Source: Andalucia godoyi And28 (taxonomy: Eukaryota > Protista > Jakobida). From it: a DNA stretch of 64,000 bases. The notes below the pieces were generated by a model, which did no database searches, was not told the origin of the DNA, and saw only the letters and a program-made list of their open reading frames with translations. Position 1 is the first letter of the stretch; every line of letters starts with the position of its first letter. This document shows positions 1-64,000 of the stretch, piece by piece. The position numbers and the translations under genes were made by a program. The DNA lies in the NCBI GenBank assembly GCA_009859145.1, contig VRVR01000052.1, forward strand, positions 159,943-223,942, written 5' to 3'.

Positions 1-6
1 GGAACC

Positions 7-2454
7 ATGTGTGCGAAAGTTGCTCAAGATCCAGAGCCGTTCCCGTCTGCCGCAGAGTCCGGGTACGGCGCAGCGGGCTACGCTGCAGATGGTGCAGGCC
101 ATCCGAACGCTGCTGCAGACGGGCCTGTCTCCTCCGAGTCGCTGTTAGTGCCCTCGAGCGTCCTTCCGGAGCCGCATTCGCCAATTACGTACAAGAAGCG
201 GCCTTCGATTTTTGAAAACCGAGATGCTGCTCTGCGAAACAAACAGCCGTTGAGAGTCCGTGCTGCAAATCTCGCGCGGGATTGGAGCCGGGAGATTGTT
301 CGCCCACAGCACTTGCTTCTTGCGCTGTTCGCCACAGCCATCTGCGTCATCGCAGGAGTGCTTCTCTACGTCAGCATGACGAATTCCAATGAATCGCAGA
401 TCACAACGGATTTTGGAGACACCTCCAGCGATCTTGTTCGGTACACCGAGAGTTTCTTTCGTCGGACTCTCAGCGAGGATTTGAATTCCATCCGGTCTGC
501 CATGTGCTTTGCTCCATCGATTCAGAATGTCACGTATGCTCAGTTCACTTCTCTGGTAACGTCCAACGGGGGCGTTGCGAAGGGTGTGCAGGCAGTGCAG
601 TGGGCTCCGCTGGTTCCTCAGTCGCTTCGGTCCTATTATGAGGCAAAGGCGCGCGTTGAGCAGAACGTGTCGACGTTCACGTTTGTCGATCGCGGTCCTG
701 GCGGGACTTTCGTATTGGCTGCCACGCGCGCGGAATACTATCCCGTTTACTTTATTCAGCCAATTGCGGGAAACACTGCGGTTCGCGGACTCGATGATCT
801 TGCCAACGACGTCACTCGCCGAAATGCGATTTATCTAGCACGGGATTCTGGTCTCACAATCTGCACAAAGCCATTTGCTCTTGCGCAGACGGGGAAGCTA
901 GGGCTTGTCTGCTATCGCGCAGCATATTCGACAATTGAGGTTCCTTCGGACCCATTGCTGCGGCCGAACGCAACGTTGGGGGCAGTAACCGGAGTGTTTC
1001 AAATTGGTACGATTTTTGATCTTATCTTGTCGGACACTTCATCTGCCCGAGAGCGGCTGGAAATTGCAGCATATGATAGCGAGGCGGGCAAGCTGTATTC
1101 CAGCCAGGAGGGTGCCTCGGCGGTCGTTGTCGGTGGATCGCCGTCGGATGTGCGTGCTGTTGCTTGGGGTCTTCGAATCACCCGAACGATTCAAGTTGGA
1201 GACCGCACGTGGACGATCGTTTGCACGCCACGACAGTCGTGGTTGGAGTCGGAAAAGTCCATTCTCCCCATCACGGTGCTCTGCATTTTCCTCGGAGTTC
1301 TTCTTATGGTACTGGGTTTTGTTCTGCTGAGAAGTTATGGTGACATGAAGGCGCGTAAGCATGCCGCTGAAAAGCAACATCTCGTCGATCGTCTGCTTCC
1401 TATCCCGGTCGGACGTGTGCTGGTGAACACATCTGCAGCTTTTGGCGGATCCAGTTCCAGTTCGTCGTCATACGCGGCGAACGGGGCCACTCACTCCAGC
1501 GACGACGATGGAATTCGTGCCATGCAGAACGTGCCGCCTCCTCTGCTGCTTGAAATTCCATTTTCTTGCGTGGTTTTCCTTGACCTCTGTGGTTTCACGC
1601 ATTTCAGTGAGCAGCACGATGCCCACGAAGTAGTGGATCTGCTCTACGACTTGTTCACCTCACTTGACGAACTTGCCGAGCGCCACGGGGTGTGCAAAGT
1701 GAAGACCATTGGAGACAACTGGATGGGCGCCACAGGACTCTTCCCAGGACAACACTCCATCGAGCGAGAGCTCGCAATTGACGGCGCCACAACGCCCGGT
1801 TCGATCTCCCCTGCAAATGGGGCTCTGTTTTCTCGGAAAGGCAGTCAGCCGAATCCGCAGGGAGGTGCCAGATCGAACCGCAACAATTCTGTCGACCTTC
1901 TCTCGTATCATGGAAATCAGTCCACTACGCCTCATGGGAGCGAGAAGAAACTGAAGATCACGCGCCAGATGAGCATGAAGGACGTTGTCGATGAGAATCT
2001 GTTGGTGCGCGACTCCCCACTGTGGCGAAGAGCTGTGCTGCGGTCTGCTCTTGCTTTTTCGTTGGATGCTCATGACCGTGCGTTGTTGATCTTCCAGTCT
2101 CGTGGGTTTGGAGATTCCCTCAACATTCGCGTGGGAATTCACTGTGGCCCTGTGATTGGAGCTGTGATTGGTCTGCAGCGTCCCGTGTTCGACGTGTGGT
2201 CTCCGACTGTGAACATCGCCAGTCGCCTCGAGTCCTCGTCTATCCCTGGTCGTATTCATGTCTCCAGTTTAGTCTACGAGGAGTGGATGCGCTGCATTCA
2301 TCCTGCTGGAGGAAACAACGGTGTATCACCGGACGAGTCCACATTCTTGTTTGAAAAGCGGCCGCAAGCGGTCACTCTGAAAGGCGTCGGAGCTGTCGAC
2401 ACTTACTGGTTGAACTCCCCGGTCGTTTCCATCACTGGTTCTCAATATGTATAG
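7..2454 (+). CDS. Membrane adenylate cyclase: TM - CHASE sensor - TM - class III cyclase
   Basis: Two hydrophobic segments flank a CHASE-like region (VQWAPLVP, EYYPVYFIQP, RRNAIYLARDSG). Cyclase motifs: VVFLDLCGFT, KVKTIGD, RVGIHCGPVIGAVIG, FDVWSPTVNIASRLES. K in KVKTIGD and D in FDVW indicate ATP specificity. Confidence 0.9.
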   Translation: MCAKVAQDPEPFPSAAESGYGAAGYAADGAGHPNAAADGPVSSESLLVPSSVLPEPHSPITYKKRPSIFENRDAALRNKQPLRVRAANLARDWSREIVRPQHLLLALFATAICVIAGVLLYVSMTNSNESQITTDFGDTSSDLVRYTESFFRRTLSEDLNSIRSAMCFAPSIQNVTYAQFTSLVTSNGGVAKGVQAVQWAPLVPQSLRSYYEAKARVEQNVSTFTFVDRGPGGTFVLAATRAEYYPVYFIQPIAGNTAVRGLDDLANDVTRRNAIYLARDSGLTICTKPFALAQTGKLGLVCYRAAYSTIEVPSDPLLRPNATLGAVTGVFQIGTIFDLILSDTSSARERLEIAAYDSEAGKLYSSQEGASAVVVGGSPSDVRAVAWGLRITRTIQVGDRTWTIVCTPRQSWLESEKSILPITVLCIFLGVLLMVLGFVLLRSYGDMKARKHAAEKQHLVDRLLPIPVGRVLVNTSAAFGGSSSSSSSYAANGATHSSDDDGIRAMQNVPPPLLLEIPFSCVVFLDLCGFTHFSEQHDAHEVVDLLYDLFTSLDELAERHGVCKVKTIGDNWMGATGLFPGQHSIERELAIDGATTPGSISPANGALFSRKGSQPNPQGGARSNRNNSVDLLSYHGNQSTTPHGSEKKLKITRQMSMKDVVDENLLVRDSPLWRRAVLRSALAFSLDAHDRALLIFQSRGFGDSLNIRVGIHCGPVIGAVIGLQRPVFDVWSPTVNIASRLESSSIPGRIHVSSLVYEEWMRCIHPAGGNNGVSPDESTFLFEKRPQAVTLKGVGAVDTYWLNSPVVSITGSQYV

Positions 2455-2646
2455 CTAACAACGAGACGAAAAAAAAAAGATAACGAAAAAAGACGTTCGA
2501 GAGCCGCAATCAGAATGCAGTGTGGTCCCAGTTTCGATCTCAGTCCTCCAGCACCAAGAGAGAAGATCAAGGGGGGAGACAAAAAATAAAATAAAATGGT
2601 AAGAAAGAAAGACGAACGGCAGAATTGTTGCTTTACAAGGGTGCGC

Positions 2647-3774
2647 TTACTGCAAGGAGAAGGAGGAGGGTGCCCGTGCAGCAAGGTCAGAAATCAGAGT
2701 CAGTACGGAACGTGGCCAAAGCCATTCGGGACGCCGTGGCTGAGAAGACAGAACAGCTTCCGCCCAGGCATCCGGGATCCCAGAAAGCCCAACTCGAGCA
2801 CCGCACAAGCCAGCCACGATGGCTCCGTTCGTGTCCACATCGCCTCCAAGAAGCAGTGTGTCCGCAAGTGCTTTTTCAAAAGGCTGCTGCTTTGCAAGTT
2901 CCCGAATCGCAAGCGAAAAGGCAATCTTTACCCAGCCGATGTTCACCGTTGTCATTGGCATCGCATCTCTCGACGGATTCGACACATCGGATGCCGCATC
3001 AAACCACGCACAGACCTCCTTCGCTGCGTCCTCGGCATGCTGGAGGAGAGATGTCTTCGTTGAGGACAGCAGCAGCAGCGAACTAGCAGCAAGATAGGCA
3101 GATGAGAACCGCGTCGCCAACCAAGCTCGCGCAGCTTCAAATGCGTCCTTGACATCATTGCCACGGATCAAACGCGCAGCAATAATGACGTACATCCCCT
3201 CGCAAGCACATGCTCTGGGATTTGGGTGTGTCAGCAAAGAGTCGAGCACGCCAACAAGGGCCACATCGTCATCGGCAAGTCGGTGTCCCCAAACCGCGAT
3301 GGGTGTGGATCGCATGAGAGACCCGTTCCCTTGCGAGTCCATTGATGCGTTCTTATGCATGGTTCGTGGATTTCCTGCAGATCCGGAAAGCGCCTGTCTG
3401 GTCGTATTTCCAATGTCAAACGGCGGAGATCGGAACCATTCATGGTACCAGTGCGCAATGGATTCCACATATCGTACAGCACCGATGGCGTCGGCATCAC
3501 CTTGGGGCACTCTGGGATGCAGCAAGAGTCCTCGCGCGAGAGAAATCGCAAGCTCCGAGTCATCGGTGATCTGGCCACGACCTACGTGGAGCGCTCCCCC
3601 ACCAGGAAACGTAAGGGCATGCAAAACGTCCTTTTCTGTAATTCGTTTTCCAAAGAACTCCAATGGTGCTCCAGCAGCATCTCCAACACACGCAGCAAGA
3701 AAGCATCCTGCAGCGCGGTCCAACACCGGATCTGACCTTAGCGACTCTTTGAAACTTGAAAAGGACCTCTGCAT
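2647..3774 (-). CDS. ADP-ribosylglycohydrolase (ARH/DraG family)
   Basis: Motifs GDAAGAPLEF, GQITDDSELA, PFDIGNTT, GNGSLMR and GGDVDTNGAIVAGLCGA. First ATG is at 3774; the ORF track starts at a TTG. Confidence 0.92.
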   Translation of the reverse strand: MQRSFSSFKESLRSDPVLDRAAGCFLAACVGDAAGAPLEFFGKRITEKDVLHALTFPGGGALHVGRGQITDDSELAISLARGLLLHPRVPQGDADAIGAVRYVESIAHWYHEWFRSPPFDIGNTTRQALSGSAGNPRTMHKNASMDSQGNGSLMRSTPIAVWGHRLADDDVALVGVLDSLLTHPNPRACACEGMYVIIAARLIRGNDVKDAFEAARAWLATRFSSAYLAASSLLLLSSTKTSLLQHAEDAAKEVCAWFDAASDVSNPSRDAMPMTTVNIGWVKIAFSLAIRELAKQQPFEKALADTLLLGGDVDTNGAIVAGLCGARVGLSGIPDAWAEAVLSSQPRRPEWLWPRSVLTLISDLAARAPSSFSLQ

Positions 3775-4123
3775 CACTGTCGCCGATACCGCATCCCTTT
3801 TCCAATTCAATAAATCATACGAAGCAAAGGAAAGAATTGGAAAAAAAAAAGAATTGGGAAAAAAAATAAATTGAAGAAGGAAAAAGGAGAAATCGATACA
3901 GAGGAACAGAGAAGATGCTTGCAGACGGCCCTGTCAATGGTGATCCGTGAATGACAAGCGCTTCGTCCTACCCGCGGTGGACAACGGGACAAAAAGCTGG
4001 GCTGTGTGGTTTGCAGACATACCGATTATTGGGCACACAGGTAGACTGAGTGAGGAAGTGCCAGCAAGTAAGAAGGTACTTTACAAACGGAGGTGGAGGG
4101 AGGGGAGGAAATGAGGACGAAGG

Positions 4124-6601
4124 CTATAGAGCGAGCCGTGAGAACTCTTCTGGGCGAAGCAGAAAACAAGAGGTGAGGTTGGTGGCACAGCTGGCGCCAA
4201 GCGAGTCAGCGATTCTTGAGAAGAGCTGGACATCCGTGTTGGACGCCAAGTCTCCGCGCAAGTAGATCACAGCCGAGCACCTGCCTTCCGCGACCTCGCG
4301 CAGGATCTGGAAAATGCCACCTTTTGGACCTTCGCCGCACTGGACCACAATTTTTCCGTACTCGCACTGCAGAAAATCGGCGACAAATCCGTACGTGCCC
4401 TTCGTGGACAGCACGCACTGAACGGACCGCATCCATTCTGCATTTTCTGCGTCTCTCAGAAAATCAAGCAGTTCGTTTTTCCGGGTTCCAATGGCGATAA
4501 GCGCGAGCGACCGGTCAGCAGGCACGCCCAGCGGGACTCGTGACGCTCGATCCCCCACCATTCGATGTTGGAACTTCCGTCGTTTGTCCTCCAACAGCTG
4601 AGAAATCTCCGGCTTGGAAAGCATGCTTGCTGCATGGGAGCTGCCGCTTGCAAAGTGCGCAGCTGCAATGATAACGTCGGCAGGTGGCGCGCCGAATTGG
4701 ATGCAGAATCGTCGAGCCATGGCGATGGAAGTTGCAAACGCGGTGTGGCAAAGATCGGTGTATTTTCGCAGAGCATCCTGCGTAAGTTGGGATACTGTAG
4801 AGTTTGCATCGTTCAGATGGAGAACAAAGCACAATTTGTGGTCCACAAGATCCGATAAAATCTGTGCAATGCCTCCGAGATGTGGCAGGAGCTGCACGCA
4901 CGATTGCGGGACCAGCGAAGCAACCGCTGGTGGAAGATGTCGAAGCACAAAGGCACATGTCGATCTCGGCATCATAATGCGATAGTGAGGAAGAAGAAGA
5001 GGCAAGTATCTTTCAAGAAACAAAAGGAGCTCCGAGTCCACAGCTGCCTTATCACTGCCGCTGCTGCTTGCCATCGAGTTCGACGCGGAGGCTGTTGGAG
5101 ACTCGTATCCGAAGTACGGACTGCTCCCGACATTCGCATACTCGGAAGCAGTCTCTATTGCTGAAAACAACAACGCTATCTGCGGTCGCTTGTCCATCAC
5201 GGGCAACTGGTACTCTCTTGCACAGTATCTGGTAGTTTCCTGGGGTTGCTCGTACATCTCTTGTTGTTGTTGTTGTTGTTGTTGCTGTTGTTGTTGCTGT
5301 TGTTGTTGTTGTTGCTGCTGCTGCTGTTGGTGGATGTGGTGTGATTGGGTTTGGGGTTGGGGTTGTGGTTGTGGTGACTGGGTCTGATACTGCGATTGGA
5401 CGGGATGCGGTGCATACTCAAGGGTAGAAGGGGACGCCCTTGAATCCAAGATGGTCATGTCGTCTGGCACGGAAAGCAAAGGTGACAAAGTCTGCTGTGG
5501 CTGGGTCGATTTTTCATCCAATGTCGTCGCATAGCGGGAAAGATCAAATACATCTTCGTACGTACTCGGCTGCTGCTGTTGTTGTGGACGATGCTGCTGT
5601 TGATGCCATTGATCGAATATTGCACCGTGACCCACCGATCCTTGCAGAGGCGACGAAGACGGTGCCACGGGCGCCGCCGACGGACGTGCCTGGGTCATTT
5701 GCTGTTCTCGGAGCATTTGCAGCTGTGTCTGAATCGAGGAGGGGTCCATTGCCGAGGCCACGGGTGCATCAAAGTACAATGGCGCAGCAAGCGGAGGTAT
5801 GGCTGCAGGATTCCACTGCGCAGTCATCGCCATGAGCCTTACAACATCTGCTGCGGCCGCCGCGGACGACCCGGAACTCGCTGCCATATTCACGAGAGAC
5901 ACCGTGCGGTTCCACTCAAGGGGAAATCGCGGAATGGGAATCGGAGCATCGTCTTTCTGCCTTGATTTCCCCGACCGCTGCGTCTGAATGTTCAGCAAGG
6001 TCCGAGAAGGAACGGGAACAATGCACCGAGCCGCTGCAGCAAAGTGCCGAGAAGGAACAGCCATCATATTCACATATCGCGTCGGAGGTTTTGCAGGTTC
6101 TGTTTCCCGGACTCGGATCGAGCCAATCCACACACATCCGCGACCGTACGCATCCGTGCGCCCAAGCGAAAGCGGCCGCTCACACACAAGCTCAAACTCT
6201 GGAACCACCACCGCAGCTCGGCTACCCGCACCAGCACCAGCACCAGCACCAGCACCAGCACCAGCACCGGTATTCGCCCTGTCAGCGTTATCCGTGCCGA
6301 GCGCAACGGTCGTAGATGAACCTCGGGGATCGACCGCGGCGAGGGAAAAATCGAGGCTCGAGTAAATCAGGTCTTGCGGGAGATGGGAAAGCAGTGCTCC
6401 GCGTTCATCGCGAAGAGACACGCGAACAGGAAGCGCTGTAAACGACTCATAAAGAACACGCCCGCCTTTCCGCTCCACCCATTCCGTGGTGAATTCAACA
6501 TCGAGCGCGGTTTCCGTGTGCAGATAATACAGACGAGAGGGCTGGTTGACGGAGCTCGAAGACGAAGATGCACTGATCAGCGGCACATATGGATCATTCA
6601 T
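4124..6601 (-). CDS. PolyQ protein with a possible N-terminal beta-sandwich DNA-binding domain and a C-terminal methylglyoxal-synthase-like (MGS) domain
   Basis: C-terminus LALIAIGTRK...STKGT...GPKGG...SAVIYLR...DVQLFSRIADSLGASCATN follows the MGS pattern. Central Q/P-rich low complexity. The N-terminal domain assignment is inference only. Confidence 0.7.
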   Translation of the reverse strand: MNDPYVPLISASSSSSSVNQPSRLYYLHTETALDVEFTTEWVERKGGRVLYESFTALPVRVSLRDERGALLSHLPQDLIYSSLDFSLAAVDPRGSSTTVALGTDNADRANTGAGAGAGAGAGAGAGSRAAVVVPEFELVCERPLSLGRTDAYGRGCVWIGSIRVRETEPAKPPTRYVNMMAVPSRHFAAAARCIVPVPSRTLLNIQTQRSGKSRQKDDAPIPIPRFPLEWNRTVSLVNMAASSGSSAAAAADVVRLMAMTAQWNPAAIPPLAAPLYFDAPVASAMDPSSIQTQLQMLREQQMTQARPSAAPVAPSSSPLQGSVGHGAIFDQWHQQQHRPQQQQQPSTYEDVFDLSRYATTLDEKSTQPQQTLSPLLSVPDDMTILDSRASPSTLEYAPHPVQSQYQTQSPQPQPQPQTQSHHIHQQQQQQQQQQQQQQQQQQQQQQQEMYEQPQETTRYCAREYQLPVMDKRPQIALLFSAIETASEYANVGSSPYFGYESPTASASNSMASSSGSDKAAVDSELLLFLERYLPLLLPHYRIMMPRSTCAFVLRHLPPAVASLVPQSCVQLLPHLGGIAQILSDLVDHKLCFVLHLNDANSTVSQLTQDALRKYTDLCHTAFATSIAMARRFCIQFGAPPADVIIAAAHFASGSSHAASMLSKPEISQLLEDKRRKFQHRMVGDRASRVPLGVPADRSLALIAIGTRKNELLDFLRDAENAEWMRSVQCVLSTKGTYGFVADFLQCEYGKIVVQCGEGPKGGIFQILREVAEGRCSAVIYLRGDLASNTDVQLFSRIADSLGASCATNLTSCFLLRPEEFSRLAL

Positions 6602-6813
6602 GAATCATGACACTTTCATAATGAACAAACACCAAACAAACAAACGAACAAAACAACAGGGAAGCCGTGAAACGAGTACATCGAGTCGCCAGGACATAGA
6701 ACAATTGCAAAAAATATACTGGTGACGTGTCGCGGCGTTTTTGCCAAATCGAGCAGGATTGAGAGTGTTTGATGTGGAGTAGAGACGTAGCAGATATGCT
6801 CATGAACAGAACG

Positions 6814-6942
6814 TGCCGATTGAAACGTTGGGATCGATGTCTAATGGCCTACCCCCTCTTGTTGACTGGCAGCACACCCCCTCCCGTTTGAAGAACTGCG
6901 GGAAAACATCACTCTTCCCCCGCCAGGTTCAATTCTGGCGGG
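6814..6942 (+). mobile_element. Weak Fanzor 3-prime/omegaRNA relic
   Basis: TGC...GATCGATGTCTAATGGC (C...DRxxNG-like) runs into GGCCTACCCCCT (6846-6857), the motif seen after RuvC-III in other copies. Perfect 8-bp hairpin CCCGCCAG/CTGGCGGG at 6919-6942. Confidence 0.4.
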
Positions 6943-7123
6943 TGCGAAAGAACACTGACATTCCGTTGTTTCCTTCCGGCCGTTCAATTGTGAGTTCACA
7001 GATCCAGAGGTCGTGTCTCCGCTCTTCGTTTTTCGTTTTTTTCGTTTTTTCTTTTTTTCTTTTTCGTTCCTTCTCTTCTCCTTCTTTTTTATCCAAGGAA
7101 AGTTTCCAAATCACTAACCCAAG

Positions 7124-7576
7124 ATGGCCCGCACCAAGCAAACTGCCCGCAAGTCCATGGGAGGCAAGGCCCCCCGCAAGCACCTTCTCGCCACCAAGGC
7201 CGCCCGCAAGTCGGCGCCCGCTGGTGGTGGAGTGAAGAAGCCCCATCGTTTCCGCCCCGGTACGGTTGCGCTGCGTGAGATCCGCCGCTACCAGAAGTCG
7301 ACCGAGCTGCTGATCCGCAAGGCGCCGTTCCAGCGCCTCGTCCGTGAGATTGCCCAGCAGGCAGGCTCCGGCTCGTTCGGCGGACAGGGCGGAGACCTCC
7401 GCTTCCAGTCGGCCGCAATCGGCGCACTCCAGGAGGCCGCCGAGGCGTACCTCGTTGCGCTCTTCGAAGACACCAACCTGTGTGCAATCCACGCCCGCCG
7501 TGTCACCGTCATGCCCAAGGACATGCAGCTTGCACGCCGCATCCGTGGCGAGCGCGCAACCGCCACTGCCCAGTAA
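7124..7576 (+). CDS. H3: Histone H3 variant (H3.3-like AAIG motif, extended loop 1)
   Basis: [10 protein letters not shown] tail and a full histone fold ([36 protein letters not shown]). Confidence 0.97.
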
Positions 7577-7878
7577 ATCGTCTTCTTCCTCCTTCCTGGC
7601 AGGAAGCAAGGCGACGAACTGGAATGCTGACGACGTTCGGCTCTCTTCCAGTTGGGTCTCGATTTTTTTAATTTTATTTTAACCAAAAATAATAGAAACA
7701 CTCACATTTGGTGTCTATAGACACCACCACCACCACCACCACCTCCCATCCACTAACATGTTCCTCTTCCTTCTCCCTCCTTGCATACATTCCCACCACT
7801 GTCTTATTGTTTTTGCTCTCTGTTTCAGCATCGCAGCGACAAACGGGAAAAAGTATGGGCCAATCGCATTTTTAAAAA

Positions 7879-10573
7879 TTATTCAGCAAGCAGTCGTTGA
7901 ATGACGGGATGAACCGAGCTGGCCGCCTTGAGGCGCGGAATCAAAACGCTGGCGATCGATCGTCGAAACAAGGTGACGTTGTCGAGCAGCAACGGAAGTG
8001 CCAATGCAACAGTGATTGTATCCTCGGCTGCGAGATGCAGAGACTCGAGATCCGACAGGATCGATGCGGCGAACGAAAACGAATGGTGGATAGCGTAGAC
8101 CAGGGTGATGGACGATGCAATCTCAGAGATGCAAGGGTCGATGCGCGGTGAGTTCCGTGCATAGTCTCCGAGCAGCCATACGACCTTTTGCCACAAGTTG
8201 CGAGCATTTGAATGCCGCAGAACAAGCAGGCAACTCAGAATCCAGATTGAAATGCATGGACGCTCCGTAATCGCCTTCCACAAGTGAGAACTGGAAGGAT
8301 GCGAACGAATGATTTGCTCGGAGCAAAGCATCTGTCTGTTCTCCTGGTTCACACCAATACGCTGCAGCAGCGCATCAAAAACATACTGCGCATGATCAGC
8401 ATTGTTGTGCATCCGCGAGTACACCAGCAAGCAAAGGCGACGAGAGAACGCTCGAGCAGAAACTCCGGGATCGCGTGGAATTTGAAAGAGCGGCCTTAGA
8501 TTTCCAGCCATTCGGAAGACCGTGGTCACATCGGTCGGGAAGAAACCAAGCGAGCATCCCAGCGAGCAAAACGGAAACCACACATCATCGGACTGAGGGT
8601 TCATCGGCCATAAGACGGAATCACCGACTGCAAGCCCCGAAAGGACAAACGTCAAGCCTGCCGGCGGCGACACAAGCACGATGCTCCCGATGGATGAAAA
8701 CACGAAGTCCGCAAGAGAACTGATGGCCATTTCAAAAGGCACCGCACCAGACAAGAGAATCTCCAAATTGTCCGTGCAAAAGCTCGAGGATGAAGACAAG
8801 AATGTGTTCGTCCCATTGAACCAATCCTCGAGAACCTGACATGCACATGCGCAGAGCACCGCCTGCAGAACCCGTGAGAGATGGCTGACGCTGTTCACAC
8901 GAGCAATCCATGCCTCGGAACCTGCAAGTGTCGCTGCGCGGAACACAAGAGATCCAAGGAGTGGAGACACCATGGCGAGTCTGCCTGCCCATGGATGAAT
9001 ACATAATCCTCGCAGGAATGCTTCCGCAGTCGTCACGCGGATACACGAGCTGCGCAACGCCCGGTCAAACGGAGCGATCAGGACGTTGATGGGATACGAA
9101 AGGACCAACTCCATCAGAGCAAGAAACGCAGGAGAAGTGGGCAATGGATGGGTCACGGTATAGAGCTCGCAGAGGCGCCACGCCAAGCTTGCAAGCTCAA
9201 ACAAGTCTGGTTTTTCAGACAGCCGCACGCCCTCCACGATGAGATGCATCTGAATGTCATGAAGCCGTTCGGACGGATTGGTGGAGTCCACGGTCACAAA
9301 GGATTCCTGGGAAAAGCAGGTTCGAATGATGGGCTCGCGGAATGTGGGCGAAAACAGCATTTCAAATCCTGGTTGCGACGCAGTTCGCGGAACGCGCAGA
9401 CAGAGGCGCACAAGGTCCTTCCAAGACTCGGTATTCAACAACTGGTTCTTCCGAAAATAGAAGGAGACCATGTCCAATGACAGCATCGATCCAGCATTTG
9501 GAGATTCCAAGCACAATTCTCGAAAGCCCCTGTCAAATGGGAAGAAGAAGCGAACCACAATCCGCACGTCCGCGGCTGCATCGCTCGAGGATACGAGTAG
9601 CAACGCGAATACGGAGCGCCGGTCTGCAGGTACCGGCAACCTGCCAACAGTGGCCCGAAAGACAATTTCTGCGTCCGTGTCCGCATTGAGGTTCTGCAGC
9701 AGGTCTGCAACACGCCTTACGAGAAACGCGATGAACGACTCGGGGGCCTTTGCCAGCCAGTTCGACTTTCTCAAGGAGCCCAAGAACACAGAAACGACGG
9801 TCGCATACGTCTCTGGTAGCCTTCGTTTGCCTTTGATGCTTGCCGAAGAAAAGATGGTCAGCAGCAGGTTCTGCATCTCCTCCATCCCAGCCCGATAGTC
9901 ATGCAGCACAGCCGCAAACAAGCAGCCAAGCTGCGCCTCAAAGTCCAGTGGATCCGACGCAAGCCGGACGCCGACGTCCTGGGAGACATCTTGGTATGTC
10001 TGCTTCGTGAGCCTCACGAACCGCAGAATTGTAAAGCATATTCGCTGCTCGAGCGCACGCACGACATTCGAGCTTCGTGCGGACGCCGCCGCCGGCCTTT
10101 TCTTTGCAATTGTAAAGTACAAGTGTACGATCCAAGGAAGGAAAATATCGACTTGGATCCCGTAGACGCGCAGGAGACCCGGACAGCACGCACACTGAAC
10201 AAGATCCAAGCTTGCAAGATACTTGTCCCTCACAAAACGACAAGTGCAGTCGCTTTCCCAGTTCGACGCATCAATCGCATTCCTACGCACAGCACCCCGC
10301 CAACCAAAACCAAATCCAAATCACAGACGTGCACACTTAGCATCGGGAAAAAAAAACCGTTAACGAAAAAAGACAGACCAAAGAAAAACAAAAAACAAAA
10401 AACCAACCAACAAACCAGCAACAACAACAACAACAACAACGTACGTACAATTCTTCTTCGATATCGCTTCGTTTTGCGCGCTCGACAATGCAGGACTCGA
10501 GCTTCTTGAGAACGCTTTTCAACGTTTGCTCGTCAAACGGGTCTGAACCAAGCAACGGAAGCAGAAAATCCAT
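7879..10573 (-). CDS. Uncharacterised leucine-rich, probably alpha-helical protein, about 840 aa, 2 exons
   Basis: Long ORF 7879-10290 joined in phase to an upstream exon 10573-10449 (MDFLLPLLGSDPF...) via a GT-AG intron 10448-10283. No family recognised. Confidence 0.7.
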
Positions 10574-10917
10574 CCAGCAGCCCAAACAGCAAAAACAACA
10601 AGTCGCAATAATGATTGTTATTTCACATCATTACCAACAGAGCAAAACAAAAAGATGTCGGAAAACAGTGAAAGCATTGAGAATGGAAACTGCTTGCCGC
10701 GACTGTAGTCGTTGGTGCGGGTAGCAGTGAAACGGACTGGAGGCCCGAACCCAAGGTCGTGTCTCCGTTCCCTGCATGCTGCTTTTCATTTTTCATTTTT
10801 CATTGGGCTGTTTTGTCATTTGGCATGCCTTTTGTCATTTGTATTGTACTGTATTTGTATTTGTATTTTTTGTGTAATTGTTTTTTCCATCTTTAATTAT
10901 TTTGAGAAAAGAGTACC

Positions 10918-13900
10918 ATGGAGCTTGAGAAGCTGGCGGTGAAGGCGCAGTCTTTGGGGCTGCCGGATGTGCGATCAGAGCCGTGCTTGTCCATCGCAGT
11001 GTCGTATCTTCCTGTTGTTTCTCCTGCAAATCCTGCACATTCTGCAGTTTCGATCGTAGAAACGAGTCTTACTTCTGCGACCGTCTCGGTATCGGGCTCG
11101 CCGTTTCACGTGTCCAAGGCGTTCGTGAGCAGAAGCCTTGATTTTTTGGATTCGCTGTTCAACTCAACCATACAGCCTATCGTCGGTGATGTCGAAAGCG
11201 GGTATTCGGCAAACATTGTGACGTTTGGCCAGCGGTTTTCAGGAAAGTCGACGCTGCTATTCCACCCGACATCGGGGCTGCTGAAGCGCATTGCCTCCGT
11301 TTTTGAAGCGCATGGAACGAAATACGCGGTTTCGATATTTGAGTTTGATGATCGAAACGAAGTCCGGGACTTGTTGGATGCCGACGGCGGAAATTCGGCT
11401 GGAAAGAAGCTGGTTGATTTTTCTGCGATCCGGGTCTGCAAAACAGAGAATTCGCAGGCGCTGTTTTCACTTGTGCAGTGCGCAATGGCATATCGAGCGC
11501 ATCTAGCAGGCTGCGCGTCTTCCGGTGGAGACAGTCTCCCGCTCTCGAAGCCGTTGCTGGATGTCGTTTGTTCCAAAGAGCTGTTCTCGCATGTTGTGAT
11601 CCGACTTGCGGTGCTCAGACCGCAAGGGAATTCATACCTGCACATTGTTGATTTGTGCGGAAACGCTCGTCAGTCGTCGCACCTCAGTGCAAAGACTGAA
11701 GAAGTGGCACGACAATCGAGTGTGAATCGCCAGCTGTTTTCAGTATCAAGAGTCTTGAATGACCTCGCGCACAAGAAGAGCGTCATTCCCGCTCGGCGAG
11801 AAAGCAGAATTGCCTCGTTCTTGTGTGATGTTCTAAACTCGGACGATCAAGCCCAGCCGGATTCGCCACTTGCGCCTTCGCTGTTTCCTCGAAACTGCTT
11901 CTTATTTTGCTTGTTGAATGACGAGGAAAGCGTACAGGAAAGCATGTCAACTATGAGCTCAGCCCAGGCCTTGAAGTATTGGAAGACGGTGTTTGTCAAG
12001 GCGGAAAAAACGGCAGAGCTGTTCAAGACGCACCATCTTACACTTACGGGATGGGCAGACGCGCAGAATGTTGTTTCGTCGTTTGAGGATTCTGTGATGA
12101 GCCGAAGGTCAGAGAGACAGAAGCTCAGCAAACAGAGCCAGAAGTTTGAACTGAAGCACAGGGAAGAAATCGAGGCTGCGAAGCGGACGCGATCTTCGAA
12201 GGTCCAGAGCAGCAGCACAGCGTCTTCTGAGAAGGACAATGACGCGTCGGAGAGCATTCATGCAGCATCGGAGCAGACAAATGGCACATCAGCGTCTCGG
12301 GTAGCGCGGCATGGAAAGAGCCATCAAGCGCAACAGGAACGACAGACGCGGGAATTTGGCGATCAATACGAGGCCATTTCGAGAAACGAATATGAACACT
12401 TACTTCACAACGTGGATGCAAATGGCAAACAGGAGGATTTTGATAACTTGGCGGACAAGCTAATGGAGCCCGTATCGAGCAAAAAAGTCGCATCCAAAAT
12501 TCGTCCTTCTTCTTCTTCTTCTTCTTCTTCTTCTTCTTCTTCTTCTTCTTCTACTGATTCCGATAATGATTCTCCAGATCATGGAGCCTCCTCCAAAGGC
12601 GCCGAGGTGAAAAAGCGGAGCGACCATGTACAGTTTGAGGTGGAGCCCGCGGAGAGTGCGCAGCTCACGGTCGCAGATCGAAGGGAAATCCAGAGTTTGC
12701 GATATTCTGAACGAAATAATCTTCCACGGGGTCACCACAGCAGTTCCATTCCGTTGACGTCTGCAGAAGTGTATTATCGATTGTCGGACCCCAGCATTTC
12801 CGAGCACCAGAAAGTGCTGGAAAAGGAAGTGGCACAGTATTCGCTGGAATTCTTGGAGAAGAACTACCAGACAATTGCGTCGTTGTATGAAGCGGAGAGA
12901 AAGAGACGCGAAGAGACAGAGGACGACATGAAAAGAATGAAGCGGGACGTGGAGGAAATGCGTGCGAGTGCAGAGTACGAGATTGAGAAGGAGCGTGCGG
13001 AAGCACTCCGATGGAAGCATCGCGTTAAACAATTGCAAACAGAGACACGGTTTGCAGAAGTGTTTGAGGAATACGAACGGGAGATTGAAAGGCTGCAAAA
13101 GAAAGGCAGCCAAGTGGATCATTGCACCGAAGAGGAGTTGGAGGCAGAGCTCTTTGGAAACAAAAAGAGAGGAAGTACGAATGCTGCCTCGCGCGGGACC
13201 GGCGGAGGAGACAAGAGTCCTTCGAAATCCAAGAGTGAAGCGCCAAAGGATCCAAAAGGCGGATCCCACGTTCCGTCTCTTCTTGCGCAGATCGAGCGGT
13301 TGGAAGAGGAGAATGTACAGCTTCGAAAGAAGGACCGTCAGGTTGTTTTGCTTCGGAAATACCTGGATGACTCAACTCAGAAAATTCATACGCTCATGCG
13401 AGAGTTGGAGAAGGCGCATGCTGCCTTGATTTGCAAGAATACCGAGCTGGTGAAGAATGATTCGAAGAGCAGCCAGATCGAGGAGGAATACAAAGCAATC
13501 GAGCGCGAGAATGCCATTTTGCGCAGCGAAAACGATTTGCTGAGGGGCGACGTCGAGGAACTCAGAGTATTTTCCAAGAAACTGCGATCCGTTCGAAAGA
13601 TGGAGGAGATGGTCGGAGTTCCGGAGCCGTCCAGCTTTCACAATCGATCTCACCAAAAGACCGGCGGGGTCGTGCCGAACAAGAGACCCGCATCCGCCGC
13701 TCCAGGGTCTTTCAACTCTGCGGCAAGCACGCATGCTTCGTCGATTCGGGACATTCAGCAAAAGGCTGCAGGACTTAGAAAACGTCTCTTCGACGGTGTA
13801 CAGAAATTATCTCTCTTGTTCCCGCAGTCTGCAGATCGTGCAAAGCTTGTCTGGAATGAGCTGCAAGGCGCAGTTGAAGATGTTGAAACGGAGCTCTTTG

Positions 13901-14067
13901 AGTTTGCAGCTCGAGCGAAGGACGCCGTAGAGGTCGTGTTGACGCTCAAGCGGGAGCACATGCTGGAAGATTCCGTCCGTGTGCCCTCCGACCGAGTCTT
14001 GGGAGTATCGAGACCGAAGAAGGACCAATCCCCTCCTCGTTCTTCATTGAAGTCACTTAACAAGTGA
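10918..14067 (+). CDS. Highly divergent kinesin-like motor domain plus long coiled coil
   Basis: P-loop FGQRFSGKST; degenerate switch I (LFSH), switch II (IVDLCGN), VNRQL and IPARRESRI in kinesin order; heptad-rich C-terminal half. Confidence 0.8.
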   Translation: MELEKLAVKAQSLGLPDVRSEPCLSIAVSYLPVVSPANPAHSAVSIVETSLTSATVSVSGSPFHVSKAFVSRSLDFLDSLFNSTIQPIVGDVESGYSANIVTFGQRFSGKSTLLFHPTSGLLKRIASVFEAHGTKYAVSIFEFDDRNEVRDLLDADGGNSAGKKLVDFSAIRVCKTENSQALFSLVQCAMAYRAHLAGCASSGGDSLPLSKPLLDVVCSKELFSHVVIRLAVLRPQGNSYLHIVDLCGNARQSSHLSAKTEEVARQSSVNRQLFSVSRVLNDLAHKKSVIPARRESRIASFLCDVLNSDDQAQPDSPLAPSLFPRNCFLFCLLNDEESVQESMSTMSSAQALKYWKTVFVKAEKTAELFKTHHLTLTGWADAQNVVSSFEDSVMSRRSERQKLSKQSQKFELKHREEIEAAKRTRSSKVQSSSTASSEKDNDASESIHAASEQTNGTSASRVARHGKSHQAQQERQTREFGDQYEAISRNEYEHLLHNVDANGKQEDFDNLADKLMEPVSSKKVASKIRPSSSSSSSSSSSSSSSTDSDNDSPDHGASSKGAEVKKRSDHVQFEVEPAESAQLTVADRREIQSLRYSERNNLPRGHHSSSIPLTSAEVYYRLSDPSISEHQKVLEKEVAQYSLEFLEKNYQTIASLYEAERKRREETEDDMKRMKRDVEEMRASAEYEIEKERAEALRWKHRVKQLQTETRFAEVFEEYEREIERLQKKGSQVDHCTEEELEAELFGNKKRGSTNAASRGTGGGDKSPSKSKSEAPKDPKGGSHVPSLLAQIERLEEENVQLRKKDRQVVLLRKYLDDSTQKIHTLMRELEKAHAALICKNTELVKNDSKSSQIEEEYKAIERENAILRSENDLLRGDVEELRVFSKKLRSVRKMEEMVGVPEPSSFHNRSHQKTGGVVPNKRPASAAPGSFNSAASTHASSIRDIQQKAAGLRKRLFDGVQKLSLLFPQSADRAKLVWNELQGAVEDVETELFEFAARAKDAVEVVLTLKREHMLEDSVRVPSDRVLGVSRPKKDQSPPRSSLKSLNK

Positions 14068-14099
14068 ATCCGGTTTATTGCGATTTTCTTCCTCCTCCT

Positions 14100-16757
14100 C
14101 TACACTTTCAGTCGTGCAATCGCGACGGACTGCACCGGGTCCCTGTTGTCGCCAAGAGACACGTCATCCACTGCAGCACATTCCATAAGCAACTGCACGA
14201 CGCGGAGCCATTTCCCAAACGGAATTCTGAGCGACGTCTCTAGCGAATGTCTGTCTTTGGCTCTCGAATAGTAGTACTCTTGCCAGAAGCCAAGAAGCTC
14301 GGCATACTGTTTTCGTGTTTCCAGCGGAACCGAGTACCACAGGCGGCGGACAAGGTCGACATTGTCCAGCGGGACAAAGAATAAAAGGCAAGTATTCATG
14401 CAACAGAGATTGGATTGACAAACATTCACTGGCGTGACGCGAGACATCATATCCGCGAGAAACACCTCGCGGTTCCGGAGCAGATACGCCGCGAAGTTCT
14501 CCGAGGCCGGACCGTCAACTAACAAACCAGAGCTGTGGTCTCTGCATACAGGCTTGGATCTTGAGCCCGTCAAGAACTCGTGGGACAGCAGCACCCCGCG
14601 CAAAAAGACGTTTGAATCGATCAAATGTTGCTTTGTGATCTGCATCAACTTGGAAATCGAGCCGTAGTTCTCCAGACACAAGTGGTAGAAGACGTCGGTG
14701 GTGGACGGGTTGAACTTTAGACACTCCGACAGCAGGTCAAAAATGGGCTGGAGCGAATCCGCGGTCTTGAACGATTCGCTGCATACTTGCTGCAGACAAT
14801 ATTCGATGACACCACACTCGAGGCCAACAAAGTGCTGTAGAGACGCATCCTGACACCGAAGATAGGCTTCAAGACAGATTGCACAGGATGAACGGTACCG
14901 GGTTTCGTCCGGTAAGCTCTTGAGTGTCTTCGCAATGATGCGCACCAGTCTCTGGCAAGACGGAGTCCGTTTCACTTCCATATTGGAATCATCACGGTCG
15001 TTGAAAATAGCAAGGATGAGGCGGAGCAGCTGCATTTTGACGGAGAAATCCGCAGAGCACTGGCAGTCTGGTCCGTGCGACAAGTGCTGAACAAAGGGCG
15101 CTTCATGACGAGGGTCCCAGTCAATGGACTCCATCAGCATGCACAAACGGTCGAAAATGCCCAAGTCGGTCAGCTTCCGAACTGCATCGTACCTTCGACG
15201 GCCCTGGCACAAAGAACCGAGGAGGAACAACAGTTCAAACTGGTTCGATGTTGCCCACCACGCCGCAGACATGAAGTCCTTAGGAACCAAATCAAATCGA
15301 AACGCCATCATATCCTCATTGTTTGGTCGATAGGGCAGCATGCAGCGCTCCTTGGTCCATTCGCTCTCTCTTGACATGGGAATTGGGAAGAACACAACGG
15401 TGCTCCACAGCGGATGCTCGTGGTTACGAGCCATCATAAAATGCATTGTGCGAGAGCACTGCGTCGCGAGAATTGAAACGTAGAACAGGACTCTCTTCAG
15501 AAGGCCGTCATGAGCCAGAACAAGCGATTGGTTACGGGTTGCAGGATCGCACGCCCGCATTCTCGAGCTATTGAAAATCGACAATAGCTTTGCCGTTCCC
15601 GTGATGGAATACTGCTGGTCCTTCAGATTGTCCATATGGTCAAAGACAGACACCGCAAGCAAGCGGCACCCAATCGAAAAGTCTTCTGCACACCCGCCGG
15701 CGATCCGTTTCAACACCCCGTTCTCTGGATCAATGGCAACCGCCCCGCCTCGGACGCTCAGCAGCTCCTCAATCGTCGTGCATGCCGCTGCAAACAAGCT
15801 CTGATGCGACTCCACAATACTGTACAGCACAGAGATCAGCTCGGGCGACGCAGAAGGATCGTCAGGCCCAAGGATGTAATTTGAAAACATGAGACTCTTC
15901 TTCATCAGCGCCAGCAACTCCCCCATCATAATCGTGAATTCCTGTTCCCGATACATTGATTTCAATTGCTGGTAGTTCATCACTAGTCGAGAAGCAACGT
16001 GGAATCCACCGCACGAAAGAAACGACGAAACAAACTCTCGTTGTGCCCCGTTTCCATCATCATGAGCATCCGCACCCGCACCCGCACCCGCCCCAACGTC
16101 GCTGCCGTCTGCGATCGGTGGAAATCTCATACTCACAGCCTGGATCGCCCGGATCGCCTCAAACCCATGCCCGCTCTTCAGCGACAACATCATCAGCAGC
16201 AACAATTCTGGGGCATTTCCCATCATCAACGACACTTTGGAGAACAGCTTTCGATTCAACGCGTATATCCCAGTCATCTGTCGTCCGTGCGTCCGGCTGT
16301 TTCGCGCCACCTGCAAGGCATTCCATTGCGGTGCATGCAAAGATAGAACACCCGCTGTTCGCGGAAGGAATTCAAACACCCGCGACTTGTCTGCAGGGTC
16401 GCAAAACGACTTGTTATTTACCGCCACGCTTCCCTTTCCCTTTCCCTTTCTCTCCTCGTCCTTTCTCTTCTGTTCCGAATCGCCCTCTAACCCGCGCAAA
16501 AAATACTCATGTTCGTGCTCGTGCTCGTGCTCGTCATCGAGGTTGTTGTGGTTGTAATGATGACCGTGCTGTTCCAAATGGGCCGTTTCTTCTGCAATTT
16601 CACTCTCCAATGCCTGCAGTTCGTCGCCGCCAGGAAAGTCCAAGTCGGACTGCTCAATGCTCCGAAACAGCTCTTGAAGTGACGCATGGTCCGTCAATAT
16701 CGCCCGAATCTGCTCTTCCGTATAAAACGGCCGAAGCAACCTGCTAATCTCATCCAT
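14100..16757 (-). CDS. TRPC4AP: TRPC4AP/TRUSS-like protein
   Basis: FELLFLLGSLCQG, CQCSADFSVKMQLLRLI, AICLEAYLR, IFDLLSECLKFN, LIDSNVFLR and LCCMNTCL resemble conserved TRPC4AP blocks. Confidence 0.75.
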   Translation of the reverse strand: MDEISRLLRPFYTEEQIRAILTDHASLQELFRSIEQSDLDFPGGDELQALESEIAEETAHLEQHGHHYNHNNLDDEHEHEHEHEYFLRGLEGDSEQKRKDEERKGKGKGSVAVNNKSFCDPADKSRVFEFLPRTAGVLSLHAPQWNALQVARNSRTHGRQMTGIYALNRKLFSKVSLMMGNAPELLLLMMLSLKSGHGFEAIRAIQAVSMRFPPIADGSDVGAGAGAGADAHDDGNGAQREFVSSFLSCGGFHVASRLVMNYQQLKSMYREQEFTIMMGELLALMKKSLMFSNYILGPDDPSASPELISVLYSIVESHQSLFAAACTTIEELLSVRGGAVAIDPENGVLKRIAGGCAEDFSIGCRLLAVSVFDHMDNLKDQQYSITGTAKLLSIFNSSRMRACDPATRNQSLVLAHDGLLKRVLFYVSILATQCSRTMHFMMARNHEHPLWSTVVFFPIPMSRESEWTKERCMLPYRPNNEDMMAFRFDLVPKDFMSAAWWATSNQFELLFLLGSLCQGRRRYDAVRKLTDLGIFDRLCMLMESIDWDPRHEAPFVQHLSHGPDCQCSADFSVKMQLLRLILAIFNDRDDSNMEVKRTPSCQRLVRIIAKTLKSLPDETRYRSSCAICLEAYLRCQDASLQHFVGLECGVIEYCLQQVCSESFKTADSLQPIFDLLSECLKFNPSTTDVFYHLCLENYGSISKLMQITKQHLIDSNVFLRGVLLSHEFLTGSRSKPVCRDHSSGLLVDGPASENFAAYLLRNREVFLADMMSRVTPVNVCQSNLCCMNTCLLFFVPLDNVDLVRRLWYSVPLETRKQYAELLGFWQEYYYSRAKDRHSLETSLRIPFGKWLRVVQLLMECAAVDDVSLGDNRDPVQSVAIARLKV

Positions 16758-17117
16758 TCCAAACGTTCAAACTTTTAGCTCTTTCCAATGCGAACCTCCC
16801 ACACTCACGCACTCACAAACAAGAAACAGAAATGCAACAGGGAGAAAAAATACAATCAGGAAAACGTTTGTGAAAATCCCTCAAAAAATTACATATATAT
16901 ATATATAAAGTAAAGAGAATAAGTAAATCATATGAAATTCACTGTTTGAGTAAATCAGAGAAGTTAAAACTTTTCGCACCCTTCCGATCCGCCTGCCGTA
17001 GTCCAGCTCGTCACCTGAGCTGCTGTACTCCGCCACGCCTGCCTTTTCGCCTTCACGTGTGTCTGGGGTCCTCTTTCCATTGCCTCTTTGATTTCCTTTT
17101 ATTTTTCCAGCTTTGGA

Positions 17118-17126
17118 TTATTATTA

Positions 17127-17173
<47 letters not shown>

Positions 17174-17205
17174 ATTGATAATTGATAATAATAATAATTA
17201 TTATT
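17118..17205. repeat. (ATT)n/(ATA)n microsatellite
   Basis: Run of ATT trinucleotides upstream of CNOT11. Confidence 0.95.
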
Positions 17206-17371
17206 TGCTGTATTTTTCTTTTCTGTTCTTTTCTTTTCTTTCTTTCTTTCTTTTGATTTGTGATTTTGTGATTTTGTGATTTTGTGATTTTGTTCTGCCC
17301 CAGTTGTTTCTGTGCTGGTTTTTTAATTCGGTTCTGTGCATTTCAGACGCTTTTTGGGGAGGGCGGGAGAA

Positions 17372-19483
17372 ATGGATGTATACGCGGTTCTCGATCGGCA
17401 TTCTGTGCTGTCGCTAAGTGACATGCAGGCTGCTCTTCGGTCCTATTTGGCAAGCGTCCTTCCAGCATCACCGGTGCCACTGTTGTCGTCTGCGAGCTCC
17501 GTGTCTGACATTCTGGTGTGCATCTCGCTGCTTTTGCAAGACAGGTTTTTGGATACGCCGCAGCTGCGAATTGCGGCGCATGTGCTGCTGTACTTGCTGT
17601 GTGAGTGCGGAGGAAAGGCTGGTGCGGGTGCGCATTATGTGCTGTACTCTGCACTGCAGCAGGCCGACCGACTTGGATCTGCACTCGCGCTCTCCGCATC
17701 ATCAACGACATCGAATGCGGCTTCGAATGCGGCGGCTTCCAGTGCATCATCAAGTTCGGCGAGTTCCGCAAATGCAGAGTCGTCGGTTTCGGACTCGTCT
17801 GCGAGTTTGAACGCGTCGGTTGGTGCCAAGGGTTCGTCGAGCTCGCTTTCTGCGCTTATGGAGCAGGTTCATTTCTCCGGCTCGGTGAGTGGCGCGTCCG
17901 GTTTGCTCAAGCAAAACAGCGTTCCGAACAGCCCAACGGCTGGATCCAGTAGTAATCTTCTGGCGGCAGCCGGTCCCGGTTCCGGAGGGGTTCCTTCGTC
18001 GCCGACGTCTTCGACCAGTGCAGGGACATCAAGCAGGTGGCTCTGCAAACCGATGGCGATCCGGCTGCATGAAACGCTTGCCGAGGAGTACTTTTTGTTG
18101 CTTGTAATGATGGGAAAGCTAAAGACACCCGGATTTTCCATTGGCGGAACCTATTCGCTTCAGGATGCGACCATCGATGGTCTGCTGCGTGCGTTTTCAA
18201 GACCTTTGCTGGACGGAATGCTGGCTTCTCTGGACACGGATGCGACATTCGTCAAGTTTGTGCAAACGGCTGAGTCGGAAAAGGCGCACTCGTTGCTCGG
18301 ATTCGAAGCTTCCGCAGTGTCGCCGTTTCTGGTTCTTGCAAAGTCCCCGTCGATTCACAGATCGCACCTGTCGAAACGGCAGCTGAGGAACGTGTTTGCC
18401 GACAAGCCGTCTGGTGGGGTTGTTAGCTCAGGCAGCGGCAGCGGCAGCACCGCCACCACCACCACCACCACCAGCGCCGCCGCCGCCGCCGGCACATCTT
18501 TAACAAGCGCCGGCAGCGCAATGCTGGAAACATACCCAACTAGCGCCGCAGGGACCACAGCTGCCACGCTGTCGACATCTTTGTTTTACCCCGTTGTTAC
18601 GACGCCTGAAGAGTCGTTTTTGCCTCAATTTGAATCTGTTGCGAGCCATTTCACCCTCGACGAAGTGTTGCAGTCGAACACGAACCCGAATGCTGGAAGC
18701 ACGAGTCCAAAGGACAATGCAGCCGCGTCTGCGTCCGGGACTGCAAACACGATGTTTTCGCAGCGCTTCCGACCGTCTTGGGTAACGCTTATGCCGCCAG
18801 TCATGGATCCGCTTCCAACGGAGATGCAGTGGTCGCTGCCGACGATATTTCCGCACAATGCAGTGTGGGACGACAACATTCCTGCCGAGATGCGCGAGAC
18901 TCGCTTGCCTACGATGGATCTTCTGAAGAAGGCGTTCAAGTCCACACTTGTTCCATCACAAACCCAGCAAGTCGTCGAGGACATCGACGCTGCCTTTTTG
19001 AAGAAGCAGGTAGCGGTTGTTCAAGAAAAGATGCCGGAGCTGGTTGAGCACAATCCAAACATTGCGGCACATGTCTTGGAGGTGCTTGGAACTGTGGATG
19101 CAAAACTTTCCGAGTCCATGCTTGAGGGCGTCATTAAGATGCCGATGAGCTTGCATGTCATTGAAGTCGTGAATCGGCTCATCACCAACGCAACCGCAAA
19201 TGCAGCTGCAGGCAACAGGGTGTTCGTATTCCCTCGATCTTTGCTCTTCCAGTTTCTGTCCAACTGCGTTGCGTCCTGTGAACGAACTCCTGATCCATAC
19301 ATGCAGACCCGGCTCGTGCGGCTTCTCTGCGTCTTTGCCCAGTCGCTGCTTCGCAACAAGATTGTCCTGGCGCAGCAAGTCGCCCCGGAGCTGATGCCGT
19401 TCTGTGTCCAGTTTTCACGAGTTGCAGACGCTCAGAAACTCTACGAAAGCCTCGCGTCTCTTCAACGACCTGACACGGTCTAG
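17372..19483 (+). CDS. CNOT11: CCR4-NOT subunit 11
   Basis: C-terminal FRPSWVTLMPP, PELVEHNP, SLHVIEVVNRL and QTRLVRLLCVFAQSLLRNK. First ATG at 17372. Confidence 0.9.
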   Translation: MDVYAVLDRHSVLSLSDMQAALRSYLASVLPASPVPLLSSASSVSDILVCISLLLQDRFLDTPQLRIAAHVLLYLLCECGGKAGAGAHYVLYSALQQADRLGSALALSASSTTSNAASNAAASSASSSSASSANAESSVSDSSASLNASVGAKGSSSSLSALMEQVHFSGSVSGASGLLKQNSVPNSPTAGSSSNLLAAAGPGSGGVPSSPTSSTSAGTSSRWLCKPMAIRLHETLAEEYFLLLVMMGKLKTPGFSIGGTYSLQDATIDGLLRAFSRPLLDGMLASLDTDATFVKFVQTAESEKAHSLLGFEASAVSPFLVLAKSPSIHRSHLSKRQLRNVFADKPSGGVVSSGSGSGSTATTTTTTSAAAAAGTSLTSAGSAMLETYPTSAAGTTAATLSTSLFYPVVTTPEESFLPQFESVASHFTLDEVLQSNTNPNAGSTSPKDNAAASASGTANTMFSQRFRPSWVTLMPPVMDPLPTEMQWSLPTIFPHNAVWDDNIPAEMRETRLPTMDLLKKAFKSTLVPSQTQQVVEDIDAAFLKKQVAVVQEKMPELVEHNPNIAAHVLEVLGTVDAKLSESMLEGVIKMPMSLHVIEVVNRLITNATANAAAGNRVFVFPRSLLFQFLSNCVASCERTPDPYMQTRLVRLLCVFAQSLLRNKIVLAQQVAPELMPFCVQFSRVADAQKLYESLASLQRPDTV

Positions 19484-19493
19484 CTGCTCCCTC

Positions 19494-19558
<65 letters not shown>
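19494..19558. repeat. (CT)n(CA)n compound microsatellite
   Basis: Directly visible after the CNOT11 stop. Confidence 0.95.
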
Positions 19559-19560
<2 letters not shown>

Positions 19561-19718
19561 CTATACTTACTTACTCCTACCTACCTTACCTTATTTCTTT
19601 CTTTTCTTTTCTTTTTCTTTTCTTTTTTCTTTTTTTTTTTTTCCTTTTCCGCTCCTTCTTTTTTGGCTCTCTCTGCAATAAACATGCGGGAAGACCCGCT
19701 GAGAACAGCTGTACCGTT

Positions 19719-19808
19719 GTATGATCTGTACGCCTAGTATGAGCTGTACGCCTAGTATGATCTGTACGCCAAGTATGAGCTGTACGCCAAGTATGAGCTG
19801 CACGCCTT
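19719..19808. repeat. Minisatellite, 5 x 18 bp GTATGA(T/G)CTG(T/C)ACGCC(T/A)(A/T)
   Basis: Five contiguous units starting at 19719, 19737, 19755, 19773 and 19791; no spacers. Confidence 0.95.
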
Positions 19809-20086
19809 GCACCATTCTTTTTCGTTTTGTTTGTCAGTCCTTGCGCCTCCCTCTCTCCGAGGGGAAACGTCAGTGCGGCAGACCGTACTGTCTGCATGAT
19901 CTTCACGCACCCATCTCGTATAAACTGGGAGAAAAAAAGAGAAGAGGAAGAAGAAGAAGAAGTCGGAAACAGAAAAAAACAGCAAACAAAAAACGAACTG
20001 ATATAATCAAAACAGAAGAAGGGATGAAAGGTAGAAATCGCATGGGAATGCCGGGCAGTGTCACGAACTCGTCTGCAGTGGACCAT

Positions 20087-23000
20087 ATGGCGAGGGCGCC
20101 GATGATGTTGACGTGGATGGCGAGGATGGTGGTGCTTGGGTGGTGGTTGTGCGGTGCGGCAGCTGTTTCGGCATCGAATGTCACGTTTGGGCAGTTTAAT
20201 TTCAATCCAATGCAGTCTCTGACGTTGAACCAGCCTCCCGTCTCACAGTATGGATCGTGTGCAGCGGTCGATGACAATCTGATGATGATCACTGCGCCTC
20301 AGTGGAACATTGTGTTCATCTATGTTTTTACGGACGGCTGGGTGTACAACACACAGTTTTCGTTGGTACACTATGATATTCGGTCGGTGGGGTTCGGGGT
20401 TGCGTGTGGACTGCTTCGGGTTGCACCAGGTAAGTTCAACTTTGCGGTCTCGTCGTCGGACAGCAGTACTCTGATCTATGGTACGCTTATGCTTCCGGAT
20501 CCCAACGCAGAGGTAGTGCTGTCCGCAAACGTGCTCAACGTGACGGCGTTCCAGCCAAGCCAGACGTTCGGACATGGTTTGGACGTGGGCGCAACATCAC
20601 TTATTGTGACAGACCCTGACTTGGATCTTGCACTGTTTGTCAATCTCGTGAACAACGTCCAGTCGACCATCCCGTTGTCCAGCTCGCCATCGGAGTATTG
20701 CCAAGGCGGAAAGTCCATTTCGGGTGTCGAAGCTGTGAACTCTACGCTTCCGAGCGCGCGTTACGTTGCGCTTTCAGCACCTCTCTGTGGGAAAGCAGTC
20801 GTGATTGTGGCATTCAACTCCTCGACGGGCCTTGGCTGGACTCGGCTTCCCGACATCAACCTCGTTCACACTTCGGACCTACTGAGTCCTCTGTGTGTGT
20901 CTCGAGAGCTGAGTGTGGTGGTAATATCTCCAACCTTTCGGCTCGTCGATGTATACTCGTTTGATGCCGCTGCAAACGCGTTCCGTTTCGTCATCACGCG
21001 TGAGCAGGGAGCCACGGGATGCGCTGTGGCCGAAAATGCAGTGTACATCGTGAACAGCGGAATCGGACTTTCGGTATACTTTTCGAACGACTACGCCAAT
21101 ACTTCGATCTCGCAAGCTGCTCTGCTGCCGATCAGCATCTCAATCGGAAGCAAGTTTGGAAAGTCGGTTTCTGTCTCGAACCGGCCGTCGTTCATTAATG
21201 TCGTTTCAGGTGTTCCCGAGCAGGACCTCGCACTTGTGATTTCTGCCACGCATATTTTAGGAGGGCTGTTTTCGTCGTCGCAGATCGAACTTACCCCAAC
21301 GCCGTTCGCATTCGGTGTTGGCCTCGCCACGACTTACGACGGCAAAACCACGCAACTTGCTGTTTCAGAAGGGACAACAGGACATGTGTATCTCTATTCT
21401 TCCATTCTCGGATCACACTTGTTTTCCGGCTCCCCTGTATGCGAATTCTCCAATGTGGAGGTTCGTAGCTTTCGAAAGCAAATGGTGTTTGCGCACGGAG
21501 GAAGGCTTTTAGTCTTCGGAAGCCAAAAGAGTGTGGTGCTTGGCATCCCGCAGTTTGAAGTCATAGTCTTTGACCTCGGCGCCACGGCATCCGACTGTTC
21601 AAATGTCATTTTCCGACAGTCGTACCCTTCCTCCTTCTTCTACGGAAGCGCCGTTGACGCAAATGGACCACGGCTCATCGCTGCCGCATATGACCAGGCT
21701 GCCGTGCTTCTCTACAAGATCGATGACGCTAGCGGAACGCCTTCCGTGCGGCAGATCTGCAACATTTCCAACACCGACCGCTGCATTATCAGCTCCAGTA
21801 TGTCGCTCGGGGTGGTCGCCATTTCCAGTTCAGGTTACGCATTTCTTGCTTGCGACGGCAAGAGCATCAAAGTCGTCGATGTGCTTGGCGGTGGTGGTGG
21901 TGGTGGCGGCAACGGCAACGACGACGGCAGTTGGTGCAGTGCAACGCCGACGACGACGACGACAACAACAACGACGACGACGTTCCGACATTCGTATTCC
22001 GAGTTTTATCCCATTAATTTTGTGTTGACTTCGTCGTCGTTTGTTGTGGCAGAGATTTCGATTTCGCGCATCGTTGCGTACCACAAGCATTTCAATGGCA
22101 GTGCATTTACATGGTCGCAGGAGCCACAGGTTTTGCTGAGCAACGCCAACGACGCCCTCATCCCGCAGAATGTCGGTTCCTGGATGCAGATCACCGATTT
22201 TGTGTTGACCATTGGTTCGTATGATGCTTCACGGGCCTATGTGTACTTTTTAGAACAGTTCATCGACCCCGAGACGGGCTACGTCTCGACCACATGGGTC
22301 CTTTCCTCGTATTCCCAACAGCAAATCGAAGGATGGGGTCGCGGATTGGCGCTGGTGAATGGAGGAATTGTTGTCAGTGCTCCGTCGCAGAATGTGGTGT
22401 ACATCAGCGGCCTTGTTTGTCCTCCAGGCTTTGAGTCCAGCAGCATGTTTTGCACAAAATGCGCGCCTGGATTTGTGAACCCGTCTTACTCGGCTGCTCC
22501 CTGCGCGCAGTGCCTTGCTGGGTACTTTTCCTTCAACGGAACGACGTGCAATCCTTGTCCAACCGGCTACTTCTCGCACACCGGGTCAGAGTCATGCACA
22601 GCGTGTCCCCCAGGGACGTTTTCGAGCGGGCTTGCAGCGCCGGCGTGTTCCGTATGCTCGTCTGGATCATACTCATCAAACTCGGGTTCGATTTCATGCA
22701 ACGCATGCCCCCAGGGCTACAAGAACCGACAGCCTGGTCTCACAAGCCAAGAATCCTGTCGATCACCGGACATGGCGTTCATCTCCAAGGCCCAGACAAT
22801 CGTCAGCGTCGGCTCGGTTCTGCTGTTGCTTTTTCTTCTGTTGTTTGCAGTTTCCATCGGTCCGTTCATCGCCCTGACGCTCATGCACAGGTCCGCTCGC
22901 AAGAATGTGAAGATCGCCGAGGAATGCATTGAAGAGGCATTCCAGTTTGTCAATCCGACTGCCGATCCATCACCAAGTGCCGAGATGTCTGCGTTTGGGC

Positions 23001-23443
23001 GCGATCCACTGCGTCCACTGCTGGCCGATGGGACGGATCCGGTGAGCGAGTCTGTAGACGACGCATCGCTCGGATCCCTGCTGACACGCGCTATCATCCC
23101 GGGTGTCGACGCCTCCAGCTTCGGCGCAGGCTCCGAGTACTTTGAGTCTGCATGCGCCCAGTTTCTGACCGACGACATGAAGCATTCTCTGCGTCGGGTG
23201 CTGACGACGATGCAGCGCGCCGACACGAAGAACTCTCCCCAAGTCGAAAAGGCACTCGACATCATCCGCACGTCAGTTCGTGAAGGAGTCATTGCCCGAG
23301 CGAAGCTGGACCTTCGGTTTCGCATCATGGGCAAACACCGCATCCGATACATTCTCTTGTATCTCACGCTCCTTGCTTGTGTCGGCACCTGCATTCTTCT
23401 CATCGCGTACTACCAAACCGCAATCGATCGCGAACTGAACTAG
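20087..23443 (+). CDS. Cell-surface protein: signal peptide, FG-GAP-like propeller repeats, Cys-rich GCC2/GCC3 (ephrin-receptor-like) repeats, two TM segments
   Basis: Repeats FGHGLDV, FGKSVSV, FGVGLA, YGSAVDA and WGRGLA; CPxGxF/Y repeats; hydrophobic segments near the C-terminus. The start is inferred from the signal peptide; the ORF is open from 19721. Confidence 0.75.
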   Translation: MARAPMMLTWMARMVVLGWWLCGAAAVSASNVTFGQFNFNPMQSLTLNQPPVSQYGSCAAVDDNLMMITAPQWNIVFIYVFTDGWVYNTQFSLVHYDIRSVGFGVACGLLRVAPGKFNFAVSSSDSSTLIYGTLMLPDPNAEVVLSANVLNVTAFQPSQTFGHGLDVGATSLIVTDPDLDLALFVNLVNNVQSTIPLSSSPSEYCQGGKSISGVEAVNSTLPSARYVALSAPLCGKAVVIVAFNSSTGLGWTRLPDINLVHTSDLLSPLCVSRELSVVVISPTFRLVDVYSFDAAANAFRFVITREQGATGCAVAENAVYIVNSGIGLSVYFSNDYANTSISQAALLPISISIGSKFGKSVSVSNRPSFINVVSGVPEQDLALVISATHILGGLFSSSQIELTPTPFAFGVGLATTYDGKTTQLAVSEGTTGHVYLYSSILGSHLFSGSPVCEFSNVEVRSFRKQMVFAHGGRLLVFGSQKSVVLGIPQFEVIVFDLGATASDCSNVIFRQSYPSSFFYGSAVDANGPRLIAAAYDQAAVLLYKIDDASGTPSVRQICNISNTDRCIISSSMSLGVVAISSSGYAFLACDGKSIKVVDVLGGGGGGGGNGNDDGSWCSATPTTTTTTTTTTTFRHSYSEFYPINFVLTSSSFVVAEISISRIVAYHKHFNGSAFTWSQEPQVLLSNANDALIPQNVGSWMQITDFVLTIGSYDASRAYVYFLEQFIDPETGYVSTTWVLSSYSQQQIEGWGRGLALVNGGIVVSAPSQNVVYISGLVCPPGFESSSMFCTKCAPGFVNPSYSAAPCAQCLAGYFSFNGTTCNPCPTGYFSHTGSESCTACPPGTFSSGLAAPACSVCSSGSYSSNSGSISCNACPQGYKNRQPGLTSQESCRSPDMAFISKAQTIVSVGSVLLLLFLLLFAVSIGPFIALTLMHRSARKNVKIAEECIEEAFQFVNPTADPSPSAEMSAFGRDPLRPLLADGTDPVSESVDDASLGSLLTRAIIPGVDASSFGAGSEYFESACAQFLTDDMKHSLRRVLTTMQRADTKNSPQVEKALDIIRTSVREGVIARAKLDLRFRIMGKHRIRYILLYLTLLACVGTCILLIAYYQTAIDRELN

Positions 23444-23601
23444 CAGTACTCACTGGTCACATCCATCCATTCACGATCGAACAAGGTGGCTTACTTTTTT
23501 ATTACTCAGTATGCGTGCTTGCTTCCTGCAGGCTTGTCGACTCTAGGGTCTAGAGTGCAGAGTGCAGATCATGTCTCACCACCTCGGTTCCTCTTGCCGC
23601 C

Positions 23602-24222
23602 CTAGTTGTTCACGCGGAAGATGGCGGGTGCACAGCCAAAGTACGAGGAGAAGTCCGCGTAGGAAGCAGACCAGCAGAAGCATCTCTGCGACGAGGAGTT
23701 CGAGTCGATCGTTCCGCAGCCGTCCGAAGCGCAGATTCCAATGTGTGCTTCATTGCACGCGACCGCAAGGTCTCCTGCAACTGCATTACGCGGGTCGATC
23801 GCAGATCCTCGGCCGCCCTTCAGTGCATCCACAACAGACGGCACATAGTCCGGGTTCGAGCCGAGCTTGCGGATTCCAGCATTCGTCAAAATGTTATTCA
23901 CTGTCCCAAACCGAAAACCCACAGCCATTAGCATCTCGTTCATTCATTCATCATGAAACCCTTGAACATTCCATTAAACTTTAAAAAGAAGAAGTAAACC
24001 ACAAAAGAGAAGAGGAGAGAAGAGGAGAGAAGAGAAAAGAGAGAGAAAGAGAGAGAACGTCATACCTGCCCATGCACAGGCCTCCACACCACCATCAGGA
24101 CCATCTGCAGTCGAGTGTCCCCAGTACGCATGCATGGCCGAGTCAATGGCCGACGGAATCGACGCCTGGACGCCAGACACCACAATCAGCGCAACAACCA
24201 ACGCACACAAAACCACGCGCAT
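23602..24222 (-). CDS. Secreted NlpC/P60 (papain-like) amidase, 2 exons, 151 aa
   Basis: Exon 24222-24066 and exon 23900-23602 (intron GTATG...CAG) give MRVVLCALVVALIVVSGVQA...GPDGGVEACAWAVNNIL...GSNPDYVPSV...GDLAV...HIGI...SNSSS, a Cys/His dyad in NlpC/P60 order. Confidence 0.75.
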
Positions 24223-24340
24223 TTCTTCTTTTCCTTCTCTCTGCAAGTAGTACCTTTTTTATGTTAAAATACAACAAACCAAAACAAAACAAAATAAAGA
24301 AGACAGAAAAGAGAAAAATCAGAACCAAGAAGCTTTCGGG

Positions 24341-24482
24341 ATTGTGGATGTTTTACGTTCACAAGCCAATTGTGCGGAGATGCGGAGGACGTTTCTGTTC
24401 GGGGGTTTTGTTCACGATGCCCATTATTCCAATGCACGTCGGACGTTTACTGAGGTTTTCATGCAGATTTTATTATTGCGGT
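24341..24482 (+). mobile_element. Weak, decayed Fanzor RuvC-II/zinc-finger relic
   Basis: With frameshifts reads IVD..TSQLCG(R)CG...GG..F-RCP...ILLR, resembling EAYTSKTCGxCG...GGSKVFRCP...RNILL. Confidence 0.35.
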
Positions 24483-24933
24483 CGGGAACTCCGAAAGGAA
24501 GGCTTTTCTTTTTTTGGAAGATTTGACGGTGGGTTGATGGGTCATGCGGTGAAAAAGGCAGGCAGCAAAAGTCCGACGAACCCCAGATCATACCGGTAAT
24601 AAAAACAGCCTGCTGTAGAAGGACTACAGCAGTTCTCCGGGTCGTCGTGTCCCGATAACTGTGATCCTCAACTGTGGTGCGCGAGTCCTTTCGCCAAATG
24701 GTTTCGTATGATAAGCGCATGGTGCAGAGCAATCTATTGTTGCTATGACAGCACATCGGCCACGGGTGTCTGTGTGTGTGTGTGTGTTTGTTTGTGTGTG
24801 TGTGTGTGATAGACAGATAGACAGATAGATAGAGAGATAGATAGGTCTCCAGTTTCAATCGTTCATTCGATTTTTCTTATAGACCAGGTTTTCTTTTGGG
24901 AGAAGCGCGTACGGCAGGTGAGAAAGAGAGAGA

Positions 24934-26730
24934 ATGCAGAGCGCGCAACGGCTGGCTCGCGGATTGTTTACGAGCTTGCGACGATTTGGGAATTATTCAG
25001 ATATGGAAGCTCGGATTTCAAAGGCTGTGGCGGACGCAAAAAGCATCGGGGTGCTTCCTTCTCAGCAGCCAAAGCTGCCTGCATTGCGGCTGGAATGGGC
25101 AACGCTTGCTGCCGAGATTGAGAAGCAGGTCGCCGCTTCCTCTTCCTCCTCCTCCTCCTCCTCCTCCTCCTCCTCCTCCTCTTTGGCGACGGCAGCTACG
25201 AGTGCGGGTGGGATCGATGGGAAGATGAGGTCCAGGATGCACTTGGCGGTTGTGTATCGGCATGGGCTGGGGGTTGAGCAGTCGTATGAGAACGCCGAGC
25301 GCACACTGCTGCAGCTTCTTTCGTCGGAGCAGGGTGTCGCGGAAAGCACTACTTCCTCTGCTGCAGAGTCCTTTGCAGAGGTGTATTTCTCGCTGGGATC
25401 GCTGTATCTTGCCATGTCGTCGCAAATTCGCAACGACTGGGAGGCGTTTGTGCAGCAGTCGGTGTTGGCCACCATCGATGCATACCGAAGGAACCGTCAG
25501 CACAGGGGCGCACAGGATAGCCGACTGCCTCCGCAGATAGAAGAAGAGGAAGAAGAGGGAGCAAAGGGAAGGGGAGACGCCGAAAGTTCCGGCAAGGAGG
25601 GGTATGTGAGCGTACCTTCTGCGAGTGAGCCGGCGTTCTCGGCAATGGAGAGCACAGAATGGGGCGAGCTTTTCAGAAAACGAGATCTCGTGTCTGCAGA
25701 AGTTCAGGCGATCTTGCGAGAAAACAGGCAGCAAAAGAAGCGGAATTCAGCCGACAGAGTCTCTGCGTTGAAGTCGGCAGAATCTAGCTTTTCCAGCGAG
25801 TTTAGCGAGCGGTATTCGAAAGCAAAGAGGCAGGCAGCGTTCATGCTCTTGGAGGCCGTGAACCGCGGTTCGGCGGCCGCGTGCATTTTACTCACAGAGC
25901 TCTTTCCGTCGCAGCGCTACCGATTCTTGGACATGGCTGCCTCTGCGGAATACGGATACTATCCACCCGCGGTCTATGAACTGCTGAGCCCGCTCATGAC
26001 GGACGAAGCCGCTTCGGTGGCCGATTCCGAAAAGTCGCTGCTGCTCCAAGCCATTTCGCATCATCCGTCCAATGGCGATCTGCTTTTCCTGCTTTCGTTT
26101 GTCTGTCTTTCGTCCAAGACAACTCTATCCATTCATGAAATGCAGTCCATCTCGCCGACCATTGCAAAGGACTGCGCAGCGCACAGCAGCAGCGACGCCG
26201 ACGCCGTTGTTCGAGAGTTTGGTTTTGCAGTGCTGAAACACTGCGCCTCCGTTCTTGGGCACGGCCAAGCACAGTGGCTGTTATCGCGGTATCTGTTCGC
26301 AGGAAACCTGTGTACCGCCGATGAAAAGGAGTCGTGGACGTATCTTTTACGCGCTGCGGACCAAGGATACCCCGATGCGCTGTTGGAGGCCGCGCAAGCA
26401 TTGTATCACGGAACCGGCGGTGGCGGTGTCGTCCGTCGTGATGTTGATGCTGCGTACGAGTACTTTGAAAAGGCTGCATACGTGTGCGGGATTGGCGAAG
26501 CGTTCTGCGCGCTCGCCGTGATCCACTACAAGGCGGAAAGCCTGCGGTATGCGCCAAGCCCCGATTTTCGCAAGGCGTTTCATCTCTACGAACGAGCATC
26601 GGAACTCGATTGCCCGCTTGCGTGGACCGCACTTGCAGACATGTATGCACAAGGCCGAGGCGTCGCGCAGGATCAAAAACTAGCAGCCTACTTTGCAAAA
26701 CTCGCCCACGACCATTCCATGTACGCCTGA
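24934..26730 (+). CDS. Sel1-like repeat protein, probable mitochondrial presequence
   Basis: AADQGYPDALL, AYEYFEKAA, AFHLYERAS and ALADMYAQGRGVAQD repeats; Arg-rich, acid-free N-terminus. Confidence 0.85.
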   Translation: MQSAQRLARGLFTSLRRFGNYSDMEARISKAVADAKSIGVLPSQQPKLPALRLEWATLAAEIEKQVAASSSSSSSSSSSSSSSLATAATSAGGIDGKMRSRMHLAVVYRHGLGVEQSYENAERTLLQLLSSEQGVAESTTSSAAESFAEVYFSLGSLYLAMSSQIRNDWEAFVQQSVLATIDAYRRNRQHRGAQDSRLPPQIEEEEEEGAKGRGDAESSGKEGYVSVPSASEPAFSAMESTEWGELFRKRDLVSAEVQAILRENRQQKKRNSADRVSALKSAESSFSSEFSERYSKAKRQAAFMLLEAVNRGSAAACILLTELFPSQRYRFLDMAASAEYGYYPPAVYELLSPLMTDEAASVADSEKSLLLQAISHHPSNGDLLFLLSFVCLSSKTTLSIHEMQSISPTIAKDCAAHSSSDADAVVREFGFAVLKHCASVLGHGQAQWLLSRYLFAGNLCTADEKESWTYLLRAADQGYPDALLEAAQALYHGTGGGGVVRRDVDAAYEYFEKAAYVCGIGEAFCALAVIHYKAESLRYAPSPDFRKAFHLYERASELDCPLAWTALADMYAQGRGVAQDQKLAAYFAKLAHDHSMYA

Positions 26731-26760
26731 ACCCTGAACCCTGAACCCTGAACCCTGAAA
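26726..26760. repeat. Telomere-like heptamer (CCCTGAA/TTCAGGG) x5
   Basis: CCTGAAC repeated five times, overlapping the Sel1 gene stop codon. Confidence 0.85.
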
Positions 26761-27077
26761 CCTCATCTGCCACCTCCCACACCCCCTCCAGGATAAAGCG
26801 CTTGTAAGAATGATTGTTGTCGTACCCACTGCTCTTGTCGGTTATTGCACTCACTCTCCGCTGTTCAATCTTCTCTACTTTTTTTTTGTCACTTCTGCTG
26901 CTTCACCTGCCGTAAAGGGCACCGATACTGTAGTCCGCACAGGGTTGTTTTGTCGTGTTTTCCAGATGCTTCGTGTTGTATAGATTTATTTTGCTATTAG
27001 GCTTATGAACTGCAAAGCCCAGCAGACGTTCGCGGAGACCATACACCAAGCCTAGCTCATTGCCATCCAAGGAAATA

Positions 27078-27531
27078 ATGTCTCTCAAGTATGTTTCTTT
27101 TGCTCTTTTCCCCCTCCTTCTTCTTCATCGCTCGGCCAACGTTAATAATGCTGATTCTAATTTGTTATGGTTTCCGTTTTGTTCCTGCTTGGTTTGTCAC
27201 TTGTCTTCTGTATAGACGTGGTCGACCCGAGTCTCCCGAGCCGAGCAGTACGGCCGCCTCCGCAGAGCACGAAGGACCGCTTTCGGTGCTGGTGGAGAGC
27301 GTCAAGAGCCAGGCCCCGGTTCTCGTGTCGTGTCGCAACAACAAGAAGCTGCTGGGGCGACTACGAGCGTTTGACCGACATTTCAACATGGTTTTGGAAG
27401 ACGTGCGAGAGATTTGGACTGAGCCGCCAAAGAAGAAGGGCGCAAAGGGGGTCCATCGAGACCGGTTTCTCGCCAAGCTTTTCCTCCGAGGCGACTCGGT
27501 GATCCTCGTCCTCCCGAATCCTGCCGGTTGA
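27078..27531 (+). CDS. SNRPD2: Small nuclear ribonucleoprotein Sm D2, 2 exons
   Basis: Exon 27078-27088 plus 27216-27531; GPLSVL...[13 protein letters not shown]...[10 protein letters not shown]...LFLRGDSVI. Confidence 0.95.
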
Positions 27532-27733
27532 TTTGCAGGTATCATGGGGTATTGGCATGGTTGGTGTTTTTTGTTTTGTCGCCCAACCTTTGCACTGTAA
27601 AGAAGAGCAAAAAACGGACGACAAGGCATGGATGTTTTTTCCCTTTTTACTCACTCACCGGGTACTTTTATCTATGACAGGATTGCTTCCCAGAGGCAGG
27701 GGGAACAGTTTGTGGTTTACTTTCTTCCATTCA

Positions 27734-28201
27734 TTATTTGAGCGGCTTGATGAGCTCGACCTTGAGACCGGGGGGAAGGGCCTGGCGGATCTTCTCGACC
27801 TTCTTCTTATCGGGGCATGCAAACGTGTAGAGGTAGTCAGCGGCGCGGACCTTCAGCTTGAAGATCCCAGTCGACTTGTTCTTCTTGATCTTGATCACTA
27901 CAAACATAGCACCACAAACAAAAACACACACACACACACACACACACACCAAAAAGGATAATATGCGCACATATACAAGGTTAGAAATGGTCATGGACTG
28001 GAAAAAAGAAGCAGAACATTGGGGACTAAACATACGCTTCGAAGAAGACTTGCGGGCGATGGTCAGAAACTCGCGGATGTCCTTGATTTCCTTGGGCTAC
28101 AAAGGACACGTGTGGAAAGAAACGACAAGAGCATTGGGAAATATAAGTACAAATTTCGCTAAGACATTCGACAGACGAATCGGCAGGGGAGTACATACCA
28201 T
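27734..28201 (-). CDS. RPL38: 60S ribosomal protein L38, 3 exons
   Basis: ATG exon (28201-28199), 28096-28036 (PKEIKDIREFL) and 27897-27734 (KLKVR...YLYT...KIRQALPPGL). Confidence 0.93.
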
Positions 28202-28671
28202 TGTGACGACGACGGGACGAATAATCAAGCAAAAGCACCAAAGAAAGGGGAAAAGAAAGGAAACGGAAAGAGGGAAAAAGAGAAAAAGGCAAAAAGAGGA
28301 AAGGGACGAGAGAGGCCGAAAGGGAAAAATCGGATGACTAATGGGCAGTTGTTAGAGCTTAATGGGCCAACGCGACTAGGGTTACGGACGACGTCAGTAG
28401 GGTTTTTCGTTGTTTCCCCCCCTTGTTCAATGCATTTTTTGTTGTTGGGATGACTGGTCAGAGTGACATGACATCTCTTTTTTTTTTCTAGGAAAAAAAA
28501 AGGAGGGTGATTTTGTGATTGAGTCAAGTGATGCTGGATCGAATCGTTGGCAAAGAAGAGCCGTTTCTTTTCTTTTTCCCCTTTTCCTAAGCTCGATTTC
28601 ACCGAAAAGCCATCAGTTCAGCAGTTTCGTATGCAGAAAGCACGATTTCCGGGTGTTTTTCGTTGCTGAAA

Positions 28672-29865
28672 ATGGAGTCCCAGCTGAGCACGTATCTCGA
28701 CCCACGTGCAAATGCTGCGGTCTGTGAGCACCTGAGTTCTTTGGACCCGACAATCGCAGAGATTTGTGCAAAGGCAGTGTCGAAAATCGTTGCATTTCAT
28801 GAACCAACGCTCCTGGAATTGTCTCGAGAACAATATCAAGCCTACACAGACACTGGGAAACGTATGAATCGAGTCTCTACGCATCCGAGAAAAGTATCAT
28901 TCGAGCCACTAACCTATTCTTCCCCTCCGTTGATGTGTGCGCGTGCTTAGGTCTTATTGGAACTCCGGGAATTTGGAAGTATCGATATTGTCTTCGGCTA
29001 GGGTATGTGATTACTGGTCTTTTTGTTTTATCTGTACAGTACATTGTTCTGTTGTTCCGAATCGAAATGCCTAATTGTTCTTTGGGAAACGATGGATGTG
29101 TGCTATGTGCTGTGTGCTGCATCCTGCTAAATTTATGATGCGAGTTGCAGTGCGTGTTTCAGCAGATTGGATGCAGAAGGGAAAAAACAGCTTTCGGTTC
29201 TGGCCCAGTTCCTGCTGCATGCGTGTCGAAGCCTGCCGAGTGCAAGTTGTCGACCGACGTCGTCGTATCGCGAATCGATCGGTGCAGATCACACACCGTC
29301 CGATGGTGCATCACCATCGCTGCGTGGAGAAGAGGGGAAACCGAGTTTACTGTCACTTTCCTTGGACTCTCCGCGGCCCAGTACTCTTCACAGCGACTCC
29401 CATCCTGCCGGCGACAACAGTGCAGATCGACTGTCGGAAGCAAGCTCATGCTCCTTCTCCGAGTACCGCAGATCGTTTCATTCCAACGGGTGGACGCCGC
29501 GGACTGAAAGCATAAAGTGTGCGCCGTGGATGCGGAGTTCATCGAGTCCATTTGCTTCGGATGGACTGACAGAAAAATTGCGATTCAACATTGAACTTTC
29601 TGGCCTTTCCTGTTCAAAAGGACTCGGCCCCACTGCTGGGTCTGGGTCTGGGTCTGGCCGCCGATCGGACTACCGATCCTTCTCCAAAGAGGAGCTTGCG
29701 TTTTCACGGACTTCGCTAACCCCTCGGAAGTCCGCCGGGATCGACAGAAGCCCGTTCTCTGCTTCCCCGCGCTTCTACGCGGTGCGATCGTCGTATGGAG
29801 ACGCGTTTACTCCGCCCCGACGCATGGCCGTGCACCGAGTCACGTCCGCAAAACATACTCATTAG
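28672..29865 (+). CDS. Uncharacterised multi-exon protein with Ser-rich C-terminus
   Basis: ATG 28672 (MESQLSTYLDP), apparent GT-AG introns, and final ORF 29167-29865. Exon structure not fully resolved. Confidence 0.5.
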
Positions 29866-30128
29866 TCTCTCTCCATTTTCCTTATGCACCACGCGCCTGC
29901 CGGTTTTGCATTCATGCACCGTTCAGCAACATAAAATACCAGGTGAAATGTATGTCCCACCCACCCATTCTTGTCAGGCTTTCCTCCTCCTCATCATCAT
30001 CTTCTTTTTGCCCGAAACTCTGGCATGACGCCACCCAATCAGACCATTTCGTGTCAATACGCAGGGACGTGGGCTTTGGGATCCGTCATTCATGAAGTCA
30101 TTGTACCTTATGGTAAACTGCACATTGT

Positions 30129-30425
30129 GCTCGCCAGTACATGAATCATTGTGGACCATCGGCTACGCTGTCACCGAAGACAGATCCAAGCCACATGTGT
30201 TTTGTTTATTATTTTTTTATCTTTAATTTGGGGCAGGCACCACCTCTTCAATGCAGATTGCTTTACACGAAAGGGTCATCGCGCAACCAACATATTCCTG
30301 AATCGATTCAACATCCGTGATAGACTCGACTACGGTACGAACATCGCGTCCCCATAGAGTTAGGTAATCAACAGACATGCGGTCAGATGTTGTTTGTCTG
30401 ATGTTCAATGTTGATGCACAAAACG
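30129..30425. repeat. Copy 1 of unidentified dispersed repeat R (no Fanzor element attached)
   Basis: GCTCGCCAGTACATGAATCATT..., TTCAA.GCAGATTGCTTTA and AACATCGCG.CCCATAG.GTTAG are shared with 31627-31965 and/or 51175-51596. Confidence 0.9.
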
Positions 30426-30525
30426 GTCAACTGTCCGAAAATAACGAAAAGAATCCTGCGAGTTTGGTACGTAGCAGTCGTTCTGTGGATTGTCAGTAGG
30501 GTTGGTAAGGATTAAGCAGCAAGGA

Positions 30526-31560
30526 ATGTTTCGATTTGGAAGAGTGCTTCGGTCTGCAGCGGCGGATGCCAGCGAATACGGACCGAAAGCGAGGACGTGG
30601 CCGTTGTGGCAAAAGGTGTTGTTTGTGACCCCGATTGGAATCACGGTTTCGCTTGGAGCGTGGCAACTGCAGCGCAAGAAGCTGAAGGAGGATCTGATCG
30701 CCGAGCGCAAGCTAGCTCTTGAACTTCCGCCTCTTTCGTTTCCCGGATTCTTGCACGAGTACAACAGCAGCATCAGCAGCATCAGCAGCATCAGCAGCAT
30801 CAGCACTCGTGGAAGTAGTCATGCTGGCGCTGGGGACGATGCAGTGCACAGACTAGCGGAGCGAAGAGTAGAGATTAAGGGCGATGCGCTTCCCGTAACG
30901 CCTATTTTCGTAGGTCCGCGGCCTTCGCCAGTTGAGAATTTGAAGCGCAATCCCGTGTCGTCTGCAGCAGGTGCGCCGTCCTCCAACGGTTTCTATGTAT
31001 TTGTTCCTTTTCAGATGGACAAGGACGTGGTGCTGCTGAACTGCGGATGGATCGCGCATGACAAGAAGGACGCGTTTGCAAGTATCTTCAGAAACGGCGT
31101 GTCGCTGCATGCTGAAGCCGTCTTCCGGGAAGCAGAGACCCATCGCAGCTTTGTTCCAGACAATGATCTACGCTCCGACCATTGGTACTGGATCGATACG
31201 GACGCAATGGCCGTTAAATTCGGACTGCAAAGGGCATCCTCCCCTGTTCAGCACGGGTACTTTGAAATCATCAATGCTCCGCCTTCCGCCCAAGCCTCTG
31301 GGTTCACTCTCACTCGTCGCGTATGTCTTCTTCTGTCTTCTCTAATTTTAACTTATAATTTTCATTTTTATACAGTTATTGTATTACTACTTGTTTTCCT
31401 CCCGATCACATGCAGGTTTGTCTAATGCTATTGTTGTTTTTAGACCGAGGACTTTCTAAGGTTCCCTACGGAACCCATGACTCATTCAATCTATGCAGGA
31501 ACCTGGTTCACGCTCTCAGCCGCCATGACCGTCATTGCGTATCTGCGATTTCTAAAGTGA
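30526..31560 (+). CDS. SURF1: SURF1 cytochrome c oxidase assembly factor, 2 exons
   Basis: SLGAWQLQRK, FYVFVPF, LLNCGWI and HWYWID; last exon 31444-31560 gives HSIYAGTWFTLS. Confidence 0.92.
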
Positions 31561-31626
31561 GCGGTCGTAATAAAGAAAGAACGAGAAACCATCTCAATCT
31601 CTCCTGTATTCCGTTGATTGGGAATT

Positions 31627-31965
31627 AACCGCTCGCCAAAACATGAATCATTACAGATCATCGGCTACGCTGTCACCGATGGCAGATCCAAGTCTAAAGC
31701 GGTCATCGCTTCTTTCTTCGACGAGAGGAGATCAACCGGTTTCTTGGTGCTCGGTGTCTTCGGGCATGACCGGTTTGAGTTTGTCGGGGAGATCCCTCTC
31801 TGGAGCCATGGGATATTTTGTCTGTGATGAAAGACGCTGCTAGAGGGTTCGATTATATAAAACACAAACAGATAGTGAATAATTGAAAGAAGAAGAAAAT
31901 AGTGAAAGACTGAAGAAATTTCTGGACGTGACTATGGTAAGAAAATCGAATTGTTTGGATCAAAA
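31627..31965. repeat. Copy 2 of repeat R, abutting the Fanzor MITE right end
   Basis: AACCGCTCGCCA...CATGAATCATT and TTCTTGGT.CTCGGT.TCTTCGGGCATG...TGGAGCCATG...TTTTGTCTGT are shared with the 51 kb copy. Confidence 0.9.
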
Positions 31966-32497
31966 CGCCTACATTATACACTGAACATGCATATCTATGA
32001 ATAGACATGCATATTCAATCTTGCATCCCGTTGCCGCGAAGGGGATAGGCCCCAACACGCCTCACGGCGCTCTTCAGATAAATGTTCCGCGCTCCGCGCT
32101 CCGTTCCCAATCTCGATCAATCTGTGAGCCACTTTCTCAGCGTGACACGTTGCTCCTGAGAAGGGTGCATTTTTTGATTCTGACGGCCCTAGCAGCAGGC
32201 GTAGTGACACGTGGTCTCTTAGGAGGTCTGCGGGACCTAGGAGGCCCTGTATCGAGCGGTGCAGGCGTAGGCGAATGCGTCGTCCCAGCGCACTCATGCC
32301 CATATTTGAATTAAAAAAGTGACACCAAAAACCATACCAACGAATGATAGAATGGATGGCTATGGATGCTGCGTTAAAGAGTGTCCAAAATGCGAAGCCT
32401 GTGTCACCGGCTGAATTGTGGCCGAGCGTGCGTAAGCACGAATTAACGTGCTAGTGTCGGCCAGTATTTGACCGTGTCTGTTTAAACGGCCAACCGT
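31966..32497 (-). mobile_element. Non-autonomous Fanzor/TnpB-derived element (MITE-like), copy A
   Basis: Minus strand encodes PPKRPRVTTPAARAVRIK/MHPSQEQRVTLRKWL fused directly to IDRDW/NGAR/NIYLK (RuvC-III), with frameshifts. This is followed by GGGGCCTATCCCC...AATGTAGGCG. Left end ACGGTTGGCCGTT. Confidence 0.85.
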
Positions 32498-32630
32498 TGA
32501 ATTTCCCTGTTCTTCCGGTTTCCAAACTTTTTTCCTTTCCGTTTTTATTATTATTTTTTGCTTGTTCTTACTGCATCTCGAGCTTGTGTGTCTGAGTGCG
32601 TGCGTGCGTGCGTGTGTACAGAATTGAAGA

Positions 32631-33554
32631 ATGTCGTATTTGAATCCGGCTGAAGGTCGTCGATATGCCAAAAAGCAGAAGGAGCTGCTGTACTTTTTCT
32701 CGGCTGGTCCAACGCGCGTTGTCCAAGGCGACCATCTGAGACTCTTGGATGCGCCTGGCCAGCCATCCCGCAGCCTTCCGTCCCGGTCGTCGTACTCGTA
32801 CGAGGCGTTTCATGAGCCGGAGACGCGCTTCGCGGAGCACACGTATCGAGCGACAGCGACTACGACAGGGGCAGCAGCAGGAGGAGCAGGATGGGAGGCT
32901 GGTGCTTCGCGGGGTTTGACGCCGACGGCTGCTGCGACCAGCAGTGCGTTTATGGGTAGCAGGATGTCCGAATCCAGAGGGTCGGCGATGTCCAGCTCGG
33001 ACTTCCGGAATGCGCGGACGCTGCTTTTGCGCAACGCAGAGGAAAAGTACCTCGAGTCCTGTTCGTCGTCCTCGCCGTCCTCCAATACCCTGTCTCCGGA
33101 CATGAGCTATTTTGCAAAGTTTCAGAAGAGGTCCGTGACGCCGGAAGCAAGGTCAAGTGCCGGTTTCCAGCATCGGCCCAACCGCAGCTCATCTCGTTCT
33201 TCCAACCACAGCCACAGCCACAGCCACAGCCACAGCCACAGCCATAGCCACAGCCACCGCAGCAGGAGCCAAGGTCGCGAACACGAACACAAACACGAGA
33301 ATGAGAATGAGAATGGGAACGAGAACGGGAATGGGATTATGGAGGAACACGAACGAAGCGAAAGCAGACGAGAACGTGGAAGAAGACGAAGGGCGCGCGA
33401 CGAAGAAACGCGTCATCGAATCCATGAACTGGAAAAGTCTGTACTGGAAGAAAGGCTGTATCGAGACAAGCTTGCTGATACGTGTGTGCGGACCGAGCTA
33501 GCCGTTTCCGATTCGATGGCGATCCTGGCTCTGCGAAAGTCAGCCAATTTATAA
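32631..33554 (+). CDS. Uncharacterised Ser/His-rich protein with C-terminal coiled coil
   Basis: 307-aa ATG-started ORF with the low-complexity style typical of host genes here. Confidence 0.65.
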   Translation: MSYLNPAEGRRYAKKQKELLYFFSAGPTRVVQGDHLRLLDAPGQPSRSLPSRSSYSYEAFHEPETRFAEHTYRATATTTGAAAGGAGWEAGASRGLTPTAAATSSAFMGSRMSESRGSAMSSSDFRNARTLLLRNAEEKYLESCSSSSPSSNTLSPDMSYFAKFQKRSVTPEARSSAGFQHRPNRSSSRSSNHSHSHSHSHSHSHSHSHRSRSQGREHEHKHENENENGNENGNGIMEEHERSESRRERGRRRRARDEETRHRIHELEKSVLEERLYRDKLADTCVRTELAVSDSMAILALRKSANL

Positions 33555-33605
33555 AAAAAAAAACAATACTTAAACCACTCAATGCGCAACATCTGGTATC
33601 CTTTA

Positions 33606-33954
33606 CTATTCTTGATCAATCTTAGGGAATCCCGTTTCAAACGCGTACTTGGCCTCGGTGTATCCGATTCCTGCGCCGATTCCACCAGCAAACGCCACTG
33701 CTGCAACGCGCGTAACCGGCCGTCCTAGTTAACAAACAAAGGAAGAAAAAGAAAGAAAAAAAAACAGCCAAATTAGTACACGAGAACGAGAGCAAGAGGC
33801 GGGGACAGCGGAAATGCATACGGAGAAGCAAAAGAGCCGGAAGAACAGCAAACAAGGCGCCCTTTGCGGTCTTGCGAATCATGTTTTCGCTTGCCAAATC
33901 CCACTTTTTGGCGACTTCAAACTCGCTTGCAGAGCTCGTAGTAGCCTCTGCCAT
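33606..33954 (-). CDS. MIC10: MICOS subunit Mic10, 2 exons
   Basis: Exon 33954-33822 (EVAKKWDLASENMIRK) plus 33724-33606 (AFAGGIGAGIGYTE), containing the GxGxGxG motif. Confidence 0.88.
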
Positions 33955-34955
33955 CGTGCGCGTGTGCTTGCCTGTACCTTTTGATGCCAAAGGAAACCCG
34001 GGAGGGGAAAAAGAATCAAAAAAAAAACACAATAAAGATGGTAATTCAACAAAATAGAAGACCAAAACAATACCCAATAAAACAGATAACGCGTTCTTAA
34101 ATGGATGCTTCGAAGCTCGGAGGAAAGGGCATCGGGCCCTGCGTACAGCAGTTGACAAAACAGGAACGGACCAGTGACAAATACAGGAAAGCCCGGCCTT
34201 TTCGCTAGGTTTCCCTCTTCTTCTTTCTATTCGTAGCAGATGAAGTCGAGCATGCATGTATATGGAATCAAGAATGAAGCGGGGTTGAGAGTTCCGGGTT
34301 TCTTTTCGTGGGGTTTTCGTGAATGAGTGTGCGTGAAGAGGGCCATTGAAATGTTGCGATCTGCTCCTCGATCGCACCGTCTCGTCCTCCAGCACTGTTG
34401 CAGCGCGTATAGACCACACGAGAAACCAGAGCGTCATTCTCCGAAGAGCTGTGATCAAGCAGATCATCGACCCGAGCGTAGAGTCCTTTTCATCCACTGT
34501 ACAAAGCCAGGCCGCCTCCGCATTCGGAAACACCTTGTCGCACGCTGCGTGGCACATCGTGTCCTTTCCGTTCTGCACGCCGAGACCGGGTCTGGAATCC
34601 CGGCGCTGGGCCTTGCAGCATCCGTTGCATTCGCCATCTTTAGTGCCGTTGCCATCACCATTGCCACTGTGCTCGTCCTTGTCCTTGTCGCCCTTCGCAA
34701 GCGCCGCACACGACTCGCAAAAAATCCTTCCCTTCTCCCTTCCCGCCAGTCGTAGTCGCACCGAAAATCGGAGCTGTAAAAGTACCACACAATCAGAGCA
34801 TGCGCAGACAAACGTTCACTCACTTGTTTGATAATCCACTTGTTGGCCACCAGTACCCATACCAATACTCGTGCGCTCAGCAATAGCAATAGAATTGCAC
34901 GAACAATAGGAACAAGGATATTTCACCGGGACAAAGACAAGGCACACAGAGGAGA

Positions 34956-35718
34956 ATGACATTGGCGAATGCAAATCCACACCCGGTAGCAACGTCTCCT
35001 CCACGGCCGACCAGCACTGCAACTGCGGCTGGGAGCGGAAGTGGGAGTGGGAGTGGGAGTGGGGCTGGGAGCGGAGCGGTTCCTCCGACGACCTCAGCGT
35101 CTGCAGACAAGCCTCGGGAAGTCGATGCGCTGGAAAGGATCCTTGCGTCGATGGACATTGAGGCGTACGACCCGCAAGTCATCCACCAGCTCGTGGAGTT
35201 TGTCCACCGTATGAACCTCACCCTTCCCTACTTCCCCATTCTTTTTTTGTCTTATTGCCACCGTGTTTGTGCATGTGTTTGTGCATCTGTGTGTGTATGA
35301 GTTTGTGTCTAATGGTGTTTTTCGGATTGAATTTGTAGGATATGTGTCGGAGGTGCTGTATGATGCAAGGACGTACATGCAGCATGCGAATCGTAAAGAC
35401 CTGGTGCTGTCGGACGTGAAGCTCGCGATCGAGGCAAAGGTGAACCACTCGTTCTCGAGCGCGCCGTCTCTCGACCTGATGCTGGACCTGGCATCCGTGC
35501 GCAATGCAAAGGAGATTCCGCCCGTCCCGCTTGACTCGGCAGTCGCCCAGCTCACCGTCGCGCTTCCGCCAAAAGAAGACCAAATCGCACTCGCAAACTT
35601 CCAAATCGACCCAAACTCGGTCGTCTCCGCTGCCGCATCCACCGCCGCCGCTGCGGCGAACACCGGCGCAGCTGTCGTACCAGTTGCCGGATCTTCCAAA
35701 CCATCTGCCCGAAAATAA
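34956..35718 (+). CDS. TAF9: TFIID subunit 9, 2 exons
   Basis: PREVDALERILASMDI...YDPQVIHQLVEF and YVSEVLYDARTY...DVKLAI...APSLDLM. Confidence 0.9.
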
Positions 35719-35902
35719 AAATCCCAACCGACTGTAGGCGTGTCCGATTCTCACCGATTTTCCGCCTTTTCGTGTCCGTTTTTCGTAATTTTGTGTTTCG
35801 GTGTTTCGTTTTTCAATTTTTTTCAATTTGATTTTTTCAGTGTGTTGTTGTTGTTGTTGTTGTTGTTGATTGGTGAGGAATATAACCAAAGGACCGGGGG
35901 GT

Positions 35903-36499
35903 ATGGGTTGCAACAAGTCGAAGCAGCGTGATGTGGACGAGTCTCGGGAGCGAGTGACATCGTCGTCGGAGAGTCAAGGTGCGAAAGGGGGGTCCACTAC
36001 GGCGGTTGGCATCCGATCTACAGGCGATGCCGACGGAGACTATGCGCTGGCATCGTCGTACACGGACCGTCGGATGGCCGAGGAGTCTCACTTCAAGAGT
36101 GCGCTCGAGTACAACACGATTATTGACCGGACGCAAGGGAAGATGCTGGACATTGCGGCGGCGACGGCGGGAATTGATCCGAATCGGGCGAATGTCGGAA
36201 GTCGGAGGGCGGCGGGAAGCCCTGATTGGGCAGCGATTGTCGGAGCCGTGCCGAAATCGGCGCATGCATCGGCCGAAGAAGCCAGTGCAGCGCTCGCCAA
36301 TCTGGCATTGGCCGACGCGCAGCACGACCACGACCACGGCCAGGGCCACGGCGACGGTGACGACGACCAGAGACTCGTTGCGCCCGCCAGCGCCGCCGAG
36401 TCCAACTCCAAGAAGCTCGTCGACAGTCTTCGATCTATGCTTGCCGTCAAATCACCCCTTGAGCTTGTCATCTCAATGCCGGACACACGCACTGCATAA
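35903..36499 (+). CDS. LAMTOR1/Ego1-like lipid-anchored protein
   Basis: MGCNKS myristoylation/palmitoylation N-terminus, IIDRTQGKMLDI block and C-terminal ELVISMP. Confidence 0.6.
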   Translation: MGCNKSKQRDVDESRERVTSSSESQGAKGGSTTAVGIRSTGDADGDYALASSYTDRRMAEESHFKSALEYNTIIDRTQGKMLDIAAATAGIDPNRANVGSRRAAGSPDWAAIVGAVPKSAHASAEEASAALANLALADAQHDHDHGQGHGDGDDDQRLVAPASAAESNSKKLVDSLRSMLAVKSPLELVISMPDTRTA

Positions 36500-36681
36500 A
36501 AAAAAAACAGAGCCGCTGTACGTGGCTTTACAAGAAGACGGAAATAAAGTGGAGGGTTTCCCTCCGAAAGAATAAACAACAGAAGAAAAGCTGTATCGTG
36601 ATGTTGTTTGCTCCTTCTTCTTCTCCATTTGGCGTTTTGGTTGGTGGTTGGTCGTGACTTGTGGGGGAACCGGTCGTGGCA

Positions 36682-37572
36682 ATGAGGCAGCAGCAGAGTC
36701 TCGACGGCTTTTTCACATCCAGCAACACCACGAAGAGCAACTCCACGAAGAGCAACACCACGAAGAGCAACACCACGAACAGTGAGGCCAAAAGCGACAT
36801 CAGCATCACTAGAGAGATTGGAGGACAACAGCAGGAGGAAGAGAAAGAGGAAGAGGATTGTTCGAGAGCGGTAGAAGGGATGGGGTCGTTTGCGAGGCTC
36901 GAGCAGCTGATTGATGCGTCGTGGGCGGTGCATCTTCAAAAAGCGGTTACGTCGCCGGGGTTTTCGCGGCTGAAGCGGTTTTTGCAAAGCGAGGTGGATG
37001 GCGGTAAGCGAGTGTATCCTGCACTGTGCGATGTGTTTTCGTGTTTCTCTGCGTGTCCGTTTGGGTCGACGCGGGTGTGCATTCTGGGCCAGGATCCGTA
37101 CCATCAAGTGGGGCAGGCGCACGGCATGGCGTTTTCGGTGCTTCCGGGAGTAAAGATCCCGCCGTCGCTTGTGAACATGTTCAAGGAAGCGCGGGTGGCG
37201 AACGCGAAGCACGGATATCTTGTTGGCTGGGCGCGGCAGGGCGTTCTGCTGCTCAATGCATGCATGACAGTGCGAGACTCGGAGCCGAATTCGCACCGCG
37301 GGAAAGGCTGGGAGCAGTTCACCGACGCAGCCATCTCGGCGCTCTCAAAGGACGCTCCACACAAGATTGTGTTCATGCTGTGGGGCAACTATGCACGCAA
37401 GAAGGTCGATCTCATTGACCAGCGCAGACACGTCGTCTTGCAGGCCCCGCACCCGTCGCCGCTGTCCGCCCACCATGGGTTCCTCGGCTGCGGCCACTTC
37501 CAGACCTGCAACGACATTCTTGTTGCAGACAACTGTCCACCAATCCAATGGGACCACCTGCCAACCTCGTAG
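36682..37572 (+). CDS. UNG: Uracil-DNA glycosylase family 1
   Basis: ILGQDPYH, QAHGMAFSV, PPSLVNMFKE, GVLLLN, WGNYA and HPSPLS; N-terminal PIP box QQSLDGFF. Confidence 0.97.
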   Translation: MRQQQSLDGFFTSSNTTKSNSTKSNTTKSNTTNSEAKSDISITREIGGQQQEEEKEEEDCSRAVEGMGSFARLEQLIDASWAVHLQKAVTSPGFSRLKRFLQSEVDGGKRVYPALCDVFSCFSACPFGSTRVCILGQDPYHQVGQAHGMAFSVLPGVKIPPSLVNMFKEARVANAKHGYLVGWARQGVLLLNACMTVRDSEPNSHRGKGWEQFTDAAISALSKDAPHKIVFMLWGNYARKKVDLIDQRRHVVLQAPHPSPLSAHHGFLGCGHFQTCNDILVADNCPPIQWDHLPTS

Positions 37573-37721
37573 CCCTTCCTCATCCTCCTCCTTCTTTCTG
37601 CACTTTTTGTTGTTTACTATTGTCATCATTATCATTTTATTTGTTGTTGTTGTTGTTGTTGTATATTATCGAGCATGTATGCGTATAAAGAGATCAACGT
37701 TTAACGACGATAGCACTTCGG

Positions 37722-38309
37722 TTACAGTTTCTGTGCGATTTGGATGGCGATTTTGCATCCGGCTCGAATGACATTGGACAAGATGGGGTACATCGGAGCG
37801 CTTGCAGCGCCGCCAGCAGTCCCGAGCTCCCGATGCGCCTCTTCCTCGTCTCGAAACCTTCGCACCGTTTCCCGTAGCTCCCCAACACCCTCCCCTGCAT
37901 CCTCGTTCAGACTCTGCGTGCGCGTCGTCGTGGACGTCGCATCCATGCGGTGGAGTTCACGGAGCTGGTCATTATAGTGACTTGCAATGACTGTCTCGAC
38001 GGCTTCGTGACACGCCATAGCAGCCTGTGGCCCAAGAGCCGCTGTCACCACTCCGATTCCAAACGCGAGTCGCTTCCACAGCGGATTCAGCACAGAGGGC
38101 CGCGCCCGCTTCGCACGAACCAGCTCCTCAAACGCCGACAGATGCGTCTGCTCTTGCGATAGTATATGCGAGACCGTCGACCGAGCCGCAGAATCACGTA
38201 GCACCGCAAGCTGCCCACGGCATATGTACACTGCTCCAATCTCACCGGCCATGTCCACCCGCAACAGCCTCGACACCGCCGAGCTGCACCGTCTCGGAAT
38301 CCCACTCAT
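37722..38309 (-). CDS. COQ7: 5-demethoxyubiquinone hydroxylase
   Basis: RVDMAGEIGA, QEQTH, AVETVIASHYNDQL and RDEEEAH di-iron motifs. Confidence 0.92.
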   Translation of the reverse strand: MSGIPRRCSSAVSRLLRVDMAGEIGAVYICRGQLAVLRDSAARSTVSHILSQEQTHLSAFEELVRAKRARPSVLNPLWKRLAFGIGVVTAALGPQAAMACHEAVETVIASHYNDQLRELHRMDATSTTTRTQSLNEDAGEGVGELRETVRRFRDEEEAHRELGTAGGAASAPMYPILSNVIRAGCKIAIQIAQKL

Positions 38310-38600
38310 TCTCTCTCACTGCCTGTCTCTCTCTCACTGTCTGCGCAATAACAAGAGCACGAAACGTCTTCTGCTGGAAAACACGCCGCCACTTCCTCCT
38401 CAAGCACGAAGCTCAACTGACATGATTTTCTTCCGATAGTTTTCCACTGCGTTTCGTCTTCCGTGACATTTTGTTACCATATCCATTCCTTTTCTTTTTC
38501 TTTTTCTCCTTTTCTTTTTTCAAATTTTTTCAATTTTGGGAGAGATTTCCGTGCTTGCTTGGACGAAGATAGATCAGCGATTAGAGACTGTGGATAGGAT

Positions 38601-39090
38601 ATGAGTTCGTCATCGCACAAGGCCAAGCGAGGTGCGTACCGCGGTGGGTCGCGAAAGAGGGATCGCGAGGGCGACGCTGGATCCGAAGCAATGTCCACCG
38701 AACAACAACCGTATGAAGAAGAAAACAATGATCCGTTGATTCAGTCTTTTCTGTTTGTCCGCTGGTTTTTGTATTCCACTTATTTTATTATTATTATTAT
38801 GTACATTACATGCATGAATACAACTCATCGTGATGCGATTGGAGAGTGCAAATGACAGGGTCTTGGTTTCGCTGTCGAATAATCGACATGTGCGGCTTTC
38901 TCGGTTCCTCGGAAAGCTCTTGATTGATATTCGCGAGTACTACGACAAGGACGGCCAGTCACTTCCTGGGACACGGGGCATTTCGCTCACGCGGCCTCAG
39001 TGGGACACGCTCAAAGCATCGATCGCGATCATCGACAAGGCTGTCGCGCAAATGGAAAGTGAGAACCCAACACCCGGGGCGCCAGGCTAG
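38601..39090 (+). CDS. SUB1: Transcriptional coactivator PC4/Sub1, 2 exons
   Basis: RHVRLSRFLGKLLIDIREYY...PGTRGISLTRPQW. Donor at 38711; acceptor approximate. Confidence 0.9.
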
Positions 39091-39188
39091 ACCAGCCGCA
39101 CCCTGAAGAATTTCGCAAGTAAAGCACAGCGAAACGTTTTTTAAATTATTATTACGGATGCATTTGCGCATCGTGTGCTTCCAGTGGA

Positions 39189-40220
39189 TTATACCCATAT
39201 AGCAAGAGTGCTGAACACTGCGAAGCCGATCCAAGCACTGCTGATGTTCCATACCAGTTTCCCGCGAGAAAAGGAGTGCGGGATCATTTCAAACGTTGCA
39301 ATGAACAAGAACGAGCCGGCGGCTGCAGCGAGCAAGCAGCCTTGTGCGACGAGACCCGAGACAGAGTGGTCCAGCGCATCACGGACGCCCATTCCCACGA
39401 AGCAGCCCGCAGGAGACGCCGTCGAGAACAGCGTGATCAGAATCCAGATTTGCGTGCGTGAAGACGGCCCTGGCGCAGCCGATGCATAGATGGGCGCCAT
39501 CCGAATTCCGAGTGCAAAGGCTGCGAATCCCTTGTGGGCAAGTATAGCTGCGACAATCGTCGTGGTACCAGCCACGTCTTGTTCCGCGCCCAGCGCAAGC
39601 CCCTCCAGCACAGAGTGCACGGCAAGCGCACCGAACAACAGCCACACCGTGCGCATCGCACCGTCTGTCGCGCCGTCTTGTGAATCATGCTGCGACCCAG
39701 AGCGGGAGAGAAGATATGCGTCGAGGATGACTTGGACGGACACCAGCAGCAGGACGACGGACGCGCAGATGAGGAGCGCGAACGGATACTCCGAGGAAAG
39801 AGACGCAGCATCAAACGATCCACACGCATCACCAAGCACATGCACGATTCCAGCACACAGAACGACTCCTGCCGCAAACGACTCGGCCGCTGCATCGAAC
39901 ACCGAGTCAGTGTCAGTGTCAGCGTGCGTGTGGGTGTGCATGTGAGGGTGAGGGTGAGGGTGAGCGGAAATGGGAGTGGGAGTGGCAGTGTCGGGTCGAC
40001 TTGCCGCACGCTTGCGATCAATGCACGGCGTCAACACCGTTGCTGTACTGATCTCTTCGGCCCGCTTCTCACAATCCAGACATGCGCTGCTCTGTACATT
40101 GGCATACGTACCATTACGTCTTTCGCGGAGCTTCCGAAAGATCGGGAACGCAGCTCCGAGAAACGCAACGACGAAGATAGAAACCGCACACACAATCTTA
40201 ACAGTCTCTATCTCCGTCAT
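39189..40220 (-). CDS. ZIP family zinc/iron permease
   Basis: FAAGVVLCAGIVHVL, AVHSVLEGLALG, ILAHKGFAAF and AAGSFLFIA; His-rich loop. Confidence 0.93.
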   Translation of the reverse strand: MTEIETVKIVCAVSIFVVAFLGAAFPIFRKLRERRNGTYANVQSSACLDCEKRAEEISTATVLTPCIDRKRAASRPDTATPTPISAHPHPHPHMHTHTHADTDTDSVFDAAAESFAAGVVLCAGIVHVLGDACGSFDAASLSSEYPFALLICASVVLLLVSVQVILDAYLLSRSGSQHDSQDGATDGAMRTVWLLFGALAVHSVLEGLALGAEQDVAGTTTIVAAILAHKGFAAFALGIRMAPIYASAAPGPSSRTQIWILITLFSTASPAGCFVGMGVRDALDHSVSGLVAQGCLLAAAAGSFLFIATFEMIPHSFSRGKLVWNISSAWIGFAVFSTLAIWV

Positions 40221-40807
40221 CCCGTCTTCGCAAACTACGATGACCAGAGAACGGGCAAGCGAGACAGGAGAGCGGAGTGACAACAGCCAGAACAACCGCC
40301 TCTCCCCCCCAAAAAAAAAAACTCACTAACAAACAAATACACAAACAAACACAACAGCAACAACAGCAACAACACCAAAGATTCGCAGAACACCGACGAG
40401 GTTTCGTCGGGAACGCTGCCGACAAAATCGCCGAATTGTACTGCAAAAGGAGATTTCGGCGGAAAGTTTCGCGGGTTGACAGTGATGTCTCCTGATGTTT
40501 CCTAGTTGACCGCTGTTGGCACCAGATGCTCTGCAATCTGCCTCGACACGAGGTGCTCATCAAGTTCATCGCGGTCCACTGGAGATGCAAGTTGAAATTC
40601 GAACGGGAAAGTGCAGCCTTGCTTGCATTTTCCTCCCGTCGTGCACCCCAGCGCCTGGCTGCTGGTGGTTTGCATTGCTGTGCAAACAGGATTGCTCGCA
40701 GATCATTAAAAACAACAACAACAACAACAAAAACCCCAAAAAAAACAGCACACATCGACGCACACATCAACGCACACACAAACACACAAAAGAAGAAACA
40801 GCTGAAT

Positions 40808-41314
40808 ATGGCGGCGACTGAGGATCGGTTGAAGCTGATTTGCAATCTGACGACTTTGCGTTCGTTTCTTTCATCCGCGTGTCCAATACTCCAATACCGC
40901 GTAGAGATTCTCGAGAGCCCCTCGTTTGCTGACAAGCGAGCGTTGGTGGTAGTTCTGCTCAACACCGATCAAGCGAACCGCTGGCGACTACTGAACTTGA
41001 CGACTGCTGATATATGCGATATTGTGAATGATTACATCAAAGAGCGAACATTTGTGCACCGCGAGCAAATTCTGCACAGTGCGTACTGGGCTTTGGATGA
41101 AGAGTTGCAAGAGCGACTGCTCGATGGCGAGGACACATCTTCTGTCATCTATGACTCCGCTGCTGCCGACCACGCAGCCAGCTCGATTCGTGTGTCGATC
41201 ATCAGGACGTTGGAAGCGGGGCCGCTGTGCATGATGTCATTTCTGCGCGAGTGCATTTGCGAGTGGCTCCAGCCGTTCTTTTCCATGTTTTCCAAAATCC
41301 CCATCTTCGCTTAA
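40808..41314 (+). CDS. Uncharacterised protein, 168 aa
   Basis: ATG after an A/C-rich leader; globular-looking composition; no family recognised. Confidence 0.55.
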   Translation: MAATEDRLKLICNLTTLRSFLSSACPILQYRVEILESPSFADKRALVVVLLNTDQANRWRLLNLTTADICDIVNDYIKERTFVHREQILHSAYWALDEELQERLLDGEDTSSVIYDSAAADHAASSIRVSIIRTLEAGPLCMMSFLRECICEWLQPFFSMFSKIPIFA

Positions 41315-41377
41315 TATTAAAGTTCACAAGCAACATTCAACAACATGATGGCGTGTTCTTTATTCTTCCGTATCTCA

Positions 41378-41418
<41 letters not shown>

Positions 41419-41589
41419 CACACCCACACACGTACACAGTCACACACACGCACGACACAGAATGCAAGTAGACAGCAGACAGTGAAAAAAAACAACAACA
41501 ACAAAAATACCTCAAAATAAAAAGAGCAACAACGACAACAACAAGGAATCGAAGAACAGGCAGTAATTCGACAGCTTGCATAGGAGGGT

Positions 41590-42816
41590 TTACGTACCCA
41601 AGTTGACGACAAACTGCTTGTACTTGTCCAAGTTTCTCCGGAGCAAATCCTCGATTGGCCCGAGAACACGGTTGAATGCAGCACGGTCAAGCCTTGCGCA
41701 CCGGACGATATCCGAATCTGCAATGACTGTTGCGAGTCTCGGTTGATTGGTAAGCAGCGCAATTTCTCCAAAGAACTCCGAGCGACCGAGCCTGGTCACT
41801 TCGACGCCGCGTTTCCTGACCGAAACCTCTCCCTCAATCACAATGTAAAAGTCATCGCCAGACTCTCCCTCCCGCAACACCACGTCCCCGCGCTTGAACT
41901 CGACATCCGCCAAAGCATCGGCCACGGTCGCTCGTTCATACGACGTCAGCGTGGCCAAGATCGGCACATGCGCCAGCACGTCTTCGTACGACTGTCGCTT
42001 GGCCATCTGTGCACCAAGCAACACCGACCTGTACGTGTTTCTGTCGATTGCCCACAGCTTTGCGCCGTCTGTGGAAATCACGACCACGGACGCAGCACGT
42101 GGAGTGTTGTACATCAGCGCAAGCTCTCCAAACGAGCCGCCAGGCTTGATGTTCGCAACCGCCGTGCCGTCCTTGAGCGCATTGCACTCCCCGGACTCCA
42201 GCACGTAGAAGAAGTCTCCGTCGTCACCCTGCTGAATCAGCACGTCACCACATGCAGCATGCTTCTCCACCATCGCTGCATACACGCGCTGGCGGTCGTT
42301 CTCATCAAGCAGCTTGAACAGCGGATTCAGACGCAGAGCAAGCGACAATCTGTCCAGCGTTGCCTGGTCTTTCTTTGGCTGTGCATCCGCCGACTGCGAG
42401 CCCGAGCCAGCAGACGAGGACGAAGCACCGGAAGCACCCGCCGAGCCTGAGGGAGGCGCGCTGATCGGCTCTGCAGAAACCCCCATTCGACGAGCGGTCG
42501 CCATCGAGTATCTTCGACGAAGCATATCTGACGTCACTGCATCAATCGTGTGGTCATCATCGCCAGCATTGGTATCATTCGAAGCAGACGTCGAACCACC
42601 AGACGGAGCCGAAGCCAAAGCAGAAGCCGAAGTCGAGGAGGATGAGGAAGAAACTGTCAGAGGAGCCGACGACAGACGCTGTTGGAGGAGCGAGATGAGG
42701 AATGCCGGAATGTTCGATGGACGATGCTTGCACAACTCGACGAGAAGGTCCGTGATCAGCTCGGGGACTTGATGGTCATCGAGAAACGACTGGTATTCAG
42801 ACTCCAGAGACGCCAT
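41590..42816 (-). CDS. PKAR: cAMP-dependent protein kinase regulatory subunit
   Basis: N-terminal D/D domain, pseudosubstrate RRMGV, and two cNMP pockets (FGELALMYNTPRAAS, FGEIALLTNQPRLAT). Confidence 0.96.
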   Translation of the reverse strand: MASLESEYQSFLDDHQVPELITDLLVELCKHRPSNIPAFLISLLQQRLSSAPLTVSSSSSSTSASALASAPSGGSTSASNDTNAGDDDHTIDAVTSDMLRRRYSMATARRMGVSAEPISAPPSGSAGASGASSSSAGSGSQSADAQPKKDQATLDRLSLALRLNPLFKLLDENDRQRVYAAMVEKHAACGDVLIQQGDDGDFFYVLESGECNALKDGTAVANIKPGGSFGELALMYNTPRAASVVVISTDGAKLWAIDRNTYRSVLLGAQMAKRQSYEDVLAHVPILATLTSYERATVADALADVEFKRGDVVLREGESGDDFYIVIEGEVSVRKRGVEVTRLGRSEFFGEIALLTNQPRLATVIADSDIVRCARLDRAAFNRVLGPIEDLLRRNLDKYKQFVVNLGT

Positions 42817-43299
42817 ACTCGAAACAGCAGGAGAAATGACGAATGCAAAAAGAAGAAGGAAACAGAATTTAAATATATAAAATAAAAAAAGAAAAAGAAG
42901 AGAAGGAGAAAAGAAAAAAAAGAAATCAAAAAATGATGATGATGATAATAACAATAATAACAATAATAATAATAATAAGATGGTATGATAATATGTAATG
43001 ATAGAAGAATGGGAATAAATGATGAACGACGAAAATAAAAAGACTGGACCGAGAAAGAAAGAGAAGAGGATTGATATGAAGGAGGCGGAGGCGATGGAAG
43101 GATGGAGAGGGGAAACACTGCTGGGGCCTACTCGAACGACACAAGCGTCTGCTTAGCCTTTTCAGCGTTCTTTTTTACATACGGACCCAATTTCCTCCTC
43201 CTTGCTTTTGTTATGTTGCATCACGTTCAGTGAGTTGATGCTGCGTGAAAACTTCTTCTTGCGTGCAGACTTGCTTCTTTCGGGCAGTTCGCAGGTCTG

Positions 43300-43527
43300 C
43301 CGGGTCTTTCCATTGCCAAAAGCAGCGGGAACAGAAGCCAAAGATCGACGCCACTTATTTCGATATGATGAAGCAGCATCTGCATCTATCTTAGGAACGT
43401 CTCTCATGCCGAGGGGGCGTGTTGGGGCCTACCCCCTTCCCAATCATGCTATGCACGTTGCTGGGTTGCAACATTGATTATGGGTGATCAGCGATGATTA
43501 TCCGTGGATTAGTGTACAATGTAGGCG
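43300..43527 (+). mobile_element. Fanzor 3-prime end/omegaRNA relic, copy B
   Basis: CATCTATCTTAGGAAC...GGCGTGTTGGGGCCTACCCCCTT (43384-43438) and AGTGTACAATGTAGGCG (43511-43527) match the ends of copies A and C. The left boundary is approximate. Confidence 0.75.
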
Positions 43528-43918
43528 CCTGTGAACGACACACTTTCTTTTGTAGTTTTTTCGTCTTGTCATCCATGCATTTTCTTAATTATTGGAGGAG
43601 GGAAAGAAAAAGGAAAGGGTTGGGTTTATATTTTACAAAATAAAAATTCAAGAAGAACTCGGAAATCATGGCTATCTTTTGTAAAGATCCGTGTGGTTCA
43701 AGCACAGAGGAAAACTGGGAACAAAAACCTGAAAGCGGTTGTACCTCGACTTCTTGCACATTCCGATTCCCGCAGCCCCGCGTCCCGCGTCCCGCATCCT
43801 TCCCGCATCACTGCTTCGGTTTCAAGTGACAGCTTGACCTACAGCCAAGACGGTTTGCTTGAGGGCAGCGGGAGGAAATAGTAGTAGTGTTGTTCTGGTT
43901 AGTATTGCTGATTGTGCG

Positions 43919-44740
43919 ATGCGTCGGCGATCCAGTTCTCCGCTGCCGGACCCGCGACGGCTCTCTTACGACACCGAGGGTTCTGACGTGAGCGAGTATT
44001 CGTTGCGGCACCACAGCAGCTCGAGCGTTCCGAAGCAGCGACAAAAGTCTCCGTCAAAACGACTGCGAATGCCTAACCGTATGCATAGTGCAAGCTCACA
44101 ACCGGCGGTGCTTCCGCGCACGGTAACCCCGCTTCTGGAGACTCTGGTCTTCTCAACCACCCCTTCCGGACCGTCGTTTCTGCCCACGCTGGAACTGCCT
44201 GCCGTCGGCCCGCGGTGGAGACCGGATTACAACCGCGCACTGTCCCCCACGTCTCCTTCGTCACGGTCGGCTTGGCTCTATGCCGCTGGTTTCGACTCTC
44301 CAGGTCCCATCTACAATCAAAACACACCACACAGAGCCTCCTCGCCACTGTCATCATTATCGTCGTCGTCGTCTTCTCGATCAAGCTCACGCACCTCTTC
44401 GCCTTGGAGACAATCATTCTCCAACACGACCAATTCCGATCAAAACAAAAAGAAGAAGAAGAAGAAGAAAAAGAAAACGATGACGATGATTATGATGGAG
44501 ATGACGCCGACGCCGACGCCGTCGACGATGAAGAACAAGAAGAAGGAGAAAGACTGCCAGAAAAAGAGAATTGCGAGCAAAGATGCATGGTATGATGATG
44601 ATTACCGATTCCGCGATGATGCTCGTTGGAGTCCCGTGGAATATTCGGCAACCTCACCTCGGATCAAAGGAGGGTCGTTTGGACACGCTCCACGACTCGG
44701 GACATTCTCTGCTGCGTACATTGTTCCAAACAAGCACTAG
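43919..44740 (+). CDS. Ser/Pro-rich protein with a SHIPPO/STPG-like motif
   Basis: SPGPIY and GGSFGHAPR resemble PG-rich flagellar repeats; weak. Confidence 0.5.
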   Translation: MRRRSSSPLPDPRRLSYDTEGSDVSEYSLRHHSSSSVPKQRQKSPSKRLRMPNRMHSASSQPAVLPRTVTPLLETLVFSTTPSGPSFLPTLELPAVGPRWRPDYNRALSPTSPSSRSAWLYAAGFDSPGPIYNQNTPHRASSPLSSLSSSSSSRSSSRTSSPWRQSFSNTTNSDQNKKKKKKKKKKTMTMIMMEMTPTPTPSTMKNKKKEKDCQKKRIASKDAWYDDDYRFRDDARWSPVEYSATSPRIKGGSFGHAPRLGTFSAAYIVPNKH

Positions 44741-44858
44741 TCTGGAACTGGACATTTCGATGCCATTGTTTTCCTGTTTTGTTAACACGCGTATTGTTAA
44801 ATCATGATTGTGATGATTTCCGGTTTATTGCGGTACGTGCTGTTTCCCACCTCGTCCC

Positions 44859-46943
44859 TTAGAACGGACTGAGAGGCTTCTTGCTGCTCGCGGCAGAAGA
44901 CGGTCGAAAGTCAGACGGCCCAGTCGTGATTGCGGAACCCGTTCCTGCAGCTTCCCCCCGATAAATGCGGTTGTCTTCTCCGATGAGAGCAACCGCTGCT
45001 CTTGACTGCGCTGTTGCAGGTCGAGCAGCCGCAGCGGAATGCACTGCAGGGAGTTTTCCAAGCGAGTTTGAAGTCGTCATGTGTGGATTGGCTCCAGATG
45101 GAATGCTGTTACTGCTGTGACTGGCGCCGGGTCCTGTGGAGTGGTGGACGATCGGACGAAGTTGGGAGGGCGGAGACTTGTCGCGCGTGGTTCCTGAAAG
45201 ATGGTAGTCGGCTGTTGTCGGGCGGCTTGCTGTCAATGATGTGCTTGCAGTTCGTCCAGTCTGCAGAGGCGTCTGCAGCCCAGAGATATCGATTGCGTCG
45301 CTCAGAGACATCGACTGATCATTCTCCTTGTTGTTGATGTTGGCAGATATGGGAAGGCTACGGGGAAGGTTCGGAGTCGTCGGAGAGAAGGCATCGCTGT
45401 GCTGCAAAGACTGGGAAGACGCATTGTACTGGATCTGGCCCGTTGCATTCATGCCAGGAAGGGGAGATCCAAGAGCGAGGTTGTACCCATTCTCCAGCTC
45501 GCGAACGTTCTCATTCCCAACCAGCGTGTACACGGGACCAACTTGACGATTGCAAGACAAGCAGCGAAAACGCGCCGCACCGCCTTCTTGCACGCTCGTC
45601 GACTCCTGCACGGATTGCAGCATCCGAGAAACAGACTGTTCAATCCGCTTGAGATCCATGCGCTCGGCCTTGTGGTCCAAGGCGGGAAGAAGCGAGTCGG
45701 CAAGCTGCTGGACGTGGCCGACGCTTTCGACACCCAGTTTGTCTATACGCGTCATGAGCTCCGTGCGCAGACGACGGAGCTTTGCATCAAGGTACTCCCG
45801 GTCTGCCTTCATGTCCACTATCCGGAAATCGACCTTTCGCTTCAGCTCATCCTGGACTTGCGCAATCGTCACGCGGTACGACTCCAAATCGCCCGCAACC
45901 TCGCTGATGCTCAACAGCTTCGACTTCATCGAGTTCAGATCAATGAAGCGTTCTCCAATCACGCACAGCCGGTTCAGTTCGCGAACAAGGTGGTCATGCT
46001 CCGTGGCGTTTGCCTTGCTCGCCACTTTTGCCTCGATCTCCTGCAGCGTGAAGGCCAGTGCATTTTGATTTCTAGTGTACAATTCTGTGGCAACCATTTC
46101 GGTCTGCAAGCGAGCCCGATGGACTTCCAGAGCCGTTTCGACCGCCCCCATGACCGCCTTTGCAGACTTTGAAGCCCAGAATGCGTCAAGCAGCGCACTG
46201 TCGTTCGCCGTGCTGCCGTTGGCATCCGCTGCAGTTTCGACATCGACTCCAAGAACATTGTAGAGAGACATGACAGACTTCCGAGTGTCTCGGATCATCC
46301 CCAGTGAATCCAACGCAAGGCGCGCATCTCCCTGCAGTTTGCGCAGATCCTCTCGAATCGCGTTCAGCTCGCTAGACGACACCGACTTCTGTCCAGAGCT
46401 GCTGACGGGGGCCATCGTGTTTGACGCGTTCACCCTCAGAACCGTAAAATCACGATCCAGCCGGTCCATATTCTCGTGGATGACACCCACCTGCTTGTTA
46501 AGCATGGTCACAACGCTCGCCTTCTGCTCGACGGACGACAATCGGGAATCCATGACGTTGAACAGCTCATCCAGAGAGCGCACTCGATCGGAAAGTCTGT
46601 CCAGCTGCCATCGATCTTGCGAGATAAGCTCTCGTAGCTCCTCCATCTTTGCCATGAGATGCGCGGTCTTGGCGGTAGTATCGTCCAGCTTTTGCTGAAG
46701 GCCGTCGTTTCCAACCTGCCGAAGAATGCTCTCTGTAATGTGTTTTTGCTGCTGGAGCTGTGCATCCGCAAGCATGTCTCGCGACACTATGTTACCCTCG
46801 AGACGGCGAATCTGCGTCGACATGCTCATGAGCATCTCCACTGTGGTCCCGACGAATTTCTGCAGATTGGACACGTCGATCTGAAACAGATTCTGAGACA
46901 GATTCGACAGGCTCGAAAGCTGCTCAGACTGCTGCGTCGCCAT
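44859..46943 (-). CDS. Coiled-coil protein, QRICH2/DUF4795-like
   Basis: Long heptads with KAN, KVD and KAE repeats, then GAARFRCLSCNRQV. Confidence 0.65.
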   Translation of the reverse strand: MATQQSEQLSSLSNLSQNLFQIDVSNLQKFVGTTVEMLMSMSTQIRRLEGNIVSRDMLADAQLQQQKHITESILRQVGNDGLQQKLDDTTAKTAHLMAKMEELRELISQDRWQLDRLSDRVRSLDELFNVMDSRLSSVEQKASVVTMLNKQVGVIHENMDRLDRDFTVLRVNASNTMAPVSSSGQKSVSSSELNAIREDLRKLQGDARLALDSLGMIRDTRKSVMSLYNVLGVDVETAADANGSTANDSALLDAFWASKSAKAVMGAVETALEVHRARLQTEMVATELYTRNQNALAFTLQEIEAKVASKANATEHDHLVRELNRLCVIGERFIDLNSMKSKLLSISEVAGDLESYRVTIAQVQDELKRKVDFRIVDMKADREYLDAKLRRLRTELMTRIDKLGVESVGHVQQLADSLLPALDHKAERMDLKRIEQSVSRMLQSVQESTSVQEGGAARFRCLSCNRQVGPVYTLVGNENVRELENGYNLALGSPLPGMNATGQIQYNASSQSLQHSDAFSPTTPNLPRSLPISANINNKENDQSMSLSDAIDISGLQTPLQTGRTASTSLTASRPTTADYHLSGTTRDKSPPSQLRPIVHHSTGPGASHSSNSIPSGANPHMTTSNSLGKLPAVHSAAAARPATAQSRAAVALIGEDNRIYRGEAAGTGSAITTGPSDFRPSSAASSKKPLSPF

Positions 46944-47672
46944 CCTGACACGACTGCAATGAAAATGAAGAGTCGACTATATTGAGGGGTGGATGCACGC
47001 AGACAGTAAGATGCAGACGTTAGTTTTTTTGAAGCAACAGAGTGAACGGAAGCGAAAAGAAGGGGGGAAAATATAATAGTAGTAAAAAAAACGCCAGTTT
47101 GATTTTCGTTCCAAACTCGTTACCGGTGTAGGCTCCAAACTCAAAACGGCTAGGCTGCTGTTTTTGCTCGCGTTTATGTTTTATGAAAGTGCCGTGCAAG
47201 CAGACATGGATGCCGTCTTTCACAGGGTGTCGTGCGACCGCACAGCCTCGCATAGAACGCAGCCAGTAAGGAAGAGAGAGGAAGGGTTTTGGACAACAGC
47301 AAAGGTGAAGTTGTATCGCCTTTCTCGTGGAGATACAGGTTCAGGAGGTATGTGGATTATCATCAGCACCAGTGTGAGGGACGCGGTGCTCGCATCGAAG
47401 CCGAATCGAATGCTGTGAAGAACGGTGTCGCCGAATGATTGATTCTCGCGAGAATGCGCCACACCGAAACCAATGGTGGACTAAGACGATGAAGATGATG
47501 AAGATGACGAAGACGATGAAGACGATGAAGGCAAGACAGAAGCCATTGGCAGCGGTCTGAGCGTTGGCACAACGGATGTTCAGGGTTCTGCGGTGCGTCG
47601 TACCGCCTCTTAGAATCATCGAGTCTCATTTTATTGGCACATCACTGAGTACACGTGTCCCAGACTCGCAGG

Positions 47673-48470
47673 TCAGTTCCCGGAGTTGGCATAGGGGACA
47701 TAATTGGCTCTGTTCTTGTCGTATTCTTCAAAGGACAATTTTGTCTTGGAGCTCTGGTATCTCTCGAGCTTGGTGTGCGAAAGAATTTCCTTTGAGACGG
47801 GCTCGCGGAGTCCTGCTTTGCGGTACAAGCTGTCCAAGCATTCCTCCTTCGTCCATCCCTGCTCCACACACACTTCTGGCAAGTACGTTGCCGAGTACGG
47901 TCTGCCGTTGATTGTGAAGGAGATGCGGATTCCATGCACCCCGATTGTCCAGTCAAACACATCCTTTGCAACTTCAAAGTTTGTCAAGAGAGAAACTGCA
48001 CATTGCAGCCGATTCAGGTCTGACTTCTTGATGGGATCAAACCGCCGATCTTCCGTTCCGCTGATCACTGCATACTCTGCAAGGCCCGTTCGCAGCGGAA
48101 CCTCGCTGAAGTTTCCAATGCATCCGCGCAAGTGGTACTCTCCATCCTTGGCCTTCTTGTTCCACGTCACAAACAGCGGGCTGCACATGACACCGACAAG
48201 GAGGGGAAAAAGGAAACAATCAAATCACAACCTCTCCAAAGCGTGAGTGAGTGAGTGAGTGAGTGTACGAGTCGGTAAAAAGGAATATGACATCCCGCGA
48301 ACCAAGACCGGCCGTCCAAGAAGTAGAAGAAGAACAACCACAACGGCATTGAAAAAACCAGTCAAGAAAGCATACTATTTGTCGTTGGATGGAAAAGAAG
48401 GACATTTTGTTCCAGCAAAGTAGGACTCCAGCGCCAAAAAGCAATGCGCTGCCATCAATTCCGTCGCCAT
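47673..48470 (-). CDS. AMMECR1: AMMECR1 family protein, spliced
   Basis: First exon MATELMAAHCFLAL; main exon PLFVTW...LRGCIG...DRRFDPI...VSLLTNFE...GVHGIRI...ATYLPEV..EQGW. Confidence 0.93.
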
Positions 48471-48484
48471 TTCCAAAAACACGG

Positions 48485-48527
48485 AACCACAAACCACGAA
48501 CCACGAACCACGAACCACGAACCACAG
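48485..48527. repeat. Heptamer tandem repeat AACCACG, about 6 units
   Basis: Directly visible just upstream of the AMMECR1 ATG. Confidence 0.9.
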
Positions 48528-48832
48528 GTTTGTCACAACCCGCCCTGCACTACACAACCAAGCAAGCAAAATAGTTAATACACATGCCGAAACATCTTGA
48601 GAGCGCGGCTGATGGACAAGATTTGATCATGTTCGGGTATTTTCTTTCGAGTTCGAGTTCCGGACCTCGATAGAATCACGTGATGCAACGATCCCCCCCC
48701 TCCTTTTTTTTTGATGTGTCTGAAACTCCCCAATGGGCTTCCTTTTCGTTTTTCAGAGACGCTTTCACAATTGAACGGCGCCACAGCTGTTGTTGTTGGA
48801 GAAGCGGGGGAAAAAAAGAAAAAAAAGTAGAA

Positions 48833-49225
48833 ATGAGCTCGTCTACCAAGGATCCTTCGATCCGCGAGATTCTCGGGGCGTTCCTGACGAACTATTCGTC
48901 GTCCACACCGAAGAAACTGAAACTGATTGATGTGTTTTTGCTGTTTTGCGGTCTTCAGGCATTGGTGCAGGTTGCGTATGTTGCAGCAGTCGGAACCACA
49001 TTTCCATTTAATTCGTTTTTGAGCGGGTTCTTTGCTGCGCTCGGGGCATTCTTCTTTACAGTTTCGCTTAGAATTCAGGTGTCGGCAGAGTACGAACAGA
49101 CTTTGGGCAAGGCAGATGGGAAGTCGGACAGCTCTGTCGCTTCACCGTCTGCAGAAAGAGCTTCTGCAGATTGGTTTGTAGGGCTTCTGGTTCTGTTCCT
49201 GTGCGTTTGGAACTTTATGGGCTGA
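48833..49225 (+). CDS. DAD1: Oligosaccharyltransferase subunit DAD1/OST2
   Basis: TPKKLKLID, FPFNSFLSGF, SLRIQ and ERASAD. Confidence 0.93.
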   Translation: MSSSTKDPSIREILGAFLTNYSSSTPKKLKLIDVFLLFCGLQALVQVAYVAAVGTTFPFNSFLSGFFAALGAFFFTVSLRIQVSAEYEQTLGKADGKSDSSVASPSAERASADWFVGLLVLFLCVWNFMG

Positions 49226-49679
49226 AAGAAGAAGGAGGACGGAAATAGGCAAAAGAAAAGAACTATGAAATTGCAAGTCCCATTGTATTATTGTTATTAT
49301 TACCGTTCCACATCATTGTAAAACATCAGACATGGGGAGTACTCGGGGGTGGGGGGCTGTTGCAGAACATCTCTCGTCCGCTTGCCTTGGAATTGCAATG
49401 AGGCAACAAGGCATCTGTTTTTTTCTGCAGGACCACGACAGACGCAGCGCTGAAACAAGAGCAATCAAAAATATCAATGGCTTCTTTTTGCTCAGACGTC
49501 AGGAGAGAGTGCAAGTCCCGTGCCGAAAGTCCTGACTTCCCCGACTTCCCCCAGTCTTTGTAAATTCGAATGCATATTCGAAATCCTCTGATTTCCCCCC
49601 ATCACTGCTGTATGGCCGCGTGTCTTTTCTGGGTATCAGAAACAACGGTGCGAAGCTCATTCCGAACCGCAATCATCCG

Positions 49680-51068
49680 ATGGCCACATCCGCTTCTCAG
49701 CTTGCGTTCGTGAACGACATATGCTCGATCTACACGCAGTCGTCAATGTCCAAGATTCTGCTCGACACGGTGATCGAATTGTTGTTTCACGGCGAGTCGA
49801 GTGTGATTGCAAATGTGAAGAACAATGTGCATCCCAGTGGACACGCCAGTACGATGGCGGACGCTTGGATGAACTTCATGACCAACGCGGATGTGCGCTT
49901 GCAGAAGCCACGTGAGATTGGATCGGCTGTGACGCAAGCTGCCCAGGACTGTGGTGCTAGCAGTGGCATGCTGAGACGGATTGAGGTAGCCGTGGGAAGG
50001 TTTCTAGACGCTGCGAAAAATACACAGCCAGTGAAGCGCTCTCGTTCGTCGGGCGGGGTCGGCATCCTGCTGACGGTCACCCCTGAGGAAGGTTTGGCTG
50101 TCAAGATTGCGTTCACGCATCTGTGTGACGTTGGCAAGACCGCGAAAAACGTTCCCGCTGCGACGCGGAACCAGATTTTGGAGTCGCTTTGCAAGAACGA
50201 GGATGCCGTCCTGCCAGACTTTTTGGACTGGAACGATGTGTCTGTGGAGTGTGTGGAGGACAGCGCGAAGCTCTCCGAGGAGCAAGATCATCCGCTGAGG
50301 TTCCAAACGTTCATTTTCCGGAGCAAGAGCCACGAGAATTCCGAAGTTTACAGGCTGCATCATATTAATTCGGGAGATGTCCAAGGCGCGGTGCATTTTG
50401 CGGTGGTTGTACCTCACTTGCTGCGACAATTCGAGCCATCACACGTCCTGGTTTCGGGCGTTTGTGCAGGGTACCCGGACAACAAGAATGAAATTGGATT
50501 TGGAACTGTTGTTGCCGCTACGGATGTCTTCAGTGTGACGCGAGGCAAGGCTACCCATTCGGAGATGCAGTTTGACATTCTGAAAATTTCATTGAATTCC
50601 ACTCCTGGTGCGAATCTCCAAGCACTGATTTCCAGCACGGTGAGTGTGTGGAATGCAAAGATTGCAGATCCGGTTTCTGGCTTGTCGGCGTTCATTGCTG
50701 ACTCCTCATCTTTCAAGAAAATGCTCGATTCTGGCATGGATGCGGCTAAGATCAAGGCCAATGCATTGACGGGTTCCATAGGATGTGCACTGGACTTTGT
50801 CAAGGAAGATCTCAAGACCAAGGAGGACTGGGATGCACTCCGCAAAGATACGGCTTCCAGAAAGTTGCGTGCGATCGAGATGGAAGGTGTTGGCATCGCC
50901 GAGGCCATCGCCGGTGCGAACAAGAAGCCAGTCGTGTTGTTCCAAAAGTCTGTGATGGATTTCGCTGGGCCGCGATCCGATGCTGCAAAACCGTATGCGT
51001 CATTCATTAGTGCATTATTTGCCACGCAGTTCCTGTTCTGCAGCGTCCTTCCCGAATTGTATCGTTGA
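49680..51068 (+). CDS. N-terminal helical domain plus PNP_UDP-fold nucleosidase (conflict-effector type)
   Basis: ILLTVTPEE, FEPSHVLVSGVCAG, GTVVAATDV, TGS, AIEMEGVG and KSVMDFAG...PYASFISA. Intronless. Confidence 0.85.
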   Translation: MATSASQLAFVNDICSIYTQSSMSKILLDTVIELLFHGESSVIANVKNNVHPSGHASTMADAWMNFMTNADVRLQKPREIGSAVTQAAQDCGASSGMLRRIEVAVGRFLDAAKNTQPVKRSRSSGGVGILLTVTPEEGLAVKIAFTHLCDVGKTAKNVPAATRNQILESLCKNEDAVLPDFLDWNDVSVECVEDSAKLSEEQDHPLRFQTFIFRSKSHENSEVYRLHHINSGDVQGAVHFAVVVPHLLRQFEPSHVLVSGVCAGYPDNKNEIGFGTVVAATDVFSVTRGKATHSEMQFDILKISLNSTPGANLQALISSTVSVWNAKIADPVSGLSAFIADSSSFKKMLDSGMDAAKIKANALTGSIGCALDFVKEDLKTKEDWDALRKDTASRKLRAIEMEGVGIAEAIAGANKKPVVLFQKSVMDFAGPRSDAAKPYASFISALFATQFLFCSVLPELYR

Positions 51069-51174
51069 AGTCCAGTGTATAAATCGGAAATCGTTTTCCA
51101 ATTGCGATTTTTTTCCTTTTCTTTTCGCGTCTGTTTTCCTATTTGTTTCAAATAAGCATTTGGATTCCGTCCGC

Positions 51175-51596
51175 AACCGCTCGCCAGTACATGAATCATT
51201 ACTGATCATCATCGGGACAGACCCAACCCACGTGTTTTTTTAAAAAATTAATTGGGGCGAGCACCAATTCTTTCAACGCAGATTGCTTTATATCAAAGGG
51301 TCGTCGTTTCCTCTTGCTCTCCGCTTCCAACGAGAGGGGATCAACGAGTTCTTGGTTCTCGGTATCTTCGGGCATGGCCGGTTTTGCGTTTGCTGGGAAG
51401 ATTCCTCTTTGGAGCCATGAGATGTTTTGTCTGTTTGAGGGGTCGATAGTAAAACACAACCAAACAGAAAAATAATACAAAGAAAAAGAAAGAAAAGAAT
51501 GAAGAAATGGAAACATCGCGCCCCATAGTGTTAGATAATTAAAGAAACTTCCGGTATGATGTTGCTTGTTGAATAGCCAATGGTAAGACACAGAAA
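51175..51596. repeat. Copy 3 of repeat R, abutting the Fanzor MITE right end
   Basis: Most complete copy; shares blocks with both 30129-30425 and 31627-31965. Confidence 0.9.
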
Positions 51597-52020
51597 CGCC
51601 TACATTATCCCCTGAACATGCATCTCGTTGCCGGGAACCGGATCGGCCCCAATACGCCTCACGGTGTTCTTCAGATAGATGTTCCGCGCTCTGTTCCAAT
51701 CTCGATCAATCTGTGAGCCTCTTTCTCAGCGTGGCACGTTGTTCCTGAGAAGGGTGCATTTTGATTCTGACGGCCCTAGCAGCAGGCGCTTTCGTGTCCT
51801 CAGTTGCAGCGCGATTGATGCACCTGGAGCTACGAGATCGTGTCTTGGAAGTTCGCCTCTTGGCAGTGCGCTGAACGAATGATAGATGGCTACGCGTAAG
51901 CACGAATTCCCTGTGAAGCAAAAAACGTGCTAGTGACTGCCAGTATTGACCGTGTCTGTTTATGTACACTCCCCCGTATGCATGACAATGCCGTGTTATT
52001 ATTATTCAACGGCCAACCGT
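51597..52020 (-). mobile_element. Non-autonomous Fanzor/TnpB-derived element (MITE-like), copy C
   Basis: KAPAARAVRIKMHPSQEQRATLRKRL fused to IDRDWNRARNIYLKN at the same junction as copy A (CTCACAG/ATTGATCGA); same left and right ends. Confidence 0.88.
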
Positions 52021-52242
52021 CTAGGCCGTCGGAGAGACAGGTTTTCCGAACTGTAGTCATTCCCCTCCTCTTCCCCCTTCCGAGCCTTTGATGCCTCTCT
52101 ATGCGGTGTTTTTATTTTGTGTTTTCGTTTTTGCGATATTTCTGAGAGAAAGACGATCCGAATTTTTTACGAAAAGAGGAGCTTGTTGTATTTTTTAATT
52201 TTCAGACGAGAAGAAGGGAATAGATTGGTCTCCTTTTTTGTC

Positions 52243-52605
52243 ATGCAGCAGTCTCAGTCCACAAACCCAGGAGCCACGGCGGTCTCTTCCGAGGAAGCAG
52301 AAATCCGCGCAAAGCTGTACCAGCGTTTGGAAGCGTCAGGCGATCTGTATCGACTGCGCCAGCTTGTCGAGGAGCGACTACAGGCGACGGGCTGGGAAGA
52401 TGAGCTCCGGAAGCGCTGCAAAGAAGCGATCCGGCAGAAGGGATTTGAGCACATCTCTCTCGATTCGCTTGTGGAGGATCTTACGCCAATGGCCCGAGCA
52501 ACGGTGCCGCAGCAAGTACGCATGGAAGTCATGGAGCGCATTCGACAACTCGTTGACTCTTCCACAATTCCAAATGCAGCTGCTCTTCCGAACGCCCAGT
52601 CTTGA
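52243..52605 (+). CDS. ENY2: SAGA/TREX-2 subunit ENY2/Sus1
   Basis: RLEASGD..RL..L..ERL..TGWEDEL...C...I...LVEDLTPMARATVPQQV. Confidence 0.9.
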   Translation: MQQSQSTNPGATAVSSEEAEIRAKLYQRLEASGDLYRLRQLVEERLQATGWEDELRKRCKEAIRQKGFEHISLDSLVEDLTPMARATVPQQVRMEVMERIRQLVDSSTIPNAAALPNAQS

Positions 52606-53049
52606 TTCCTTCCCGCCTCTCTATTGTCTCTGTTATTTTGTACAGTTTCCCCCTCGTCCTGTGTGCATTTAAAAAAAAAATATGAATGACTCCCAAGGAG
52701 ACTCCGCTCCTTTTTATTTGCACGCACAGACTTGCCAAATCCGCCGTGGAGCTCGCACGTTTTTAGGGCCTGCTTGCACGTACATGCTGCCGGTTTGGAA
52801 ACTTTGATGGCTCACGCTGGGAGCACGATGATTCCATCCCATGCTTTCACCATGAAACACTTCTCTCTTTGCGAACTGCTAACTGGAGGGTGGGACTGCA
52901 GTCACTATCACGATCTGACACTCGCACGCACACGCACGCAGACGCACACACGCGTACATTTCGGCAAGCGGCTCCCATATCAAGCCTTTTTGAAAACATA
53001 CCAGTAGAATTCTACTGGTTAACAAGAAGCCGCTGCGCTCATCCAGAGA

Positions 53050-54120
53050 ATGGGCGCGAAAATTTGCTCTCACGACAAGGCATGTTCTGTGTCGCAGTCC
53101 GCTGCGAATCGAAAGCCGGCCGGTCGTCCGCCAAGCGCCGGATCCGATGAAACGCTACCACTCACACTATCTAGTCGGTCCACCGGAACCTCGATTGCAA
53201 CAGACCACGGCCCCATGTATTTGAGGATTGATAATCACCCCGCAGGTCCTGGAGACTTGCGACGAGATCAGAATCTTCTCGCTCCTCCTCCTCCTTTGCA
53301 TCATCATTTTTTCACTCATGGGTTCGACCCGACTAAACAAGGGAAGTATTCATGGAATTCCCAGCAATATCCAGTGCAAGGGTCGCGCAATCTGCCGGAT
53401 TCGCAGGATTCGTCAGTGTTTTCTGCGCTGCAAGACGTCCCTCTCGGTGTCCAGCTCTCAAGACGAGGGGGATTCGCACCCTCGCTGTTGGATATTTACG
53501 CCAATCATGCTTCTACCGCGGACTCTGTCGATCCGAGTCTGGAGCGGCCCGCGCGTCATGATTTCGAGGGTACAAGCACTGCCTCGGAAACACCCCTTCT
53601 GCGGCGGTCTGGCTGGAGTGCCCCAGCAATGCCCGACGAGACGGAGTTTCTGTCGCTCAACGCCGGTTGGAGACGCTCTGCATTCGCGTCTGCGCTTGGG
53701 AGCATACAAATTCCGGAAAAGGATGTTATTTTCCCCGTTGGTCACGGCCCTTCCCGCCGAAGCTCAAGGGAGTATGACATTGATCCGACCGAGCCAGCCC
53801 ATCTCTTCTCGATTTGCATTCGAAACCGATCCGTAGCCAGATTGGAAGTCAGCTTCATTTACATTTCCGATGAAAAACAGATTACAAAGTCGGAGGTCGT
53901 CGTTTCTGAGCTGACAAAAACATCTTTGGAAATTCTTTGCAGGAAGGTTTGTGAAGCAAGGTTTGACACTGGATTGGAATGCGTGTCGTTCGGCATTGCA
54001 GAGCATTTCCCGCAGCTCTCCTCTTCTGAAATGTTGAACATCGTGGTGGAGCCGGCACCGCAGAATCAAAGTTCATTTGTCATGAAGGCGTTTGTTTCTC
54101 CTCTTGATGGCCACACTTGA
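53050..54120 (+). CDS. Uncharacterised protein, 356 aa
   Basis: ATG-started ORF with a disordered N-terminus and a folded-looking C-terminal ~100 aa; no family recognised. Confidence 0.6.
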   Translation: MGAKICSHDKACSVSQSAANRKPAGRPPSAGSDETLPLTLSSRSTGTSIATDHGPMYLRIDNHPAGPGDLRRDQNLLAPPPPLHHHFFTHGFDPTKQGKYSWNSQQYPVQGSRNLPDSQDSSVFSALQDVPLGVQLSRRGGFAPSLLDIYANHASTADSVDPSLERPARHDFEGTSTASETPLLRRSGWSAPAMPDETEFLSLNAGWRRSAFASALGSIQIPEKDVIFPVGHGPSRRSSREYDIDPTEPAHLFSICIRNRSVARLEVSFIYISDEKQITKSEVVVSELTKTSLEILCRKVCEARFDTGLECVSFGIAEHFPQLSSSEMLNIVVEPAPQNQSSFVMKAFVSPLDGHT

Positions 54121-54189
54121 TTGCCGTTTTTCTTCTGTCATTAATGAAGTCGAATGTATGATGAACAGCACAGGCCGGGTTTGTCTGGT

Positions 54190-54612
54190 TTTATTTTTGG
54201 ATGTGGCATTCGCATTGCAGTCAGGTTTTTGTGCACACGGACTCATGATGAGTTAGCCGACAGCAGTCAGCCCCATGGACACAGCCCAAATCACGCCACC
54301 CTCTCCGTGAGCAGCCAAGTCGTGATGCCGTCATCGAACGAACTTGCACACTTGGCAAGCAAGCGGGCATTGACCTCCATCGTTCTGCACGCATAAACAA
54401 GCCACATCTCGTGTCATATATATATCTATATATATATCTATATCTATGTCTATATTTGCTGTCCACTCTGCTTTATATCCCAATCACCCAGAAAGGTTCA
54501 GACGGTCGCTTTATTTCATGCACACCAATCCACCGTCATTCCGATGCCCGTCATATCCCGCACGGCTGGATCGAGGAATTGGAATGGTGCGGGTAACCTT
54601 TCTCTGGAGAAT
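54190..54612 (+). pseudogene. Decayed Fanzor C-terminal fragment (RuvC-II, Zn finger, RuvC-III), relic D
   Basis: IVLHA*TS (54379-54402, cf. EAYTSK), an inserted (TA)n tract, then SFRCPSYPARLDR/WNGAGNLSLEN (54536-54612). Confidence 0.7.
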
Positions 54613-54629
54613 GGTTTCAATCATGGTTG

Positions 54630-55000
54630 ATCATGCTCAGTCCATGTTGCTACCCAGGCCTCCTGTCGCCATGGACGTGGAGTTCGCGACCCGCATACTC
54701 CTCACACAGCCATTTTGCAAGTCTGTGATGCATGTCCGTCGCCAGGTTGCGGATCTGCTGATGTATTCGCAGTCACGCGCCGCTTGTCGAGTGGGACTTG
54801 GTCCTCATCCCGCACGGCACCCGGCTGTGGACTGCGCAGAGAAAACTGACCCAGCCTGGTTCGCTGGATGCGCATGTCGTACACCGTCATCTCCGGTGGA
54901 GGAGGAGCAGCGGCTCGGCGTACCGAACAGCATCTTTCCCAAAGGAAGCATCCCGCGGATGCGTCTAGCGGCGGGCCCCGTTTCGCAAGGCTGCGGTGTA
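54630..55000 (-). pseudogene. Decayed Fanzor N-terminal/central fragment, relic E
   Basis: PAARRIR..M.P..LGKMLFGT, YDMRIQRTRLGQFSL (54881-54837) and RIHQQIRNLATDMHHRLAKWLCEEY (bridge-helix region, 54769-54695). Confidence 0.85.
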
Positions 55001-55526
55001 GATGTTATAAGTCTTGTGCACAGCTGAGGGGCGAAGAAAACACCCAAGGATACATGAGTAGCAGAAAAACATAAGAAGAAAAAACAAAAACACGGACAAT
55101 GGTGTTTATAGATGGATTGCGAAAGAGCGATTCACAGAGGGGGGTTGTGAATTTTTTCTGGTGGGCCCGGGTGAAGTATGGCTATTTGATAAACAAAATG
55201 CAGGGTTCGAAGAGGCAGCAGATCTGCTCACACACTCATATGGCTGTTTGACCGTGTGCGTTTCACATTCTGTGGTGCACAGAAAGGGCACATCCCCCAA
55301 GTTCTGGTGCTGGACTGCGTAGGATCGTTCGCACTGCAAAAGCGCTTCTCCCGCTCGTCCACGTCTATCAAAAGGCTTCAACCGGGAATTTTGAGAAGTC
55401 TGCATTCCCCCCTTGTTAAAAAGCGCCTCCCCGGTTCTTTTGCAAGCTGGGCTTGGCAGATCTCGCTTTTGGCTTTGTTTTGCAGCGCTGTACTGCATTT
55501 GCATTACACCATTTCCAATTCACGGG

Positions 55527-56828
55527 ATGAATGCGTTGCAGAAATGCCCAGGTTTGGAATGGATTCCGCGGAGTGTTTTGTGCCGCCGGTTCCCGCCGAG
55601 CGTGCTCGCTGTCCTTGCTTCACTGCTGGTCTTGGCCAGTTTGCGGATGTTCAGAGTCCAGGACGGGAGGCCTGTTTCGAGCTTTTCTGCAAAGGGTTGC
55701 CGTAATGCTTCGTTGATTGAGCATCACGTGCACGCTTTGCAAGCCAGTCAAGATCGACTAATTGCGCGCCTCAAGCGGATCAACGGACGGTTCTCGGGCA
55801 TTGAGGACGTTGTGGAAAAGTCCATTCCAACAACCATGTTTGATTTGAACTACCGACAACGTTGGGCACCGCTTCCCGCCAACTTGGAAGAACTCCAGAA
55901 ATTGCCGCGAGTTGCGATTGTCAACGCTGTGACACCGGTCTGGGCTGCGGGATATGAGCTCGAGCAGACCGCGATGAACTGCTACGCGGCATACCAGGGA
56001 TATCCAAACTACGTAGAGACTGTTGCGTTGCAGCCCGACAGATTCATCTCTTCTGGACGACTGCGTGGCATGCAAAAGTACTTACCGTACTTTCAATGGG
56101 TACTGCACGCGTCAGCGGACATGACAGTCGTGAATCGCTCGAAGAGAATCGAATCATATCTCGACGACCGGTTCGATGTGATTCTTACGCGTCGAAATTT
56201 TTATCAGTTGCACAATTCTCGTCGGATGCTTGATGGAAAGTATGCTCACTATCCCCAGTTGAACACAGAGCTGTTGATGGTGAAGAACACCCAGGGAGGA
56301 CGGACATTTGTGAACGAGTTTATGTCGCTCAGCGATGAGGGTCGGTATGGAATGGTTTGGGACATGGGGGAGCTGCACGAGGTGGTCATCAAATTGTTGT
56401 TTCCTGAGCACTATGAAGAATGTGCTCGTCCACATATTGAATTTCGACATGGCACGTACAAGCCAGATCCGTCGGGTGAGCACCCGCTCGACGACCTCAC
56501 GCAACACATTCGGAAGTCCCCATGCGCAAGCTTGTTCACACGTTCGGAATGGAAGGACGGGCCAGTCAAAATCAAGATCTTGGACATGGGTGTCATGGTC
56601 CGCGACCATGAGCAAGGCTCGACGATCAAGTTGTTGCGTTGTTCGGATTTCTTTGTCCACACAAAGGGCGCCGTGAGCCACTTGACTGCGGATGAGGTTT
56701 ACTGCCTGCCCCTTAAAGAGCATGGGGTTGCGCGTCCCGATCGATACTTGTCGGAGACGGAATCCGGAAAGTATGCAAGAGATCTGGGGTGTGTGTATGA
56801 CGGTTGCACGGGAATCAACATACTTTGA
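55527..56828 (+). CDS. Type II membrane glycosyltransferase-like protein (GT34/GMA12-MNN10-like)
   Basis: N-terminal TM; CYAAYQGY, KYLPYFQWVLHASAD, FDVILT and LNTELLMVKNT follow the GT34-like pattern. Confidence 0.65.
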   Translation: MNALQKCPGLEWIPRSVLCRRFPPSVLAVLASLLVLASLRMFRVQDGRPVSSFSAKGCRNASLIEHHVHALQASQDRLIARLKRINGRFSGIEDVVEKSIPTTMFDLNYRQRWAPLPANLEELQKLPRVAIVNAVTPVWAAGYELEQTAMNCYAAYQGYPNYVETVALQPDRFISSGRLRGMQKYLPYFQWVLHASADMTVVNRSKRIESYLDDRFDVILTRRNFYQLHNSRRMLDGKYAHYPQLNTELLMVKNTQGGRTFVNEFMSLSDEGRYGMVWDMGELHEVVIKLLFPEHYEECARPHIEFRHGTYKPDPSGEHPLDDLTQHIRKSPCASLFTRSEWKDGPVKIKILDMGVMVRDHEQGSTIKLLRCSDFFVHTKGAVSHLTADEVYCLPLKEHGVARPDRYLSETESGKYARDLGCVYDGCTGINIL

Positions 56829-57029
56829 GAGCGGGCAGAGGAAAAAATGAGCCACGACCGAATGCAAGGGTCTCCAACGAGGGAGGCAACGTACCTGGAA
56901 TCAAGCGATTGGTTTGAAGTTGCGACAGAATATCAGAAACTCCAGCGATGGAGGGGCACACCGGAGAAAAGTGGTCGATTGAAGCACAGGCCAAACGTTA
57001 GAGACTCAAGGCAAGAGGGGAAGCACTGT

Positions 57030-57400
57030 CAGAGAGATCGCCCGCTGCTTGCTCATCAATGTCGCTGGAAAGACGAACTCCTCCGGTGAAACATTGGATT
57101 TTCCCCTGTGGCACAGAACATCATGCTTCCTCCACAAAGACTGCATTTCGGAAGAGGACGTCGCTATCGAGGATGGTGCCGAGATGGGCTGACCAAGCCG
57201 CGGATCTCGACCTGTCTCCTCTGCTCCAAGACGCAGCGCATCCAGTTTTGTTGCTAACCGATGACTCCGCAGCAGCAATGCGTTTTTGGAACCAGCACCA
57301 TATAGACAACCATCTGCCGTTTTTCGATGGCGGTCATAAGATCACTTATGAGGGTTTGACAACGCCCTCCCGTTCAGGAAATCGGGCCATCCACTAGTGA
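57030..57400 (-). pseudogene. Decayed Fanzor RuvC fragment, relic F
   Basis: With frameshifts: TLISDL..HRKTA/WLS..VLVPK, NKTGCAASWS (cf. KTARAMLTWSH), VFVEEA*, GKI..FTGG and DIDEQAA, in Fanzor order. Confidence 0.55.
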
Positions 57401-57735
57401 TGCGAAAGCGGCAGTTTTTTAACGGCTAGCGCGCTGACAAGGCACTTCGGCTGTTGGCTAGCGGCTCGCTAGCGGTATCAGTGAATAGATTTTACCGATT
57501 ACGGCAGTTGAAAACCCCGCCCAACCACCTCTGGCGGATAGTGAGTCTGCGCAGTCTGGCGAACAAGTGCATAGTCTCGCGTTTTCTGTTTGTTTGTTTG
57601 TTTGTTCTGTGTCGGATTCGGTTTTCCTTTCCTTTTTTTATGTGTCTAAACATTTGCATTTTACGATGTATTCATCATCTGACATCATGTCCAATTGTCC
57701 ACCGTTATTCTAGACGACGACGAGCTTGCCAAGTG

Positions 57736-58685
57736 TCAGGAATGCAGCAGGATTTTGACATCGCTGCTTGCGAAATGTGCCTTGCATCCTGACTCTGACA
57801 GAGGACCGGAGATACTGCGACGGATGATCATCTTTTCTTCTCGCTTGCTGATCATCTGTATCAAAACAGGTTCATGCGGAGTGTAGTACTCACCTTCGGA
57901 GCCCAAAAACTTGTCAATGGAATACATGCTCGATTTTTGCTGGGGCATGTTTCTGGTGTTTTCCGCAGACCCCAAACCAATGATCATCTTTCCTTTGTCC
58001 CCGTGTCTCAACATATTCAATGTGCGGAGGTAATTGTCTCATTTGGAAAGGGTGCCGTTGACGTTCTTGATTTGGAAGCGAATGCTTCTAGACATACTGG
58101 ATCGCCCCCAATTGCCCACAAGGAACTTCAACCTTCTTCTTCTGCTGAAAAAGGAGGTGTTTCTGGCTCAAGCATTAATGGAAATAACATAGTCAGTAAG
58201 TTGAATGTTGGCATGTTTGCAAATGTGACGTATCAGATCGCTGGAGACAATCAACAAGACTTAGAATCGCCGCGTGTACAGTCTTCTAGCAAGAAGCCGG
58301 ATGTACTTGCAAGTTTCAGCACTGGCGAACATTCAGGTTTTCGCAGTATCCCGATATTCTAGGACCAACACAGTTTGACCGTCGTCAACAGAATAGTAGT
58401 CCTGCCGCTAAAGACCATCTAAGTAGTATCACTGTATGTATTATCTATGGTATACCTCTGAGATTTGATTAATTCATCTGTCGTGCACTCCACTGATATG
58501 TCCACCTGTGTCCGCAACGACTGTGGGTCAGCTTCAGCATAAAGGCCGTAGATTTTCACCAGACAACGTTTTGTGGAAGTTGGAACCGACCTGTGAGCCA
58601 AACCGGAGATCCTGAATTTCTTGTTCTCATTTAAATGGAAGTGGTTATTGGAACATAAAGACAGATATTTTTTGAATGGCATCAA
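57736..58685 (-). pseudogene. Interrupted cargo ORF inside the hAT ends
   Basis: Largely open minus-strand frames broken by a few stops; identity unknown. Confidence 0.35.
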
Positions 58686-59986
58686 TTGAAATCGTCGATT
58701 TCCGAGGCATCCTGCGGAAGAGATGGGCTAGCAGCCTTCTTGGCTGGTTCGCCATCCATTTCCTCGCGAGCCATCCGCTTTTTTGTGTCGGACAGTGCAG
58801 CATCCGGAATACAGCTCTCGTAATTACCTCGGATTAGCAACATGTTGTTAACGGTTCGTGGAGGAAGTCGTCGGCGCCTGTCAGAGATACACTGTCCAGA
58901 GACCGAAAAGACTCGACTTCCACTATCTTACTCTTTTTTGATATTCCAGCAAGTCTCTTGTTGCTTTGTTGCTGCGATTGAAAAATTCAATGAGCTTCTT
59001 TGCTCTGTCGACGATGTGCTGCAAAATTGGGTTGTCAAATGCTCCCTGGACTGCCAGCTGCAGTGTGTGAATGAAGCAGCGAGAGTGTGGCAGTCCTGCG
59101 TTGACTATTGCATTCACCTGAACATCGGCATTGTCTGAAGTCACCGAAACAACTTGCTCCTTTGTAATACCGTATTCTGACAAACACTGATCCAGCGAAG
59201 TGGTCAGAACATCAGTCGATTCCGATGAGGACATGCATTTAAGCAGCAGCGAAACCATTCGAAGCTTTTCATCAATGAAGTGTCCGGTCGCGGCAACGTA
59301 ATGATGCCCACTCTTTGAGGGCCATCCATCAGTCGTGAGTGCCACTCCGAAAGCTCCAAGAAAGCGCGATTGAGTGGCCCCCTTGACTTGGGTCGCAAGG
59401 TGCGGAATCAATTTTTCTGTTAAAGTCTTTCGATCTGGAAATTTGAATTTGGGCTCCAGTTTCCTTACAAAATTCTGAAATCCCACGTCCTTGACGGGAG
59501 AAAGTGGTTGCAGGTCACGACAGACCAGAAATGCTAGGGCTTCGTTCAGTTCTCTTTGCCGAGTTGGGGGAAGTGGTTTCCAGATAGTATCGAGGTTTAA
59601 AGAACTTTCTGATTTCTGGTTCCCATCAAGAAAGTCGGAAACATGGCAATTTTCCAAATGATCTCGCAACTTCTCTGTGCTCGGCTTTGATAACGAATAC
59701 TTTCTTGGAGCTTCTTGTAAGCGGAATACACACAAAGCACAATGCACGTCGTCCATTTCTTTTCCACGAAAGACCAATTCCTCATCGCTTGACGGAGTTA
59801 CACCAAAAATCTCCACACAAACGACGCGCGGCCTGCAGTATCAACTGGGATCAACGGATACTTTGGGTGATAACGCACAACTGACAAGTCCCAGCTAAAC
59901 GCCTCCGCTCGTCGCTGTTCAGGGGAACGAGACTTACACAACTTACTCGCTTCAGCCTTGACTTCACAAATGGTCGGCTTTGACAT
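58682..59986 (-). pseudogene. hAT transposase pseudogene (BED finger, RNase H fold, dimerisation tail)
   Basis: VWRF (frameshift) CALC...HLENCH; LQPLSPVKDVGF; ALTTDGW; VTSDN; RCFIHTLQLAV; then a jump to RVFSVSG...RRRL.P..VNNMLL. The TRWNS region is missing. Confidence 0.9.
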
Positions 59987-60325
59987 TGTGCCGTACTGTC
60001 AGTAATATAGCATGCGAATACACCACAAAAAAAAAACAATGTCCAAAAGAAAGCCTAAACAGAGTGAGCTGTGAAGGAGTCATTGGGCCGCAGTTGGCGC
60101 CAGCAAAGAGCGGGAAAACTACAGTCAGTTAGAATGTTTCCGGCAGGCGTCAGCGGAGACGAATTCCGCCGCTGCGTTCAATGACAGGTCTCCGCTGTCG
60201 TAGCACCGCTAGCGGACAAGCCGCTAGTCGCACCTCTACCCGTTTCACCTTTGAGGGCTGACCGATCAATCCATTCACAAAATCACAGCCAGAATTGATT
60301 TTTGTTGTATTTTGAGAAAGTGTCG

Positions 60326-62656
60326 ATGAACATGGAGTCGTTGTCACTGGTCGACAATGACGCGCCTTTATCTTTGGAAGATTTGTGGAAGTTGCGTTGC
60401 TGGGCAAGAGCAGGGTTCCAAGATGGACCGGCTTCTTCTACGTCTTTGTGTATTCCACTTCTGGATGCCAACATCATTGATGCCCTTCGAGAAGCTCGCG
60501 AAAAATGCGTGGCTTTAATTGCCGTTGCACGCAACGACGATTCCTTCAACAGGAAGATGTTGTACTCGGAGCAATGTGAAATTTTTCTGTGCGTGTGGAA
60601 CCTATTTTCCCGGGTGAAGCGAGATCACCGCCTTCACGTGCCCCCGCTTTTTCGTGGTCAAAAAGAGTTGGATAGTGTTATCCGCCGTGCTGTTGCAGAC
60701 TGCACCATGCGAGAGCTTGGCATTTCTGCGCAAAACAGCGGGCATTTGATATTAGGCGGCGTGGAAGGAGCTGGAAAAACAACGCTTCTCAAGGCATTTG
60801 CTATTGCATCTGCAGTGCTTTTTGATATTTTGTTGCCAGTTTATTGGAGCTATGAAACGACAACCTTATCATCTCGCGATGGAGGAAATGAGACGGGCAG
60901 CATGCAGGATTCATTATCTCCGTTGAAACAGACGCTGCCTTTGCCAGCGGAACTCGTTGAAGAGATGCTTCGACCTGCTGACCAGCACCAGACTTCTCAG
61001 TCAACCGAGGTTGTTCAAGTTGATCATAAGAACCTGTCTCCGAAGGAAGCTGTTCAACGGCTCAATGAGCGCGGATTTCGATTATTTTTGCTGGTTGACG
61101 AGTTTCAACGCATCTATGCCAGGGACGCGTTAATTAATCACAGAAGGTTATTGGCGTCTCAGATGTGTGAGATTGCAAGGTCTCCAAATACTTACTGCAT
61201 GCTTGCGGGCTCATCGGCGAATATGAGAAGATATGTTTTTCGATATCAAGGAGATGCAACTGATGAATGGCACGACTTTCCAAACTTTAACGGATCCCTT
61301 TACGTGTTTGTGGACGTTCCTGTTCTACGAACATTGGCTATTTTGAAAGAGTATGTTGTTACAAGGTATGGAAGCTGTTCATTTGCGGAAACTGATGACG
61401 ATATCTCGCAGCTACTGTTTCATACCGGTGGTGTTGGCCGTTGGATTCACGACGCATGGAAGCGGGGAGAAACACGTATTTTTCCGGACAGGCGCGCGAA
61501 GCCACTAGAAACTTTCCAGCAAGACAAGGACTTTCGTTCTTTGGTCGCTCTTCTGGTCAGTTTCAATGAAGACGCTATTAAGAAGCATCGAGGCTTAGAC
61601 ACTCTGCCCGCTATCGGAATAGAATATAATAGTGTGATTGCGATGCTTGGTCCTATTTGTGACAACATAGTGGGTCAACTTCGGAGGTGGGCTGATCAAG
61701 GACTGATCTATCTGGAGGCGGACGACAGTGGTCCCAAATCTGTCCAATTGTTGGTCCCGAGAGACTGCTATCTGTATGTGGGTGGAGAACGGGCTGTCGA
61801 GGATCTCTTACTTTTTGCCATGTGTTCGCTTATGATCTGCCAAGATTACGAAATTAATGCTGGGAAGCCTTTAGAAAAGCTCATACGGCCTAGAATTCAC
61901 GTGCATTTCCTGGTCCAACAAGTTGTCTACCGTCGTCGATCGCTGCGGTTTGTTCCAAACGCGGACGGGATAGCAGTGGCGCGTGTCAGTGCCGAACAGT
62001 CCGACCAGTGGGATGTTGCCGCGGATCTTGATTCTCTAAACCTTGAGCATCTGCGCTGGGAAGGAGAGACTGGATTAGACGGGATTGTTCTCGAGAAAAC
62101 TGTGAACACCCGGAAGAACGTTCCACAATGGCACATTCATGGATGGCAATGCAAAGGAGGAAGGGCGACATTGCAGATTGGCGGAGGAGCCATAGAGACG
62201 TACGAAAACCATTACAAGACGTATTCATCAGTGTGCTCAATCAAGGACGATATGCTTGGTGGAATACTCGCCAAGGCCGAGGTTGGGTTTCTGCGGCTGG
62301 CAGATAAGCTGCAGCAAGCGTTTCCGAAAGCTGAGTTTTTATGTCGGTCATTGACAATCACAACCACGAAAGATGGCCACTTGGCTCAAGCTGCTCTGAA
62401 TCGGATGAATGAAGTTTTCCCTCTTAATATTTCTCTTGCGAAGGTGGAAAGTCTGAAAGTCTCCCAATTGAAAAAAAACCAACCGGTTTCAGTGAGAATC
62501 TTGGATGGACTGCAATGGCTGAGTCCTTGCCTTCCCGAAAGCCTGCGGACCTACGCACAATCCGATGAATTTCTATTGTCCTCTCCTATTCATCGTATCA
62601 TTGGAACCTCGACATCTGCCGGGCCGAAGAACAAAGGGAAATGCTCTGTGCAGTGA
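60326..62656 (+). CDS. P-loop NTPase plus PD-(D/E)xK restriction-endonuclease-like domain (Crinkler/CR-effector-like core) with C-terminal CaaX
   Basis: Walker A GGVEGAGKT, Walker B LFLLVDEFQ, GLDGIV...GWQCK nuclease signature, and ending KNKGKCSVQ. Visibly more AT-rich than host genes; intronless. Confidence 0.8.
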   Translation: MNMESLSLVDNDAPLSLEDLWKLRCWARAGFQDGPASSTSLCIPLLDANIIDALREAREKCVALIAVARNDDSFNRKMLYSEQCEIFLCVWNLFSRVKRDHRLHVPPLFRGQKELDSVIRRAVADCTMRELGISAQNSGHLILGGVEGAGKTTLLKAFAIASAVLFDILLPVYWSYETTTLSSRDGGNETGSMQDSLSPLKQTLPLPAELVEEMLRPADQHQTSQSTEVVQVDHKNLSPKEAVQRLNERGFRLFLLVDEFQRIYARDALINHRRLLASQMCEIARSPNTYCMLAGSSANMRRYVFRYQGDATDEWHDFPNFNGSLYVFVDVPVLRTLAILKEYVVTRYGSCSFAETDDDISQLLFHTGGVGRWIHDAWKRGETRIFPDRRAKPLETFQQDKDFRSLVALLVSFNEDAIKKHRGLDTLPAIGIEYNSVIAMLGPICDNIVGQLRRWADQGLIYLEADDSGPKSVQLLVPRDCYLYVGGERAVEDLLLFAMCSLMICQDYEINAGKPLEKLIRPRIHVHFLVQQVVYRRRSLRFVPNADGIAVARVSAEQSDQWDVAADLDSLNLEHLRWEGETGLDGIVLEKTVNTRKNVPQWHIHGWQCKGGRATLQIGGGAIETYENHYKTYSSVCSIKDDMLGGILAKAEVGFLRLADKLQQAFPKAEFLCRSLTITTTKDGHLAQAALNRMNEVFPLNISLAKVESLKVSQLKKNQPVSVRILDGLQWLSPCLPESLRTYAQSDEFLLSSPIHRIIGTSTSAGPKNKGKCSVQ

Positions 62657-62659
62657 TCT

Positions 62660-64000: not shown

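Follow-up and report, generated by a model that had tools for sequence, protein, structure and literature searches.

The 64-kb stretch of Andalucia godoyi DNA analysed here (the window) contains, on its + strand at 49680..51068, a gene that is read in a single exon and encodes a protein of 462 aa with a predicted PNP fold. Its ATG lies at 49680 and its TGA at 51066-51068. Chance alone would yield an open frame of this length, 462 codons, about 3e-5 times per 64-kb window. In frame, the gene scores 0.13-0.14 per codon; host genes average 0.12, and off-frame values range from -0.19 to -0.4. The neighbouring genes are eukaryotic and encode AMMECR1, DAD1, ENY2 and a cNMP-binding protein. A further exon on the 5' side is unlikely: only 455 bp separate the gene from the end of DAD1, and the sole intervening ORF scores -0.12. 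The PNP ORF is intact and native-looking, and it stands amid nuclear housekeeping genes. Neither the Pfam scan nor the neighbours revealed a sensor or immune-type module linked to the gene, which has only its own orphan head of 110 residues and housekeeping genes on either side. The Rfam scan of the 64-kb window returned nothing, and a PHROGs search gave no match.

A non-coding dispersed repeat (51150..52000, no strand assigned) adjoins the gene on its 3' side and lies outside it. This is likely the "mobile relic" of the first-pass annotation, in which an intronless gene beside such a relic was taken as consistent with lateral acquisition. The dispersed nature of the element is borne out by a second copy at 31600-32520, with 71% identity over ~500 bp and additional shorter stretches of at least 90%. 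The element is non-coding, however: the copies share no consistent reading frame, stops and frame changes occur in every frame of the tblastx alignments, and no transposase signature, Pfam match or Rfam match was detected in it. A TnpB/Fanzor-like relic at the ORFs 51706-51969 and 51199-51699 (minus strand), suspected from a 'KMHPSQEQRATLRK' stretch, was rejected because of the absence of Pfam hits, the non-coding codon scores and the frames broken between the repeat copies. As for introns, the gene does consist of one exon, but 88% of curated A. godoyi genes have none (PMC7050145) and the codons are host-like. The argument for lateral acquisition from intronlessness and the adjoining relic is weak as stated.

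The larger part of the protein, residues 126-462 (50055..51065, + strand), is predicted from AF2, Foldseek and profiles to be a nucleosidase domain that has the PNP/MTAN fold and belongs to the defensive (Cap17/DtcC-like) type. It is preceded by a basic, Ser-rich linker (residues 111-125, 50010..50054, + strand), in which pLDDT falls below 50 at 118-121. In the AF2 model built with an alignment of 110 sequences, the PNP core has pLDDT values of ~80-94; AF2 on the single sequence, with no alignment, gave a mean pLDDT of 34. Foldseek with the whole AF2 model returned MTANs as its best matches (E ~1e-11, TM up to 0.73 on the target), and a profile of the relatives found MTANs in the PDB at 1e-24; phmmer of the single window protein against the PDB produced only noise (xylose reductase, E ~2). 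From the viral fold library the model retrieved one nucleoside phosphorylase of a pithovirus, which at 231 aa has the size of an MTAN, and a scan of viral contigs found no relative of the PNP protein. The best structural match is E. coli MtnN, whose Glu12, Met173-Glu174 and Asp197 all have equivalents in the window protein. MtnN differs in being a single domain of 232 aa without inserts or head. The PNP domain of the window protein, by comparison, comprises 337 aa, with inserts at ~140-186 and ~305-360. The second insert (50592..50759, + strand) is helical and has no MTAN equivalent in the profile alignment against MtnN; its helices were predicted by AF2 at 310-329, 334-341 and 343-350 with pLDDT values of 51-74.

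In MtnN, Glu12 is the residue that activates the attacking water. Its counterpart in the window protein is E137 (50088..50090, + strand), which is Glu in 87 of the 110 relatives; the same alignment column holds E12 in MtnN and E in DtcC, DDAN and NLRN. The first-pass annotation had proposed an SGVCAG / EMEG / KSVxDFA signature, and all three motifs were found exactly, all on the + strand. SGVCAG (residues 259-264, 50454..50471) forms the glycine-rich active-site loop, in which G260 is invariant among the 110 aligned relatives and V261, C262 and G264 are strongly conserved. EMEG (residues 400-403, 50877..50888) appears in the alignment as the counterpart of the ribose-binding E172-M173-E174 of MtnN; M401 and E402 are invariant (110/110) and map to the corresponding positions of MtnN and DtcC. 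The third motif, here KSVMDFA (residues 423-429, 50946..50966), carries the predicted catalytic D427, which is present in every one of the 110 relatives, and K423, shared by 108 of them. D427 aligns with D197 of MtnN and with the Asp of DtcC that is changed in the D353A mutant; the equivalent catalytic Asp of Cap17 is D472. The D353A mutation of DtcC abolishes defence (bioRxiv 10.1101/2023.01.24.525353). The conserved predicted catalytic set thus comprises E137, G260, R394, E400-M401-E402, K423, D427 and D434. As judged from its sequence and the predicted model, the window protein is a PNP-fold protein in which this set is complete.

Since the nearest solved structures are MTANs, a housekeeping role has to be considered, in which the protein would be a salvage enzyme whose head is regulatory and lineage-specific; it might be an MTA/SAH nucleosidase, resemble AMP nucleosidase or hydrolyse other nucleosides. 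The position of the gene between housekeeping genes and its host codon usage agree with such a role, and E. coli AMP nucleosidase offers a precedent for the architecture, since in it a regulatory domain at the N-terminus precedes the PNP fold. Family models point elsewhere, as had been claimed from the motifs at the outset. The NCBIfam MTAN equivalog NF004079 gives the window protein only 22.7 bits against a cut-off of 169, and the AMP-nucleosidase model does not match it at all, while it matches 7 of the 110 relatives weakly. A profile of the remote relatives, from which the two Andalucia sequences described below were left out, scores the window protein at 146.4 bits, compared with 12.2 for a small MTAN profile. 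The same remote-relatives profile gives 187.5 bits to DtcC, 129 to DDAN and 99.5 to NLRN; among the housekeeping enzymes, MtnN receives 77.6, DeoD 31.9 and Amn 16.1 bits. This ranking of DtcC, DDAN and NLRN above MtnN supports a conflict-type PNP, in a comparison that is partly circular because the hits had been picked by similarity to the window protein, the reference enzymes being independent.

The window protein reaches 23.1 bits with Pfam PNP_UDP_1 (PF01048), just below the gathering cut-off of 25.1. The PADLOC model PDC-M60C matches at E 1.9e-12 (44.8 bits), with a best stretch that covers only residues 392-452 and model positions 336-398 of 407; the operon partners of PDC-M60 are absent at this eukaryotic locus. 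In a neighbour-joining tree with 8 reference sequences and weak deep nodes, the window protein groups with DtcC and NLRN and lies apart from MTAN plus Amn. The split between the housekeeping references and all other sequences was recovered in 32-92 of 300 bootstraps of the distance phylogeny, such deep splits being poorly supported because the distances are saturated; a value of 299/300 reflects no more than the grouping of the three MTANs with one another and is not evidence for the placement. Identity to the four validated ATP nucleosidases is 16-19%. Taken on these sequence comparisons, the assignment of the catalytic domain to the conflict-type PNPs, and not to housekeeping MTAN or PNP, is supported, and an ATP nucleosidase activity may be inferred from it by analogy.

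An exhaustive search of 1.84e9 representatives returned 133 hits, among which the sole close relative is ANDGO_01445 of A. godoyi itself. At E<1e-10 the window gene and ANDGO_01445 were the only two genes of this type detected, and no ortholog was found in any other eukaryote, which weighs against a housekeeping enzyme. This search was relied on because the word-indexed search with the full protein returned the query alone and missed even ANDGO_01445. All non-Andalucia relatives traced so far are bacterial or metagenomic, and an old bacterial origin of the PNP module is plausible for that reason. Their architectures include REC-like domains joined to PNP, NACHT/NB-ARC with TPR/HEAT, and ABC-3C CTD2 fusions. 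Of the 133 hits 110 were scanned: all 110 match PADLOC PDC-M60C, 107 match the CBASS "PN-superfamily effector" model, and the best E-value of the MTAN equivalog among them was only 2.9e-24. In the operons of bacterial relatives, the PNP gene directly follows the gene of a 1600-1700-aa protein, and in one of these operons two PNP genes flank one giant protein. The fusion of the remote relatives to NLR-type modules, together with the fusion of the A. godoyi paralog to a Roc GTPase, is a further point against routine salvage, and a housekeeping enzyme is decidedly unlikely.

ANDGO_01445 (EukProt EP00762_P004915) is a protein of 1303 aa that consists of a Kelch fragment, a Roc domain (Pfam 5e-9) and then PNP; COR was not detected in it by the Pfam scan. 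It is 72% identical to the window protein over residues 111-461, and in both BLASTP and tblastn the similarity starts at residue 111 (nt 50010). Inserts and catalytic residues are the same in the two proteins, and ANDGO_01445 likewise falls below the Pfam PF01048 threshold. They differ in what precedes the PNP domain, which in ANDGO_01445 stands behind the Roc GTPase and ~500 unassigned residues and in the window gene behind the 110-residue head. Between the head and the pre-PNP part of ANDGO_01445 no similarity was seen (shuffle p 0.35-0.68). The window gene lacks a Roc domain, and tblastn with ANDGO_01445 found no Roc remnant anywhere in the 64-kb window.

So abrupt a beginning of the similarity could mean that the gene derives from a partial duplication covering the 3' end of the Roc-PNP gene, gained an arbitrary open 5' extension and is now decaying or without function; the orphan N-terminus and the dispersed repeat in the 3' flank fit such a history. 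Against it, the frame is open over 462 codons and all catalytic residues are kept despite 28% divergence. Moreover, residues 1-110 score 0.14 per codon, a coding-like value with host-like usage, such as real genes have and well away from the off-frame values. A decaying duplicate is therefore a very improbable explanation of this gene.

The same pair of proteins also raises another possibility, that the window protein is a partner or regulator of ANDGO_01445 through co-assembly of their PNP domains, by which it would supply extra catalytic subunits upon activation or cap and inhibit the effector domain of the sensor. PNP/MTAN enzymes are obligate oligomers whose active sites span the subunit interfaces. 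The two PNP domains are closely alike and the N-terminal parts wholly different, the two genes are alone of their type at the threshold given above, and the bacterial operon with two PNP genes around one giant protein offers a parallel. However, both proteins keep all catalytic residues, and neither resembles a dead decoy for that reason. Such a partnership is unlikely, as far as the present evidence goes.

The head itself is an orphan N-terminal region of residues 1-110 (49680..50009, + strand) with six helices predicted by AF2 at low confidence. The helices lie at 4-20, 24-36, 41-49, 56-69, 77-90 and 95-114, and were obtained with or without the alignment. The pLDDT values are ~80 for residues 81-110 and only 39-54 for residues 1-75, and the fold of the head is not assignable for this reason. 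Thus, of the all-helical N-terminus of ~100 aa described in the first-pass annotation, the helical pattern stands as a prediction, but most of it is modelled with low confidence.

It had also been proposed that this region is a death-fold or EAD adaptor, so that a sensor carrying the same domain would activate the PNP effector by homotypic contact. The size of ~110 residues and the six helices, obtained in two AF2 runs, would fit a death-like bundle; in the sponge effector DDAN the PNP domain is joined to a Death domain (bioRxiv 10.1101/2023.01.24.525353); and a STAND-like P-loop ORF is located 9 kb from the PNP gene. The searches did not support the proposal. When residues 1-125 were scanned with Pfam at E<=10, where the HMMER filters can lose very weak matches, no family was found, the Death, CARD, PYD, DED and EAD models included. 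No homolog of the head was found in the 1.84e9 representatives (E<=1e-3) or in the word-indexed set of 5.8e9. Nor did any protein sharing the head emerge from the STAND-like ORF, the other frames of the 64-kb window or ANDGO_01445, in searches for partners whose sensitivity for weak paralogs ends at about 40 bits. When the whole model was used for fold searches, the viral fold library included, PNP matches alone came back and nothing for the head. With a fold that the low pLDDT leaves unassignable in addition, an adaptor of the death-like or EAD type is improbable.

The reading preferred here, to which a probability of roughly 0.55 is given, takes this jakobid gene to code for a free-standing effector that belongs to the Cap17/DtcC-type "immune" branch within the PNP/MTAN superfamily. 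Domains of this kind serve bacteria, fungi and sponges to destroy ATP when they are infected. The PNP domains of Cap17, DtcC, the fungal NLRN and the sponge DDAN all cleave both ATP and dATP, and all are toxic to E. coli (bioRxiv 10.1101/2023.01.24.525353). By analogy, the activated window enzyme would cleave the N-glycosidic bond of ATP and dATP and free adenine. The loss of ATP and dATP would drain the energy and dNTP supply of the cell and might lead to a response of the abortive-infection or cell-suicide type. The window protein would probably be held inactive until oligomerisation, because the active sites span subunit interfaces and domains of this clade show toxicity when isolated. The lineage-specific helical head may be the likeliest regulatory element, acting by autoinhibition, self-association or recruitment. 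Duplication and domain shuffling between the window gene and ANDGO_01445, following an old acquisition from bacteria, probably produced the present module.

The closest known counterparts of such an effector are DtcC of Detocs and Cap17 of type III CBASS, which share with the window protein the PNP-fold domain, the catalytic Asp, the E-M-E motif and the helical insert. REC domains, moreover, occur both in DtcC and in some relatives of the window gene. The differences are an identity of ~19%, a eukaryotic host and the absence of an operon partner. At the N-terminus DtcC has a receiver domain and Cap17 a TPALS/SLOG domain, in contrast to the orphan helical region of the window gene. NLRN of the fungus Hyaloscypha variabilis and DDAN of the sponge Amphimedon queenslandica are, like the window protein, eukaryotic proteins with a PNP domain of the defensive clade. 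They differ from it by their low identity (16-18%), by the lineage, which for the window gene is Discoba (jakobid), and by recognisable sensor or adaptor domains, of which the window gene has none.

Eukaryotic fusions of Cap17-like PNP domains have been listed with Roc/COR, STING, Argonaute and gasdermin (bioRxiv 10.1101/2023.01.24.525353), and the Roc/COR-PNP fusions are named in the legend of Fig. 4 of that work (Rousset et al. 2023, bioRxiv 10.1101/2023.01.24.525353). The Roc fusion of ANDGO_01445 echoes them. Both Andalucia proteins lie below the PF01048 threshold and are therefore missed by a Pfam-based survey such as that of Rousset et al., which points to a blind spot of detection in surveys of this kind. 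Immune-type ATP nucleosidases are a class established in bacteria, with biochemical demonstrations from a single fungus and a single sponge (bioRxiv 10.1101/2023.01.24.525353); a literature search found no report of them in jakobids or other Discoba.

A bolder and unlikely proposal is that the two genes form a two-part immune pathway of ATP depletion, with ANDGO_01445 as the Roc-GTPase sensor and the window protein as the free PNP subunit, which would represent an independent domestication, by a eukaryote, of the Cap17/DtcC effector of bacteria. The free subunit might be recruited or released by PNP-PNP co-assembly or through the helical head, and the head could in that event be a domain of adaptor or regulatory function that has so far escaped recognition.

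As the concept has already been published, the gain is incremental unless the head turns out to represent a novel kind of regulatory or adaptor module. Going back to the preferred reading of a free-standing effector, the window gene, by its assigned family, extends the known immune-effector family to a deep-branching eukaryote. A jakobid pair of one Roc-fused and one free-standing copy would widen the known spread of this effector among eukaryotes, and it fits the published suggestion that eukaryotes obtained the PNP domain from bacteria, possibly more than once (bioRxiv 10.1101/2023.01.24.525353). The free-standing copy may also provide a small and tractable test case of how a toxic enzyme can be kept in check when no sensor is fused to it.

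The PNP gene of the window runs in a single frame on the forward strand from an ATG at 49680 to a TGA at 51066-51068 and encodes 462 amino acids; about 3e-5 frames of 462-codon length are expected by chance per 64-kb window. A codon-usage log-odds score, trained on 14 further long ORFs from the window (several with strong Pfam matches), rated residues 1-110 at 0.14 per codon and residues 111-462 at 0.13, compared with means of 0.12 (sd 0.06) for host genes and -0.19 off frame. Because both parts score like host genes and unlike off-frame sequence, the whole ORF, including its N-terminal part, looks translated and native. Ordinary eukaryotic genes surround it, namely those for a cyclic-nucleotide-binding protein (41590-42963, minus strand), AMMECR1 (47673-48188, minus), DAD1 (48827-49225, plus) and ENY2 (52240-52605, plus). 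The window is compactly organised and poor in introns, in agreement with the genome published for A. godoyi (PMC7050145), and its DNA is almost certainly nuclear. DAD1 ends 455 bp upstream of the PNP gene, and the sole ORF in the gap scores as non-coding. A 356-aa ORF at 53050-54120 (plus) has a low coding score (0.05) and no Pfam or PADLOC match.

The motifs quoted in the first-pass annotation are exact: SGVCAG at residues 259-264, EMEG at 400-403 and KSVMDFA at 423-429. Library models match the PNP domain (residues 126-462) only weakly. Pfam PNP_UDP_1 scored 23.1 bits, slightly below its gathering cut-off of 25.1; the NCBIfam equivalog for MTA/SAH nucleosidase (MTAN) scored 22.7 bits with a cut-off of 169; the PADLOC defence-candidate model PDC-M60C and the CBASS "PN-superfamily effector" model matched at E 1.9e-12 and 0.004. 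HMMER, run exhaustively against 1.84 billion representatives at E<=1e-3, returned 133 hits, only one of them close, the A. godoyi protein ANDGO_01445. In an alignment of 110 hits, G260, M401, E402 and D427 are the four invariant columns, R394, K423 and D434 are near-invariant, and position 432 is basic (K/R) in all 110. AlphaFold2 with this alignment produced a PNP core at pLDDT ~80-94. In the profile alignment with E. coli MtnN, E137 corresponds to Glu12, E400-M401-E402 to E172-M173-E174, K423 to R193 and D427 to Asp197; D427 also aligns with D353 of the Detocs nucleosidase DtcC, whose mutation to alanine abolishes Detocs defence (bioRxiv 10.1101/2023.01.24.525353). Since the MtnN and DtcC catalytic residues all have equivalents, the domain is catalytically complete.

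Among solved structures, MTA/SAH nucleosidases match best in fold (E ~1e-11) as well as in profile searches (E ~1e-24), as would suit a housekeeping salvage enzyme; pairwise identities to DtcC (19%) and MtnN (17.5%) are indistinguishable. Reference enzymes for the profile scores were the three complete PNP domains with experimentally validated ATP-nucleosidase activity (Rousset et al., Table S8, bioRxiv 10.1101/2023.01.24.525353) and MtnN, DeoD and Amn of E. coli K-12. A profile of the remote relatives, with both Andalucia sequences left out, gave 187.5 bits for DtcC, 146.4 for the window protein, 129 for the sponge DDAN and 99.5 for the fungal NLRN, compared with 77.6 for MtnN, 31.9 for DeoD and 16.1 for Amn; a small MTAN profile gave the window protein 12.2 bits. 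PDC-M60C matched all 110 scanned relatives and the CBASS model 107 of them, and their best MTAN-equivalog E-value was 2.9e-24. A few scanned relatives carry a receiver domain, as DtcC does, and the longer ones are fusions: PNP with AAA/NACHT and TPR repeats (one from Actinoplanes), PNP with NB-ARC and TPR, NACHT with HEAT repeats and PNP, and PNP with an ABC-3C CTD2 domain.

In the top bacterial hits, the PNP gene lies directly 3' of a gene for a protein of 1600-1700 aa. One metagenomic locus (JGI 3300028586, locus positions 1-7293) is a tight operon of a 408-aa PNP gene, a 1616-aa protein in which no Pfam domain was found, and a second PNP gene (430 aa), its start overlapping the end of the giant gene; in another tight operon (902-7233 of its locus), a PNP gene comes after the gene for a 1700-aa protein. 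Both are consistent with the PADLOC candidate system PDC-M60. A 62-kb ENA metagenomic contig encodes three different NLR-like PNP proteins (NACHT-HEAT-PNP, PNP-NB-ARC-TPR and a 1741-aa protein with C-terminal PNP); PNP-armed STAND proteins have expanded locally here.

The best neighbour-joining tree placed the window gene with DtcC and NLRN, outside MTAN and Amn, with deep splits lacking support (32-92 of 300 bootstraps), and phylogeny is the weak point of the assignment. From relatives, fusions, operons and profile scores, the domain was assigned to the defensive branch of PNP domains, in line with the conflict type first proposed; a salvage enzyme is unlikely.

Over residues 111-461, the window protein shares 72% identity with ANDGO_01445 (1303 aa), and the two have the same inserts and catalytic residues. 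The first 950 residues of ANDGO_01445 include a Roc GTPase domain (Pfam, 5e-9) as well as a Kelch fragment; no COR domain was found by Pfam in the ~500 residues after Roc. The gene model begins inside the Kelch propeller, with ~1.5 blades present in residues 1-73, and probably lacks part of the N-terminus or models it wrongly. The Roc-PNP arrangement has precedent, as Roc and COR are named among the domain abbreviations of eukaryotic architectures in the Fig. 4 legend of Rousset et al. (bioRxiv 10.1101/2023.01.24.525353). With ANDGO_01445 as tblastn query, similarity starts abruptly at nt 50010 and no Roc remnant was found anywhere in the window; the window gene carries the effector module as a truly free-standing copy. 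The duplication could also have left a decaying copy, the least probable reading for a gene with host-like codon scores.

The head (residues 1-110) had been read as a death-like or effector-associated (EAD) adaptor. Both AlphaFold2 runs predicted six helices (4-20, 24-36, 41-49, 56-69, 77-90 and 95-114), with pLDDT of 39-54 for residues 1-75, too low for a fold to be assigned, and ~80 for residues 81-110. Pfam gave no family match at E<=10, and none of the 133 representative hits matched the N-terminus. A word-indexed search of 5.8 billion proteins found no head homolog at E<=10; with the full protein it returned the query alone, missing the 72%-identical paralog, and absence from it is read cautiously for EukProt sequences. 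No second copy of the head was found in the window, nor any similarity to the pre-PNP region of ANDGO_01445 (Smith-Waterman against shuffles, p 0.35-0.68) or to a STAND-like ORF 9 kb away, including its N-terminus. The sensitivity limit of these searches is ~40 bits, and weaker paralogs would escape. The adaptor model is unsupported and improbable; the head appears to be real coding sequence, yet an orphan. The STAND-like ORF (60326-62656, plus, 776 aa) has a P-loop GVEGAGKTT, weak STAND-type NTPase matches (nSTAND_NTPase5 at E 5.5e-4, AAA_22, AAA_16), a modest codon score (0.06) and no solid PADLOC match; it may be an NLR-like gene.

Lateral acquisition had been proposed from the intronless state and an adjacent mobile relic. 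Of 864 A. godoyi genes that were curated, 88% have no introns (PMC7050145), so the intronless state is uninformative. Codon usage and GC3 of the PNP gene are host-like. A dispersed repeat of ~0.8 kb does occupy the 3' flank (51150-52000), with a second copy in the same orientation at 31600-32520 (71% identity over ~500 bp, plus shorter stretches of at least 90%); it is non-coding, with stops and frame shifts in all tblastx frames, and matched nothing in Pfam or Rfam. It is possibly a non-autonomous mobile element, or could be a conserved intergenic module, and says nothing on the gene's origin. A 297-aa ORF at 58923-59816 (minus) has a low coding score (0.02) and a sub-cut-off Pfam match (E 7e-4) to DUF659, a family associated with hAT-type transposases; this ORF may be the decayed remains of a transposase, possibly the relic originally meant. 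An old bacterial origin is plausible because all 21 source-checked hits, from 131 beyond ANDGO_01445, are bacterial or metagenomic; the best of the 131 reach ~30% identity across matched stretches. No relative was found in viral contigs, and a viral fold library yielded one 231-aa pithovirus nucleoside phosphorylase of MTAN size, with no match to the head.

A PNP domain of defensive type, intact, native and catalytically complete, is present in duplicate, as a free-standing gene and as a Roc-GTPase fusion. A conflict-type effector, probably an ATP nucleosidase, is the main reading (probability about 0.55), its ATP/dATP activity being suggested by four characterised members. Once activated, it would hydrolyse ATP and dATP at the N-glycosidic bond and, by draining the pools of energy and dNTPs, act in abortive infection or cell suicide. 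Active sites of PNP-fold enzymes are formed across subunit interfaces. Since isolated PNP domains of this clade are also toxic (bioRxiv 10.1101/2023.01.24.525353), the protein would probably be kept inactive until oligomerisation. Control is most likely exerted by the helical head; co-assembly with ANDGO_01445 is a real alternative. There is a small but appreciable chance that the window protein serves as partner or regulator of its Roc-fused paralog.

Eukaryotic Cap17-like PNP effectors, with Roc/COR in the Fig. 4 legend, have already been published (bioRxiv 10.1101/2023.01.24.525353). No link between PNP effectors and jakobids or Discoba was found in a literature search. What is new is the jakobid lineage, the free-standing architecture with an orphan head, and the position of both Andalucia proteins below the Pfam threshold applied in the survey of Rousset et al.
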